Shown here one piece after another: positions 1-41,501 of a DNA stretch of 41,501 nt. Both the position numbers and the translations under genes were made by a program. The stretch covers positions 1 through 41,501 of the IMG/VR virus record IMGVR_UViG_3300016265_000843; one strand, written 5' to 3'. The notes below the pieces were generated by a model. That model had not been told where the DNA came from. It searched no databases and worked only from the letters and a program-made list of their open reading frames with translations. Each line of letters opens with the position of its first letter. Positions within the stretch are counted from its first letter, which is position 1. This DNA is from a virus. Its lineage: Duplodnaviria > Caudoviricetes.

Positions 1-255
1 GAGGAGCAGGCCAAGGCTGCCGCCGCCGCCAAGGCCGATGCCGAGCGCCGCGCCGCCCTGCAGCGCCGCATTGAGGAAGCTGCCGCCGTGGACGTTCATG
101 CGAACGACGAAGCGGTGACCCGCCAGACCTGGCAGCTGCTGGTGTCCCAGCTGCAGGAAGCCATGGCCGGCATGACCCGGCTCCAGGTGGCCGAAGCCAT
201 CGCCGATGGCCGCCTGCACGACGCCATCACCATCAACTGGGGGGTGATGGCATGA
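1..255 (+). CDS. C-terminal fragment of a coiled-coil phage protein (probably the same gene that starts at 41167)
   Basis: Frame 1 is open from base 1 (EEQAKAAAAAKADAERRAALQ...VAEAIADGRLHDAITINWGVMA*); its TGA overlaps the ATG at 252 (ATGA). Not in the supplied ORF track. Confidence 0.7.
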   Translation, partial: EEQAKAAAAAKADAERRAALQRRIEEAAAVDVHANDEAVTRQTWQLLVSQLQEAMAGMTRLQVAEAIADGRLHDAITINWGVMA

Positions 256-896
256 ACTGCCCCCAATGCGGTCACGGTCACACCCGCGTCCGCGATACCA
301 AGCGCGTTCTGGAGGGCCTGCGCCGTTACCGGCAATGCGCCAAATGCCGCCATCCGTTCGGCACGCTGGAACGGATCGAGCTGTGGGATCCAACGGTTGG
401 CGCCTACGGCGTGGTCGACGCCGGCGCCCCCGTCCCGCCACTGGCCCTGGTGCCGCCCGCCTCGGTGGTGATCACCCCTCCAGAGCCACAGCCCGAACCC
501 GTCGCAGCGGAGGCGCCCGCCGCACCGGCAGCAGGCCGGATGACCCGGTTCATGCCCAGCGTGGAAGACCTGCCCGATGCGATCTGCCTCGACGCGGCGC
601 CGCTGCTGCTGAGCTGGTGGTGCGAGGCGCGGCGAAGCAAGCATCAGGGCCGCGCCACCTGGACCCGCGCTGCCTGGCAGGCGTCGGCTGATCGGGTGGC
701 GCAGCTGCCCGATGCGCAACAGCTGGCCCTGTGTCAGGCCGGCAATGAACACGGCTGGCAGGCGCTGAAGCCTGAATACCTGGCGGGCTCTGGTCCTGCC
801 CTGCCCCCGGCGCCGGCCGTTGTGGCCGCCGGCCGGTTGATGCCAAAGGATCCCGCAATGCTCGCCGCTCTGGACGCATGGCCCGAAACCGCCTGA
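252..896 (+). CDS. NrdR-type Zn-ribbon domain fused via a Pro/Ala linker to a putative replication-initiator-like C-terminal domain
   Basis: N-term MNCPQCGH..TRVRDT....LRRYRQCAKC...FGTLE matches the NrdR N-terminal zinc ribbon pattern, with no ATP cone; C-term W..ARRSK...TWT.AA...NEHGWQAL resembles the 'W...RK...T..A...NGWQGL' ending of phage initiators. Confidence 0.6.
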   Translation: MNCPQCGHGHTRVRDTKRVLEGLRRYRQCAKCRHPFGTLERIELWDPTVGAYGVVDAGAPVPPLALVPPASVVITPPEPQPEPVAAEAPAAPAAGRMTRFMPSVEDLPDAICLDAAPLLLSWWCEARRSKHQGRATWTRAAWQASADRVAQLPDAQQLALCQAGNEHGWQALKPEYLAGSGPALPPAPAVVAAGRLMPKDPAMLAALDAWPETA

Positions 897-1546
897 CCCC
901 CGAGACATTCCTGGCGGCGGCCGAAATGATCGCTGCCCAGCTGCGGATCAAGGAGGCAGATCGCTGGTCGCCGCACATCTGCCGGCTGAAGTTTCACAGC
1001 TTCACCAGTGAGTTCCCCGAGGTCAACGAGACGCAGTTCCTGTGGGCTGCCGAGCAGTGGATCCAGGGCCTCGCGCCTGGTCAGTTCACCCGGTATCCCA
1101 CCTGGAAGGAGCTGATGGCGCCGCTGTATCGCACCGAGAACGGCCTGGCGAATCGCAGCTGGGGATTCAAGGCAGAGCTGCCGCCGTTTCTGATGCCCAC
1201 GGCGACGCAGCTGGCAGCGCTGCCCACCGCCCGGCGATCACTGGCTGCTGCGCCGGACCCGGTGAATGCCGCGGCCTATGTGCCGTTCGAGGCCGATGAC
1301 CGCGCCCTGCCGCCGCTGCCGCCTGGCGTGGCCACTGACACCCCGCTCACCCCCGAGCGATGGGCCGACTACCTGCGCTGGATTCACACGGAGGAGACCA
1401 ATGCAGCTGACGAGTCACGCGGAACTGCAGCGGATCCTGGAACAGGGACTGATCACCGGAAAGTGGTCGGTTCTGCAGTTCAACAAGACCGGCCGCGACG
1501 TGGTGCTACCGAGCCGGGCATTTCTTCAAGAACACCCGGAGTTTGA
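878..1546 (+). CDS. Putative replicative helicase loader/inhibitor (lambda P position; SPP1 G39P-like motif)
   Basis: FPEVNETQFLWAAEQWIQ...TRYPTWKEL resembles the 'L.D...E.F..A...I....FP.IAEI' signature; directly follows the initiator-like gene. Confidence 0.5.
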   Translation: MARNRLTPETFLAAAEMIAAQLRIKEADRWSPHICRLKFHSFTSEFPEVNETQFLWAAEQWIQGLAPGQFTRYPTWKELMAPLYRTENGLANRSWGFKAELPPFLMPTATQLAALPTARRSLAAAPDPVNAAAYVPFEADDRALPPLPPGVATDTPLTPERWADYLRWIHTEETNAADESRGTAADPGTGTDHRKVVGSAVQQDRPRRGATEPGISSRTPGV

Positions 1547-1595
1547 GGACATGGAACTGAGAGACATGGCCGCATTCAGGAGGCACCACGGATGA
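1401..1595 (+). CDS. Hypothetical phage protein
   Basis: ATG at 1401 preceded by GGAGGAG; MQLTSHAELQRILEQGLITGKWS...; stop overlaps next ATG; overlaps the 3' end of the previous ORF. Confidence 0.65.
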   Translation: MQLTSHAELQRILEQGLITGKWSVLQFNKTGRDVVLPSRAFLQEHPEFEDMELRDMAAFRRHHG

Positions 1596-1831
1596 CCTGG
1601 ACTGATGACTACGAACCGGGCCAGGAGGTGCTGGCCCTGAACGGCGGCAACTGGAGACGCTGCACCATCAACACGGTGCGCAGTCGCAGCGTGATGGCAT
1701 CCGCAACTGGTGGAAGCATTGCCGTCACATTCAACATTCACGACCCTCGCAACATCAAGCCATGCCCGACACCGACACCGACACCAGAACAGACCTCGCC
1801 TACGACCGAGCAGCTCTCACTCGAATCTTGA
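1592..1831 (+). CDS. Hypothetical small beta-rich protein (SH3/Tudor-like pattern)
   Basis: AGGAGG upstream, ATGA coupling; YEPGQEVLAL...WRRCTI. Confidence 0.55.
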   Translation: MTWTDDYEPGQEVLALNGGNWRRCTINTVRSRSVMASATGGSIAVTFNIHDPRNIKPCPTPTPTPEQTSPTTEQLSLES

Positions 1832-1950
1832 AACGTGCCCGTGTCCTGCACAAGGATGCCGTCAGCACCTATGCCATTGGCTGGTGGGATGGCTACATCC
1901 GCTTCGCTGAGGTGATGCTGGGGATTGAGAGGGAGGAGGGCAATGGCTGA
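1762..1950 (+). CDS. Hypothetical phage protein
   Basis: 62 aa ORF with Y..GWWDGYIR motif; stop overlaps next start. Confidence 0.5.
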   Translation: MPDTDTDTRTDLAYDRAALTRILKRARVLHKDAVSTYAIGWWDGYIRFAEVMLGIEREEGNG

Positions 1951-2371
1951 GCTAAGCCCCACTGGGCCTCGCAAGTTAATCACCATGAGTCAACAATGCT
2001 TTCTTCGTCTACCAAGTGGCTATCTACTTGACCTGTCTCAGGTTGCGTGCGTAGCGCCGACTACAGGGGACCAGGCGCATCGACGCTTTACCGTGCATTT
2101 TCGGTCTGGCTTGACTGTTGAGCTTTACGAAAATAGATCAGACATGCCTGCCTGCCATATTGCGCGTGAAGACTTTATTCGCGCCCTTGAGCAGCTGCAG
2201 GAGCTGGAGGATGCTAAAGGCGAATGGCAGGCTGGTGGATCATCCGACAGCCAGAGCGACGTGGAACGCGAGGGGATGCGCTATTTGCAAACCTACGCGC
2301 AAGACGGTCCGCACAAGCTGATTATTCGCCAACACACCACACAAACCATCAACGAGATCACCAATGGCTGA
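1943..2371 (+). CDS. Hypothetical modular phage protein
   Basis: ATG at 1943 after GGAGGAGG; lower-GC codon usage; coupled to neighbours. Confidence 0.6.
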   Translation: MAELSPTGPRKLITMSQQCFLRLPSGYLLDLSQVACVAPTTGDQAHRRFTVHFRSGLTVELYENRSDMPACHIAREDFIRALEQLQELEDAKGEWQAGGSSDSQSDVEREGMRYLQTYAQDGPHKLIIRQHTTQTINEITNG

Positions 2372-2837
2372 CCTCAGGCACCTGCTGGCCATCTACGTCC
2401 ACGCGCACCAGACGGGCAACTCGGTGCCGCCTCACATTGATGCTGAAGCCCGCTGGCACTTAGGACTACCTGTGTCAGATGGACCGAAAGAGTTCGCCCG
2501 CTGGGGCCGCCCTGCGCCCGCACCCCCAGCCGATGGGGAGGTGGCGGAGTTGGTGGTTGAACTACGCCGCTTCCGGTCCGTGTCGTGCCACCGCGCCGCC
2601 GAGCTGCTGGAGCGGCAGGCGCTGGTGCCGGTGGCTGTGAGCGAGCGTCCTCTGGAACCGGAGGATTGTGATGCGGAGGGACGGTGTTGGTGGTTTTGCC
2701 CCACATCTGTTTTGCCAAACGGAATGCTTCCTTACTGGTGCCTAGGGCCTGCGGACCCTCCGAAGTCTTGGTTCACCCACCGCCTCCCCGCCCACGCCCT
2801 GCCAATTCCAAAACAACAGGAGATCAACAATGGCTGA
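2364..2837 (+). CDS. Hypothetical modular protein, paralog 1 (PADGEVAELV...PVAVSERP...CDAEG.CW...LPAHALP domain)
   Basis: Shares its C-terminal domain with 3060..3725. Confidence 0.7.
   Translation: MADLRHLLAIYVHAHQTGNSVPPHIDAEARWHLGLPVSDGPKEFARWGRPAPAPPADGEVAELVVELRRFRSVSCHRAAELLERQALVPVAVSERPLEPEDCDAEGRCWWFCPTSVLPNGMLPYWCLGPADPPKSWFTHRLPAHALPIPKQQEINNG
2517..2647 (+). repeat. Intragenic direct repeat copy 1 (partner 3408..3544)
   Basis: 2517-2556 matches 3408-3447 (39/40); 2590-2647 is identical to 3487-3544 (58 bp). Confidence 0.9.
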
Positions 2838-3063
2838 CCCCACCGTACTGAGCCCCGCCGCCAAGGCGGTGCTGAATGCAGTCGTAGATGGCGCTCATCC
2901 TGCGTTTGCGCCCATCGCAGCACCAATGGCTGCCGCCGCCCTGCGTGCTGTTGCGGATCAGTGCAAGCTTGAGCGGAATTACCACCCCGACTATCCAGAA
3001 ACGGAATCGGTAGTGGTCGTCTCTGACCTCCTCGCCATCGCCACCGAACTGGAGAACCAATGA
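2830..3063 (+). CDS. Hypothetical phage protein (LSPAAKAVL...AAAALRAVADQ...LLAIATELE type)
   Basis: AGGAG RBS; translationally coupled on both sides. Confidence 0.7.
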   Translation: MADPTVLSPAAKAVLNAVVDGAHPAFAPIAAPMAAAALRAVADQCKLERNYHPDYPETESVVVVSDLLAIATELENQ

Positions 3064-3725
3064 CCATTGACACCACCCGCGACCTACTGATCAGCCTGTC
3101 GTCGCACATGGCCTACATGCAGGGCCAACTGGAAGCACACCACGAGCTTGATGACCTAGAGGACTTCTACTGGTATCGCGAGAGTGTCGCATTGCGGCAG
3201 AAGGTGACGGATGCCCTGGCAGAGGAGACGGCTGTGCCGCTGCCTGTAGCAGATGCGGTGGCGACAGCAGAAAGTGAATGCCTGTATGTATTGTCAACTG
3301 CAACAGACCGACCATTGACACCGCACTTGATTGAGGATTTTTATCGTCAGTTTTGCGGCATTATTGAGGGGCTTGTGGATGCCCTTGGTAAGGATAAACC
3401 GACTGAACCCGCACCCCCAGCTGATGGGGAGGTGGCGGAGTTGGTGGCTCAATTGAAATCGCGGCACTACGGGCCTGGCGCATTGGACCGCGCCGCCGAG
3501 CTGCTGGAGCGGCAGGCGCTGGTGCCGGTGGCTGTGAGCGAGCGGCCGTGGGAGCGCGAGGGTTGGTGCGACGCGGAGGGGAACTGCTGGCTGGGCGCAA
3601 ACGTGTTTGATGGTGCCCCGTCGACGTGGCTCTACGGCCCATCTGCTTGGGCCGAGCGATTCCCGCATATTCATCGTGTCTTGCTCCCCGCCCACGCCCT
3701 GCCGCTGCCGGAGGTGGGCGAGTAA
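3060..3725 (+). CDS. Hypothetical modular protein, paralog 2
   Basis: Shares its C-terminal domain with 2364..2837; stop overlaps the exonuclease ATG. Confidence 0.7.
   Translation: MTIDTTRDLLISLSSHMAYMQGQLEAHHELDDLEDFYWYRESVALRQKVTDALAEETAVPLPVADAVATAESECLYVLSTATDRPLTPHLIEDFYRQFCGIIEGLVDALGKDKPTEPAPPADGEVAELVAQLKSRHYGPGALDRAAELLERQALVPVAVSERPWEREGWCDAEGNCWLGANVFDGAPSTWLYGPSAWAERFPHIHRVLLPAHALPLPEVGE
3408..3544 (+). repeat. Intragenic direct repeat copy 2 (partner 2517..2647)
   Basis: Same two matching blocks as copy 1. Confidence 0.9.
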
Positions 3726-4468
3726 TGAAAGCCCTGATCGATCTTGAGTTCTACCTGTACCGCATCGCTTCAGCGTGCGAGTACGAAATGGAATGGGAGC
3801 CGGATGTGTGGACCTACGCCTGTCGTCACGACGAGGCGAAGGACGGCATTCAACAGTTCATTGGCAGCGTGCGCGAGGCGCTGCCGGATTGCGAGCAGAT
3901 CATCCTGGCGGTTGGTGATCGCGCCAGCTTCCGTTATGGGATCTGGCCCCAGTACAAGGCCAACCGCCGTGGCCGGCGTCCACCCGCCGGCTATCGCAAG
4001 CTGATCGACTGGGTGAAGCAGGCGGCTGACACCCGTGGCTGGATCATCCGTGGCCTGCCTGATGTGGAGGCCGACGACGTGCTCGGCATCCTCTGCGAAC
4101 CCGGTGATGTGATCGTCTCCGAGGACAAGGATCTGCTGTCCGTTCCCGGCCTGCACCTGCGCGGCGCCGAGTTCATCGAGCAATCCACCGCCCAGGCCGA
4201 TCGCGCCTTCTACGGCCAGGTGCTCACCGGCGACAGCTCAGACAACTACCCCGGCTGCCCGGGCATCGGCGCCGTCAATGCCGCCAAGCTGCTCGACCCA
4301 TGCCGCACGGAGATCGAGATGTGGGCCGCAACGGCGGCGGCCTTCCAGAAGAAGGGCGTGTCCCTCTCTGATGCCATCGCCCAGGCCCGCTGCGCTCGCA
4401 TCCTGCGGGCCGGTGAATACGACCTAGCGGCCGGCACTCCTCGGCTGTGGCAGCCTCCGGTAGCCTGA
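3725..4468 (+). CDS. 5'-3' exonuclease (T7 gp6-like, FEN/PIN fold)
   Basis: ALIDLEFYLY, FRYGIWPQYKANR, VEADDVLGI, SEDKDL, LTGDSSDNYPGCPGIGAVNA motifs; true start is the ATG at 3725. Confidence 0.93.
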   Translation: MKALIDLEFYLYRIASACEYEMEWEPDVWTYACRHDEAKDGIQQFIGSVREALPDCEQIILAVGDRASFRYGIWPQYKANRRGRRPPAGYRKLIDWVKQAADTRGWIIRGLPDVEADDVLGILCEPGDVIVSEDKDLLSVPGLHLRGAEFIEQSTAQADRAFYGQVLTGDSSDNYPGCPGIGAVNAAKLLDPCRTEIEMWAATAAAFQKKGVSLSDAIAQARCARILRAGEYDLAAGTPRLWQPPVA

Positions 4469-4478
4469 GCCTGAACGT

Positions 4479-4492
4479 CTGCACTTGTGCAG
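4479..4492. promoter_or_regulatory. CTGCAC-NN-GTGCAG palindrome at the head of the structural region
   Basis: CTGCAC TT GTGCAG; member of a dispersed family; TAGCCT -10-like hexamer at 4461. Confidence 0.6.
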
Positions 4493-4671
4493 TGCTACAG
4501 CCGGTTGTTTCCGATGTGTTGCTGGACAAGCTGCGGGATTTCTTTCCCGCAGAACCATCCCGCTCGATGACACATCGGGAGCTCGATCACTTCATTGGTC
4601 AGCAGGAAGTGGTGCGCTACATCGCGCAGTTGCACCGAGAGCAATCGATCGTTGGCTTTGAGGAGGACTGA
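4492..4671 (+). CDS. Small conserved podovirus protein (T7 gp6.5 position)
   Basis: LLDKLRDFFP...ELDHFIGQQEVVRYI pattern; probable GTG start at 4492. Confidence 0.65.
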   Translation: MLQPVVSDVLLDKLRDFFPAEPSRSMTHRELDHFIGQQEVVRYIAQLHREQSIVGFEED

Positions 4672-4674
4672 GCG

Positions 4675-5079
4675 ATGTGTTCCGGCGGCGGCAGCCCTGC
4701 GGTGATCACGATGCCGGACACCGGCGCGTATGACCGTCAGCTGCAGATGCAGCTTGATGCCATGCGGGCCACCCAGAACGGCGCCGCGCAGCTCAAACAG
4801 GCTGAGCTCAACCAGGCGCTGACCAGTCAGCAGCAGGTGTTGACCGATCTGCGCGACCTGCAGACCCGCCGCGCCAACGAGACCGCCGCCAATGCCCAGC
4901 GCATCGCCGCGCTGATCGGCACGCCCCCGCCGGAGAAGACGGCGCAGGCGCCGGTGGTCGGTTCCGATCGCGCCACCGCCAGCCGTCCCACCGGCAAGCG
5001 CGGCCTGCGCATTGATCGCGCCGTCGCCGCCACCCAGGCCGCCGGCACCGGCCTGAACATCACCACAGGAGGAGGTTGA
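4675..5079 (+). CDS. Small virion/ejection protein, T7 gp6.7/gp7.3-like, paralog 1
   Basis: Starts MCSG, Gln/Ala-rich coil, ends LRI...GTGLNIT; lies upstream of the portal. Confidence 0.7.
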   Translation: MCSGGGSPAVITMPDTGAYDRQLQMQLDAMRATQNGAAQLKQAELNQALTSQQQVLTDLRDLQTRRANETAANAQRIAALIGTPPPEKTAQAPVVGSDRATASRPTGKRGLRIDRAVAATQAAGTGLNITTGGG

Positions 5080-5081
5080 CC

Positions 5082-5477
5082 ATGTGCTTCGGCAGCCAGC
5101 CCCAGGCACCGCAGATCGTCTATCAGGGCCCCAGCCAGGACGACATCAACCGGAACGCTGCAGCCCTGGAGACCTATCGGGCGCAATCGGCGCAGCAGCA
5201 GCAGCAGTTTGCGCAGCAGCTGCAGATGCAGATCGATCAGGCCAACGCCCAGGCCAATGACCAGCGCACCCGTCTGGCGCAGGAGCAGCAGATGGCAGCG
5301 AGCGAGCTGGCGGCCCAACAGCAGGGCGCCTACGCCGCTGCCGTCACCCAGTCCCAACCGGTGGAGGCCGCAACCACCACCGCTGCCAAACCCAAGGAGA
5401 AGCGCAAGAGCGGCTTGAAGATCGCGCCCGGCGCCACGGCGGCATCCGCCGGGGCCGGCCTCAACATCGGAGTGTGA
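5082..5477 (+). CDS. Small virion/ejection protein, T7 gp6.7/gp7.3-like, paralog 2
   Basis: Starts MCFG, ends LKI...GAGLNIGV. Confidence 0.7.
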   Translation: MCFGSQPQAPQIVYQGPSQDDINRNAAALETYRAQSAQQQQQFAQQLQMQIDQANAQANDQRTRLAQEQQMAASELAAQQQGAYAAAVTQSQPVEAATTTAAKPKEKRKSGLKIAPGATAASAGAGLNIGV

Positions 5478-5480
5478 GCC

Positions 5481-6002
5481 ATGTGCGTTGGTGCGCCCGT
5501 AAGGAGCCTGCCGGATGACCAGCTGAATGCGATTGCAGACAGCCCCAGCGTCGCCCCGCAGCCAGGGGTGAGCTGGTTTGTCGCCCAGGCCGCAGATGGG
5601 CGGATCGCCGAGGCCAGGCGCGTCAGGGATGAGCGTGCGGCCATCCGATCGCAGCTTGAGAGCCTGGCTGCGCAACGCACGGCGGAGGCAGCGCGGCAGG
5701 CAGAGGAAATGCAGCGCCTCCAGAGCGCAACAGAGCAGGCGGCGATTGATCAGCAGGCCACCGTGGCCCAGCTGCAGCTGCAGAGCGAACAGCAGCAGCA
5801 ACAGATCGCCCAGTCGCGCCTGGCCACCCAGGCCGTCGCCAGCTCGATGAAGGTGCTGGCCGCAGGCCCTGCCACCAGCGCCCCCGCCGCTGCCGTCACC
5901 CGGCCCGCACCGGTGCGCCGTGGCGCCCGCACCACAACATCACCGCTGCGGATCGGCGGCACCAGCCAGGCCGCAGGCGCTGGCCTGAACATCGGAGGCT
6001 GA
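5481..6002 (+). CDS. Small virion/ejection protein, T7 gp6.7/gp7.3-like, paralog 3
   Basis: Starts MCVG, ends LRI...GAGLNIGG. Confidence 0.7.
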   Translation: MCVGAPVRSLPDDQLNAIADSPSVAPQPGVSWFVAQAADGRIAEARRVRDERAAIRSQLESLAAQRTAEAARQAEEMQRLQSATEQAAIDQQATVAQLQLQSEQQQQQIAQSRLATQAVASSMKVLAAGPATSAPAAAVTRPAPVRRGARTTTSPLRIGGTSQAAGAGLNIGG

Positions 6003-6006
6003 ACCC

Positions 6007-7686
6007 ATGAGTTGCGAGAAGCGCTACGCCCAGCTGGAGAGCGATCGGAACATCTACCTGCAGCGTGCGCGTAGCGCAGCACGGCTGACCCTGCCCTATC
6101 TGATCCCGCAGAACGACAGCTACGTTCGCAACCAGGCCGAGACCTATCCGCTGCCGTGGAATGGCATCGGCGCCCGCGGCGTTCACAACATCGCCAGCCG
6201 CCTGGTGCTGGCCCTGCTGCCACCAACAGAGACGTTCTTCCGCTTCACCTTCGACGAGCTGAAGCAGGCCGCCGATGAGCAGGACCTGATTCGCGGTGGC
6301 GCCGATCCAAACGAAATCGCCAAGGCCAAATCAGAGTTTGAGGCCACGCTGTCGCTGATGGAGCGGGCGGTGTTGCGCAGCATCGAAACCAGCAACGACC
6401 GCGTGGCCGTGCTTGAAATGCTGCAGCACCTGATCGTGGGCGGCAATGTGCTCGGCTACGTGGGCAGCAAGGGATTGCGGGCGTTCCACCTCAACCGCTA
6501 TGTGCTGCGACGCGATCCGATGGGCAGCCCCCTGGAGGCGATCGTCTGCGAGGAGCTCAGCGCCGACAGCCTGCCGCAGAAGGTGGAGGACGCCCTGGCC
6601 CTGGCCATGGCGGATGGGGAGCCGCGAGAGCGAGGCGAGGAGAAGGAAACGATGCAGCACGAGGAGGAGGAAGACACCAGCGAATACGACCGGGTGGTGC
6701 GGCTCTACACCAACATCGAATGGGAGGACGAACAGGTTTCCTGGTATCAGGAGATCAAGGGCGTGGAGATCCCTGGCAGCCGTGGCACCGCCAAGCTCGC
6801 GGAATCACCGTGGCTGCCGCTGCGGATGTACCGGATCGATGGCAGCGACTACTCGCCCGGCTACATCGAAGCCGCCTGCCAGGCCGATCTGCAGACCGCT
6901 GAGGCCCTGAGCCAGGCAATCGCCGAGGGCTCGCTGGTGAGCGCACAGGTGAAGCATTTGGTCAAGCCGGCGGGCGTCACCAATGCCAAGCAGCTGGCTA
7001 AGGCTGCCAATGGTGCGTTCGTGCCGGGCAACCCGGACGATGTGACCACCATCCAGGTGAACAAGGGCGGCGATCTGCGGGTTGCCATGGAGGGCCTGGC
7101 CCGGGTGGAGGCACGCCTCTCCCAGGCTTTCATGCTGATGGACGTGCGCGACAGCGAGCGCACCACCGCCGAGGAAGTGCGGCTGCAATCGCTGCAGATC
7201 GAGCAGTCGCTCGGCGCGATCTATTCCATCCTCACGGTGGAGTTCCAGCAGCCCTACATCAGCCGCAAGCTGGCCCTGCTCTGGCGCGACAGCAAGCTGC
7301 CGAAGCTGCCGAACAATCTGGTCAAGCCGGTGGTGAGCGTGGGCCTGGCAGCCGTGGGCCGCGGCAACGACCTCGAAAAGACGGCCAGGTTCATGACGCT
7401 GCTGCAGCAGACGCTGGGGCCGCAGGGGATCGCCACCTATGTGCAGCCGTCCGAGCTGATCCGGCGCCTGGCCGCGTCGATGGGCATGGACACCATGGGC
7501 CTGGTCAAGCGCGACGAACAGCTGGCGGCCGAGCAGCAGCAACAGCAGCAGATGGCGATGGCGCAGCAGGCAATGGCGGCCGGCATGGCCGACCCGCAGA
7601 AGCTGGCCAATGCCGCGGCCGTCACCCAGCAGATGGCGGCGCCCCCGCCAGCTGACGCCCAACCCACTGAACAGCCACCCGCATGA
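6007..7686 (+). CDS. Portal (head-tail connector, T7 gp8-like)
   Basis: LTLPYL, GARGVHNIASRLVLALLPP, RDSERTTAEEVR, LGAIYSIL, GRGNDL motifs; 559 aa. Confidence 0.96.
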   Translation: MSCEKRYAQLESDRNIYLQRARSAARLTLPYLIPQNDSYVRNQAETYPLPWNGIGARGVHNIASRLVLALLPPTETFFRFTFDELKQAADEQDLIRGGADPNEIAKAKSEFEATLSLMERAVLRSIETSNDRVAVLEMLQHLIVGGNVLGYVGSKGLRAFHLNRYVLRRDPMGSPLEAIVCEELSADSLPQKVEDALALAMADGEPRERGEEKETMQHEEEEDTSEYDRVVRLYTNIEWEDEQVSWYQEIKGVEIPGSRGTAKLAESPWLPLRMYRIDGSDYSPGYIEAACQADLQTAEALSQAIAEGSLVSAQVKHLVKPAGVTNAKQLAKAANGAFVPGNPDDVTTIQVNKGGDLRVAMEGLARVEARLSQAFMLMDVRDSERTTAEEVRLQSLQIEQSLGAIYSILTVEFQQPYISRKLALLWRDSKLPKLPNNLVKPVVSVGLAAVGRGNDLEKTARFMTLLQQTLGPQGIATYVQPSELIRRLAASMGMDTMGLVKRDEQLAAEQQQQQQMAMAQQAMAAGMADPQKLANAAAVTQQMAAPPPADAQPTEQPPA

Positions 7687-8576
7687 GCACCACCACCGAA
7701 GCGCTGCAGGCCATGGTTGGCCCCGGCCAGCAGGACGTGTTTGATGAGTTCCTGGCTGAGATCGCGGAACAGGGCCAGCAGATCGATGCGGCCGAGCGAA
7801 CGGCGATCGACGACGACGCCACAGACGACGACGATCAGCCGAAGCTGCTGGCCGGCAAGTTCCGATCAGCCGAGGAGCTGGAGAAGGCCTACCTCGAAGC
7901 GCAGAAGCTGATCGGCCAGCGCGGCCAGCAGCGCAGCGAGGAGAAGGCCCCGGCGGAACCGGCGCCGCTCAGCCGCGAGCAGGCGATCGAGCACTACGGC
8001 GATTCGATCGTGACCGCCGCAGAGGAGGCCGGCATTGATCTCGGCGCCTGGGATCAGGCCGTGCGCCGCGGCGACGACACGGCAGAGCTGCGCCAGAAGC
8101 TGAGCCAGCAGACCGGCATCCCCACCCAGCTGATCGAGCAGTACGAGGCGGCCTATCGCCCGCAGCAGAAGACAGCCGATGGCGGCACCCAGGGCCTCAC
8201 CGATGCCGATGTGGTGGAGATCAAGGCGACGGTCGGCGGCGAGGAGGAGTTCGCTCGCCTGTCGCAATGGGCGGCGACCAACCTGCAGCCGGCCGAGCTC
8301 AGCGCCTACAACCAGGCCGTGGATGCAGGCAACCGCCAGGCGGTGCAGGCCTTCCTGTGGGGAATGCAGGCCCGCGCCAATGGCAGCGCCACCACCCGCG
8401 AGCCCGAGCTGATCGGCGGCGGTCGGCCGCCCCAGGCCGCACGGTTCGAGACCCAGGAGCAGGCGCTGGAGGCAATGCGCAAGACCAACGAAAACGGCAA
8501 ACGCCTCTACAACGTCGATCCGAAATACCGGGCCTGGTACGAGAAGACGCTGGCGCGATCGACATTCAGCGCATAA
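7683..8576 (+). CDS. Capsid assembly scaffolding protein (T7 gp9-like)
   Basis: LAGKFRSAEELEKAY, VGGEEEFARLSQWAATNL, Y..DPKYR motifs; acidic; between portal and capsid. Confidence 0.92.
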   Translation: MSTTTEALQAMVGPGQQDVFDEFLAEIAEQGQQIDAAERTAIDDDATDDDDQPKLLAGKFRSAEELEKAYLEAQKLIGQRGQQRSEEKAPAEPAPLSREQAIEHYGDSIVTAAEEAGIDLGAWDQAVRRGDDTAELRQKLSQQTGIPTQLIEQYEAAYRPQQKTADGGTQGLTDADVVEIKATVGGEEEFARLSQWAATNLQPAELSAYNQAVDAGNRQAVQAFLWGMQARANGSATTREPELIGGGRPPQAARFETQEQALEAMRKTNENGKRLYNVDPKYRAWYEKTLARSTFSA

Positions 8577-8680
8577 TGAGCGCATGAGTTGATCTGCACG
8601 GGTGGAGCTAAACGGGCCTCCTGCGGGAGATACCCCGCTGCGGTGAAGCAACGGACAGAGGCTCGCAATCCCTTCGGCCA
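8572..8680 (+). promoter_or_regulatory. Capsid gene promoter/leader region
   Basis: CATAAT (8572-8577), CTGCAC GG GTGGAG motif (8594-8607), CTCC-TGCG-GGAG hairpin in a ~100 nt leader. Confidence 0.5.
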
Positions 8681-9934
8681 ATGGCCACTCTCACGAACCT
8701 CGACCGTCTCGGTCAAATCAAGCAGAACGGCGACGTTGATGCGCTGTTCCTCAAGCTCGGGATGACGGAGGTGCTTGACGCCTTCGATCGCACCTGCGTG
8801 TTCAAGGGCAAGGTCAAGGAACGGAACATCCGCGGCGGCAAGTCTGCGGCGTTCCAGGTGTCCGGTCGCAACCAGGCCGCGTACCACGTTCCTGGCCAGC
8901 CCATCCTGGGTGACACCAGCCCGGTGAGCTCCAGCGACCGCAACGAGTACATCATCAACCTGGACGGCCTGCTGGTCGCCAGCGATGTGATCTACGAACT
9001 CGACGAGCTGAAGAACTACGTCGATGTGCGGCAGGACACCACGCATCAGCTGGGGCAAGCCCTGGCCCGTGAGTGGGATGCCCGCGCCGCCCGCGTGATT
9101 TACGGGGCCGCCAAGACGACCACCGAGCCGCTGAACTCGGCCGGCGCGGTTGTCACCGGCAGCATTGCCACCACCACCCTCACGGTCACGGCTGTCACCA
9201 GCGGTCGCCTGGTGGTGGGGCAGACGATCAGCGGCACTGGCGTCACCGCCGGCACCACGATCGTTGCCCAGCTCACCCAGACCAGTGGTGATGCGGCCGG
9301 CCTGCGCGGCACCTATCAGGTGTCGGCATCGCAGACCGCGGCTTCAACCACGATCACGGCGGTGGGCGGCCCCAGCGCCGGCCGCACCGGCCAGTCGCGC
9401 ACCCTGAGCGGCACCTATCTGAGCGGCACCAACAACGCCCGAGGCGACGAGCTGATCGCTGCAATCTCGGGCCTGAAGGTGTCCATGCAGACCAAGGACG
9501 TGCCAACCGACGACCTGATCGCAGTGGTTCCTCCGGCCGAGTACGACTCGCTGCTGGACAGCACCCGTGCGATCAACGCCGATTACAACGGCGGCGCCAG
9601 CAACGGCGGTCGCAACGGCACCTTTGCCGATGGCCGCATCCTGCGGGTCAAAGGCATCCCGGTGTACGCGAGCAATCACGTCACCCAGGCTGCTTACACC
9701 AACACGACCTACGACAAGAACACTGACTACCAGCAGGATCTGTCGAAGTGTCGTGGCATCGTGTTCCACCGTGATGCGATCGGTGTTCTCACCCTTCGCA
9801 ACATCGGCCTGCAGATCACGCCCACCGGGGGCGACTTCAACATCATGTACCAGGCCCACCTGTTTGTCGCTCGCATGGCGATCGGCATGGCGAAGCTCCG
9901 GCCCGAATGTGCCGGCGTGATCGAACTGCCGTAA
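8681..9934 (+). CDS. Major capsid protein (T7 gp10-like) with ~75 aa Thr/Gly-rich insertion
   Basis: ALFLKL...[30 protein letters not shown]...[20 protein letters not shown] motifs. Confidence 0.95.
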
Positions 9935-9978
9935 GTTGAGGCCGGCCCCTTGGAGAGGGCCGGCATGTGGGACGAGGG

Positions 9979-10001
9979 GCCCCGGGAGACCGGGGCTTTT
10001 T
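9979..10001 (+). terminator. Rho-independent terminator after the capsid gene (T-phi position)
   Basis: GCCCCGG-GAGA-CCGGGGC-TTTTT; preceded by hairpin GCCGGCCC/GGGCCGGC at 9941-9964. Confidence 0.85.
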
Positions 10002-10042
10002 CATGCAGTAAGCTGGCGCCGGATTCTCCATTACAGATCCAG

Positions 10043-10068
10043 GCCCCGGGTGCAGACGGGGCTTTTTT
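10043..10068 (+). terminator. Second intrinsic terminator
   Basis: GCCCCG-GGTGCAGA-CGGGGC-TTTTTT. Confidence 0.8.
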
Positions 10069-10111
10069 GTGCCCACCGATAGCATGAGCTCAGCACCCAT
10101 GCAGAGAGCTG

Positions 10112-10768
10112 ATGGGCATCGCCAATCAGGCCGTCACCCCAGGGCGCACCACGCTGCTTGATGCGGTGAACGTCTGCCTGCAGAACATCGGCGAGCAACC
10201 GGTCAACAGCCTGGAGACGCAGCAGGTGGCCGAGGCGGCCCTGGCTGAACGCACCCTGCTGGAGTTCCACAAGGAGGGGCAGACCCGCGGCTGGAGCTGG
10301 AACAGCGAAAGCGGCTACGAGTTCTTCACCGATCAGGCCAGCGGTCAGATGCTGGTGCCGACCAATCTGGTCAGCTGGTCGCCGGATCCCTACCAGTGGG
10401 CCGGGCGGTTCCAGCTCCGTGGTCAGCGCGTCTACGACCTGGAGAAGCACAGCTATCAGCTGTCCGGCATCAACAGCCTCACCGCCGATGTGGTGTGGCT
10501 GCTGCCCTGGGACGACAGCCCCGAGGCCTACAACCGCTGGACCACGATCCGCGCCGCCCGGGTGTTTTCCGATCGGGTGCTCGGCTCCGATTCCGTGTTC
10601 CGGTTCACGGCGGTGGATGAGCAGCAGGCGCTGATCGAGCTGCAGCGGGTGGAGATGGAGCAGGCCGCGCCCAACAGCATCACCGGCGGCCCTGGCATCG
10701 CCCCCTTCCCTACCTACTCGCCAGCGCTCGGCCTGCTCGGCCGCCGGGGAGGACTGCTGCGTGGCTGA
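10112..10768 (+). CDS. Tail tubular protein A / adaptor (T7 gp11-like)
   Basis: TLLDAVNVCLQNIGEQPVNSL, GQTRGWSWN, RGQRVYD motifs. Confidence 0.93.
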   Translation: MGIANQAVTPGRTTLLDAVNVCLQNIGEQPVNSLETQQVAEAALAERTLLEFHKEGQTRGWSWNSESGYEFFTDQASGQMLVPTNLVSWSPDPYQWAGRFQLRGQRVYDLEKHSYQLSGINSLTADVVWLLPWDDSPEAYNRWTTIRAARVFSDRVLGSDSVFRFTAVDEQQALIELQRVEMEQAAPNSITGGPGIAPFPTYSPALGLLGRRGGLLRG

Positions 10769-13529
10769 TCTCGTCAGCTCGACCATCCCCAACCTGATCC
10801 AGGGGGTCAGCCAGCAGCCTGATGCGCAACGGGATCCATCCCAGGGCGAAATCCAGATCAACGCGGTCTCGTCGCTGACCGACGGCCTGCGCAAGCGGGA
10901 CGGGTCCCGCGCCATCGCCCGGCTCTCCACCAGCTCCCTGGGCGATGTGCTGTTCCACCAGATCCTGCGCGACGCCGACGAGCAGTACCTGGTGGCGATC
11001 GCCAAGACGGCGATCCGGGTGTTTGAGCTGGATGGCACTGAGCGCACCGTCACGGCGCCCTACGGCTACGGCTACCTCTCCACGGTGGTGAGCGCCCGCT
11101 CTGACATCCGCGCCGCCTCGATCGCGGATTACACCTTCATCAGCAACACCAAGCGGGTGCCGGCGATGAAGGCCGCCCTGGCCCCGGCGGTGGCGCGGCC
11201 GGCCGCCCATGAGGCGCTGGTGTGGGTGAAGGCGGCCAACTACGGCCAGCGCTACACGGTCAACGTCAACGGCCAGCAGGTCACGGTGACCACGGCAGTG
11301 GCGCCGGTGGTGGTGAGCGGCACCACGACCACCGAGAACCGGATCTCTGCCGCCGAGATCGCCAGCCAGATCCGCGGCGCCCTGCTGGGCGGGGCGGCCA
11401 CGGCGCTGACGCTGGTGGGCTCCGCCACCACCCTGAACGGCACGGTCAACAACGTGGCCACCAGCACCGATGAGGGCGGCAGCGGGCTGACGGTGAACGT
11501 AACCGGCAACGGCACCGTGATCACTGCCGTGGCGATCGGCAACGCCGCCGGCACGGCCTACCGATCCGGGGACAAGGTGTACGTCGCCCGCAGCCTGCTG
11601 CAGGGCGGCACTGATGCCACGCCGGTGCAGGTGGCCACGATCAACACGGCGGCGGCCGGGCCCCTCACGGGGGTCTCGATCGCCCGCAGCGGATCGGTGC
11701 TGCACCTCACCAGTAGCAACGCGATCACGATCAGCGCCACCGATGCCCGGGCCAATGCGGACATCACGGCGATCCTGACCAGCGTGCAGGCGTTCACCGA
11801 GCTGCCAACGATCGCGCCGCAGGGCTACCAGGTGGAGATCATCGGCGACCCGGGCAACAAGTTCGATGGCTATTACGTCCAGTTCGTGCCCCGCAGCGGC
11901 ACGTTTGGAGAGGGCAGCTGGCAGGAGACGGTGAGCCCCGGCGTCGAGTACATGATCGACGAAACCACGATGCCGCACCTGTTGATCCGGCTGGCCAACG
12001 GCACCTTCTATTTCGGCCCGGCCAACCTCACCGTCCAGGGCGGCACCGTGATTCCAGCGTGGGGAAATCGTACAACCGGCGATTATGAAACTGCGCCGGA
12101 TCCCAGCTTTATTGGCTATCCGATCCAGGACGTTTTCATCTACAAGAACCGCCTGGGCTTCCTGGCGGATGAGAACGTGATCCTGAGCCGCACCCGCGAC
12201 TTTTTTGAGTTCTTCCCTGAAACCGTCACGGCGGTGCTCGACACCGATCCAATCGACATCACCGCCAGCAACAACCGGGTGGCCGTGCTGCGCTACGCGG
12301 TGCCGTACCAGGACGAGCTGATCGTCTTCTCGGATCAGATTCAGTTCCGCTTCAACGCCGCCGAGACGGTACTGACGCCAGCGACTGCGCAGATCACGGT
12401 GCTCACGCAGTACGAGATCGATCCCGACTGCCGGCCTGTCCCCGTCCAGGGCACCATCATCTTCTGCCAGGCCAATGGCCAATGGAGTCAGTTCCGCGAG
12501 TTCAGCGTGCGCGGCGTTGGCACCGCTCTCACGGCTGATGCCAGTGATCTGACGGTCTACGTCAGCAGCTACGTTCCTTCCGAAGTCTTCCGCATTGTTG
12601 CCAACGACACCGGCAATGTGTGGTTCGCTCTATCCGGCAAGACTGGCTATCAGAATCGCATCTACGTCTACAAATACTTCTACCGCAACAGCGGTAGCGG
12701 CCCCGAGCGAATCCAGAACAGCTGGAGCTATTGGCAGCTCAGTGGTGCCGCCAGCATCCTCTCGATCCTGTGCGTCCGCGAGACGCTTTACCTGCTGACG
12801 CAGTACGGCAGCGAGGTCTGGCTGGAGGCGGTGTCAGCGGCGGACCGCGCTGGCGGCCAGGCGCCCGCCCCCTATCAGCCACTGCTCGATCGGCGGGTCA
12901 GCACCACCACCGACACCCCGACCGCCATCCGCGTCGCCGCCGGCACCTACAACGCCACGACCAACACCACCACCTGGACGCTGCCCTACACAATCGCGGC
13001 GCCGACGCAGGCCTGGAGCCAGTTCGCGGCCGGCGTTGATGGCGGCGTGCTGCTGGCGGAGGCAAGCAGCGGCACCACACTCACCGCCCGGGGCAACTGG
13101 TCTGCGGCGCCGGTGGTCTTCGGGGAGCTCTACCTGTTCCGATACCGGTTCACCCGGTTCAAGCTCTACCAGGAGGCCAATGGCGGCCGCACGGCCAACA
13201 ACACGATGCGGACGCAGGTGCGTCACGCCAAGCTCCGCTATCACAGCACCCGCTACTTCGAGGCCTGGGTGACGGCCGAGCGGCGCGAGCCAGCCATGTA
13301 CGGCTTCGGCGGCATCGTGCTCGGCTCGCGCCTGTCGCAGCTCGGCAGCAACATCAGCAACGACATCGATGTGGCGACGCCTCGCTACATGGAAGGCGTG
13401 TTCCAGATCCCGATCATGAGCCGGGGCGAGAACGCGATCGTCGAGCTGCGCAACAACACGGCGGCACCCTGCCAGTTCTCCAGCTGCGACTGGGTGGGCC
13501 TGCTGACCGGCCAGGCCAGGAGCCTCTGA
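10761..13529 (+). CDS. Tail tubular protein B / nozzle (T7 gp12-like) with a ~95 aa insertion
   Basis: IPNLIQGVSQQPD, GLRKR, RDADEQY, ADYTFI.N, PSFIG, KNRLGFL, DTDPID motifs. Confidence 0.94.
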   Translation: MADLVSSTIPNLIQGVSQQPDAQRDPSQGEIQINAVSSLTDGLRKRDGSRAIARLSTSSLGDVLFHQILRDADEQYLVAIAKTAIRVFELDGTERTVTAPYGYGYLSTVVSARSDIRAASIADYTFISNTKRVPAMKAALAPAVARPAAHEALVWVKAANYGQRYTVNVNGQQVTVTTAVAPVVVSGTTTTENRISAAEIASQIRGALLGGAATALTLVGSATTLNGTVNNVATSTDEGGSGLTVNVTGNGTVITAVAIGNAAGTAYRSGDKVYVARSLLQGGTDATPVQVATINTAAAGPLTGVSIARSGSVLHLTSSNAITISATDARANADITAILTSVQAFTELPTIAPQGYQVEIIGDPGNKFDGYYVQFVPRSGTFGEGSWQETVSPGVEYMIDETTMPHLLIRLANGTFYFGPANLTVQGGTVIPAWGNRTTGDYETAPDPSFIGYPIQDVFIYKNRLGFLADENVILSRTRDFFEFFPETVTAVLDTDPIDITASNNRVAVLRYAVPYQDELIVFSDQIQFRFNAAETVLTPATAQITVLTQYEIDPDCRPVPVQGTIIFCQANGQWSQFREFSVRGVGTALTADASDLTVYVSSYVPSEVFRIVANDTGNVWFALSGKTGYQNRIYVYKYFYRNSGSGPERIQNSWSYWQLSGAASILSILCVRETLYLLTQYGSEVWLEAVSAADRAGGQAPAPYQPLLDRRVSTTTDTPTAIRVAAGTYNATTNTTTWTLPYTIAAPTQAWSQFAAGVDGGVLLAEASSGTTLTARGNWSAAPVVFGELYLFRYRFTRFKLYQEANGGRTANNTMRTQVRHAKLRYHSTRYFEAWVTAERREPAMYGFGGIVLGSRLSQLGSNISNDIDVATPRYMEGVFQIPIMSRGENAIVELRNNTAAPCQFSSCDWVGLLTGQARSL

Positions 13530-13975
13530 TGGACTGGGCTGATCCAACAACTGCACGGGTGCAGCACATTGCGAGAATGCTGCGATACCAGGACCGTCTG
13601 GAAGTGCTCTACAGCCACGGGATCACGGGGGAGGATGCAGTGCTCTCCAGCTGGCGCAACGCTGAAATCTGTCGTTGCATAGATGGAGATGACGGCGCAG
13701 CCGTGGGGATCTGTGGAGTCACAAGAGGGCGAACGATCTGGCTGCTCGGCACCGATGAGCTGCTGGCCACCGCCAGCCACCGCCGCCAGTTCCTGCGCGG
13801 CGCCCGCCGCTGGGTGGATGGCCTGATGGCTGATCACCCGCTGCTGGAGAACTGGGCGCTCTGGAGCAACCGGGACACGCTGCGCTGGCTGGAGTGGCTC
13901 GGCTTCACGATCGACACCCCCCAGCCGATGGGCCGCAGCGCCCAGCTGTTCGCGCATTTCTGGAGGGCAGCCTGA
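13529..13975 (+). CDS. T7 gp13-like GNAT-fold (acetyltransferase-like) virion assembly protein
   Basis: LRYQDRLEV, IWLLGTDEL, LENW...N..TLRWLEWLGF motifs; position after the nozzle. Confidence 0.85.
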   Translation: MDWADPTTARVQHIARMLRYQDRLEVLYSHGITGEDAVLSSWRNAEICRCIDGDDGAAVGICGVTRGRTIWLLGTDELLATASHRRQFLRGARRWVDGLMADHPLLENWALWSNRDTLRWLEWLGFTIDTPQPMGRSAQLFAHFWRAA

Positions 13976-14817
13976 TGGATCCGTTGACTGCCTCAATCGC
14001 GCTGGGCGCCGCGCAAGGTGCGCTGGGGCTTCTCGGCGCCGGCGCGGAGAACGCCGCCGCCAAGCAGGACTACGCCAACCGGACCGCATTCCAGAACGCG
14101 AACACGCAGTTTGCGCGGTGGCAGGCGAGCTTCAACGCACGAGTGGCCGATGCCAACGCCCAGTACAACTACTGGCAGGAGACGGTCAACTACAACCAGA
14201 ACCTGGCCTACGCCCGCAGCCTGCGCAACTACGAAACACTGCAGGCGATTGCCCAGGCGGATGTTGTCGGTCAGACCCGTGCGGCGGCCGGCGCCGCCTT
14301 CATGGGCGATAGCCAGGCGATCAGCCAGCAGGCCGCCGAAGCGTCAATGCGCGAAGCAGTGGCACTGCAGCAGTACCAGGTGGCAGCGCTCAAGGCCCGC
14401 AGTCGGGTCACGGCCGCAGGGCAGGAAGGCGCATCGGTTGATCGACTGATCAACGACTATGTGCGCCAGGTGGGCGACTACCAGGCGATTCAGGCGATCA
14501 ACGAAGGATTCCGCACCCGGCAGTACAGCCGCGAACAGGCGGCCCAGGTGGCGAACTATCTGAGTCGATACAACTCCCAGCAGTTCTATCAGGAGCGCCC
14601 CTACATGGAGCCGATCGCGCCATTCGCGCCCCTCCCGGCCCTGCTGCAGGCGCCCGAGCCAACCATGACGGGTTCCGGCCCGAGCGGCGGCGCCGCGGCC
14701 CTACGGATTGGTTCGGCGCTGATGGGCGGCGTCAGCGCCGGCATCCAGGCCTACTCGACCCTGAAGCCCCTGGCGGGCACCTATCCGAAGCCGGCCCCGG
14801 CCCCGACAAGTAACTGA
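13975..14817 (+). CDS. Internal virion protein (T7 gp14-like)
   Basis: Hydrophobic Gly/Ala N-terminus, AAGQEGASVDRL motif, Ala/Gln-rich; ATG at 13975. Confidence 0.75.
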   Translation: MDPLTASIALGAAQGALGLLGAGAENAAAKQDYANRTAFQNANTQFARWQASFNARVADANAQYNYWQETVNYNQNLAYARSLRNYETLQAIAQADVVGQTRAAAGAAFMGDSQAISQQAAEASMREAVALQQYQVAALKARSRVTAAGQEGASVDRLINDYVRQVGDYQAIQAINEGFRTRQYSREQAAQVANYLSRYNSQQFYQERPYMEPIAPFAPLPALLQAPEPTMTGSGPSGGAAALRIGSALMGGVSAGIQAYSTLKPLAGTYPKPAPAPTSN

Positions 14818-14819
14818 CC

Positions 14820-17666
14820 ATGGCGCGAGAAGACCTCCCGCTCAACCAGATCACCCCGGCGGCCAGGCCTGTTGATGCCTTTGTGCAGCCGGCGGTGCAG
14901 CGCCCGGCGGCGCCGGCAGAGCTGAAGCTGATGCCGAACCCCAGCGGCATCCAGCTGATCGGCCAATCGTCTGGCGGCAGCGTTGAGGGCGTCAACCAAC
15001 TGGCGGAACTGGCCGGGGCCCTGGCGCCATTCAGCAGGCAGCTGATGGAGCTTGCCGGCGGCGGAGTGAAGCTCTACGCCAGCTCCGAATACGAGAAGGG
15101 CCAGAACGAAGCCATGCGAGCAACCGTGCTCGCCAACCAGCAGATGCTGGCCACCGCCAGCGAATACGCCGCCGAAAACCGCCGTCTCGACAAGGTTGAC
15201 CCGGTGGCGGCCCTGATGATGGATCGGGTCAACCCGTTCCGCCAAGGGGGGCGCCAGAACGCGCTCACCCGCGTAGCTGGGAACGAGATCCTGCCGGCCG
15301 TGATGAAGGCCTATGGCTCGATTCCAGGCGTGGCTCAGCTTGAGCTGGGGCATCCCGTGCTGAAACAGGCCGTCGCCCAGGCCATCCAGGGGGTGATGCA
15401 GAGCTACGGGATTGATGCCGGATCGCCTGGCTTCATCGAGAACGTTCTGCCGCAGATCAGCCAAGCGGAATCAAGGGTCTACGAGCGGCATGAACAGGAT
15501 CACGTCGGCCTTCTCAAGGACACCGCCTGGCGCGATGCAGCGCTGGAGGTGAGCAGTATTTATGCAAAAGCGAGAGGCACTGGTGTAGTCGAATGGACTG
15601 AGTTTGATCCTGTGACCGGGCAGGAAATCAGAAAGACGGCGAAGCTGGGCGAAAACCGTGCCGAGTGGGAGCGCGGGATCCAGATTCTCGCTGGTCAAGT
15701 TGCGAAGCGTCTTGCGGACGCAACTGGTATCACAGGTGAAACAACAGAGCTGCAGGCCAGGATGTTCACGAGGCTTGCGGAAATGGCGGGTCACGCTGGC
15801 AATACCGAGCTTGCAAGGATCCTGTATTACACGCCAGTGGGACTGGCCGACAAGAACGGCAGAAGGCCGGCAGCTGGCGAATACTTTGGGATTGAAATGT
15901 ATGAAGGCGCTTACGAGATCGAGCAAAAGAGGTGGCAGGACCGTCAACGCTCTATTGAGCGCGGCGTTGAGGATTTCAAGTCGGAGCTTGCGGTCGAAAC
16001 TCAAGGACTGCCCGATGGCCCTGATCGCGGCGCTGCGATTGCGCGGTTGATCGAGAAGTATGTGGGCCTCAAGATTCCGCGATCGGAACTGGTTGAGGCC
16101 GCCGGAAGTATGAGCACCACGCTCGACAGCGTGGCGGGGCGCAGCTTTGACCCGTCGCAGATGGACAGTCTGCTGCGCAGCTTCCAGGCCCGCGTCAGCG
16201 CGGAATGGGACGCGACGGTAGCTGATCAAGAGTTCAATCGATTGCTCACAACGGTGGCGCCGCAGGAGCGCGGGGCATTCAGCGAGCGCTATGCCGCCAT
16301 CCGCCGCACCAAAGAGAACGAGAAGAACGACATCCCGAGCAATCTGATCAACCCGCTGATCAGCGCCAAGATCAAGAGCGGCCTGCGCTGGGCCTATCCC
16401 GACAACGTGACCGAGGCCTCGCTTCGCGGGGCTGACATCAGCGCAATGATGGCGTGGGGCGATGCCGACGTTGCCAAATCCGCGCAGCTGCAGCTCAGCG
16501 CCTACACGCGGCATGTTGTCGCCAGGTTGCGGGAGGCGGAATCGCGCAAGGGCGAAAAACTCAACACCGACGAAATCCTCAGGATCACAACTGACGCCCT
16601 GGCGGAATACGGCACCAAGAACAAAGAGATGTTCAATGATCTGTTTCCCGGTTCCGCCCAGACCGACACGCCATCCGTTGGCGGCCGGGCGAGGCCACCG
16701 GCCACCGCCCGCCCTGCTGGCGGCACGCGGCCGACAGGCGGTGGCAGCGGGGGTAACGGGGGCAGCGCACCTCCAGGCGGCGCCCGCCCCCTGCCGATGG
16801 TGTTCCCGTCCGGTCAGCTCGACAACATCCCCAATCGCAGCCAGCGCCTACAGAGCGGCGAGCCGGTGCTGGCGCTGCCCAGCCTGCAGGAGGAGATCGC
16901 CAGGGTCTACAACGGCCAGGCCCCCAGCCCAGCGGTGATCCGTGCAGCGCGTGATGCGGGGTACGGCAGCAATGTGGGCCAGTGGTTGCTGCGCGAGGCC
17001 GGCAACTATGAGGCCTACGACCTGGATCCACGGGTGAGGCAAAAGCTGCTGCGCAGCAGCAACGATGCCGCTGGAGTTGCTGGCGCCACTCAGGTAGCCG
17101 CTGCGCCCCCCTCTGCGGTTCAGCAGTTTGGCAGCTGGTGGCTGAACGTCTTGACCGGCGCGAGCCCCTCTTACGCCGGCACTCTTTCGTCCATGCGAGG
17201 AGGCGGCCGGAATGGCGCAGGCCCTTTTACGGATAGCCCGGTGGCAAGCATCGGCAACGTCAACATGACGAGATTGCGCACTGCGATTGTTGGCAAGGAA
17301 AGCGGTGGCAGCTTCTCCGCCGTCAATCCCGATTCCGGCGCACTTGGCTATGGCCAGGTGATGCCAAGCAACGTTGGCCCCTGGACCCAGGAGCACTACG
17401 GACGCCGTCTGACGCCTGAGCAGTTCCTGGCCAGCCGAGAGGCGCAGCTGGCAGTTGTGAATGGTCAGCTGGCCAAGATCGTGCGCCAGCAACAGGCCGC
17501 CGGCTATAGCGGCGACATTGCAATCCGCCGCGCCGCCGCCATCTGGTATAGCGGCAATGGCAATCTATTCGACGATAACAGCCCGCAGTATTACAAGGGT
17601 CGACGATACCCGTCGATCCGCGAATACACGCTCGACATTCTCAACAGCTACAAGCGAGGAGGCTGA
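14820..17666 (+). CDS. Internal virion protein (gp15 position) with C-terminal lytic transglycosylase/lysozyme-like domain
   Basis: N-term PAARPVDAFVQP, QLAELAGALAPFS; C-term AIVGKESGG...NPDSGALGYGQVMPSN...WYSG. Confidence 0.8.
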   Translation: MAREDLPLNQITPAARPVDAFVQPAVQRPAAPAELKLMPNPSGIQLIGQSSGGSVEGVNQLAELAGALAPFSRQLMELAGGGVKLYASSEYEKGQNEAMRATVLANQQMLATASEYAAENRRLDKVDPVAALMMDRVNPFRQGGRQNALTRVAGNEILPAVMKAYGSIPGVAQLELGHPVLKQAVAQAIQGVMQSYGIDAGSPGFIENVLPQISQAESRVYERHEQDHVGLLKDTAWRDAALEVSSIYAKARGTGVVEWTEFDPVTGQEIRKTAKLGENRAEWERGIQILAGQVAKRLADATGITGETTELQARMFTRLAEMAGHAGNTELARILYYTPVGLADKNGRRPAAGEYFGIEMYEGAYEIEQKRWQDRQRSIERGVEDFKSELAVETQGLPDGPDRGAAIARLIEKYVGLKIPRSELVEAAGSMSTTLDSVAGRSFDPSQMDSLLRSFQARVSAEWDATVADQEFNRLLTTVAPQERGAFSERYAAIRRTKENEKNDIPSNLINPLISAKIKSGLRWAYPDNVTEASLRGADISAMMAWGDADVAKSAQLQLSAYTRHVVARLREAESRKGEKLNTDEILRITTDALAEYGTKNKEMFNDLFPGSAQTDTPSVGGRARPPATARPAGGTRPTGGGSGGNGGSAPPGGARPLPMVFPSGQLDNIPNRSQRLQSGEPVLALPSLQEEIARVYNGQAPSPAVIRAARDAGYGSNVGQWLLREAGNYEAYDLDPRVRQKLLRSSNDAAGVAGATQVAAAPPSAVQQFGSWWLNVLTGASPSYAGTLSSMRGGGRNGAGPFTDSPVASIGNVNMTRLRTAIVGKESGGSFSAVNPDSGALGYGQVMPSNVGPWTQEHYGRRLTPEQFLASREAQLAVVNGQLAKIVRQQQAAGYSGDIAIRRAAAIWYSGNGNLFDDNSPQYYKGRRYPSIREYTLDILNSYKRGG

Positions 17667-17670
17667 CCCA

Positions 17671-20600
17671 GTGCCACAAACCCACAAGATCGTGAACGGC
17701 AAGCTGGTGCTGGTCGGCGCCCAGCGCAGCAGTGATCTGGTGCCGCGTGCGCAACCGCCAGCGCAACGCCCCGCTCGTCCGCCGCAGCCGAAGCCGCAGC
17801 CGAAGCCGTGGTGGGCGCAGCTTGCCAACCATGTGATGTACGAACTGCGCGGGCGTCCCGCCACTGCGCCATTCCCGCAGCCACCCGTGACTGTCACGCC
17901 GCCAGCCAGGCCAGGTGCCCGCCCCCAGGTGCGCGTGAACCTGCCTGTGGCGGCAGCGCAAACCCTCATGGCTCCAGTGCTGTATGGGCCCCAGCGACAG
18001 CTTGCGATCGGTGCCGTTGGCGCTGCCGATAACGTCCTCAAGGCTGGCTATTCCTGGCTCCAGAGGGCACAAGGGAAGCCCAGCGCGGATCCATCCTCTG
18101 GATGGCTTGGATCGGCCCTTGATGGGTACGTCAACTTCGCCTATCAGGCCCTTGGCGCCACCCCGCCGTCGCGGATGACGCAGGCCGAAATCCAGGGCGA
18201 CCAGAACCTTCGCTCCGGCGTTCTGAACGCCGCGCTGATGGCCGTCCCCGGCATGGGCGGCCTTGGCGCTCTGACGGCGAAAACAGCTCTGGGCGGCGTG
18301 GTGCGAGCCGGCACGTCCTTTGCGCTGAACGAGGCGGCCAGCAACTTCCTCGACAACAAGACCAGCGGCAACATCGTCAACACGATCAACGACACCTTCA
18401 AGCTGAAGCTGCCCGGCGCAGTTCAGGTTGGCGTTGACGACATCCCGGACGCGGCGCTGAAGTCGTTTGGCCCGGACGCCGCCGCATCGGCCGCATTTGG
18501 TGCCGCGCTGGGCGTGGCAGTGCCGGTGATCGGCGCGGGCTACCGCAACTTCCAGAACATCCTCCGCAACACCAGGGCGCAGCGCGGCGTCGCCGCCGAG
18601 CAGGCCGAACGCGCCAAGCAGGAGGCAATGGGCCTGCTGCAGAAGGATGAAGACGGCGGCCTGGGCTTCACCGATCAGGCACGACAGCCCCCAGAACCGC
18701 CGGCGCCTGTTGCTCCACCCGCCCCGCCCCGCACACCGGCGGAGGAAGGGCTTGATGCCGTCCGCGCCATGGAGGAGCGACTGGGGGGCGGGCCGGCCGC
18801 TGACGCAGCACCGGCGACACCCGATACCGCGCCAACGCCCGAGCCAGCCCCGGCACGCCCCGCGCCAACCACTGAGTTCCAGGATCCGACCCAGCCAGGC
18901 GCCGACATGGGCGCCGTCTACGAAGCGGGGCAGGATCGCCCCTGGGACTACGACCCCTCCCTGCCCGAGAGCACGGCGCTGGGCAAGGCCGTCGGCGAAC
19001 TCAGCGACGCCGAGCTGCAGGCCGTCATCAGCAATCCAGGCATCCCGGTTGTCGATCGCGTCAACCAGACGATCGAGGCACGCGGCGCCGTTGATCCGGG
19101 CCCGGCGATTGATTCCCAGATGGTGATGGCCCCCGCCGGCCGCCTGGCGGAGGACTACATCGCGGGACTGATGCGGACGCTTGGCCGCATGGAGCCGCGC
19201 CAACTGCGCCAGCTGTTCGACTCCCCGGCCAATGCCGGTCTGTGGCGCCGCGCCCAGGCGCTCACCGGCGCGGAGGACATCACGCAGCTGAGCAAGGCGG
19301 ACATGCTCGACACCATCAAGGCGATGGCGGCCGAGGGCCAGGTGCCGATCACCAATCGACTGATGGGCGCCCAGATGATGCCAACCGGCGACATCACGCC
19401 AGCGCCCCAGGTGTTCCAGTACAAGGGCGGCGTCAACGAGGCCGGCGAACAGCTCGGCAACTCACTGGAGGGCCTGGAGCGTTGGGATCCAAAGGCTGAG
19501 GGCATCATCCAGGTCTGGCGCGATGTGAACGGCGAGATCGGCGAGCCGGGCAAGGTCTATGTCGTCAACGGCCACAACCGCCTGGCTGCCGCCAACCGGA
19601 TGGGCATTCCATCAATGCGGGTGGAGTTCCTGGATGCACCCACGGCGGCTGAGGCCAGGCTGCAAGGTGCCGTCGCCAACGTCAGCGATGGCAAGGGCAC
19701 GGTGTTCGATGCCGCCAAGGTGGCGCGTGAGATGGGCATCACCACGACTGCCGATCTGAAGAAACTTGGCAAGCCCCAGGCCAGCGGGTTCTGGCGTGAC
19801 GGCATCGCCTTGAGCCGGCTGCCTGAGGACGTGTTCCAGGGCGCGGTCAATGCCCCGGAGGCGCTGCGCCCGATGTATCGGCTGATCGGGGAATCAGGCG
19901 CCAGCCCCGAGATCATGCGCAGCGCCCACATCCATCTCACCAAGGATCCGAAGACGTCCGCCGCCGAGTTGGTCGAAATGATCGACTGGGCCAAGGCGCA
20001 GCGGAACACCGACGCGGCGAAGGCAAGCCAGGAGCAGGGCCGGCTTCCATTTGAGGACTGGGATGCGACCTTTGACGAGCGAATGCTGGCGATGCAGCGT
20101 CTCGCGTCAGAGGTTGACACCTTGCTCGGCAAGGAAAAGCGGTTGTTTCGCGGCGCCAGGAAGAACGCCGATGCGCTGAACACCGTTGGCACCCTTGACG
20201 CTCAAGCCGCAGGGGAAATCGGCGATGGCGCTGCCCGCGCACAGGTGATCTTCAAGGACACCAAGTACGTGACCGGCCCCGTCAACGATCTGCTGAAGGA
20301 AGGCGTTGAGCGGATCCTGGCCGGCGAAACCCCAGGGCAGGTGGCCCAGGGCATCAAGAACCGCCTGGCCGCTGCCATCCAGGAGGCGATGGGCAAGGAG
20401 GCGGCGCCAGCCGTCGACGTGGTTCAGGAGGACATGTTTGCCGCTGGCGGCCGGCAGGAGCCTGGCCCGGCCGCTGAACCCGCAGCGCCCCAACCGATCG
20501 AGCTCACCGATGAGCAACGCCTCGCCGCTGAAGCGCAGCTGCTGAACGAGGCGATTGCCGGCGGCGAGGTGCGTCCGCCGAATGCACCGATCCCCAAGCT

Positions 20601-23187
20601 GCCGGATCCGCCGCAGGTGCGGCTGGATGAACTGGACCTGAATGCCCCCGTCACACCCGGCAGCAAGACGGCGCAGGCGATGGCCGACGAGGCCCGCCTG
20701 GCAGTGGAACACGCCCGCATGGATGCCGCCATGGCGGAGATGCAGGAGAAGGCGGCCAAGGACGCCATGGACTACGAGCTGCTCACCTTCGAGGAGAAGA
20801 AAGAGCTGGGGATGACGGCAGCGCTGGATGAAGCCATCACCCCCGAGGTGCTGCCGCCGGGTGGGATGCCGGGCGAGAGCCGGACGCCAATAGCCGACGC
20901 GCTTGGTGAAAGCCTGCGGGCGCTGGCCGAATCCGATGCCCGCATGTTCCGAGAGATCGGCGGACTTCTGGGCGACATGAGACGGGTCGCTGACGAGATG
21001 GCCGGCGGGGGCGGCGGGGGACCGGCCAGCCCCGCCGGCAGGCAAGCCCTGCCCGAAGCTCCGGCAGCAACGCCACCCATCGAGATCCCCGCCGCCGCCG
21101 GCCGCAAGATCACAGCCAGGACCAGCGAGGGTCGCATCAGGGGAGCAGCTGATGCCCTTGCCAGCTGGACAAAGGTTCCAGGCAAGGACGCGATGCCGAT
21201 TGAGAAGGCGCTGGACCTGGTGCGAGCCAAGGGGGCAATCCTTGACCCTGATGCCATCCCTGGCCTGAACGTTGATGCCGCCAGGAACGAGCGGGGGATG
21301 GGCATGAGCACTCCCACCACAGAGGCCGTCGCCGCCGCCTACCGGCAGTTCTACGGGATGCCCGAGCCGGCACCCAAGGCCGCAGCGCCCACCCTGGCGG
21401 GCGGCCCCGGCGCCGCGGTGAGCGGCATTGCGCGGGGCATCACTGAAGGGCCTCGCCGCCAGATGTGGGAGGCGTACCGGCAGGGCGAAACCCGGCTTGC
21501 CGGGGTCGACGACCCATACCTAGATGCCATGCAACAACTCAAAATCAGGCAAGGAGTCGTGGCGGCAACACGAGACGAGTTCGATCGACTGCTGGATCGT
21601 GTGATTGCCGAGGCAGACAGAAGAAAGGCCGCAGCGCCCACCCTGGCGCCAGCGCCGGTGATGCCAAGGCCGTTGCGGGTGGTACAGCCGGCAGCGCAGC
21701 CCGAACTGCTGCTGCCGCAGGATCTGCAGAGATCAACGCCCCGCTACGGGCGCAGCACGATCGCATTCCAGTCCGATCTGGATCGTGCCGCCTATGTGCT
21801 CGCCAACGATGCGGTGAAGCCGAGCAAGGCGGCCGACAAGTTCCGTCAGGTGGTCAAGGAAGCCGGCCTCGACATCGCCGAGGTGGTGGCGCACGGCAAG
21901 CGGGTGAAGGCGGCACTCAAGGCCGCTGGCGCCGGCAGCCAGGGCGAGATCCAGCTGCCGCCGCAGCCGTGGCGCGGGGGAAGATCGTCGCAATCAATCC
22001 AGCCAGGCACCAGCAAGGCCAAGCCTCAAAAAGGCCTGTCTCTTGACGAGCTCAGGCGCCTCAGCGACAAGCTGGCTGACGGTACGGCGACGCCAGAAGA
22101 CCGGGAAGCCGTGCGCAAGGAGTTTGACCGGATCGCGGCCATAATCAAGGCGAATGAAGATGCCACGAGGGCGAAAGAGAAAGCTGCTGATCTCAAGACA
22201 CAAGCAGATGTAGATGCGCGGCTACCAGAAATGCTTGCGGCATGGCGCAAGGTTGCAGGCGACGACATTCACTATCGCATTCTTGACACAAATAAGGTGA
22301 TGATTGACAGCGCCGCGTGGGGAGGCGATGGCGTCACGATGAGCGAAGTCCTTGGCATGTACGAAACATGGAAAGACACCGCCCACATCTACAGACAGGC
22401 CAGGATTCTTGGCATGGGGCGGCCTCGCCAGAGGGATTATGACTCGCTTCTGCAAACCGGAATGCACGAGAGCGTCCACAGGATTGTTCGCCTTTCGCTT
22501 GGGGACGAGCAAATGGCCATCCTGAACACAAGGTTTGCGCGGTTCAAGGCTTATCTCGCCAAAGACGAGTGGGGCGCCGCCCGCGGCGACGTCGCGTATG
22601 ATGAGCTTCTGACGGATGCCGCCGCCGATTACATTGTCGCCACAATAAAAAAACCGCAGAACCCCACGTCCTACGTTCTTGAAACAGTCATCAGGAGAAA
22701 CCTCAGTGAAACCGAACAAGACCTACCGGACTGGGTGGTTAAGCTCGCTGCTGATCTCGGTAGCGCTCTTAGTAAAGTCTATGACTTCGTGGAGAGGTCA
22801 TACAACTTCTTCCAAGGGCGAGGGTTCCGATCGATCTCAAGCGTCTTCAAGGAAATAGAAAGCGGCGCTGCAGCGGGCACGCATCCTGAGCTCAGGCATT
22901 CAAGGCAGACCGCCTACCCCGAGACCATGGAGGCGATGATTCGTGATGTCAAGGTTCGCAAGTGGCAGGAGTACACATGGAACGGGCGGCCGATCCCGGA
23001 GCTGAGGGATACCGAGGCCCCGCTGAGCTGGAGAGATGGACAAGAACTCTTTGACGATGTGCATGACTTCCCCTCCAACGCCCCGCCACCCACCAAGGCT
23101 GACATCACCCGCACGCAACAGCAGATTGATGCCATCGACCAACAGATGGCCGAGATCCGCGCCAAAGCCGCACAGGAGGGCTGCTGA
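17671..23187 (+). CDS. Large polyvalent internal-virion-region protein with ParB-like domain and C-terminal HExxH zincin-like domain
   Basis: GTG start at 17671 after GAGGAGG; QVFQYK...WDP...GIIQVWRD...YVVNGHNRLAAA (ParB-like); MHESVH at 22462-22479 followed by DELLTD; Pro/Ala linkers. Confidence 0.75.
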   Translation: MPQTHKIVNGKLVLVGAQRSSDLVPRAQPPAQRPARPPQPKPQPKPWWAQLANHVMYELRGRPATAPFPQPPVTVTPPARPGARPQVRVNLPVAAAQTLMAPVLYGPQRQLAIGAVGAADNVLKAGYSWLQRAQGKPSADPSSGWLGSALDGYVNFAYQALGATPPSRMTQAEIQGDQNLRSGVLNAALMAVPGMGGLGALTAKTALGGVVRAGTSFALNEAASNFLDNKTSGNIVNTINDTFKLKLPGAVQVGVDDIPDAALKSFGPDAAASAAFGAALGVAVPVIGAGYRNFQNILRNTRAQRGVAAEQAERAKQEAMGLLQKDEDGGLGFTDQARQPPEPPAPVAPPAPPRTPAEEGLDAVRAMEERLGGGPAADAAPATPDTAPTPEPAPARPAPTTEFQDPTQPGADMGAVYEAGQDRPWDYDPSLPESTALGKAVGELSDAELQAVISNPGIPVVDRVNQTIEARGAVDPGPAIDSQMVMAPAGRLAEDYIAGLMRTLGRMEPRQLRQLFDSPANAGLWRRAQALTGAEDITQLSKADMLDTIKAMAAEGQVPITNRLMGAQMMPTGDITPAPQVFQYKGGVNEAGEQLGNSLEGLERWDPKAEGIIQVWRDVNGEIGEPGKVYVVNGHNRLAAANRMGIPSMRVEFLDAPTAAEARLQGAVANVSDGKGTVFDAAKVAREMGITTTADLKKLGKPQASGFWRDGIALSRLPEDVFQGAVNAPEALRPMYRLIGESGASPEIMRSAHIHLTKDPKTSAAELVEMIDWAKAQRNTDAAKASQEQGRLPFEDWDATFDERMLAMQRLASEVDTLLGKEKRLFRGARKNADALNTVGTLDAQAAGEIGDGAARAQVIFKDTKYVTGPVNDLLKEGVERILAGETPGQVAQGIKNRLAAAIQEAMGKEAAPAVDVVQEDMFAAGGRQEPGPAAEPAAPQPIELTDEQRLAAEAQLLNEAIAGGEVRPPNAPIPKLPDPPQVRLDELDLNAPVTPGSKTAQAMADEARLAVEHARMDAAMAEMQEKAAKDAMDYELLTFEEKKELGMTAALDEAITPEVLPPGGMPGESRTPIADALGESLRALAESDARMFREIGGLLGDMRRVADEMAGGGGGGPASPAGRQALPEAPAATPPIEIPAAAGRKITARTSEGRIRGAADALASWTKVPGKDAMPIEKALDLVRAKGAILDPDAIPGLNVDAARNERGMGMSTPTTEAVAAAYRQFYGMPEPAPKAAAPTLAGGPGAAVSGIARGITEGPRRQMWEAYRQGETRLAGVDDPYLDAMQQLKIRQGVVAATRDEFDRLLDRVIAEADRRKAAAPTLAPAPVMPRPLRVVQPAAQPELLLPQDLQRSTPRYGRSTIAFQSDLDRAAYVLANDAVKPSKAADKFRQVVKEAGLDIAEVVAHGKRVKAALKAAGAGSQGEIQLPPQPWRGGRSSQSIQPGTSKAKPQKGLSLDELRRLSDKLADGTATPEDREAVRKEFDRIAAIIKANEDATRAKEKAADLKTQADVDARLPEMLAAWRKVAGDDIHYRILDTNKVMIDSAAWGGDGVTMSEVLGMYETWKDTAHIYRQARILGMGRPRQRDYDSLLQTGMHESVHRIVRLSLGDEQMAILNTRFARFKAYLAKDEWGAARGDVAYDELLTDAAADYIVATIKKPQNPTSYVLETVIRRNLSETEQDLPDWVVKLAADLGSALSKVYDFVERSYNFFQGRGFRSISSVFKEIESGAAAGTHPELRHSRQTAYPETMEAMIRDVKVRKWQEYTWNGRPIPELRDTEAPLSWRDGQELFDDVHDFPSNAPPPTKADITRTQQQIDAIDQQMAEIRAKAAQEGC

Positions 23188-23189
23188 CC

Positions 23190-26100
23190 ATGACCGCCAA
23201 CAACTGCGACGACACCTTCCAGCAGCTCCAGCGCCTTCAGGAGCAGAAGCAGGCCCTGCAGCAGGAACTGGAGCACAAGGACCGGATGCTCAAGGCGGCC
23301 GGCGTCTACCAGCCATCGGCCGCCGGCAACGGCATCATCCTGCGCGACCTCAGTGGCGCACCGGTTGAACTTGATCCCGCCGAGATCCAGCGCGGCTATA
23401 CCCAGCTGGTGGGCACCATGAACTCGCGGGAGGTGGATGAGCTCGTCTCCCGCGGCCTGGAACAGCTCGCCAGGCCTGTTGGCAGCGAAGGCCGCTTCCA
23501 GAACTACGACCGGCTGATCAAAGAGGTCGACGTCAGCACCCGCGAGGATTACGTCCGCTTCGCGGAAGCGTTGGGGCTCATCCATCGGCGCATGGCGCCC
23601 GAGGACTACGCCTTCATCACCCGCACCTACGGCAAGGACAAGCTGATCGAACTGGTGAGCGGCTACTACCGCAACCTCGGCGCCAGCGATCCCGAGATCC
23701 TGGCCCAGGCCGCGGCTAAGTCGGCGCCGATGATGAATGCGGTCGAGAACAAGATGTGGCTGCGGTTCTGGGCAGATCGCAGCAAGCGCCTCTACCTCGA
23801 TTCGGTGGAGGAGATGCAGGCCGCCATGCGCGAGATCCCCGGCTCCAAGCCGCCGCCGGAAATGCAACAGGAAGCGTTCAGGCGTTTCCGCCTGGCGCTG
23901 CTGTTGGAGCGGCACAACAACCTGGTGACGCGCCGCCATGCGCAGGCGCTGCGCAGTCAGCAGGAGAACATCCTGGACCTGCAACAGTTCCGCCTTGATC
24001 TTGGCGACGAGAGCTACTACTTCGAGCCCGGCAAGGGCATCGACGACGCCATTGGCATGACCGGCAAGGATGTCGCGCCCGACGAGCACTTCGGCCGTGT
24101 TGTTGAAGCCATCGACAACGGCGATGCCAATCAGCTGAGCCTGTTGGTCGACACCGCCAAGATCGATGGCCTGGATCCCAAGTCCCGTCTCGATAAGGAC
24201 TGGTTCAACACGCACATGCGAATGGCCACGGCGCTGGTCAAGGATTCACAGCTGAGCAATCTCAACTCCAACTACCTCAACGTTGGCAGCAATGGCGTCA
24301 TGATGCTCTATGGGCCGCTGCAGCAGACCTTCTACAACGGGTCCATGCTCACGCCCCTGGGCACAAGGACGCTGCGCAATCGCCTGATTGATGGCAGCAT
24401 GTCGCTGCTGGAGGCGATGCGGATCAGTGGCGAGGCGCATAACTTCGCCATGACGGCCCTGAAGGCCACGTGGAAATCTGATCTGCAGCGGGTCTTCCAG
24501 ACTGGCGTCAGTCACTACAGCGGCAACCTCGACACCTACGGCAAGCGCCTGCTCACCAATCAGCAGGAGCTGCAGGACATGCAGGCGATCCTGGACATGC
24601 CGTACCGGCCTGGCGCCAACTGGTTCACCCAGCTGGGCAACCCGCATAACGTCGGCATCTTCACCAACAAGCTGCAGGCCGCGGCCCGCATCCTGGTGCT
24701 CACCAAGCCGAATGGCGCCGTTCACACCGGCATGAATCGCGGCCAGGCGGCCATCGCCGCGCTGGGCTTCGGCAAGAACGGCGGTGTGCAACGGATCAGC
24801 GCCCGCGACATCGACATGTACCTGCCCTGGAAGCCGGCGCTGCGGGCCATGGCGGGCGTCGACGAGGTGGCCGGCCGCTATCACTACCTGTTCAAGCTGA
24901 AGGCTGATCTGGAGGTCAAGGCGCGGATGGAAGGCGCCCAGCTGGGCCTGCTGGATGACCGCAGCCGTGCGGAATGGGTGCAACGCCAGATCGATGAAGC
25001 GGTCTATCAGGCCACGCCCAGCGAGAACGACATCAAGGCATTCCGCAAGCAGCACGGCCTGAAGGGCAGCGACTTCACCGATGACGAGATCGGTGCGCTG
25101 ATCAGCGAGAGCAACCTGGCCGGGGCGCCCACGCTGTCATCACCGGAGTCGATCGAGGCCTTGCGCCACTCGGCCGAGATGCGCTTCCAGGACCCGCCAA
25201 CCGGCAACCCGGGCGAGGTGGTCGACACCGCAATGATGGGCCTCCGCCGCAACTGGATGGTCGATCGCTACGTCATGCCCTACTGGCGCTCCCTGTTCGC
25301 CGGGACGCTGCTGGACTGGCGCCTATCGACGTTCGGCATCGTCGACACCGTGAAGATGCTGAATGCCGGTGGCTTCGACAAGGCGCCACCGGAACTGGTC
25401 GCCAGGGTCAAGGCCAGCTGGACCATGAGCGGCGCCCTGCTGGCGGCCTTCGGTGCGCTCGATGCCGCCGGCCAGGTTGGCGGTGGCGCCGACCCAGACC
25501 CAGATCGCCGCAACACCATCTTCGGCATGAAGCTGGGTGGCTTCCCGGTGGTGAACACGCTGCTGCTGTGGAAGGACATCAAGGACACGGCTGCAGCGGC
25601 CAACACCAACGACTACGACGGCACCGAGCTGCTGTCGTCGATCATGAAACTGCTGACGGCGCAGATCACGCGAACGGCTGGCGTGCAGCAAATCCAGCTG
25701 CTGCTGGAGGCATTGATGGACGGCAACCGCAGCAGCATGGAGCGCCTGCAGACCATGGCCGGCTTCATCGGCTCCGGCCAGATCCCATTCATCGGCACGA
25801 TCCGCAATGTCGAACGTGCAATCGGCAGAGACCGCAACAGCTACTACCGCGACGAACCCAGCACCGCAGCGCAGCGGTACGAGCTGGGCCAGGACCACCC
25901 GCTGAAACTACTGGAGCAGTCTCTGCGCAGCTGGTTGATCGACACCATGCCGATTGCTGCGGGGCTTGCCGGCGCACGCCGCAAGGAGACCGATCACCTC
26001 GGCACGCCGCGGGGGCACATTTTCGGCGTCAACCTGTCCAAGGCGTTCCCGATGTTCTTCCCGTCCGTCTGGCCCAAGGGCAAGACGAATCAGGTGGTCT

Positions 26101-26732
26101 ACGCCGAGCTCGATGCGCAGAACATGCTCGATCCACCGCGAGCACTGTTGAGCCGTGTCCTGGAAGGCGTGTCGATGTCGGACGATCTGCAGTTCGAGTA
26201 CAACGACATCCACGGCACGATCGAGGCCGACCCGCGTTATCCGCTGATGGTCAGGCTCGGGCTGTCCGACAAGGCCACGGTCACGACCAGGCCGCAGACC
26301 TTTGAGGCGGTGCCTCCAACGGGCCAGCGCACCAAAGAAACGGATTCCAGCGGCAAGATCGAATACGGGCCCCTCCTGAATCGCGTCACCCGTGGCCGCA
26401 CCAAGAAGGACGCGCTCTATGCCCTGTTCACCAGCCCCGAATACCAACAGCTGGAGGACGACCCGGTGACATCCGCGCACCCGCCCGGCGGCCTGCCACG
26501 GGCTCAGCAGCGCACCAGGGCGGCGCAGGTGCTGATCCAGCGCATCACCGACTACTACGACCTGCTCACCCAGGACGAGCTGGAGCGTCGCGCTGCCGCC
26601 GGCACCAGCGCCGCCGCCAAGGAGTGGAGCGACACCAAGACGGCGCTGACGGCAGCTCGGAACCGAAGCAACCTCACCGAGCTGCAACGCGCCAACCAAA
26701 TCTTGAGCGGCTCGCCAGCTCCGGCACAATGA
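23190..26732 (+). CDS. Large internal virion protein (T7 gp16 position)
   Basis: 1180 aa helical protein immediately before the tail fibre; P.LRAMAGVDE motif; AGGAGG RBS. Confidence 0.7.
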   Translation: MTANNCDDTFQQLQRLQEQKQALQQELEHKDRMLKAAGVYQPSAAGNGIILRDLSGAPVELDPAEIQRGYTQLVGTMNSREVDELVSRGLEQLARPVGSEGRFQNYDRLIKEVDVSTREDYVRFAEALGLIHRRMAPEDYAFITRTYGKDKLIELVSGYYRNLGASDPEILAQAAAKSAPMMNAVENKMWLRFWADRSKRLYLDSVEEMQAAMREIPGSKPPPEMQQEAFRRFRLALLLERHNNLVTRRHAQALRSQQENILDLQQFRLDLGDESYYFEPGKGIDDAIGMTGKDVAPDEHFGRVVEAIDNGDANQLSLLVDTAKIDGLDPKSRLDKDWFNTHMRMATALVKDSQLSNLNSNYLNVGSNGVMMLYGPLQQTFYNGSMLTPLGTRTLRNRLIDGSMSLLEAMRISGEAHNFAMTALKATWKSDLQRVFQTGVSHYSGNLDTYGKRLLTNQQELQDMQAILDMPYRPGANWFTQLGNPHNVGIFTNKLQAAARILVLTKPNGAVHTGMNRGQAAIAALGFGKNGGVQRISARDIDMYLPWKPALRAMAGVDEVAGRYHYLFKLKADLEVKARMEGAQLGLLDDRSRAEWVQRQIDEAVYQATPSENDIKAFRKQHGLKGSDFTDDEIGALISESNLAGAPTLSSPESIEALRHSAEMRFQDPPTGNPGEVVDTAMMGLRRNWMVDRYVMPYWRSLFAGTLLDWRLSTFGIVDTVKMLNAGGFDKAPPELVARVKASWTMSGALLAAFGALDAAGQVGGGADPDPDRRNTIFGMKLGGFPVVNTLLLWKDIKDTAAAANTNDYDGTELLSSIMKLLTAQITRTAGVQQIQLLLEALMDGNRSSMERLQTMAGFIGSGQIPFIGTIRNVERAIGRDRNSYYRDEPSTAAQRYELGQDHPLKLLEQSLRSWLIDTMPIAAGLAGARRKETDHLGTPRGHIFGVNLSKAFPMFFPSVWPKGKTNQVVYAELDAQNMLDPPRALLSRVLEGVSMSDDLQFEYNDIHGTIEADPRYPLMVRLGLSDKATVTTRPQTFEAVPPTGQRTKETDSSGKIEYGPLLNRVTRGRTKKDALYALFTSPEYQQLEDDPVTSAHPPGGLPRAQQRTRAAQVLIQRITDYYDLLTQDELERRAAAGTSAAAKEWSDTKTALTAARNRSNLTELQRANQILSGSPAPAQ

Positions 26733-26735
26733 AGC

Positions 26736-26749
26736 CTGCACCCGTGCAG
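26736..26749. promoter_or_regulatory. Perfect-arm CTGCAC-CC-GTGCAG palindrome before the tail fibre gene
   Basis: In the 24 bp intergenic gap; CACAAT at 26725. Confidence 0.65.
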
Positions 26750-26756
26750 AGCGCCT

Positions 26757-28304
26757 GTGCCCTACTCCTATGTCCAGTACACCGGCACCGGGACCGCGCC
26801 ACTGCTGTCGGTTCCGTTTCCCTACCTACTGAAAAGCCACGTCCACATCTACATCGGCTACAACCTGCTCACGGACACCTTTCAGTCTGAGCTGATTGAT
26901 GGCGCTGCCTTCACGTGGGTCAGCGCCACGCAGGTGCAGCTGAGCACCATTGCCGCCGGCACGCTGCTGACGATCATCCGCAAGACGCCAACCAGCACCC
27001 GGCTGGTGGATTGGAATGATGCCAGCAACCTGCTGGCCGGCGACATGGACACCGCCGACCTGCAGAACCTGTATGCGGTGCAGGAGCAGCAGGACCGTGT
27101 GGTTCAAGCAGCTGCCGTGGCCGATGCAGCCAATGAAGCGATCAGCGACGTGCTGCTTTATACGCCGATCGCCAATGTCGCGTCCATCCCCGGCAGCCCG
27201 ACCAACGGCGACCGGATCGAGCTGACCGACTCCACCGGCATCGAGAGCTTCTCGCCGCTCTCTGGCCGCCCCGCTGGCTTCGTCGGCAGCAACCAGCTGC
27301 GGGTGCGGATGTACTGGAACAGCGCCAGCAATACCTGGATCTGGGAGTCGTACTGGACGACCGATTCAGATGGCCGCTATGTGCGGCAGAGCTCGATCAG
27401 CAACAGCGTCAACAGCGCATCGCAGGCGACGGTTGCAAGCTCCCTGGCCGTGAAAACCGCCAAAGACGCAGCTGATGCGGCAGCGGTTGCAGCAACGGCG
27501 GCGTCAGCGGCAGCAGCAGCAGCACAGGCCACAGCCGACGCACCTGTCACCACCGCCAAGCTGGCAGATGGCGCCCTGGCCGCGTCTGCAGCGGGCCTGC
27601 TGAAGATGGCCGACGGCTTCTTCACCGCTGGCGCCCTGGCGAAGTTTGCCGATGGCTTCCTGGAGGCGTCAGCTGCAGGCCGGGCGAAGATGGCCGATGG
27701 CTTTGTCAACACCGCCAAGCTGGAAGATGGCGCAGTAACCACAGCCAAGCTGGCGGGAACGGTGCAAAACTTGCTGTCACCCACCGGCGCGGTTCAGTTT
27801 TTCCCCGCCACCGCTGCCCCGGCCGGCTGGCTAAAGGCAAACGGGGCCTCGCTTAGTCGCACCGCCTACGCCGGATTGTGGGCTTACGCTCAGGCATCCG
27901 GCAACCTTGCCGCCAGTCAAGGCGCTAAGCAGGCTGGTCAATTTGGACCTGGCGATGGCAGCACAACATTTACGTTGCCTGATCTACGCGGCGAGTTCGT
28001 GCGCGGCTGGGATGACAGCCGCGGTGTTGATTCTGGGCGAGGGATTGGTAGTGCGCAGGCGCAGGACTACCAGAGCCACGGGCACGGCGTCACAGATCCT
28101 GGGCACGGACATAGCCTTTCCCCATACAACGCTGTTGCAGCGACAGCTAGTCTGCTTGGTAATCAAGGCCCAACCCCGGTGCTTGGAAGTGGATCGGCAT
28201 CAACAGGAACCACTGCCAACGGTACTGGCATCAGCATTCAAAACAGCGGCGGCACCGAAACCCGCCCCCGCAACGTCGCACTCCTGGCCTGTATCAAGTT
28301 CTGA
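26757..28304 (+). CDS. Tail fibre: T7 gp17-like N-terminal anchor, VTTAKLADG repeats, C-terminal phage tail collar domain
   Basis: PFPYL..SHVHIY, IIRKTP, LVDW, DLQNLYAVQE; PTGAVQFF...PAGWLKANG..SRTAYA.L, FTLPDLRGEFVRGWD, ETRPRNVALLACIKF. Confidence 0.92.
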   Translation: MPYSYVQYTGTGTAPLLSVPFPYLLKSHVHIYIGYNLLTDTFQSELIDGAAFTWVSATQVQLSTIAAGTLLTIIRKTPTSTRLVDWNDASNLLAGDMDTADLQNLYAVQEQQDRVVQAAAVADAANEAISDVLLYTPIANVASIPGSPTNGDRIELTDSTGIESFSPLSGRPAGFVGSNQLRVRMYWNSASNTWIWESYWTTDSDGRYVRQSSISNSVNSASQATVASSLAVKTAKDAADAAAVAATAASAAAAAAQATADAPVTTAKLADGALAASAAGLLKMADGFFTAGALAKFADGFLEASAAGRAKMADGFVNTAKLEDGAVTTAKLAGTVQNLLSPTGAVQFFPATAAPAGWLKANGASLSRTAYAGLWAYAQASGNLAASQGAKQAGQFGPGDGSTTFTLPDLRGEFVRGWDDSRGVDSGRGIGSAQAQDYQSHGHGVTDPGHGHSLSPYNAVAATASLLGNQGPTPVLGSGSASTGTTANGTGISIQNSGGTETRPRNVALLACIKF

Positions 28305-28306
28305 TC

Positions 28307-28645
28307 ATGGACATCTTTCACTACCACCCAATCACTGGCGCTTTCCTGGGTGCCGGCAAGGCGGATCCTTCTCCGCTTGAAAAGGACACATGGCTCATTC
28401 CGGCCCATGCGACGGAAATCAAGCCGCCCGTTGCAGAAGATGGCCAACAGGCCGTCTACCGCAACGACCTATGGGTCATAGAGAACCTTCCTGAGCCCGA
28501 ACCTGAACCTGAGCCGACTGCGCAAGCAGCTGTGCAGTTTCCAGATCCAGCTGCGCCACTGACCGCCGCCGAGCGCCTGGAGGCCGCCGGGTTCAGTCTG
28601 GACGAGCTGCGTGAGCTGTTGCTAGGGCGCCCTGGCCCCGTCTGA
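28307..28645 (+). CDS. Tail fibre assembly chaperone (Tfa-like)
   Basis: YHPITGAFLG...ADPSPLE..WLIPAHATEIKPP; directly after the tail collar gene. Confidence 0.75.
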   Translation: MDIFHYHPITGAFLGAGKADPSPLEKDTWLIPAHATEIKPPVAEDGQQAVYRNDLWVIENLPEPEPEPEPTAQAAVQFPDPAAPLTAAERLEAAGFSLDELRELLLGRPGPV

Positions 28646-28675
28646 CAGACTCGTTACGCTGCGGGGGTGCAGACA

Positions 28676-28861
28676 ATGACCATGGAGCCAGCCACGATCA
28701 TTGCTGCCCTGGGGCTCCTCGGTGCCGGCGTTGCCGGTATCTGGAAGATCGCCGGGCAGTTCGGTGATTTCCGCGGCCGGACCAACACCTGCATCGAGCA
28801 CCTCACGCGGCTGACCAGCAAGCACGACGAGCGGATCTCCACCCTTGAGAGGGCCCGCTGA
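28676..28861 (+). CDS. Small membrane protein with coiled-coil tail (possible lysis accessory)
   Basis: N-terminal hydrophobic helix IIAALGLLGAGVAGIW; ends HDERISTLE. Confidence 0.6.
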   Translation: MTMEPATIIAALGLLGAGVAGIWKIAGQFGDFRGRTNTCIEHLTRLTSKHDERISTLERAR

Positions 28862-29046
28862 TGGATCGCATCGCCAGCTATGTCGCCGTCGCCGTCGCCA
28901 TCCACGGCCTGGCGCTGGTGATCGTCAACATCACCCCCACCCCCAAGGACAACGAAGCCCTCGACAACATCAGCCGCCTGGCCGTGAAGACCTATCGACT
29001 GATCGAGGTCATCGCCGGGCTGTGGGGCCCCCTGGCCAAGCGCTGA
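28861..29046 (+). CDS. Putative holin-like small membrane protein
   Basis: Hydrophobic N-terminus and VNITPTPKDNE motif. Confidence 0.55.
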   Translation: MDRIASYVAVAVAIHGLALVIVNITPTPKDNEALDNISRLAVKTYRLIEVIAGLWGPLAKR

Positions 29047-29066
29047 ATCCCTGCACCTGTGAAACC

Positions 29067-29363
29067 ATGGCCGACCTCGCCAAACAGCTCGAAGACCTCC
29101 ACGCTGCCGTCGTCGAAACCGTCAAGACCCGCATCGAAAACGGCGGCACCCGCGACGACAACGGCAACCTCCTCGAACCCCTCAGCAACGACGACCTCCG
29201 CGTCGCCCTGCAGCTGCTGAAGCAGAACCAGATCAGTGCCGCTGCCATGCCAAGCACCCCAACGGCAGACCTGGCGCGAATGGCCGGCAAGCTGAACTTC
29301 CAGACCCTGGAAGCAAAGGCCAAGGTCGTGCCCATCCGCGCAGACGACAAGCTCAGCGCCTGA
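29067..29363 (+). CDS. Terminase small subunit (T7 gp18-like)
   Basis: LEDLHAAV...DLRVALQLLKQNQI pattern; ATG at 29067. Confidence 0.75.
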   Translation: MADLAKQLEDLHAAVVETVKTRIENGGTRDDNGNLLEPLSNDDLRVALQLLKQNQISAAAMPSTPTADLARMAGKLNFQTLEAKAKVVPIRADDKLSA

Positions 29364-31119
29364 CGCCCCCGTAGGCCATGCCACGAGGCCGCGGCGTCCA
29401 ACCAAGCGCCAGAGCATCAATGCTGGCGCCCGTCTCGTCAAACCACGCTTTCAGGTTGGCCTCGTCGATCTCGTCTTGGCGAACCTGACGCGCCACCTTC
29501 TGGTCCTGCGCGGCGGCCTCCACAAACCAGCCGACGCCCAGCGATAAGGCATCAATCCGGTCGTCAAACTGCAGCGCCCCACGCTCGGTCGTGATTCGAC
29601 TGAGCTGGTACATCAACGAGCGGGCGTGGCCGCTGTCAGGATCGCGCTCAGCGCCGGCCCAGTCCTGTTGGATCACCTCTTGATTCACGACCAGGCGGTG
29701 CTGCTGCACCACTGGGGCCAGCACGTCGACGATCCGCCGTTCCTTCTGCCCTGACACGCGCTTCTCCTCGACCGAGCAGGGATGAACCGCCTTCACCACG
29801 GGTTGCAGCAGTGCGGTGAACATGCCATCGCCCAGGTTGGATTCCGCCACGATGGTGTTCACCTTCCACCGCAGCGCCTTCTGCGCCAGCAGCTGCAGAA
29901 CCTCTGGCTCGTACCCCCTGGTCGTGCCACCGGCCTCCAGCAGGAACAGGTTGCCATTCAGCTCTGCAATCACCGCCCAGGCCAGCTCATCGCTACCGCG
30001 GCCGGATGGATCCACCGCCAGGATGCACCGCCAGGTTTCCTTCTGCGGCACCCACCCCTGCACCAGCGCCGGGCCGTAATAGGTGCGGTCACTGCCGAGC
30101 CCCACGCATGGCAGGCTCTGCAGGCGGTGCTCATTGGCCGAGGACCACCCCACCACGTCTGGCAACGCCTTGCCATCCAGCGGCATCACGATCAGATCGC
30201 CCAGCCGGATCGGGTAGCGATCAAGCGTCGACAGGCGGCAGTTCAGCATCAGCTGCAGTTGCACGCCGGCTCGCGTCGTCCGCATTTCCCGGCTGCGCAG
30301 TTCCTGCTCGCCAAAACGCTCAGGGTCGGTCGGCTTGCCGGCCAGGCTCGGGTCGGCTTCAACCTCTGCTGCGATCAGTGGATCCAGCCCACCCTCGTAA
30401 CACTCCCACTGATCCGGGTCTGCCGGGTTGGGGTATCGCGCCGGCCAGTACCGGATCGCGTAGTTCCGCTCACGCACCAGCCGCAGATAGAGCGATGTCT
30501 CCAGGTGCGGCGTGCCGAGGAACATGATCATCCGCGGCAGATCCTGGCCTTCATCCGGCTTGAGGATCATTTCGAGCTCGGTCACGGCCTGCGCCAGGCG
30601 CTCCTGCTTGAGCGGCGTGATCGAGTTGTTCAGCGTCTCGATGTCGTCTGGGATGGCGCAGGTGCAGCGCTTGCCGGTCAATGCAGGCGACAGGATGCCA
30701 ACCGCTCGCACCGATGGGCTCTGATCAACGATCGCAGGCCCCACGTCAAAGGCCTTGGTTGAGCTCCGGCCATCGGCCCGTGGCTCCAGGCACCGCAGGA
30801 TGTCAATGTCGCGGATGCAGCGCTGCATGAAGGTCGTAACCTCCACCGCCTTCTCCAGCGTGCTGCCAGGGATCAGCACCTTCTCGTTGAACGGATCGAT
30901 CCGCAGCCGATGCAACGCCCGGAAGGCGGCCATGGTGCTCTTGGCCACACCACGAAAACCCACCGTGATCTGACGGTTTGGGCCGTTCTCCATCCAGTCG
31001 CAGATGCCCAGCTGCTGCTTGGTGGGCTCATCCGCCAGGTTCAGCTCCCGCAGCAGGTAGCAGACGAAGTACGGGAACCGCCCAGGGCCAATCTCAGGCG
31101 GGATCGGAGTCCAGCTCAC
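29353..31119 (-). CDS. Terminase large subunit (T7 gp19-like), inverted
   Basis: PTKQQ, GFRGVAKS (Walker A), IPDDIE (Walker B), LGTP, YWPARYP, VDPSGRGSDE, DDRIDAL nuclease motifs. Confidence 0.96.
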   Translation of the reverse strand: MSWTPIPPEIGPGRFPYFVCYLLRELNLADEPTKQQLGICDWMENGPNRQITVGFRGVAKSTMAAFRALHRLRIDPFNEKVLIPGSTLEKAVEVTTFMQRCIRDIDILRCLEPRADGRSSTKAFDVGPAIVDQSPSVRAVGILSPALTGKRCTCAIPDDIETLNNSITPLKQERLAQAVTELEMILKPDEGQDLPRMIMFLGTPHLETSLYLRLVRERNYAIRYWPARYPNPADPDQWECYEGGLDPLIAAEVEADPSLAGKPTDPERFGEQELRSREMRTTRAGVQLQLMLNCRLSTLDRYPIRLGDLIVMPLDGKALPDVVGWSSANEHRLQSLPCVGLGSDRTYYGPALVQGWVPQKETWRCILAVDPSGRGSDELAWAVIAELNGNLFLLEAGGTTRGYEPEVLQLLAQKALRWKVNTIVAESNLGDGMFTALLQPVVKAVHPCSVEEKRVSGQKERRIVDVLAPVVQQHRLVVNQEVIQQDWAGAERDPDSGHARSLMYQLSRITTERGALQFDDRIDALSLGVGWFVEAAAQDQKVARQVRQDEIDEANLKAWFDETGASIDALALGWTPRPRGMAYGGVRR

Positions 31120-31121
31120 AA

Positions 31122-31158
31122 GGAGACCCCCTCAGCTTTCAGGGCCAAGGGGGTCTCC
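31122..31158. terminator. 11 bp-stem hairpin immediately upstream of the terL start codon
   Basis: GGAGACCCCCT (31122-31132) / AGGGGGTCTCC (31148-31158). Confidence 0.55.
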
Positions 31159-31226
31159 CAACCACACCACGCAAGAGGACTTGCGCAGTCACCAACAGGG
31201 AACCACCCCTGATAGGCGCTCACACC

Positions 31227-31448
31227 CTACTCCGCGAAGGCCTCGTTGACGTCCGGCGTGGCCGGGTCATCGGCCTCGAACTGCCCCGTCTTGCGACGTG
31301 CCCGCTTCGGCGTTGTGGGCGCGTCCTCTTGGGCAGGAGCAGCAGTTCCAGCAAGCGCAGCCTCAGCTGCCGCCACCACGTCATCAGGAACATCCGACCC
31401 CCAGGCCACAAGGCCAAGCCGTGCCCGGTCGGCATTGGAGACGTACAC
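31227..31448 (-). CDS. Small phage protein with RAR...G.FEADDP.TP.VNEA C-terminus
   Basis: Probable GTG start at 31448 inside a CTGCACCCGTGTAC motif; MYVSNADRARLGL...ADDPATPDVNEAFAE. Confidence 0.65.
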   Translation of the reverse strand: MYVSNADRARLGLVAWGSDVPDDVVAAAEAALAGTAAPAQEDAPTTPKRARRKTGQFEADDPATPDVNEAFAE

Positions 31449-31480
31449 GGGTGCAGAGCAGACAGGCACAGCGTATCGCC

Positions 31481-31864
31481 TCAGTCGTTTTCTTCCAGCG
31501 CCAGCCTGAACTGCGCCCACAGGTGGCCGCGGTTCTGTGCGCTGCCGACGCTTGCGATGTACGGGTTCAAGATGAAGTAATGCGCTCCAGCCTGGCTGTC
31601 GTACACCTTGACCAAGGCATTGACCACACGAAGTCGGCCAATCGCTTTGACGCATGAGATGTAGTGACAGCCGATCAGTTCGGCGATTGCCTTGGCCGAG
31701 CACCGGACTTTGCCAACCCGGTCCATGCGGCTGATCATCGCCAGCAAAACGCAGATGTCCATCGGCTGTAGCTGCTTGGTCGCCAGTGACTGGAACAGGC
31801 CTTCCAGCCCCTCCGCTTGATACACCATTGCGAATCGCTCTTTGTCGTCAAACTGTTGCGTCAT
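31481..31864 (-). CDS. Winged-HTH DNA-binding protein, RepL-like
   Basis: D..VLLAMI..MD, SAKAIAELIG...SCVKAIGRL HTH, wing ending YFILNP. Confidence 0.7.
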   Translation of the reverse strand: MTQQFDDKERFAMVYQAEGLEGLFQSLATKQLQPMDICVLLAMISRMDRVGKVRCSAKAIAELIGCHYISCVKAIGRLRVVNALVKVYDSQAGAHYFILNPYIASVGSAQNRGHLWAQFRLALEEND

Positions 31865-31910
31865 CGGGGAATGCGCGTCTTGTTGTATGGCGTGGTGTTT
31901 GCAAATGGCC

Positions 31911-31951
31911 TCCTAGGAAACTCGTAGGATTTTGGTAGGAAAGCCCTAGGG
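31911..31951. repeat. Four 8-bp boxes at 11-bp period (TCCTAGGA consensus)
   Basis: TCCTAGGA 31911, TCGTAGGA 31922, TGGTAGGA 31933, CCCTAGGG 31944. Confidence 0.85.
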
Positions 31952-32857
31952 CCGCATTGGCAATCCCTTGTCTCACGGGTGGTCTTGCGAGAAGGCAAAA
32001 TAAGAACCCTGTCATACCAAGGGATTCCATTTCGGCTGGGCTAACCCACATTAGCCCGGAGCACTCCGACAACCCAACCCCCCACAGGGCCGTTTTCGAG
32101 CTCTCTAATTCTTAGATAAAGGGTTAATACCCCCGGGGCACCCGGGGACGGCCAGGCAACCCAGCTCGCAAGCTCGCTTCACACGAAGGATTAGGCCGGA
32201 AATGGGTTTCCCCCGTCGACAGATCCGGCCAGCAGCCACGCCCCACCCCACCTCCGGGGCCTTCTCACTGCATCACCCCTGCAGAAGCGCCAGGAAGGCC
32301 CCTCCGATGGGGTGGGGCTCCACTGACACCGATCCCTTCCTTCCGTGCCCTTCCTGCCCCTGCTGGGCACCTCTCCGCGTGTGTTCGTGTTCGATCGGTG
32401 TCCCAGCTTCACCCCTGCAGATCAGTTCGCACCCCTCGCACCTCCCTCATCGCAGACCGCTTTCCCGTTTTTGGGTCGCGTGATGTGGTGGGTTCCCAGC
32501 GCTGGGCGAGCTGCTCCGCCCCCCGTGCCCCGGTCGTTGCCGCCCCTGGGGGCGTCGCTGCCGCTGGCGGGGGCCTGCCTGCCCTGCTGCCGCAGCGCTA
32601 AGGCCAGGGCCCTGCCTGCGCCCGCCTCCGTTGCGGATTGTTGATCCGCTGCCACCTGCCCGGGCGCCAGCTGGCGGGGCCTGCTGGCCGGGCCGGGCGC
32701 CGGCTGCCGGCCTGCCCTGATCCCTGAATGTTAAGAGTTGCGACAGTTACCCACCGCCACCCGCCACCCGGTCGCCATCCGCCCCGATCCGCGCCCACAC
32801 TGTCGGCAGGTCTGCATAGCTGCAGGCCACACCACACCACACCAAGGAGGAGGACCA

Positions 32858-33214
32858 ATGAGGACGGAGACGAGCGCAGCGGGCCTGGGGGAGTTGCACC
32901 CGGTCGAGCTGTTGTTGCTGCTGGGGCTGGCGGTTGCGCTGGCGATTTGGGAGCTGAGCGTGGCTCTGATCGGGCTGGCGGGCGCCGCGGCCGGCTGGCG
33001 GGCGCCGATGGCACCGGCCACGGCACCGGCTGAGATCGAGCGGGCGCCGATGGCACCGGCTGCACCGATGGCGCACCCGATCGGCGAAGCGCTGGCGGAG
33101 CTGGGGACGCTGACGGTTCGGGAGCTGCGGGCGATGGCCCGGGAAGCCGGCCACCGCCAACTGGCGCGCAATGGGCGCCGGGCTGATCTGCTGGCAGCGC
33201 TGGGGGCGATCTGA
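32858..33214 (+). CDS. Early membrane-anchored protein with C-terminal Rho-N/HeH-like domain
   Basis: ATG 32858 after (CCACA)3 + AGGAGGAGG; hydrophobic segment; LTVRELRAMAREAG...RRADLLAAL. Confidence 0.7.
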   Translation: MRTETSAAGLGELHPVELLLLLGLAVALAIWELSVALIGLAGAAAGWRAPMAPATAPAEIERAPMAPAAPMAHPIGEALAELGTLTVRELRAMAREAGHRQLARNGRRADLLAALGAI

Positions 33215-33408
33215 TGCGGCGCTGGATTCCTGAGCTGATCGGCGCTGCTGTGCCGCTGGCGGCTGTTGCGGGCTGGATCTGTTGGATGCAGGCGGTCTAC
33301 GGGCCGACCTATGCGGACGCCACCCGATACGTGTTGCCGGCATGGCTGACGGAGGCGACGACACCGGCGCCGACCAGGGCGATGCCTGAGCGATTCCCTG
33401 GCCCCTGA
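33214..33408 (+). CDS. Small early membrane protein
   Basis: TGATG coupling; hydrophobic N-terminus. Confidence 0.55.
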   Translation: MRRWIPELIGAAVPLAAVAGWICWMQAVYGPTYADATRYVLPAWLTEATTPAPTRAMPERFPGP

Positions 33409-33469
33409 GGGGGCGGGCCCGGCCGGGGCCTGTAACCCGGCCACACCACACCACACGAGAGGACCACCG

Positions 33470-33736
33470 ATGACGACGACACGCGACGCGCTGACACGCG
33501 AACCGCTGCCAAACCCATGGCCCGGCAACCCCAACGCCTACGAATGCCCATGGGGCTGTAACGGCACCGGCTCGCTGCCGTGGTTTGCCCACGTGGCGGG
33601 CGGGGTCTGCTTCGCCTGCCACGGCAAGGGCTGGCAGCTAGGGCGGGGCAGCCGCGGCCCGATCAAGCGGACGCCACAGCAGACGCCAACCGGGCGCCGC
33701 TGGCGCCGGGAGGGCGGCCGGATCGTCCCGGCCTGA
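33470..33736 (+). CDS. Early Zn-finger protein (DnaJ-like CxxCxGxG pattern)
   Basis: CPWGCNGTG...GGVCFACHGKG. Confidence 0.7.
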   Translation: MTTTRDALTREPLPNPWPGNPNAYECPWGCNGTGSLPWFAHVAGGVCFACHGKGWQLGRGSRGPIKRTPQQTPTGRRWRREGGRIVPA

Positions 33737-33811
33737 TCGACGGCAGCACGGAGGCCCAGGGCGATGCCCGCGGCCTCTCTGCTGCCCTCAGGCAGCAACC
33801 ACACCACACCG
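33733..33811 (+). repeat. Structured intergenic direct repeat copy 1 (upstream of ardA)
   Basis: First 31 bp identical to 34403-34433; long hairpin plus CCACACCACACC. Confidence 0.9.
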
Positions 33812-33827
33812 CACAGGAGGGCCACCC

Positions 33828-34406
33828 ATGGCCACCACAACCACAACCAGGCCGCAAGCAATCGCCACCACATGCCCCGCCGTGGGCGTTTACGTGGCGT
33901 GTCTCGCCGCCTACAACGCCGGCCGCCTTCATGGGGCCTGGATTGATCTGGAGGAATGCCACGACGTCGACGACCTACAGGAGGCGATCGACTGGGTTCT
34001 GAAGGGCAGCCCTGAACCAGGGGCGGAGGAATGGGCCGTTCATGATTCCTGCGGCCTGCCCGGCTATCTGAGCCGGACGGAATGGCCGGAGCTGGCGCAG
34101 CTGATCGAGTGGGCGCAGGTCGCGGCCGAGCTCGGCGACGACGACGAGCTGGAGGCCTACCGGATCGAATGCGACAACCAGGGCGAGACCGTCACGATCG
34201 ACGCCTTCCGCGACGTTTACCGCGGGGTCCACACCAGCGGCGAGGACTACGCCCAGGAGCTGGCAGAGGAGATCGGCGCCATCCCGGCGGATGCCGGTTG
34301 GCCCGTCCGTTGCATCGATTGGGAGGCGGCTTGGCGAGAGCTCACCTTTGACGGCTACCGCGACGAGCGCTGCAGCAGCGGCGGGGTTCACGTGTTCTGC
34401 GGCTGA
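33828..34406 (+). CDS. ardA: Antirestriction protein ArdA (DNA mimic)
   Basis: VYVACLAAYNAGRLHGAWID, AEEWAVHD, EDYAQELAEE, IDWEAAWREL; very acidic. Confidence 0.92.
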   Translation: MATTTTTRPQAIATTCPAVGVYVACLAAYNAGRLHGAWIDLEECHDVDDLQEAIDWVLKGSPEPGAEEWAVHDSCGLPGYLSRTEWPELAQLIEWAQVAAELGDDDELEAYRIECDNQGETVTIDAFRDVYRGVHTSGEDYAQELAEEIGAIPADAGWPVRCIDWEAAWRELTFDGYRDERCSSGGVHVFCG

Positions 34407-34485
34407 TCGACGGCAGCACGGAGGCCCAGGGCGGCGACGCCCGCGGCTTCCCTGCTGCCCTCCAGGCAGCGACCACACCACACCG
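34403..34485 (+). repeat. Structured intergenic direct repeat copy 2 (downstream of ardA)
   Basis: Matches 33733..33811 with structure-preserving differences. Confidence 0.9.
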
Positions 34486-34497
34486 AGAGGATCACCG

Positions 34498-34845
34498 ATG
34501 ACGACCACGACACAGGAGCCCGCCTACGTCACGGCCGGGGAGTCGAACATGAAGCAATGGCCGCCACAGCGCCGCGCAGACGATGCGGCGAAGTGGGGAC
34601 CACTGACTCAAACCGAGCTCCTCCGGCGCCTGGTGGCTGAAGACCGTTGGCACAGGGACGCGTGCATGCGCCGAGGGATCAAAGACAGCCCGGCGTATTT
34701 CATCGCCTGGAAGGAGCTTCAGGACCGGCGGCATCGCTGCATCCAGCGCACCGGCCGCGACTGCGGCTGCGGCCTGCAGATTGACCGGCTGCCCCTCCAC
34801 GCCGAGAGGGTCGCCCGTGAGGTGCAAACGGCCACCCACTGGTGA
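34498..34845 (+). CDS. Hypothetical early protein
   Basis: ATG 34498 after CCACACCACACC-GAGAGG. Confidence 0.6.
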   Translation: MTTTTQEPAYVTAGESNMKQWPPQRRADDAAKWGPLTQTELLRRLVAEDRWHRDACMRRGIKDSPAYFIAWKELQDRRHRCIQRTGRDCGCGLQIDRLPLHAERVAREVQTATHW

Positions 34846-34909
34846 ACCACAGCGGCCCGCCGGAGCCGCACCCAATCCGGCGCCAACCACACCACCCCGA
34901 GGCCATCCA

Positions 34910-35086
34910 ATGCCCCGAACTCGTTTCTATCCGATGCCGTGCCGGTCGCTCTACTGCGGCGAGACCACCTGCCCGGAGACGTGCCCGCACCGGCAGGAGC
35001 TGCAAGCGTTCCAGCAGTGGCGCCAGCAGACCAACGCCTACCAGCCAGACCCGATCTGGTGCCCCACTGCATGGACCGAGGCCTGA
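34910..35086 (+). CDS. Small Cys-rich early protein
   Basis: ATG 34910 after CCACACCACCCC-GAGG; CRSLYCGETTCPETCPH. Confidence 0.6.
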   Translation: MPRTRFYPMPCRSLYCGETTCPETCPHRQELQAFQQWRQQTNAYQPDPIWCPTAWTEA

Positions 35087-35089
35087 TCG

Positions 35090-35278
35090 ATGACCACCGC
35101 CGAACTCACGCCCGACGAGCGGGCGCTCATCACCGCCCTGGTGGGCCCGCGCCTGCGGGTCCTGTCCGATCTGCTAGCCGCTCAGGTGGTCGGGCTTCCG
35201 CCCGGCTGCAGCGACTGGGCGGACACCGCCGACGCGCTGGCCATCGCCCGCGGGTTACTGGTGAAGGTGAACCAATGA
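35090..35278 (+). CDS. Hypothetical early protein
   Basis: 62 aa; coupled to the downstream ATG. Confidence 0.55.
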   Translation: MTTAELTPDERALITALVGPRLRVLSDLLAAQVVGLPPGCSDWADTADALAIARGLLVKVNQ

Positions 35279-35559
35279 GCCGCCGCCGTATCCCGTGGCT
35301 GATCAAGGCCGCAACCATGCCCTGCGTTGCCGTGTTTGCGGGGTTTGTCCTGGTGCCGTGCTGGGTTGTTTCCAGCTGGTGGCGCTGGCATCGAGCCGGC
35401 GCCAAGGTGCACGACCGTGTGACCAGGCAGCGCCGCGACCAGGCCGTAGCCGCCTGGCAGGCAATCGACGCCGCCACCCGCGCCGAACTGCTGGCCCATG
35501 GCCTGATGGACACCCCCGAAAACCGCACGCGGCTGCGCGGCAGCAGGAGGCGCGCATGA
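35275..35559 (+). CDS. Small early membrane protein
   Basis: ATG 35275; hydrophobic CVAVFAGFVLVPCWVV; ATGA coupling at both ends. Confidence 0.55.
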   Translation: MSRRRIPWLIKAATMPCVAVFAGFVLVPCWVVSSWWRWHRAGAKVHDRVTRQRRDQAVAAWQAIDAATRAELLAHGLMDTPENRTRLRGSRRRA

Positions 35560-35915
35560 ATGCCGAACAGCAGGCTGCCGAGCGGGTGGCCGGGATGCTG
35601 GGCGGCATCCGCACCGCCTTCAAGACCGCCCGGGCGAATGCGCCACATGCAGCAGTCGCTGAGGTGCTGCTGTGGATCGCCGCCGGCTACGACCACCGCT
35701 CCGACCTGGTGCAGATCACCGGGATGAACGAAACGGAGGTGAAACGGGTGGTGTGCTCGCTGATCGGCCGTGGCCGCAGGGATCACGGCCGCTATGTCGA
35801 CAGCGCCTTGCAGCTGGTGGAGGCCAGACCCCACCCGCATCGCCGAGGTGAACAGCTGCGCCTGACCCCCGAGGCCAAGGCCTTGATCTCCAGTACGTTT
35901 GTTCCACTTGCATAG
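35556..35915 (+). CDS. MarR-like winged-HTH protein 1
   Basis: AGGAGG RBS; AEVLLWIA, RSDLVQITGM.ETEVKRVV, LVEARPHP.RRGEQLRLTPEAK. Confidence 0.7.
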   Translation: MNAEQQAAERVAGMLGGIRTAFKTARANAPHAAVAEVLLWIAAGYDHRSDLVQITGMNETEVKRVVCSLIGRGRRDHGRYVDSALQLVEARPHPHRRGEQLRLTPEAKALISSTFVPLA

Positions 35916-36049
35916 GTGCAGAGCATTATGCGCGTTTCGCTGCTGATCAGCTTCGAGCTACCGGCCGGCTCCCACTGGTATCACTGGTCTGTCTGGCATC
36001 AGCGCCATGGGGGGCGTCACTCCCTAGCTGTGCAGCGGTGCCAGAGTGC

Positions 36050-36068
36050 GCCTAGGAGTTTCCTAGGT
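36050..36068. promoter_or_regulatory. Two TCCTAGGA-type boxes at 11-bp period before the MarR2-integrase genes
   Basis: GCCTAGGA 36050, TCCTAGGT 36061. Confidence 0.7.
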
Positions 36069-36076
36069 GTTTCCCA

Positions 36077-36400
36077 TTGGATCTGGCTCAACTGCAAAGG
36101 GCTCTGGGCCTTTTCGCAACTTTGGACCCGACAGAGTTTCCGCTCCATCGGGCGCAGCTGTTTCTTGAGGTCGCCAGCGCGGGAGCGGCAGGCGTCACCT
36201 TTGCCCAGCTGGAGGAGGCCCTGAACCTCACGAACGGCTCCGTCTCTCGCGGCGTCGCCTCCCTGGGGGCGATCGACCGCCGCGGTGGAGCCGGCTACCG
36301 ACTGGTGGAGACCTTCAAGGACCCCGCCGAGCCCCGCCGGTTTCGGGTGCGCCTCTCAGCCAAGGGCCGCGCCTTGCTGAGGCAACTCGAAACCACCTGA
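36077..36400 (+). CDS. MarR-like winged-HTH protein 2
   Basis: FLEVA, TFAQLEEALNLTNGSVSRGVASL, LVETFKDPAEPRRFRVRLSAKGR; TTG start. Confidence 0.85.
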   Translation: MDLAQLQRALGLFATLDPTEFPLHRAQLFLEVASAGAAGVTFAQLEEALNLTNGSVSRGVASLGAIDRRGGAGYRLVETFKDPAEPRRFRVRLSAKGRALLRQLETT

Positions 36401-36425
36401 TCACCACTCGCAACCACACCACACC

Positions 36426-37421
36426 ATGGCCGGATCAGTCAGAAAGGCGCCTGATGGCACCTGGATCGCCGACGTTTCGGTGAACGGCACTCGCCGCACC
36501 GCCCGGTGTCGCAGCAAGGCCGACGCCCTGCAGCGCAAACGGGAACTGCTGGAACAGCTGCTGCAGCGCGACGCCCATCCCACCGTGGGGTTCACGCTGG
36601 CCGACGCCCGAGCGCTGAGCTTGCGGGTGCGCTGGGACGGCACCGCCTACGAGCGAACCGCTGCCATCTACAGCCAACAGGCGGTCGACCACTTCGGCAG
36701 CGGCTGCCCGGTGGAGGCCATCACCACGCCAGCCGTCGACGCCTGGCGCCAGAAGCTGCTCGCCGGCGGCAACCGCCCGTCGACCGTCAACCGCAAGGTG
36801 TCGGCGCTGCGAGCGATGCTGGCCGACGCTCAGCTTCATGGCCACCTGGTGGAGCTGCCGCGGATGCCGCAGCAGCTGCGCAACGGTGGCCACCGCGATC
36901 GAGTGATCAGCGACGACGAACGCGATCGCCTCTGCCTGGCATTCCGCGAGCTGGGACAACCCGCCGCGGCTGATCTGCTGGTGTTCCTGCTGGAGACCGC
37001 CTGCCGGTGGGGGGAGGCCGAGCGGTTGCGCTGCGAGCACGTCGACTTGGTGAAGGGCCGCGCCACGTTCTGGGCCACCAAGAACGGCAAGCCCCGCACC
37101 GTCCCGTTGACCAGGCGGGCTGTTGATGCCCTGCTGCCTCACCACACCGCAGGCCTGCCAGCGGCTCGCGTGTGGCCCTACTCCTACCGACAGTTCCAGT
37201 GGTGCTGGGACACGGCCAAACAGGCCGCCGGCCTGGGCGAGGACCGCTCGCTCACGATCCACATCACACGCCACACCTGTGCCTCCAGGCTGGCCAGCCG
37301 TGGCATCCCCCTGCACCAGCTGATGGCCTTTGGTGGATGGACATCGCTGGCCTCGGTGCAGCGCTATCTGCACCTGAACACCGACGCCTTGAGCGCTTGC
37401 GTCAGTGCATTGGAGGCCTGA
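36426..37421 (+). CDS. int: Tyrosine integrase
   Basis: Catalytic set: TACR (R), TKNGK (K), HITRH (HxxR), GGW, VQRYLH (Y); N-terminal arm-binding-like segment; STVNRKVSAL. Confidence 0.95.
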   Translation: MAGSVRKAPDGTWIADVSVNGTRRTARCRSKADALQRKRELLEQLLQRDAHPTVGFTLADARALSLRVRWDGTAYERTAAIYSQQAVDHFGSGCPVEAITTPAVDAWRQKLLAGGNRPSTVNRKVSALRAMLADAQLHGHLVELPRMPQQLRNGGHRDRVISDDERDRLCLAFRELGQPAAADLLVFLLETACRWGEAERLRCEHVDLVKGRATFWATKNGKPRTVPLTRRAVDALLPHHTAGLPAARVWPYSYRQFQWCWDTAKQAAGLGEDRSLTIHITRHTCASRLASRGIPLHQLMAFGGWTSLASVQRYLHLNTDALSACVSALEA

Positions 37422-37433
37422 TCAACCCACGCC

Positions 37434-37472
37434 AACGCCCCCGTTTGTGGATGCGTCCACCGGGGGCGTTTT
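37434..37472 (+). terminator. Hairpin/terminator after the integrase
   Basis: AACGCCCCCG-TTT-GTGGA-TGCG-TCCAC-CGGGGGCGTT-TT. Confidence 0.7.
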
Positions 37473-37545
37473 GCTGCCGCAGCGATCGGCAGCGACGCGC
37501 AGCACGCAGCGCCCCAAAAACCCCAGATCCCTTATGCTTACTGGC

Positions 37546-37589
37546 GGGAGCATGGCGGAAATGGCAGACGCAGCGGACTTAAAAACCGC
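37546..37589 (+). other. Putative attP core: 5' half of tRNA-Leu(UAA)
   Basis: GGGAGCA-TG-GCGGAAATGGCAGACGC-A-GCGGA-CTTAAAA-ACCGC gives acceptor 5' strand, D arm and anticodon arm (TAA at 37580-37582); no T arm or acceptor 3' strand follows. Confidence 0.85.
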
Positions 37590-37740
37590 TCTGCTCATCT
37601 GCATCCACCCAGAGTTAAGCGAAACAGCAGCCTGTGGCAGGCGAAACGCGGCTCTGCGAGGGTGAAGCGGTCGAGCCGCTGAAAACCCCAGTTGGATGCG
37701 GCGCGAAATCAGAAAACGTGCGTCCACCCCTGTGGATTTG

Positions 37741-40062
37741 ATGCCGACGCAGCAGCAGATCGCATCTGCCCGGGCCATCCGCGCCCGCTTGATCAGCCGC
37801 GGCCAGGAGAGCTCAACCGAATACGGCAGGGCCCTGTTTGCCACCCATGGGCAGGCCCTGGCCGACGCGCTTGATGCGCTGATGACCCGCTTCGTGGTGG
37901 ACCCGGCCATCGCTGGCCCCCACTACGAGGCGCTGCCGCTGCTGCTGCACTTCGCCACGGTGGGCGTCCGGCCAGTCGCCAGCGTGGCGCTGACCAAGGT
38001 GCTCGACGGGATCAGCGCAAGGCATCGCCACCGCAAACTGGCCATGGCCATCGGCCGCGCCATCGAGGACGAGGTGCGAGCCGGGCGGATCAAGCACCAC
38101 GACCGGGACACCCTGCGGCTCTTGCTCCGTCATGAAGGCAAGCGAACGGTGCTGGCCCCCAGCACGTTGCGCAGCCTCCGCCTACCAGCGGATCGATGGA
38201 CTCAGCACGATCGGGTATCGGTGGGATCCCTGCTGCTGCGGCTGATCGTCTCCGAAACCGACCTGGTGCAGATCGTCTCCCAGGCAGTGCGGGGCGTCAT
38301 GGTGCTGATGGTGGAGGCAACACCGGCGACGCTGGAGCTGGTGCGCTCGATGCCCCTGGACATCAGGCCAGAACGCGGCCGGCCCCAGCTGACGCCACCC
38401 GAACCACGAGACGGTTACGCCGGCCTGGTGCGACGGCGCGACGGCGCGTCGACGGATTACATGCAGCAGGCCGGCCCGGCTGCGCTGGCGGCCGTGCAAC
38501 GGCTGGAGGCCCAGCCGGTGACGGTTGACCCCTGGATGGCCGATGTGCAGCAGCAGGCATGGGCGGCAAACATCCGCGGCCTGTTCTCTGTGACCCGCGA
38601 TCCGGCGCAAGCTCCGCCGCGACCGCACGACGCGACCGACCACGAGGCGATGGCCAACTGGAGACGGCAGGAGCGGGCCGCCTGGGCTGATGGGCGGGAG
38701 CATGGCCGTGCCCGCGAGCGCATTGACGAAGCGATCCGCGAGGCGCAGTGCCTCGCCGGACAATCGATCTGGTTCCGCTACGACCTGGACTTTCGCGGGC
38801 GGGTCTACACCGCCAATCGCACGACCACCCATCAGGGGCCTGACCACGAAAAGGCGCTGCTGTGGCTGCCGCCCGAGCCCTGCGACGAGGAGGCCGCCGA
38901 CTGGATGCTGCGGGCCTGCGCTGGCCACTGGGGGCTGAGCCGTGCCAGCTGGGATGAACGGCTGCGTTGGGGGCGGGACAACATCGATCGGCTGGTCGCC
39001 GTGGCCGACGCGCCGCTGGATCAGGTGGAGCTCTGGCGTGATGCCGCCGATCCCTGGCAGTTCCTGCAGATGGCCCGCGCCTTTCGGCTGTGGCTGGGGG
39101 ACCCGGCAACCCCGATCGGTGCGCCGGTGCGCCTCGATCAGACCACCTCTGGCCTGGGCATCGCCGCAGCCCTGGTGCGCGACGAGCGATTGGCGCGTGA
39201 AACCAATCTGATCGGGTCTACCCGGCACGACATCTATCAGCGGGTGGCCGATGAGCTGGTGGCCGCGCTGCAGCGTGAGCTGGAGGCGGGGGTGCCATCC
39301 CATCAACGCCATGCCGCGCAGTGGCTGGAGATCGGCATTACCCGCTCGCTGTGCAAGGAGCCGGTGATGGCGGCCATCTATGGAGGGCAGTTCCAGAGCC
39401 TGTTCGATGGTCTGGCGGACCACCTGCGCAATGCGGCGCTGCCAAAGCGGGCCAGTGAATACGAGCGCAGCGTGGTGATTCCGGCGCGTTTTCTGGCGAA
39501 GCTGATGAAGGAGACCCTTCAGCCAGAGCTGGCGCCGTTGCTGGCGCTGAAGGACTGGCTGAAGGGAGCCAGCGCCGCCGTGGTGAAACAGCAGCAGCAG
39601 TTGCGCTGGACGTCGCCGAGCGGTTTCCCGGTGGTGCTAGGCGGCAAGCGGCGGGCTCATGCGCCAGCTCACACGCTGCTGCATGGCTCCAGGGGATGGG
39701 AGACACCTGACAGCGACGAGCGCCGGCGCGAGCTGAGCGTGCTGGCAACCAACCGAAGCATCACCGCCAACCTGGTGCATTCGTTTGACGCGGCCTTGGT
39801 CCATGCCGTGATCTGCAGGGCTGAAGCAGTGAGCGCACACGTCCTGACAAATCACGATTGCTTTGCCGTGACGCCAGCTCGGGCTCAGTGGCTGCACCAA
39901 ACGCTGCTTGGCGAGTTGCGTTCCCTTTACATGCCGGACTGGCTTGATGAAATCCGAGCCGAGATCACGACACACAGCGGCATTCCTGGCCTGCCAGCGC
40001 CGCCAATGGTTGGCACGCTGAACCCGGCTCGCATCGGCCAGAACCCCTACGTCTTTTCCTAG
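37741..40062 (+). CDS. Single-subunit T7-like DNA-directed RNA polymerase
   Basis: DFRGRVY, DPWQFL, PVRLDQTTSG (motif A), RSLCKEPVMAAIYGG (motif B), WTSPSGFPV, NLVHSFDA, NHDCF (motif C); start 37741 preferred over 37696. Confidence 0.95.
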   Translation: MPTQQQIASARAIRARLISRGQESSTEYGRALFATHGQALADALDALMTRFVVDPAIAGPHYEALPLLLHFATVGVRPVASVALTKVLDGISARHRHRKLAMAIGRAIEDEVRAGRIKHHDRDTLRLLLRHEGKRTVLAPSTLRSLRLPADRWTQHDRVSVGSLLLRLIVSETDLVQIVSQAVRGVMVLMVEATPATLELVRSMPLDIRPERGRPQLTPPEPRDGYAGLVRRRDGASTDYMQQAGPAALAAVQRLEAQPVTVDPWMADVQQQAWAANIRGLFSVTRDPAQAPPRPHDATDHEAMANWRRQERAAWADGREHGRARERIDEAIREAQCLAGQSIWFRYDLDFRGRVYTANRTTTHQGPDHEKALLWLPPEPCDEEAADWMLRACAGHWGLSRASWDERLRWGRDNIDRLVAVADAPLDQVELWRDAADPWQFLQMARAFRLWLGDPATPIGAPVRLDQTTSGLGIAAALVRDERLARETNLIGSTRHDIYQRVADELVAALQRELEAGVPSHQRHAAQWLEIGITRSLCKEPVMAAIYGGQFQSLFDGLADHLRNAALPKRASEYERSVVIPARFLAKLMKETLQPELAPLLALKDWLKGASAAVVKQQQQLRWTSPSGFPVVLGGKRRAHAPAHTLLHGSRGWETPDSDERRRELSVLATNRSITANLVHSFDAALVHAVICRAEAVSAHVLTNHDCFAVTPARAQWLHQTLLGELRSLYMPDWLDEIRAEITTHSGIPGLPAPPMVGTLNPARIGQNPYVFS

Positions 40063-40116
40063 GACTCTCCTAAGACGGTCCTAGGTGTTGCCTAGGAGGC
40101 ATCAACGCTGTACGTT
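40057..40116 (+). promoter_or_regulatory. Four TCCTAGGA-type boxes at 11-bp period overlapping a sigma70-like promoter
   Basis: TCCTAGGA 40057, TCCTAAGA 40068, TCCTAGGT 40079, GCCTAGGA 40090; TTGCCT (40088)-17 bp-TACGTT (40111). Confidence 0.8.
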
Positions 40117-40145
40117 TGCAGCGCATCTGCATCCGTTCAGAGCTG

Positions 40146-40802
40146 ATGGGATCCAAAGTCATCGTGTCGCCCGCTGGTTCGCTCCAGTGGGCCAAGGTCT
40201 GCAAGCCCGGCGTGGTCAACCGGGGCAAGCCCGGCGAGCGGGAGCAGTGGTCCTGCGACCTGCTGCTGGAGAAGGGCGACGCCGAGGCGCAGGCGTTTGT
40301 GAAGCAGTTGAAGGCTGAGTTCGTTGAGCGCCACGGCAATGCCGCCCGGCCCGGCCCAAACGGCCTGCCCTTCAAGACCCACCTGGATCAGGCCGGCGAC
40401 GAAACCAACCTCTGGCAGTTCCGTTTTGCCCGGAACGTGGTCACCAGCCGCGGCCATGAACTGAGCCCGCCGCTGGTGCAGGACGCAGCGGGAACGCTGT
40501 GGCCCAAGGACGTGCTGATCGGCAACGGCAGCACCGGCAAGGTGGCGTTCGACATCTGGCACTGGTCCAACCCCGAGGCCGGGAAAGGCATCAGCCTCAA
40601 CCTGCAGGGCGTGCGTGTGCTCTACCTGGTGGAGTACCAGGCGCCTGATGTGGGCGAAGCGTTCGGCGAACCCGAGGCCGGCTATGTGCTGACCGGCCAG
40701 GAGACCCGCACCGCACCTCAGGGCCAGGCCCCGGCCCCGGCTGCAACGCCGGCTGCCGCCCTTGATGGCTGGCCGGATGACAGCGAGGAGGTCCCGTTCT
40801 GA
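40146..40802 (+). CDS. Single-stranded DNA-binding protein (T7 gp2.5-like)
   Basis: SPAGSLQWAKV..P, PPLVQDA.G, IGNGSTGKV, GISLNLQGVRVL.LVEY, acidic tail ending EEVPF. Confidence 0.88.
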   Translation: MGSKVIVSPAGSLQWAKVCKPGVVNRGKPGEREQWSCDLLLEKGDAEAQAFVKQLKAEFVERHGNAARPGPNGLPFKTHLDQAGDETNLWQFRFARNVVTSRGHELSPPLVQDAAGTLWPKDVLIGNGSTGKVAFDIWHWSNPEAGKGISLNLQGVRVLYLVEYQAPDVGEAFGEPEAGYVLTGQETRTAPQGQAPAPAATPAAALDGWPDDSEEVPF

Positions 40803-41170
40803 TGACGCAAGTTCGCACGGCCGATTTCGTCGTGCCCCTGCCGCTGCAACCCAAGAGCCGCCCACGGTTCGGCCGTGGCAAGGCCTTCAAGGACAGCAAG
40901 TATCGGGCCTGGATGGAATCGTGCCGGGCGATTCTTGCCGAGTGGTGGACCATCCCGCCACTACAGAAAGGCCAAGTGGTCGCGCTGCACCTCACCTTCT
41001 ACGGGCCTGGCACCAGCGATCTCGACAACCTGCAGGGCGCCGTTCTGGATGCCGGCAAGGGTGTCGTCTGGACCGACGACCGGGTGACGGTGCTGCGCCG
41101 CATCGAAGCGCAGTGGGAACCAGCACCACGCAGCCAACAGCAAATCGCAATCAAGGTGATCTACACATGA
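40802..41170 (+). CDS. rusA: RusA-like Holliday junction resolvase
   Basis: PKSRPRF, DLDNLQGAVLDA..GVVWTDDRV catalytic Asp pattern. Confidence 0.85.
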   Translation: MTQVRTADFVVPLPLQPKSRPRFGRGKAFKDSKYRAWMESCRAILAEWWTIPPLQKGQVVALHLTFYGPGTSDLDNLQGAVLDAGKGVVWTDDRVTVLRRIEAQWEPAPRSQQQIAIKVIYT

Positions 41171-41501
41171 CCGCAACACTGGCGACAGCCAACGAGCCGA
41201 TCGTCATCACGCAGTATCAGGTACTGCTGGATGACATCAAGGAGGCGCAGCAAACTGCGACGCCATCGTTCGAGTACGACAGCAAGGAAGGCAACAAGGC
41301 CGCCCGCTCCTACATCTTCCAGCTGCGCAAGCTGCGCGGCCGGATTGAATCGGAACGCAAGGAGGCCAAGAGCTACGCCCTTGCCTATGGCAAGCGGGTG
41401 GATGAACAGGCCAAGGAGCTGATGGCCCAGGTGGATGAACTGATCCTTCCCCACCAGGAAGCGATCGATGCCATCGCCCGCCGCGAAGCCGAGCGGGTGG
41501 C
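41167..41501 (+). CDS. N-terminal fragment of a coiled-coil phage protein (lambdoid early-region type), truncated by the window end
   Basis: ATG 41167 overlaps the rusA stop; FEYDSKEGNKAARSYIFQLRKLRGRIESERKEAK...GKRVDEQAKEL; open to the end. Confidence 0.75.
   Translation, partial: MTATLATANEPIVITQYQVLLDDIKEAQQTATPSFEYDSKEGNKAARSYIFQLRKLRGRIESERKEAKSYALAYGKRVDEQAKELMAQVDELILPHQEAIDAIARREAERV

What the first reader, a model, noticed from the sequence alone, without database searches (positions are those of the whole stretch)
252..1546. T7-like phage whose replisome appears replaced by a lambdoid initiator/helicase-loader pair
Seen: between the T7-type SSB (40146) and the T7-type exonuclease (3725), running across the window junction, there is no family-A DNA polymerase, no gp4 primase-helicase and no endonuclease I. 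Instead there are RusA, a coiled-coil protein, an initiator-like gene and a G39P/P-like loader gene. Known: T7-like phages normally encode gp3, gp4 and gp5 here; lambdoid phages use an O/P-type pair to recruit the host replisome. Polymerase-less cyanopodoviruses have been reported, so loss of DNAP alone is not new. Inference: this is a chimera with a T7 virion and RNAP but host-dependent, lambda-style replication, which fits its integrase.
Basis: partly seen in the sequence, partly recalled or inferred. Interest (0 to 1): 0.85.

Follow-up and report, generated by a model that had tools for sequence, protein, structure and literature searches.

The report
T7-like cyanophage lacking its own replisome
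This is a T7-type virus, most likely of freshwater cyanobacteria, that carries no DNA polymerase, primase or helicase gene of its own (a loss already published for its lineage), and a conserved gene pair sitting in their place is predicted to hand the host's replication machinery to the viral DNA.

Summary
The window is a 97%-complete S-SRP02-like ('clade S') T7-like phage genome, most likely of a cyanobacterium. Its two ends are joined in two relatives by 433 in-frame bases inside one coiled-coil gene, so nothing is hidden at the junction. No DNA polymerase, primase or DnaB-type helicase domain was found in the window, in S-SRP02, or in 15 near-complete relatives; all 15 have the T7-type RNA polymerase.

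The gene loss is not new. A 2025 Nature paper states that clade S has no DNA polymerase and that S-SRP02 lacks the primase-helicase. This scan had also met the lineage twice before, on other DNA.

- **252..896:** it has an NrdR-type zinc ribbon, a three-helix domain and a conserved C-terminal tail. Nothing shows it is an initiator, and I found no iterons.

The two genes overlap and were adjacent in every relative checked. A host-replisome adaptor is the best reading (about 0.5). 'Lambdoid' ancestry is not shown.

The parts
40116..40802 (+). gp2.5-like single-stranded DNA-binding / annealing protein (probable ATG at 40146)
   Evidence: PHROG 112, E 7.7e-20. Weak Pfam SBB_T7 match, 0.0031. 38-100% identical in nine related loci.
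40802..41170 (+). RusA-type Holliday-junction resolvase, in the position of T7 endonuclease I
   Evidence: Pfam RusA 8.1e-10. PHROG 140, 1e-15.
41167..41501 (+). N-terminal part of a 340-aa coiled-coil gene that runs off the window end; an accessory gene
   Evidence: Translation. The whole gene is seen in L001 8704-9726 and matches phrog_1376, function unknown, at 4.1e-13. Found in 3 of 9 related loci.
1..255 (+). C-terminal part of the same coiled-coil gene
   Evidence: Translation. Joined in frame through 433 bases in L001 and L002.
252..896 (+). P0001: NrdR-type zinc ribbon (residues 1-54), disordered Pro/Ala linker, three-helix domain (116-167) and a conserved C-terminal tail (194-211). 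Predicted DNA-binding adaptor.
   Evidence: Pfam Zn_ribbon_NrdR 1.3e-9. PDB NrdR 1.3e-9 by profile. AlphaFold model. Family alignment A2. Present in 15 of 15 near-complete relatives.
878..1546 (+). P0002: conserved protein with a G39P-like N-terminal helical domain; predicted helicase loader. The conserved part ends near 1402. The last ~48 codons overlap the next gene and look non-functional.
1401..1595 (+). g64: conserved 64-aa gene with a GGAGGAG ribosome-binding site, always next after P0002; function unknown
   Evidence: Sequence. Found directly downstream of P0002 in 9 of 9 related loci at 42-100% identity. No Pfam, PHROG or NCBIfam match.
1592..1831 (+). g79: small gene of unknown function, partly conserved
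   Evidence: tblastn hits in 7 of 9 loci. No family match.
1946..3698 (+). Variable island of four small genes, absent from the closest relatives; not part of the conserved module
   Evidence: L001 and L002 skip window 1946-3698. G+C is lower, 0.606. The genes at 2364-2837 and 3060-3725 share a C-terminal domain.
3725..4468 (+). gp6-like 5'-3' exonuclease / flap endonuclease
   Evidence: Pfam 5_3_exonuc_N 1.2e-11. PHROG 107, 1.4e-51. NCBIfam matches only the 5'-exonuclease part of Pol I, positions 56-240 of 889.
37696..40062 (+). T7-type single-subunit RNA polymerase
   Evidence: Pfam RNA_pol 6.4e-43. PHROG 414, 6.3e-115. 45% identical to the S-SRP02 RNAP.
36426..37421 (+). Tyrosine integrase, just upstream of the RNAP gene
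   Evidence: Pfam Phage_integrase 1.8e-20. PHROG 1, 4.8e-46.

Best explanation
This is a clade-S (S-SRP02-like) T7-like phage genome with no recognisable DNA polymerase, primase or replicative helicase gene, and the conserved overlapping gene pair at 252..896 and 878..1546 is predicted to act as a DNA-binding adaptor plus a G39P-like helicase loader that would bring the host's DnaB helicase, primase and Pol III to the phage DNA.

Shown:
- The replisome genes are absent from this genome and from every relative examined.
- The gene order RNAP, SSB, RusA, P0001, P0002, g64, exonuclease is conserved, with the pair in the slot where T7-like phages carry gp4 and gp5.
- P0001 has an NrdR-type zinc ribbon.
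- P0002's N-terminal fold is most like G39P.

Inferred:
- P0002 binds host DnaB.
- P0001 tethers that complex to phage DNA through its zinc ribbon, with its three-helix domain or conserved C-terminal tail acting as the docking element.
- Opening of the DNA may come from transcription by the phage RNAP or from recombination intermediates made by the gp2.5-like SSB, the exonuclease and RusA.
- Host primase and Pol III do the synthesis.
For: **The absence is real and clade-wide.**
- Window ends: bridged by 433 in-frame bases.
- Window: no polymerase, primase or helicase family in 181 of 190 six-frame ORFs of 75 aa or more.
- Window, S-SRP02, L001 and L002: DNA_pol_A, DnaB_C, Toprim_2 and Prim-Pol all absent.
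- Fifteen near-complete relatives: I took the 15 of the 80 IMG/VR loci that lie on contigs of 35.8 kb or more; 13 are at least 90% complete and 2 have terminal repeats. DNA_pol_A 0 of 15, DnaB_C 0 of 15, T7-type RNAP 15 of 15.

**The pair is conserved as a unit.**
- P0001 is present in 15 of 15 of those relatives.
- By my comparison of the coordinates, it abuts or overlaps P0002 in all 15.
- The order P0001, P0002, g64 holds in 9 of 9 loci.
- In the window the two genes overlap by 19 bases.
- P0002 is the most conserved non-structural protein against S-SRP02: 73% identity, compared with RNAP 45%, SSB 39% and P0001 42%.

**P0002 fold.**
- The model is confident (pLDDT above 90 over residues 10-125).
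- The nearest named Atlas clusters were G39P_N (0.91) and Phage_lambda_P (0.89), and 5 of 10 Atlas structure rows carried G39P_N.
- Among the named weak BFVD hits were 5 'replisome organizer' and 2 'G39P N-terminal' proteins.

**P0001.**
- The zinc ribbon is homologous to the zinc-ribbon domain of NrdR, which I recall to be its DNA-binding part.
- Its C-terminal domain's nearest named Atlas clusters were Phg_2220_C, DUF7833, DnaT and DnaB_2 at 0.86-0.89, which are leads only.
Against: - **No sequence-level link to any loader or initiator.** The Pfam HMMs for G39P, lambda P, lambda O, DnaB_2, DnaT and Phg_2220_C gave no six-frame match at E<=10. hmmscan of the 40 and 41 family members individually at E<=1 listed none of them (only the first 25 of 58 families were shown for the P0001 family). 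hhalign against G39P, alone or with three homologues, and against G38P gave 0.1-0.2% probability.
- **No iteron-like repeats** in or near the pair, in the 31-37.7 kb region, or as clustered k-mers across the window.
- **No host is identified and no experiment is available.**
Confidence: 0.5

Rival explanations
1. P0001 is simply a zinc-ribbon transcription regulator (NrdR- or Ogr/Delta-like), and P0002 has some other role. The phage would still use host enzymes, but without a dedicated loader. Replication would start from RNAP transcripts or from recombination intermediates made by the gp2.5-like SSB, the exonuclease and RusA, with host restart proteins loading DnaB.
For: Only the zinc ribbon of P0001 is recognisable, and its structural neighbours are mostly small phage proteins named as transcription regulators. 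The best Ogr_Delta match among family members is 1.7e-5. S-SRP02 annotates the homologue as 'transcriptional regulator NrdR'. No iterons were seen. A full recombination toolkit sits beside the pair.
Against: P0001 lacks the ATP-cone that defines NrdR: 35 bits against a cut-off of 124.65, and only residues 1-49 match. It overlaps P0002 and is always adjacent to it. P0002's best PDB match is a helicase loader. The pair sits in the DNA-metabolism block, in the gp4/gp5 slot.
Confidence: 0.25
2. P0002 binds host DnaB only as an inhibitor, to shut off host replication, and does not load it onto phage DNA.
For: The depositors title G39P a 'helicase loader/inhibitor'. High conservation (73% to S-SRP02) would fit a tight grip on a conserved host protein.
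Against: The phage has no helicase of its own. By inference, blocking the only available replicative helicase would stop the phage too, unless the block also redirects the helicase, which is what a loader does.
Confidence: 0.1
3. The phage encodes an unrecognised, highly divergent polymerase or helicase among its unassigned proteins. This is the third option raised for the polymerase-less MPP-C phages in ISME J 2022 (PMC9860041).
For: Many ORFs have no family match, including proteins of 948 and 1908 aa.
Against: Those large proteins lie in the virion internal-core block, between the tail-tube and tail-fibre genes. All unassigned genes between the SSB and exonuclease genes are short; the longest is the 340-aa coiled-coil gene. 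No polymerase or helicase model gave even a weak hit.
Confidence: 0.07
4. The replisome genes are only missing from the assembly, lost in the gap between the window ends.
For: The record is linear, with an open gene at each end, and the break lies exactly where gp4 and gp5 would be.
Against: Two independent contigs bridge the break with 433 in-frame bases of one gene. Two relatives with terminal repeats, and 13 relatives at least 90% complete, also lack the genes. So does the complete circular S-SRP02 genome.
Confidence: 0.01

Closest known systems
Synechococcus phage S-SRP02 (MW822601.1) and 'clade S' T7-like cyanophages
   Same: The gene order is the same: integrase, RNAP, SSB, RusA, zinc-ribbon protein, P0002 homologue, exonuclease, portal, virion genes. 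The large terminase is on the opposite strand in both. 30 of the 47 S-SRP02 proteins have a tblastn match in the window. The Nature 2025 paper (PMC12695635; passages read) states that clade S has no DNA polymerase and that S-SRP02 lacks the primase-helicase.
   Different: The two are distinct phages: RNAP is 45% identical and P0001 42%. The window adds a coiled-coil gene, a 1.75-kb variable island and ArdA. It lacks the gene that S-SRP02 annotates as 'DNA polymerase III beta subunit'. None of the papers I read assigns a role to the gene pair.
SPP1 G38P / G39P (origin-binding protein plus helicase loader)
   Same: Both have two adjacent, overlapping genes in the replication block. The N-terminal helical domain of P0002 superposes on all 67 residues of G39P (1no1_A) at rmsd 2.5 A, the best of 48,161 chains.
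   Different: There is no sequence similarity. SPP1 follows the pair with its own DnaB-type helicase, gene 40 (the function of gene 40 is recalled), whereas this phage has none. P0001 has a zinc ribbon, unlike G38P.
Lambda O / P
   Same: The logic is the same, as an inference: a small DNA-binding protein plus a partner that captures host DnaB, in a phage with no helicase or polymerase of its own. The account of lambda is established knowledge, recalled.
   Different: The Phage_rep_O and Phage_lambda_P models gave no match at E<=10. No iterons lie inside the first gene. Everything else in the genome is T7-like, not lambdoid.
MPP-C (clade C) cyanopodoviruses
   Same: They are T7-like cyanophages without a DNA polymerase gene. 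Their authors proposed use of host Pol I or Pol III, citing SPP1 as a model (PMC9860041; passages read).
   Different: MPP-C phages keep the primase/helicase as a core gene. This lineage has lost it as well.
NrdR transcriptional repressor
   Same: The N-terminal zinc ribbon is homologous (Pfam 1.3e-9; PDB 7p37_A 1.3e-9).
   Different: There is no ATP-cone. Only residues 1-49 match TIGR00244, at 35 bits against a cut-off of 124.65. The rest is a linker, a three-helix domain and a conserved tail.

Membership tests
Clade S (S-SRP02-like) T7-like cyanophages | T7-type RNAP and T7-type virion and packaging genes, syntenic with S-SRP02 | tested here: met
   RNAP, portal, capsid, tail tube, nozzle, tail fibre and terminase families all hit. 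30 of the 47 S-SRP02 proteins match in the same order.
Clade S (S-SRP02-like) T7-like cyanophages | No DNA polymerase gene and no primase-helicase gene | tested here: met
   for the window; for the junction.
G39P_N / Inhibitor_G39P (PF11417) | Match to the family's sequence model | tested here: not met
   No six-frame match at E<=10 in the window, S-SRP02 or three MAGs. None in hmmscan of the 40 family members at E<=1. hhalign probability 0.1-0.2%.
G39P_N / Inhibitor_G39P (PF11417) | The helical N-terminal fold of G39P | tested here: inconclusive
G39P_N / Inhibitor_G39P (PF11417) | Binds a DnaB-type helicase and delivers it to DNA | not testable with these tools
   Needs biochemistry with the host's DnaB. 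The host is not identified.
Lambda P (PF06992) | Match to the family's sequence model | tested here: not met
   No match at E<=10. There is only an Atlas lead at 0.89.
Lambda O (PF04492) | Match to the family's sequence model | tested here: not met
   No match at E<=10.
Lambda O (PF04492) | Origin iterons inside the initiator gene | tested here: not met
   No iteron-like repeat family in 252..896 or around it. The iteron feature itself is recalled.
NrdR (TIGR00244) | N-terminal zinc ribbon | tested here: met
   Pfam Zn_ribbon_NrdR 1.3e-9; 41 of 41 family members match it.
NrdR (TIGR00244) | ATP-cone domain after the ribbon, and a full-length match over the curated cut-off | tested here: not met
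   Only residues 1-49 match, at 35.3 bits against a cut-off of 124.65. The model shows a disordered linker and a three-helix domain instead.
DnaD-like domains (DnaB_2 PF07261, Phg_2220_C PF09524, DnaT PF17948) | Match of the P0001 C-terminal domain to a family sequence model | tested here: not met
   No match at E<=10.
DnaD-like domains (DnaB_2 PF07261, Phg_2220_C PF09524, DnaT PF17948) | Shared fold of the P0001 C-terminal domain | tested here: inconclusive
   These families do not appear among the 50 best VIA rows. There are only Atlas leads at 0.86-0.89. The domain was not folded on its own.

The most novel reading that the evidence does not exclude
A whole clade of T7-like phages has discarded the T7 replisome and replicates through the host's DnaB, primase and Pol III. 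It would do so using a compact three-gene module: a zinc-ribbon DNA binder, a very divergent G39P-type helicase loader, and a 64-aa partner. This would be the first case of host-replisome capture in the Autographiviridae. It would also add a new, sequence-unrecognisable branch of phage helicase loaders, aimed at the cyanobacterial helicase.
Probability: 0.4. Interest if true: 0.65.

Novelty: new variant of a known kind. Interest (0 to 1): 0.45.

Why it matters
T7 is the textbook self-sufficient replicator. A T7-like lineage with no polymerase, primase or helicase must use the host replisome, and how it does so is unknown.

The pair at 252..1546 is a concrete, testable candidate for the adaptor. 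An isolate carrying the same pair, S-SRP02 on Synechococcus sp. SR-C1, already exists, so the experiment is feasible.

There is also a practical point. DNA polymerase is used as a marker gene for cyanopodoviruses (abstract of PMC9860041), so surveys based on it miss this lineage. In addition, its exonuclease has been mis-annotated as 'DNA polymerase I' and used as a polymerase in a phylogeny (PMC8790148).

Tried and rejected
- **Complex prediction.** P0001 residues 100-214 with P0002 residues 1-182, both with alignments, gave no verdict (score 0.08 against a mark of 0.32; controls not run). This counts neither for nor against binding.
- **Family profiles for hhalign.** Scans of IMG/VR with SPP1 G39P found only SPP1 itself. 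Scans with G38P found only relatives of its N-terminal half. The large protein search with G39P found 3 close homologues. The resulting 4-row profile gave 0.1% probability.
- **Intermediate-sequence search.** The P0002 family profile found only 44 proteins at E<=0.001 among 1.84 billion representatives. The 17 most distant or longest of these that I scanned carried no relevant Pfam family; the only hit was one chance-level match (NQR2_RnfD_RnfE, 0.0087, under its cut-off).
- **Origin search.** I looked for direct and inverted repeats and G+C dips in the replication block and in 31.0-37.7 kb, and for clustered k-mers across the window. Nothing was iteron-like.
- **Integration.** No tRNA gene in the window or in 7 loci. 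No tRNA-like match between the integrase and RNAP genes. Integration is therefore not shown here.
- **Host.** Six MAG contigs carry the pair. Three are labelled Cyanobium or Prochlorococcaceae. The other three are labelled Sphingomonadaceae, Klebsiella and Lysobacterales. These labels come from binning, not from integration, so they are only a hint.
- **Tally over all 80 IMG/VR loci.** The script failed because the script machine was lost. I replaced it with HMM searches of the 15 longest records.
Full report
**What the window is.** The window is an IMG/VR virus record of 41,501 bases. It is classed 'linear' and estimated 97% complete by CheckV, with about 65% G+C and no tRNA gene.

Family scans give a T7-like map that is circularly permuted in the record:
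- an anti-restriction ArdA gene (33828..34406);
- a tyrosine integrase (36426..37421);
- a T7-type RNA polymerase (37696..40062);
- a gp2.5-like SSB (40116/40146..40802);
- RusA (40802..41170);
- a gene that runs off the 3' end;
- at the 5' end, the tail of a gene (1..255);
- a zinc-ribbon protein (252..896, P0001) and an unknown protein (878..1546, P0002);
- small genes, then a gp6-like exonuclease (3725..4468);
- portal, scaffold, capsid, tail tube, nozzle, internal proteins, tail fibres and small terminase;
- the large terminase, which lies on the minus strand (29353..31119).

The nearest isolate is Synechococcus phage S-SRP02, with RNAP 45% identical. Its annotated map shows the same order, including the inverted terminase. 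30 of its 47 proteins have a tblastn match in the window.

**Is the junction hiding the replisome?** No. Two independent IMG/VR contigs run straight across it: L001 at 99% identity and L002 at 94%. Each places exactly 433 bases between window position 41501 and position 1. The 433 bases keep the reading frame, so the two open ends are one 340-aa gene (L001 8704..9726). The missing piece is 77-83% G+C and codes for a low-complexity Ala/Gln/Glu-rich stretch. That is a likely reason for the assembly break. The gene matches only phrog_1376, of unknown function (4.1e-13). It is present in 3 of 9 related loci, so it is an accessory gene.

**Are polymerase, primase and helicase really absent?** Yes, as far as recognisable families go.
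- *Window ORFs.* A script listed 190 ORFs of 75 aa or more in six frames. Of these, 181 were scanned against Pfam (31, 150). I left out 9 that lie antisense inside the portal and RNAP genes. No polymerase, primase, helicase or T7 endonuclease I family was hit.
- *Window, six-frame HMM searches.* DNA_pol_A found nothing at E<=10. DnaB_C, Toprim_2 and Prim-Pol found nothing at E<=1 in the window, L001, L002 or S-SRP02. DNA_pol_A also found nothing in those three relatives. Control genomes gave hits in each search.
- *Relatives.* The P0002 profile found 102 relatives in IMG/VR, of which 80 loci were kept. I took the 15 on contigs of 35.8 kb or more; 13 are at least 90% complete and 2 have direct terminal repeats. 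DNA_pol_A was found in 0 of 15 and DnaB_C in 0 of 15, while the T7-type RNAP was found in 15 of 15.
- *Interval size.* In the 7 of 9 loci that hold both the SSB and exonuclease genes, the interval between them is 2.6-3.6 kb by tblastn coordinates. In phage P60 the same interval is 4.7 kb and holds an endonuclease, a primase/helicase and a DNA polymerase (annotation).

**What is already in print.**
- *S-SRP02 paper* (PMC8790148; passages read). It calls the exonuclease 'DNA polymerase I', uses it as a polymerase in a tree, calls the P0001 homologue 'NrdR', and never mentions primase or helicase. NCBIfam shows why the exonuclease was misnamed: it matches only the 5'-exonuclease part of Pol I, positions 56-240 of 889.
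- *Nature 2025* (PMC12695635; passages read). [quoted passage not shown]
- *ISME J 2022* (PMC9860041; passages read). It describes the polymerase-less MPP-C phages, which keep the primase/helicase, and proposes use of host Pol I or Pol III.
- *Commun Biol 2025* (PMC12361551; passages read). It lists further polymerase-less Autographiviridae subgroups.
- *Helicase loaders.* The term 'helicase loader' has 0 occurrences in the two papers where I searched for it, and 'helicase' has 0 in the S-SRP02 paper; I did not search the Nature paper for it. A library search for 'helicase loader' with 'Autographiviridae' gave 3 papers, unrelated by their titles. 'G39P' with 'cyanophage' gave none.
- *This scan.* It had met the lineage twice before on other genomes, with the same reading.

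**The gene pair.**
- *Size and layout of the families.* Both proteins belong to tight families found mostly on contigs of about 40 kb: 232 relatives for P0002 and 74 for P0001. The genes overlap by 19 bases in the window. The order P0001, P0002, g64 holds in 9 of 9 loci. In the 15 near-complete relatives the P0001 match abuts or overlaps the P0002 match in all 15, by my comparison of the coordinates.
- *Conservation.* P0002 is the best-conserved non-structural protein against S-SRP02, at 73% identity.
- *Length of P0002.* Most homologues are 175-179 aa. In the window the ORF continues to 1546 over the next gene (g64, 1401..1595, which has a GGAGGAG site). The GC3 signal switches to the g64 frame after about 1350, and the tail is disordered in the model. 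So the functional protein probably ends near residue 175.

**P0002 structure.**
- *Model.* The AlphaFold model is confident over residues 10-125, with pLDDT above 90.
- *Foldseek against the PDB.* It found nothing; the best E was 2.4.
- *Independent leads that agree.* The nearest named Atlas clusters are G39P_N (0.91) and Phage_lambda_P (0.89), and 5 of 10 Atlas structure rows carry G39P_N. The named weak BFVD hits include five 'replisome organizer' and two 'G39P N-terminal' proteins.
- *Sequence level.* Everything is negative: Pfam G39P and lambda P at E<=10, hmmscan of the 40 members, hhalign at 0.1-0.2%, and no PDB sequence match.
- *My reading.* I take this as a probable G39P-type fold (about 0.65-0.7). 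Common descent is not demonstrated.

**P0001 structure.**
- *What is recognisable.* Only the zinc ribbon: Pfam 1.3e-9, and NrdR chains at 1.3e-9 by profile.
- *Not NrdR.* The ATP-cone is missing: 35 bits against a cut-off of 124.65, with only residues 1-49 matching.
- *Model.* It shows a disordered linker, a three-helix domain (residues 116-167) and a short helix in a conserved C-terminal tail.
- *Sequence and leads.* The lambda O, DnaB_2, DnaT and Phg_2220_C models gave nothing at E<=10. Atlas leads to Phg_2220_C, DnaT and DnaB_2 are under 0.9.
- *Iterons.* I found none.
- *My reading.* 'Initiator' rests on context alone, at about 0.35-0.4.

**Mechanism I commit to (confidence about 0.5).** With no polymerase, primase or helicase of its own, the phage has to use host Pol III, DnaG and DnaB. 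That it uses host enzymes I put at about 0.85-0.9.

P0002 is predicted to capture DnaB through a G39P-like domain. P0001 is predicted to tie that complex to phage DNA through its zinc ribbon. The gp2.5-like SSB, the flap exonuclease and RusA would support fork processing, primer removal and resolution of branched concatemers. Opening of the DNA by phage RNAP transcription or by recombination intermediates is an inference.

The rivals are set out in their own section: a plain transcription regulator plus an unrelated protein, a pure DnaB inhibitor, and a hidden novel polymerase.

**Verdict.** The gene loss is already known for the clade. The loader reading is new in print as far as my searches reach, but it rests on a modest fold match. 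The initiator reading and the 'lambdoid' label are not shown.

Noticed in passing
window 29353-31119 (minus strand), with minus-strand genes on to about 31864: The large terminase and at least one gene after it lie on the opposite strand to the rest of the genome, directly abutting the small terminase (28845-29363, + strand). S-SRP02 has the same inversion (p012 and p013 on the minus strand), so it is a lineage trait and not a misassembly. It is unusual for T7-like phages.
   Followed up: partly
window 1946-3698: This 1.75-kb island has lower G+C (0.606) and is absent from the 94-99% identical relatives L001 and L002, which have about 140 and 530 unrelated bases there. It holds four small genes. 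Two of them (2364-2837 and 3060-3725) share a C-terminal domain of about 75 residues, beginning PAPPADGEVAELV.
   Followed up: partly
window 878-1546 and 1401-1595: The P0002 ORF overruns the next gene by 146 bases. Relatives fall into two length classes, 175-179 aa and 209-218 aa. The long tail is disordered in the model and carries no coding signal of its own, so it is probably read-through after loss of a stop codon.
   Followed up: partly
window 33828-34406: An ArdA-type anti-restriction gene (Pfam 5.4e-22) lies in the early region upstream of the integrase, roughly where T7 carries its early anti-restriction function (recalled).
   Followed up: no
L003 (S-SRP02) 22389-23129 and 10903-11607: The S-SRP02 'DNA polymerase I' is only a 5'-3' exonuclease; its window homologue matches Pol I positions 56-240 of 889. 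S-SRP02 also annotates a 'DNA polymerase III beta subunit' (p014), which has no tblastn match in the window. I did not check that annotation.
   Followed up: partly
L010 4266-5404: In the contig from the Prochlorococcaceae MAG, the integrase matches in two pieces (residues 1-259 and 244-331). It may be frameshifted there.
   Followed up: no
L043 (IMG/VR record of 58,560 bases): One relative's record is about 16 kb longer than the others and is rated 100% complete. It could carry host flanks, meaning an integrated copy, or a partial concatemer. This would be the place to look for an attachment site.
   Followed up: no
window 32973-33062: There is a cluster of short G+C-rich direct repeats: a 15-mer twice, 20 bases apart, and a 21-mer twice, 42 bases apart. 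It lies in a region where the coding strand is unclear. I did not read it as an origin.
   Followed up: no

Follow-up and report, generated by a model that had tools for sequence, protein, structure and literature searches.

CCTAGG palindromes conserved at three control points of an integrase-bearing T7-like cyanophage are candidate operators of a MarR-like protein

The window (the whole 41,501-nucleotide stretch analysed here, IMG/VR record IMGVR_UViG_3300016265_000843) is the complete genome of an S-SRP02-like, integrase-bearing T7-like cyanophage. Neither a DNA polymerase nor a primase-helicase was detectable in it, and a tRNA scan of the window returned zero tRNA genes. Three arrays of short boxes, referred to hereafter as sites A, B and C, lie among the following features:

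31481..31864, minus strand: RepL-like winged-helix protein, upstream of terL; recognition helix highly variable
31911..31951: site A, four boxes in 11-bp steps, two with CCTAGG and two degenerate
35556..35915, plus strand: MarR1, a second MarR-like winged helix; variable recognition helix
35928..36224, plus strand: conserved ORF without annotation, overlapping MarR2 in another frame and carrying site B
36030..36043, plus strand: a second palindrome, of the CTGCAC-NN-GTGCAG type, here as a degenerate copy immediately preceding site B
36050..36068: site B, a pair of boxes within the small ORF that overlaps MarR2
36077..36400, plus strand: MarR2, a MarR-like winged helix of 107 aa, orthologous to P-SSP7 gp0.7/pMarR; inferred box reader
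36426..37421, plus strand: tyrosine integrase (int)
37553..37588, plus strand: attP core, a host tRNA-Leu gene fragment between int and RNAP
37696..40062, plus strand: T7-like RNA polymerase (RNAP)
40057..40097: site C, four boxes whose centres, relative to the SSB promoter, lie at -62.5, -51.5 (the degenerate one), -40.5 and -29.5
40088..40116, plus strand: predicted host sigma70-type promoter (TTGCCT-17-TACGTT) for SSB, RusA and later genes
40146..40802, plus strand: gp2.5-like SSB, first gene under the site C promoter

The initial annotation had described four, two and four boxes at these sites in steps of 11 bp, and on recount the coordinates, copy numbers and step were all correct. They begin at 31911 (TCCTAGGA), 31922 (TCGTAGGA), 31933 (TGGTAGGA) and 31944 (CCCTAGGG) in site A, at 36050 (GCCTAGGA) and 36061 (TCCTAGGT) in site B, and at 40057 (TCCTAGGA), 40068 (TCCTAAGA), 40079 (TCCTAGGT) and 40090 (GCCTAGGA) in site C. 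Their description as 8-bp palindromes holds for the CCTAGG core of 7/10 boxes, but not for those at 31922, 31933 and 40068, which are non-palindromic; just two of the ten match TCCTAGGA exactly, and the box forms the central part of a 14-bp palindrome with the consensus GACTCCTAGGAGTC. Seven of the eight CCTAGG in the genome fall within the arrays, and CTAG is indeed scarce, as had been claimed (17 occurrences against 32.0 expected from 3-mers). Every one of the five CCTAGG pairs lying ≤40 bp apart in the window is spaced at 11, 22 or 33 bp, and a pair of such spacing arose in 0/300 third-order Markov simulations: the arrays are genuine and not a product of chance. A matrix derived from 47 sites belonging to other lineages puts six of the window boxes at the top of its ranking. 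Site A lies 50-90 bp upstream of the minus-strand RepL-like gene, where a consensus scan recognised no sigma70-type promoter in either direction; the first core of site B begins 26 bp ahead of the MarR2 start codon, and the first box of site C contains the RNAP stop codon (TAG, 40060-40062).

Conservation supports the earlier proposal that a single conserved protein-binding element occupies three control points. In relatives chosen through RNAP alone, CCTAGG precedes the MarR-like gene (site B) in 37/40 regions, SSB (site C) in 51/61 and the RepL-like gene (site A) in 19/29, being missing in the remaining 10. It precedes terL in 1/29 regions, and was never found before int (0/42), portal (0/49), MarR1 (0/42) or NrdR (0/56), a total of 0/189; between int and RNAP it is missing from the window and from all six regions compared (0/6). 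All 16 matches to WCCTAGGW in four complete relatives, three of which had originally been found via the motif, lie inside the three sites. The motif is constant over marine and freshwater lineages, and boxes at B and C persist in lineages without a box at A. Relatives carry one to four boxes per site, many of them a single one. The proposed helical phasing is partly borne out: at site C, 41/49 neighbouring pairs are spaced at 11, 22 or 23 bp, whereas at site A spacing ranges from 9 to 28 bp and just 6/15 pairs are at 11 bp, with 7/15 at 13-14 bp.

Several other explanations of the motif were tried and rejected. CCTAGG also precedes the major capsid gene in 15/32 relatives, where it forms the loop of a conserved hairpin, and that loop varies; the core at A, B and C shows no such variation and its flanks in the window are unpaired, and therefore A, B and C are DNA sites. 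At site B the box codes for Thr-Pro-Arg-Ser in the overlapping ORF, but a coding constraint would leave A and C unexplained, and the core shows no synonymous change. The S-SRP02 lineage also has a CCTAGG within terL, which was taken as a coding coincidence, and a role of the boxes as phage RNAP promoters was dismissed as the late genes lack them.

The constancy of the motif across marine and freshwater lineages could also point to a host transcription factor or host methyltransferase as its reader, and CCTAGG is a known cyanobacterial restriction site (AvrII). Such a host reader is nevertheless very improbable. The 12-bp pattern occurs in 6/151 host-family genomes, fewer than its reversed control, and 2/7 of its sites lie on phage contigs, while CCTAGG pairs are missing from 21/41 genomes and have no common spacing or flanks. 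Since no host regulon was found, the box reader is very likely a phage protein.

At site C, the promoter claimed in the initial annotation is present, with TTGCCT at 40088-40093, a 17-bp spacer and TACGTT at 40111-40116, and the fourth box overlaps its -35. The consensus scan scores it under its cut-off; the pattern is kept in 69/74 distinct RNAP-SSB regions, and from its sequence we predict activity of the host sigma70 type. In relatives, too, boxes adjoin or overlie this promoter. By a broad degenerate pattern, the most constant position is -40 to -44 (52/69 promoters), and a box falls within the promoter core in 54/69. Two lineages (L161 and L172) have boxes flanking the -10 on both sides and none at -41, a layout compatible solely with repression; in three others (L004, L006 and L105) the boxes at -62.5 and -40.5 remain and that at -29.5 is lost.

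Three winged-helix proteins are candidate readers. We compared the first eight residues of their recognition helices over 24 gene triples, taking the mean identity and its rank among windows. The helix of MarR2 reached 0.76 (rank 5 of 99 windows), that of MarR1 0.42 (70 of 111) and that of the RepL-like protein 0.34 (109 of 119), the last with 10 different sequences in the 24 triples and zero invariant residues. The helices of MarR1 and the RepL-like protein thus vary while the box is constant, which counts against either as reader, and the RepL-like protein, one of the two kinds of reader proposed earlier, finds no support, its helix being among the protein's least conserved parts. MarR2 matches Pfam MarR_2 below the cut-off (E 0.0032) and is ~30 residues shorter than classical MarR members; its model (pLDDT 86.1) has MepR and MarR as best Foldseek hits. 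As a homodimer it scored 0.63 against a best control of 0.00 (contacts agreeing at least 94% between runs, pLDDT at least 88), passing a mark reached by 20/30 solved pairs and 1/23 single chains, a pass which may reflect mere likeness to solved MarR dimers. Of the candidates, only MarR2 combines a conserved recognition helix with predicted dimerisation.

MarR2 is an ortholog of pMarR (gp0.7, PSSP7_011) of P-SSP7, with 38.5% identity, and in our own alignment S66, R67 and G106 of pMarR fall on the invariant S57, R58 and G97 of MarR2. PMC9692554 presents pMarR as a DNA-binding dimer with ladder-like shifts and self-interaction; like MarR2 it is encoded before int and has these key residues. The helix arginine is, however, generic (75/77 homologues, PMC9692554), and the text read defines no palindromic phage operator. 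In P-SSP7, unlike the window, SSB follows RNAP without a gap or promoter, and CCTAGG is missing from these sites. The same sites lack CCTAGG in all seven distant MarR-bearing phages compared (P-SSP7, S-CBP1, S-CBP2, P-SSP2, HTVC019P, HTVC201P and RHph_I20), a pattern in line with covariation, although shared descent confounds it. The suggested pairing of MarR2 with the boxes draws on covariation of helix and box, and there are exceptions. At site C no box is present in L186, L189 or L192, although L184 and L192, of that lineage, have an almost standard MarR2 helix; L133 and L134 retain boxes with the helix Asn changed to Pro; and S37-C6 is without boxes, whereas S31-C1, with a near-identical MarR2 helix, has some. 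Orphan MarR2 homologues at 12 host-chromosome loci have neither motif at a constant place and are uninformative.

A second palindrome, CTGCAC-NN-GTGCAG, has the same 6-2-6 form as the box, and the window holds 15 copies of it with ≤2 mismatches. It precedes MarR2 and stands at the start of most gene blocks, and a degenerate copy lies between int and RNAP. Before site B it ends 4 bp from the box core in 28/42 regions and 7 bp in 9/42. It is conceivable, though doubtful, that MarR2 reads this palindrome and that a different phage protein (MarR1, the RepL-like, an NrdR-like or the overlapping-ORF protein) uses the CCTAGG boxes as its operators. Its form and its place before MarR2 and at the block heads would suit such a role, and site A lies where an autoregulatory site of the RepL-like gene would be expected. 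The RNAP specificity-loop region, moreover, varies greatly against a constant palindrome, so that the latter is not securely the RNAP promoter. Yet it occupies positions typical of T7-like RNAP promoters, and its core recurs in the Syn5 promoter (PMC3950665) and in correspondingly placed motifs of P-SSP7 and HTVC019P. As for the alternative box readers, the helices of MarR1 and the RepL-like protein vary where the box does not, boxes occur at B and C without one at A, and S31-C1 has boxes although no RepL-like gene was found in it.

A phage without detectable DNA polymerase or primase-helicase would need an initiator and an origin, and the arrays had alternatively been proposed to be replication iterons. 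Homologues of the terL-upstream protein give weak RepL and phage O-protein matches, both below the Pfam cut-off, and a modestly AT-rich patch (28/50 AT) lies near 32081-32130, ~130 bp from site A. The iterons of F RepE, P1 RepA and lambda O are likewise short repeats of helical-turn period near a winged-helix gene. The boxes differ from them in being palindromic, variable in number and spacing, and tied to a promoter, which they straddle at site C, with no unwinding element apparent there (site C is not among the most AT-rich windows). The variable helix of the RepL-like protein does not track the repeat, and S31-C1 has its own primase and yet carries boxes. We therefore regard iterons bound by the RepL-like protein as a most unlikely reading.

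The boxes are copies of one 14-bp palindrome, and the best reading, held at about even odds, is that they serve as mainly repressive operators of MarR2. Bound MarR2 dimers would cover the -35 or core of the SSB/replication promoter at site C, restrain expression of MarR2-int by autoregulation at site B and gate the RepL-like/terL unit at site A. Integration between int and RNAP would sever RNAP from the early promoters, so that silencing by a repressor would be needed at the three points alone. The 11-bp arrays are a recurring, lineage-specific stacking of strong and weak sites on one DNA face, probably giving graded or cooperative occupancy; against this, canonical MarR dimers are expected to clash at such spacing on a single face. 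We infer the identity of the reader, the sign of regulation, cooperativity and any role in lysogeny.

With the same operators and reader, MarR2 could instead act as a concentration-dependent switch, activating from the strong -40.5 and -62.5 boxes via RNAP alpha when scarce and shutting the promoter from the weaker core box when abundant; this would time the lytic cycle and not require lysogeny maintenance. The boxes at -40.5 and -62.5 occupy textbook activator positions. The constancy of the -40 to -44 box and the lineages that lost only the -29.5 box agree with activation, as does pMarR, which switches on a host rne promoter and binds RNAP alpha (PMC9692554). Marine relatives are consistent as well: a genetic study found integration, no repressor homologue and no stable lysogens (PMC8776855). 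Against this stand the boxes placed only around the -10 in L161 and L172, the core box in 54/69 promoters and the likelihood that a dimer centred at -41 covers the -35, and we consider such a switch rather unlikely. Only tentatively could it be extended to a two-state, lambda-like device, in which one short MarR-like dimer stacks in one-turn steps, low occupancy activating and high occupancy closing the promoter; the second palindrome, read by another factor, would then form a second layer, and integration would unplug the phage polymerase. If true, a T7-like cyanophage would thereby have a defined lysogeny circuit.

Lambda CI at OR/PRM is a dimeric, autoregulating regulator whose graded palindromes surround a promoter, with one of them at ~-42 and another inside the core. 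By analogy, the window may have one predicted dimeric regulator with graded sites at about the same positions, but MarR2 would be a MarR-like winged helix with no S24 peptidase domain, there is no divergent cI/cro pair, and the sites extend over 8 kb. A closer parallel corrects the earlier statement that no repressor circuit is known for integrase-bearing T7-like phages, since a MarR circuit with binding sites has been hypothesised (Boeckman 2022, cited in PMC10134795; LUZ100); no repressor-operator pair for it is demonstrated in the literature searched. That model has a MarR-like gene directly before the integrase, repeated sites at promoters and integration at a tRNA gene; the window likewise has the gene order, repeated boxes at promoters and a tRNA-derived attP core. 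Its sites flank a promoter upstream of RNAP, unlike those here, which lie at a host-type promoter downstream of RNAP, at the MarR gene itself and at the terL unit, have another sequence and belong to a phage without its own DNA polymerase.

No defined cyanophage operator was found in the literature searched, the MarR lysogeny switch itself having already been hypothesised; operators of MarR2, if true, would give the cyanophage pMarR/gp0.7 family its first target within a phage genome, as far as that literature goes. The boxes bear on whether integrase-bearing T7-like cyanophages can become stable prophages. A cultured pair, Synechococcus phage S-SRP02 (MW822601; PMC8790148) and Synechococcus SR-C1, has all three elements: the candidate regulator (p020 in S-SRP02), the 14-bp site that it probably binds, and a target promoter. 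S-SRP02 has the same gene order and boxes at all three sites, spaced 14 bp at A and 23 bp at C with a single box at B; the word 'promoter' is absent from the main text of PMC8790148, so these sites are undescribed there.

Host tRNA contigs match the attP stretch 37553..37588 alone, and in one relative host tRNA-Thr, tRNA-Tyr and host-type genes come right after int, forming an int-host junction. No attL/attR junction for this phage was seen in contigs of four sequencing runs. A MarR2-like match was obtained in 15/301 host-family genomes; the stretches around seven of these (G160, G051, G285, G084, G132, G126 and G288) hold no int, RNAP or structural genes, and no whole prophage was seen in the chromosome stretches read.

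The protein of the overlapping ORF has no Atlas, PHROG, PDB, family or fold match, which implies neither novelty nor absence. The frame is open in 33/33 relatives, shows a third-position bias and encodes a ~55-aa beta-rich core.

We conclude, from sequence comparison, that the short palindromic boxes with the core CCTAGG are a real and conserved operator-like element of a clade of integrating T7-like cyanophages. The initial annotation had described ten boxes in three arrays with exact 11-bp steps, and within the window both positions and steps are confirmed:

31911-31951, site A, four boxes in the leader of the unit formed by the RepL-like winged-helix gene (31481..31864, minus strand) and terL
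36050-36068, site B, two boxes ahead of MarR2 (36077..36400, plus strand), the MarR-like gene just before int
40057-40097, site C, four boxes between RNAP and SSB
40088-40116, plus strand, predicted host sigma70-type promoter of SSB

The description of all ten as palindromes holds in part: CCTAGG is present in 7/10 and the exact TCCTAGGA in 2/10, while 3/10 are not palindromic. Seven of the eight CCTAGG in the window genome fall inside the arrays, and there are five CCTAGG pairs at ≤40 bp, as against 0/300 simulated genomes with even one. The nearest isolate, Synechococcus phage S-SRP02 (RNAP 45%, gene order identical; described in PMC8790148), has the same box core at all three sites. Among distinct regions in loci found via RNAP alone, which share descent so that counts are not independent, CCTAGG precedes MarR2 in 37/40, SSB in 51/61 and the RepL-like gene in 19/29, compared with control regions at int (0/42), portal (0/49), the second MarR-like gene MarR1 (0/42), the NrdR-like gene (0/56), RNAP (0/6) and terL (1/29). 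In four complete relatives, three of them originally found through the box motif itself, 16/16 WCCTAGGW matches lie within sites A, B and C. A matrix built on 47 sites from lineages less close to the window (consensus GACTCCTAGGAGTC) ranks six window boxes at the top and a seventh 13th, with three outside the top 14. CCTAGG also occurs in the capsid leader of 15/32 relatives; this was rejected as a box, being a hairpin loop with loop variants among relatives. The hairpin itself (window ~8612-8640) is conserved, with interchangeable four-base loops, and is possibly an RNA processing site.

Helical phasing, which had been proposed for all the arrays, is nearly the rule at site C as one or two turns, but not fixed system-wide. 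Neighbouring pairs in RNAP-selected relatives are 11 bp apart in 18 cases at site C, 22 in 3, 23 in 20 and otherwise in 8; at site B, where most relatives have a single box, the spacing is 11 bp in 6/12 and 12 bp in 4/12, and at site A 11 bp in 6/15 and 13-14 bp in 7/15. The 11-bp state requires three changes on the MarR2 tree, at least two of them forced by well-supported branches, and strong-plus-weak box pairs at 11 bp are found in further lineages. Site counts and tree together therefore make one-turn spacing a recurrent feature.

The promoter noted at site C is well supported, as the pattern TT[GC]nnn-17/18-[TC]AnnnT is present in 69/74 distinct RNAP-SSB regions. Of these 69 promoters (a set that includes motif-selected loci, with degenerate boxes scored by a broad pattern), 52/69 have a box centred between -40 and -44, 54/69 have one within the core and 5/69 have none. 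Box centres are at -62.5, -51.5, -40.5 and -29.5 in the window and at -42.5 and -19.5 in S-SRP02, and in two related loci (L161 and L172) boxes flank the -10 on each side. The constant feature of site C is promoter coverage, which favours repression; positions -41 and -62 suit activation as well. Relatives of the S38-C3 type have a relocated MarR-int block and terL beside RNAP, and still keep the site C boxes.

A second, 14-bp palindrome, CTGCAC-NN-GTGCAG, heads most gene blocks, often 3-7 bp ahead of the start codon and often a few bases downstream of a -10-like hexamer.

Positions of the second palindrome in the window
4479, 8594, 10091, 13551, 26736, 28659, 29051
31443, 32407, 32812, 35908, 40108, 40127

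It occurs at matching places in S-SRP02, and a CTAC...GTAG variant is found in one lineage and in the related loci S37-C6 and S31-C1. Since it occupies T7-like promoter positions and is similar to the Syn5 promoter core (PMC3950665), it may be the phage RNAP promoter; alternatively, it may be a second operator. Across the clade the palindrome stays constant, yet the specificity-loop region of the RNAP (window ~39600-39720) is short and differs strongly between members, raising the question of how promoters are recognised by this RNAP. Given its symmetry and the freely varying loop, the palindrome could be the MarR2 site.

At site B, a copy of the second palindrome ends 4 bp ahead of the box core in 28/42 regions and 7 bp ahead in 9/42. 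With the palindrome as phage RNAP promoter, site B would be a promoter immediately followed by an operator, i.e. MarR2-int autorepression. The site B box also lies inside a newly recognised ORF:

35928-36224, plus strand, previously unannotated ORF overlapping MarR2 in another frame

This frame is open in 33/33 relatives, compared with 2 to 7/33 for each of the remaining five, and differences are concentrated at third codon positions (206, 165 and 394). Its product is predicted as a three-stranded beta meander (pLDDT 79.1), and the search gave no family or fold match for it. The S-SRP02 lineage has an additional box in the end of MarR1 (35556..35915, plus strand). A TACGTT hexamer in the MarR1 3' end (window 35894-35899), followed 11 bp later by a CCTAGG box in that lineage, is a possible host promoter of the MarR2-int unit.

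We infer that the most likely reader of the boxes is MarR2, the MarR-like protein encoded just ahead of int, with a mainly repressive effect. The first part of the recognition helix was compared among the three proteins in 24 distinct gene triples. It is best conserved in MarR2, with N, S and R invariant and a mean identity of 0.76 (5th of 99 windows); MarR1 reaches 0.42, and the RepL-like protein 0.34 (109th of 119 windows). Of the readers first suggested, the RepL-like protein is thus not supported, and the MarR-like one is better supported for MarR2 than for MarR1. The predicted MarR2 fold resembles MarR and MepR, and MarR2 is the ortholog of P-SSP7 gp0.7 (pMarR). A homodimer via the first helix is predicted (score 0.63; best control 0.00), with a score mark that 20/30 solved pairs and 1/23 single chains reach and a pass that likeness to solved dimers may explain. 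It counts against MarR2 that the arginine of the helix is generic, that boxes persist in L133 and L134, which have lost the helix Asn, that the L184/L186/L189/L192 lineage retains the helix and has lost the site C boxes, and that S31-C1 carries some boxes and S37-C6 none although their helices are nearly identical. The most important objection is that there are two constant palindromes and only one constant helix. On balance, comparative evidence makes MarR2 the probable reader; if so, mainly repressive action is about as probable again, the two together coming to about an even chance. A host protein is an unlikely reader, as the 12-bp pattern occurs in only 6/151 host-family genomes and CCTAGG pairs are absent from 21/41, the rest having no common layout. 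Orphan MarR2 homologues without phage genes nearby are found on host chromosomes (L064, L066, L067, L068 and L076; genomes G160, G051, G285 and G288).

Function is least clear at site A, where no sigma70-type promoter was recognised in either direction and 10/29 relatives have no CCTAGG. The arrays had alternatively been read as replication iterons, and for a phage without its own DNA polymerase an initiator-bound origin somewhere is plausible; the boxes, however, are palindromic, vary in copy number and spacing, are promoter-linked and persist in S31-C1 despite its primase, and the RepL-like recognition helix does not track them, so that this reading is unlikely. RepL matches came from homologues, below the Pfam cut-off, and none from the window protein. 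A purine-rich TAGAGAGATCAGAG-like element on the minus strand of the divergent region (window ~32095-32120), at a distance of 190-260 bp ahead of the RepL-like gene, is conserved clade-wide and is a possible packaging or origin signal.

A circuit of this kind has already been proposed. In PMC10134795 (on LUZ100), citing Boeckman 2022, the MarR regulator is hypothesised to repress via sites flanking the promoter upstream of RNAP; the element would share its MarR-based working with this proposed switch of temperate T7-like phages, but the sites at the RNAP promoter have no counterpart among the window boxes. PMC9692554 describes pMarR of P-SSP7 as a dimer that contacts RNAP alpha, activates host rne and gives ladder-like shifts, and PMC8776855 reports integration at tRNA-Leu, no repressor homologue and no stable lysogens. 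Our literature search, with most subscription journals outside its coverage, found no operator defined for these cyanophages. With the element in hand, whether such phages can form stable lysogens can be addressed by experiment in a cultured phage-host pair (S-SRP02 and Synechococcus SR-C1).

The window, a whole record in itself, comes from a T7-like phage and is circularly permuted. It carries genes for RNAP, SSB, RusA, an exonuclease and head and tail proteins of T7 type, an inverted terL (29353-31119, minus strand, convergent with terS, 28845-29363, plus strand), an integrase gene and one for a MarR-like protein. A core attP sequence that matches host tRNA-Leu (37553-37588) is flanked by int and RNAP, and integration there would split the early unit off from RNAP. 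One relative was binned with a cyanobacterium; there, tRNA-Thr, tRNA-Tyr and genes of host type come directly after int, a junction which indicates that the clade integrates at this position; the target is tRNA-Thr in L038 (11511-11582) and L052 (1600-1960). P-SSP7 polymerase and primase-helicase queries gave no significant match in the window. The clade lacks these enzymes, and recruitment of the host replisome may fall to the product of 252-896 (plus strand), in which an NrdR/Ogr-like zinc ribbon is joined to a strongly conserved C-terminal domain, or to the genes that follow. The early region encodes an ArdA anti-restriction protein (33828-34406, plus strand), and CCACACCACACC-type repeats (family D2) at 32832, 33441 and 33799 immediately precede early-gene start codons, with a similar one before int. 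Two repeats in adjacent hypothetical genes (2512-2668 and 3403-3565; 90% identical, ~895 bp apart) suggest a recent duplication.

Follow-up and report, generated by a model that had tools for sequence, protein, structure and literature searches.

The early region of bacteriophage T7 carries ocr, a gene for a DNA mimic, and the matching region of the virus described here is occupied by ardA. PeSL cassettes of T4-type phages are repeated intergenic regulatory modules that carry a promoter and serve as recombination handles in the shuffling of small early genes. The element that brackets ardA is likewise a repeated module and apparently a recombination handle, but no sigma-70-like promoter was found at its two copies in the window. 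Alternative folds are a feature of the lambda cIII leader.

As excerpts from PMC8708148, PMC1540722 and PMC3867540 describe them, the RNase III signals of T7 early mRNA, R1.1 among them, are imperfect hairpins between genes of the early region with an internal loop at the cut and one arm of about 11 bp, and single cuts leave a protective hairpin at the 3' end. The element reported here is similar in each of these points, its cut at the internal loop and the 3' protective hairpin being predicted. Unlike the T7 signals, it possesses a third strand, through which a conserved alternative hairpin can form that starts exactly at the predicted cut, its copies within one genome are near-identical repeats, its stem usually includes the upstream stop codon, and it misses several of the proximal- and distal-box preferences of the E. 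coli enzyme. In the Staphylococcus aureus cspA leader, RNase III cuts a long hairpin and leaves a stabler mRNA with a short 5'-terminal hairpin, an outcome also predicted here; according to the portion of PMC3386247 that covers it, that 5' leader occurs once, on the chromosome, and its cleavage also sets the RBS free, whereas the present element recurs between genes and leaves the RBS uncovered. RNase III also acts on a phage leader in lambda cIII, by a mention in PMC5829567, as it is predicted to do here, but there its binding exposes the RBS and in this element the RBS is not paired. RNase III sites in T7-like early regions and 5' hairpins made by RNase III are already known, and by its most likely function, as judged from sequence, the element would be a variant of the phage RNase III processing signals and a candidate member of that group.

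The repeat around ardA and its family

The window, which is the whole 41.5-kb stretch of DNA that was analysed, is a virus record of 97% completeness and codes for a T7-like RNA polymerase, integrase, portal, capsid and terminase. Its nearest isolate is the freshwater Synechococcus phage S-SRP02 (MW822601.1; PMC8790148), whose RNA polymerase is 45% identical. The two share a reversed terminase unit, the large terminase of the window (29353-31119) being on the minus strand opposite to the structural genes, and the order integrase then polymerase; because of this shared gene layout with the nearest isolate, the host is inferred to be a freshwater picocyanobacterium. The terminase unit and the integrase are separated by a series of small genes, taken from its position to be the early region, and the repeat and ardA sit within it. 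The tyrosine integrase (PF00589, with PHROG integrase matches) lies 2 kb downstream of the repeat, and directly past it the sequence at 37545-37585 resembles, as judged by eye, the 5' part of a tRNA-Leu gene and is likely to be the attP core. A 43-nt inverted pair rich in CCTAGG is present at the start of the reversed unit (31908-31950) and immediately 3' of the RNA polymerase gene (40058-40100), as well as near 36050-36070, and possibly represents phage promoter or operator sites.

The original prediction placed a direct repeat of about 80 bp on either side of ardA, and it is there as described, with copy 1 at 33733-33811 and copy 2 at 34403-34485; these and all features given below for the locus are on the plus strand. 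The copies are 670 nt apart, are 90.4% identical over 83 columns and have 31 identical bases in common. Besides this pair the window has one further exact repeat of at least 30 nt, and the pair was missing from the 20 largest families of a general repeat scan of the window. The longest exact repeat of the window falls inside a coding duplication (2512-2803 and 3403-3703) with stretches of 50-79 nt at 90% identity. Each copy opens at the stop codon of the preceding gene and closes in a C/A-rich leader. Copy 1 opens at the stop (33734-33736) of an early gene of 88 aa without a family match (33470-33736), and is followed by the leader and AGGAG-type RBS (33798-33827) of ardA (33828-34406, 192 aa). 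Copy 2 starts at the ardA stop codon (34404-34406) and precedes another early gene without a family match (34498-34845, 115 aa). The leader tract CCACACCAC occurs at 32827, 33441, 33799, 34473, 34887 and 36414 and stands before six early genes, one of which is the integrase. The product of 33828-34406 matches PF07275 (E 5e-22, 79.5 bits against a cut-off of 27) and is acidic, with 38 D+E to 11 K+R, so the ORF is identified as ardA and anti-restriction activity is predicted for it.

The repeat belongs to a spacer family of the early region of S-SRP02-like T7 cyanophages that had not been catalogued previously. Ninety distinct copies were gathered, and three more are found in cultured S-SRP02 (11602-11682, 12016-12093 and 12524-12602), which unlike the window has no ardA annotated in the stretch examined. 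Viral contigs were searched with two degenerate patterns and genomes with one; together with earlier loci this yielded 107 distinct rows, of which 19 were put aside by eye as chance hits after the sequences had been viewed, a procedure that somewhat inflates the contrast between the two sets. These chance hits comprise 17 from unrelated bacterial genomes, one from a cyanobacterial bin (L158) and one viral (L116). Leader-bearing hits from integrase-anchored loci and three hand-picked ones were added and one hit (L060 at 4330) was dropped, and the 90 elements are what stood after removal of duplicates. Depending on the cut-off they cluster into 33, 13 or 6 groups and are far from independent.

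A covariance model was built and searched, and homologous elements were found in many related phages: it gave 61 strong matches in 59 sources, every one on the coding strand and upstream of the integrase, three of the 61 being in S-SRP02. Copy 1 scores 68.5 bits and copy 2 scores 55.6 bits, both being in the seed of the model. Among the matches listed, the integrase-anchored loci have the same layout and differing sequences. The element recurs several times per genome. A stop codon lies upstream in 85 of the 90 copies and an ATG 33-71 nt downstream in 85, while a word resembling a Shine-Dalgarno (SD) sequence is present in 11 of 85 leaders. When host-family genomes were searched, the model matched 2 of 141, each with four copies clustered on one contig, and the element-bearing contig of one of them (G001) also has a T7-like RNA polymerase.

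No known family accounts for the repeat: a search of the window against Rfam 15 gave no match at the gathering threshold, the best local score being 25.6 bits against a cut-off of 71. When copy 1 was compared by blastn with 50,697 phage records, none covered 80% of the query and the best E was 0.3; since blastn found no family members, a structure model was needed. The main text of the S-SRP02 paper, two 2026 preprints and PMC5737381 contain, in the parts consulted, no description of the element, which their supplements could list; literature searches turned up no account of it either.

Two conserved folds

Folding confirmed the long hairpin claimed for both copies, at -42.9 and -46.0 kcal/mol. 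In copy 1 it spans 33739-33789 and contains a fixed 2-nt internal loop; in copy 2 it is closed by a GNRA tetraloop. The original prediction had also stated that the differences between the copies preserve pairing, and every difference does so. Because the stem differences are one-sided, with G-C in one copy and G.U in the other, they are weak evidence when taken alone, and the idea of selection on RNA structure is borne out mainly by covariation in the relatives and not by the window pair. Among 29 copies, both partners vary at 12 of 16 pairs, a value reached by none of 500 shuffles, and pairing amounts to 90% against 39-54% in slid controls; related sequences can outdo shuffles without any structure, and the measures based on pair type are the conservative ones. 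A second set, partly overlapping and fitted to the model, gave changes on both sides in 11 of 16 pairs.

The fixed core consists of a C-G pair, a position that is A-U or C.U, and a C.C mismatch, and eight to nine pairs below it G-A pairs with U-C. The lower arm has 9-10 positions with two tolerated mismatches and is followed by the 2-nt internal loop; the upper arm is short in many copies, with 20-22 nt between the cuts in 38 of the 90. As a sign of strand, G.U was counted 68 times and A.C three times at 13 well-paired positions; at one lower-arm position A.C is found 35 times and U.G 15 times. The antisense strand usually folds lower (sense is lower in just 26 of 90), an energy comparison confounded by the C.C mismatch, which turns into G.G on the antisense strand. 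The GNRA loop survives a change from GCGA to GCAA. The repeat is a real RNA element under selection.

It had further been claimed that the lower arm's 3' strand has a second possible partner, a downstream copy of the first, with which it would form a mutually exclusive hairpin. This alternative hairpin (33781-33796 in copy 1, where 33781-33786 pairs with 33791-33796; 34454-34470 in copy 2, where 34454-34459 pairs with 34465-34470) turned out to be conserved, and its arms co-vary across the family. With at least five Watson-Crick pairs from position +1 it is present in 78 of 90 elements against one of 19 chance hits, and in 17% and 5% of the shuffles of two controls; its third strand was absent from all search patterns. 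When tails were swapped between elements the hairpin was kept in 89.7% of same-class pairs and in 0.8% of different-class pairs. It is also paired at -1 in 60 of 88 elements, and at -2 in 2 of 88. The Watson-Crick and tail-swap tests replaced one that asked for a flush 5' end, which was weak (87 of 90 against 75.5% in shuffles).

For the two copies of the window, taken as uncut RNA, the alternative fold is less stable than the long hairpin by 2.6 and 3.6 kcal/mol. Across the family the median gap is 1.35 kcal/mol, with a gap of 2 or less in 52 of 88 elements, and in 34 of 88 no more than 0.5 kcal/mol separates the alternative fold from the minimum; given such nearly equal folds, it may be that many copies are not stably in the cleavable form. 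A conformational switch that sequesters the RBS, one of the functions first considered, is not borne out, since neither fold covers the start region or pairs the RBS in a conserved manner, and the downstream part of the CCACA tract is not conservedly paired in either. It is more likely that the two folds are sequential, one before and one after the cut, than that they form a ligand switch. A riboswitch was rejected on the same lack of cover over the start region and on the spread of 87 downstream ORFs over 38 families. An intrinsic terminator was also rejected, there being no terminator-like site at either copy and the tails being C/A-rich with no U tract.

Predicted processing by RNase III and its rivals

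A weak consensus for the RNase III of E. coli, with two bases between the staggered cuts, has been published (PMC4357697, in part). Of 15 registers compared by sliding it along the hairpins, the one at the internal loop gave the sole top fit in 76 of 90 elements and in 28 of 33 cluster representatives. This register puts the cut of the 3' strand at 33780/33781 in copy 1 and 34453/34454 in copy 2, with staggered partner cuts at 33749/33750 and 34419/34420, all of them predicted from the scan. At positions free of the search patterns the elements have G-11 (90 of 90), A-10 (89), U+8 (90), C+7 (83) and C+9 (84), and of these U+8 is found in 4 and C+9 in 3 of the 19 chance hits. The 13 copies without the TGA triplet still keep the G (13 of 13) and the A (12 of 13). 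Further agreement with the boxes of the E. coli enzyme is seen in G+4 in all 90, a position partly fixed by the patterns, in W+3 in 78, and in C or U at +9 together with G-11 in 90. Bases preferred by this enzyme but mostly absent are A+2, found in only 12 of 90 with C in 78, and U+10, found in 26; at -12 a U stands in place of A in 77 of 90, and +1 is a G-C pair in all 90 where E. coli RNase III prefers AU or UA. On the eight unconstrained distal positions this register leads only narrowly, with 5.21 at shift 0 against 4.62 at shift -2. On the full consensus the chance hits, at 11.6 of 22, score near the 12.9 of the elements because part of the core had been set by the search patterns. Targets from E. 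coli are cut by cyanobacterial RNase III enzymes, at times at neighbouring bases, as noted in sections of PMC5829567, so that the mismatches to the E. coli rules neither refute nor support cleavage. The predicted 3' cut coincides with the start of the alternative hairpin, and since the U at -1 pairs in 60 of 88 elements the cut could fall one base earlier.

It is suggested here that host RNase III would bind the lower arm of about 10 bp and cut at the 2-nt internal loop on the 3' strand. After a single cut the upstream message would end in a 3' hairpin formed by the upper stem, while the strand set free would base-pair with its partner's downstream copy, so that the next message would begin with a blunt 5' stem, one that might hinder RNase J and 5'-end-dependent RNase E. 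The copies could, as a side effect, act as recombination handles. We consider it probable that RNase III cuts the element and that the downstream mRNA then refolds into a 5'-terminal protective hairpin, a view drawn from the register fit, the start of the alternative hairpin at the predicted cut, the precedents and the enzymes of the host. The precedents, as far as the cited portions go, are single-strand RNase III cuts that leave 3' protective hairpins (PMC1540722, PMC3867540; T7 R1.1, PMC8708148), the sufficiency of one box set for RNase III (PMC1540722), and the stabilising 5' hairpin that RNase III processing yields in S. aureus cspA, where a block of RNase J1 was suggested (PMC3386247). 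Cyanobacteria possess RNase III, RNase E and RNase J, the last of which degrades RNA with non-triphosphorylated 5' ends, according to parts of PMC10989914. An RNase III domain (PF14622) is above its cut-off in all three genomes with element-bearing contigs (G001, G025, G002), the host of the window itself being inferred. Duplexes predicted for the host pre-16S stalk at 25 loci were noisy, and the cuts there are unmapped. A broader scheme, in which the element is a portable module that is cut once, caps both ends, is gated by ribosomes terminating at the stop within the stem, and also acts as a recombination joint for anti-defence genes such as ardA in the first-injected region, is put forward as doubtful.

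The position of the stop codon could mean that the element responds to translation. A ribosome at the upstream stop would melt the lower arm and allow the alternative hairpin to form, so that the element alternates between one state that can be cleaved (or is protein-bound) and another that cannot be cleaved, and processing or downstream translation depends on upstream translation, an arrangement compatible with cleavage by RNase III. In 72 of 90 elements the long hairpin has at its base (offset -12) the stop of an upstream ORF of at least 35 aa, and in 13 this stop is 4-8 nt further upstream; the small median gap in energy between the folds would suit such a device. The window copies, however, have their stop at -16 and the larger gaps given above, the start region is sequestered by neither fold, SD-like words are few in the leaders, and on its own this would leave the invariant C.C mismatch and the G-A/U-C pairs unexplained; we regard it as rather unlikely. 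Improbable, in our view, is a roadblock that dispenses with RNase III. Decay would begin elsewhere, for example with RNase E, and RNase J would degrade the first strand in the 5' to 3' direction until the released strand formed the alternative hairpin and halted it, the long hairpin additionally blocking 3' exonucleases. This would require the same three-strand anatomy and could tolerate the mismatches to the E. coli rules, and RNase J is present and apparently essential in cyanobacteria, as stated in parts of PMC10989914, but it does not predict the register fit or a fixed 2-nt loop ten pairs above the invariant G-A/U-C pairs. The G-C pair at +1 lies at a proximal-box position where substitutions can block catalysis and not binding, and the title of a table in PMC1540722 on proximal-box substitutions names a GC pair. 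The site might then be bound by a phage or host RNA-binding protein, or by RNase III without cleavage, and so tune early translation, for which the regulation proposed for lambda cIII, mentioned in PMC5829567, would be a precedent; with no RBS occlusion to relieve and an alternative hairpin that begins at the predicted cut, we think this very improbable. The reading that has the element cut by RNase III and refolded afterwards is the one we prefer.

A function at the DNA level, in which the hairpin serves in cassette movement as an attC-like single-strand recombination site or a single-strand promoter, the nearby tyrosine integrase possibly taking part, appears to be the least probable of all. 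Integron attC sites have conserved GTT-type core ends, and integrases of the IntI type have an extra helix. No GTT-type end is present among the conserved columns of the element alignment, and the integrase 2 kb downstream adjoins the tRNA-like att piece. It speaks for this idea that gene content varies at the element, that the site lacking ardA bears a single copy, and that the antisense strand folds at least equally well. Against it stand the strict coding-strand orientation between stop and leader and the maintenance of a GNRA loop through the change of GCGA to GCAA. Genes also come and go at leaders free of the element (33477-33485), and one run (X9) carries ardA without copy 2.

If processing by RNase III takes place as suggested, the element would be a compact device for dividing a polycistronic message into parts that are each protected, in hosts with both RNase J and RNase E, and its copies would be the first cyanobacterial set of RNase III targets for which the cut is predicted to the base. 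There is a lack of tools with which to tune transcript stability, as remarked in a part of PMC5829567. S-SRP02 on Synechococcus SR-C1 is a cultured pair with three copies, which makes the model directly testable.

Gain and loss of ardA and neighbouring spacers

The suggestion that the repeats make ardA an excisable or amplifiable cassette holds as far as gain and loss are concerned. In a relative (L037/L039) with polymerase and integrase 96-97% identical to those of the window, ardA is missing and the 88-aa gene is joined to the 115-aa gene via one element copy. The single copy has the stem letters of copy 1 and the leader letters of copy 2; in L037 it could reflect assembly collapse of the repeat. 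This pair shows that ardA was gained or lost between two copies, and gives an example of the turnover of an anti-restriction gene at such spacers. In run X8 the contigs with ardA have a depth of 4.5-12.5 against 47-64 in most flanking bins, values that are per contig and give no copy number, and that are only consistent with a majority lacking ardA. A different sequence follows copy 1 in run X17, and further relatives carry other genes between element copies. The joints 33810 to 34409 (X8) and 33788 to 34463 (X4) have fewer than 30 letters on one side and were not counted as proof of deletion. For tandem amplification no back-joint was seen across the contigs of eight runs, a kind of data that cannot show absence. 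In the RNA runs X18-X20, 6-14% of the words were present.

A special tie between the repeat and ardA does not hold, as the element precedes 38 gene families. An ardA-specific element was likewise rejected, since among 34 ArdA loci only a twin of the window (L001) and one other (L002) have the element; the model was run on 30 of these 34, and no strong match was found near ArdA genes of unrelated elements. In L002, the genome of a second phage of the group, an ArdA 65% identical to that of the window is the first early gene (2216-2800), with an element downstream and none upstream. At 33441-33485, relatives (L039, runs X2 and X9) have an extra gene of about 400 nt between the leader and the 88-aa gene, an instance of a gene being acquired or lost where the leader has no hairpin repeat.

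A second type of spacer is found at 34852-34882, where two overlapping short hairpins lie between a stop codon and a C/A leader. Its 26-nt core had no match in 121 host-family genomes and is exactly kept in 61 viral stretches representing 45 distinct contexts, with a depth of 200-1080 in three runs. So nearly invariant a sequence suggests that this spacer may work by a mechanism unlike that of the main element.
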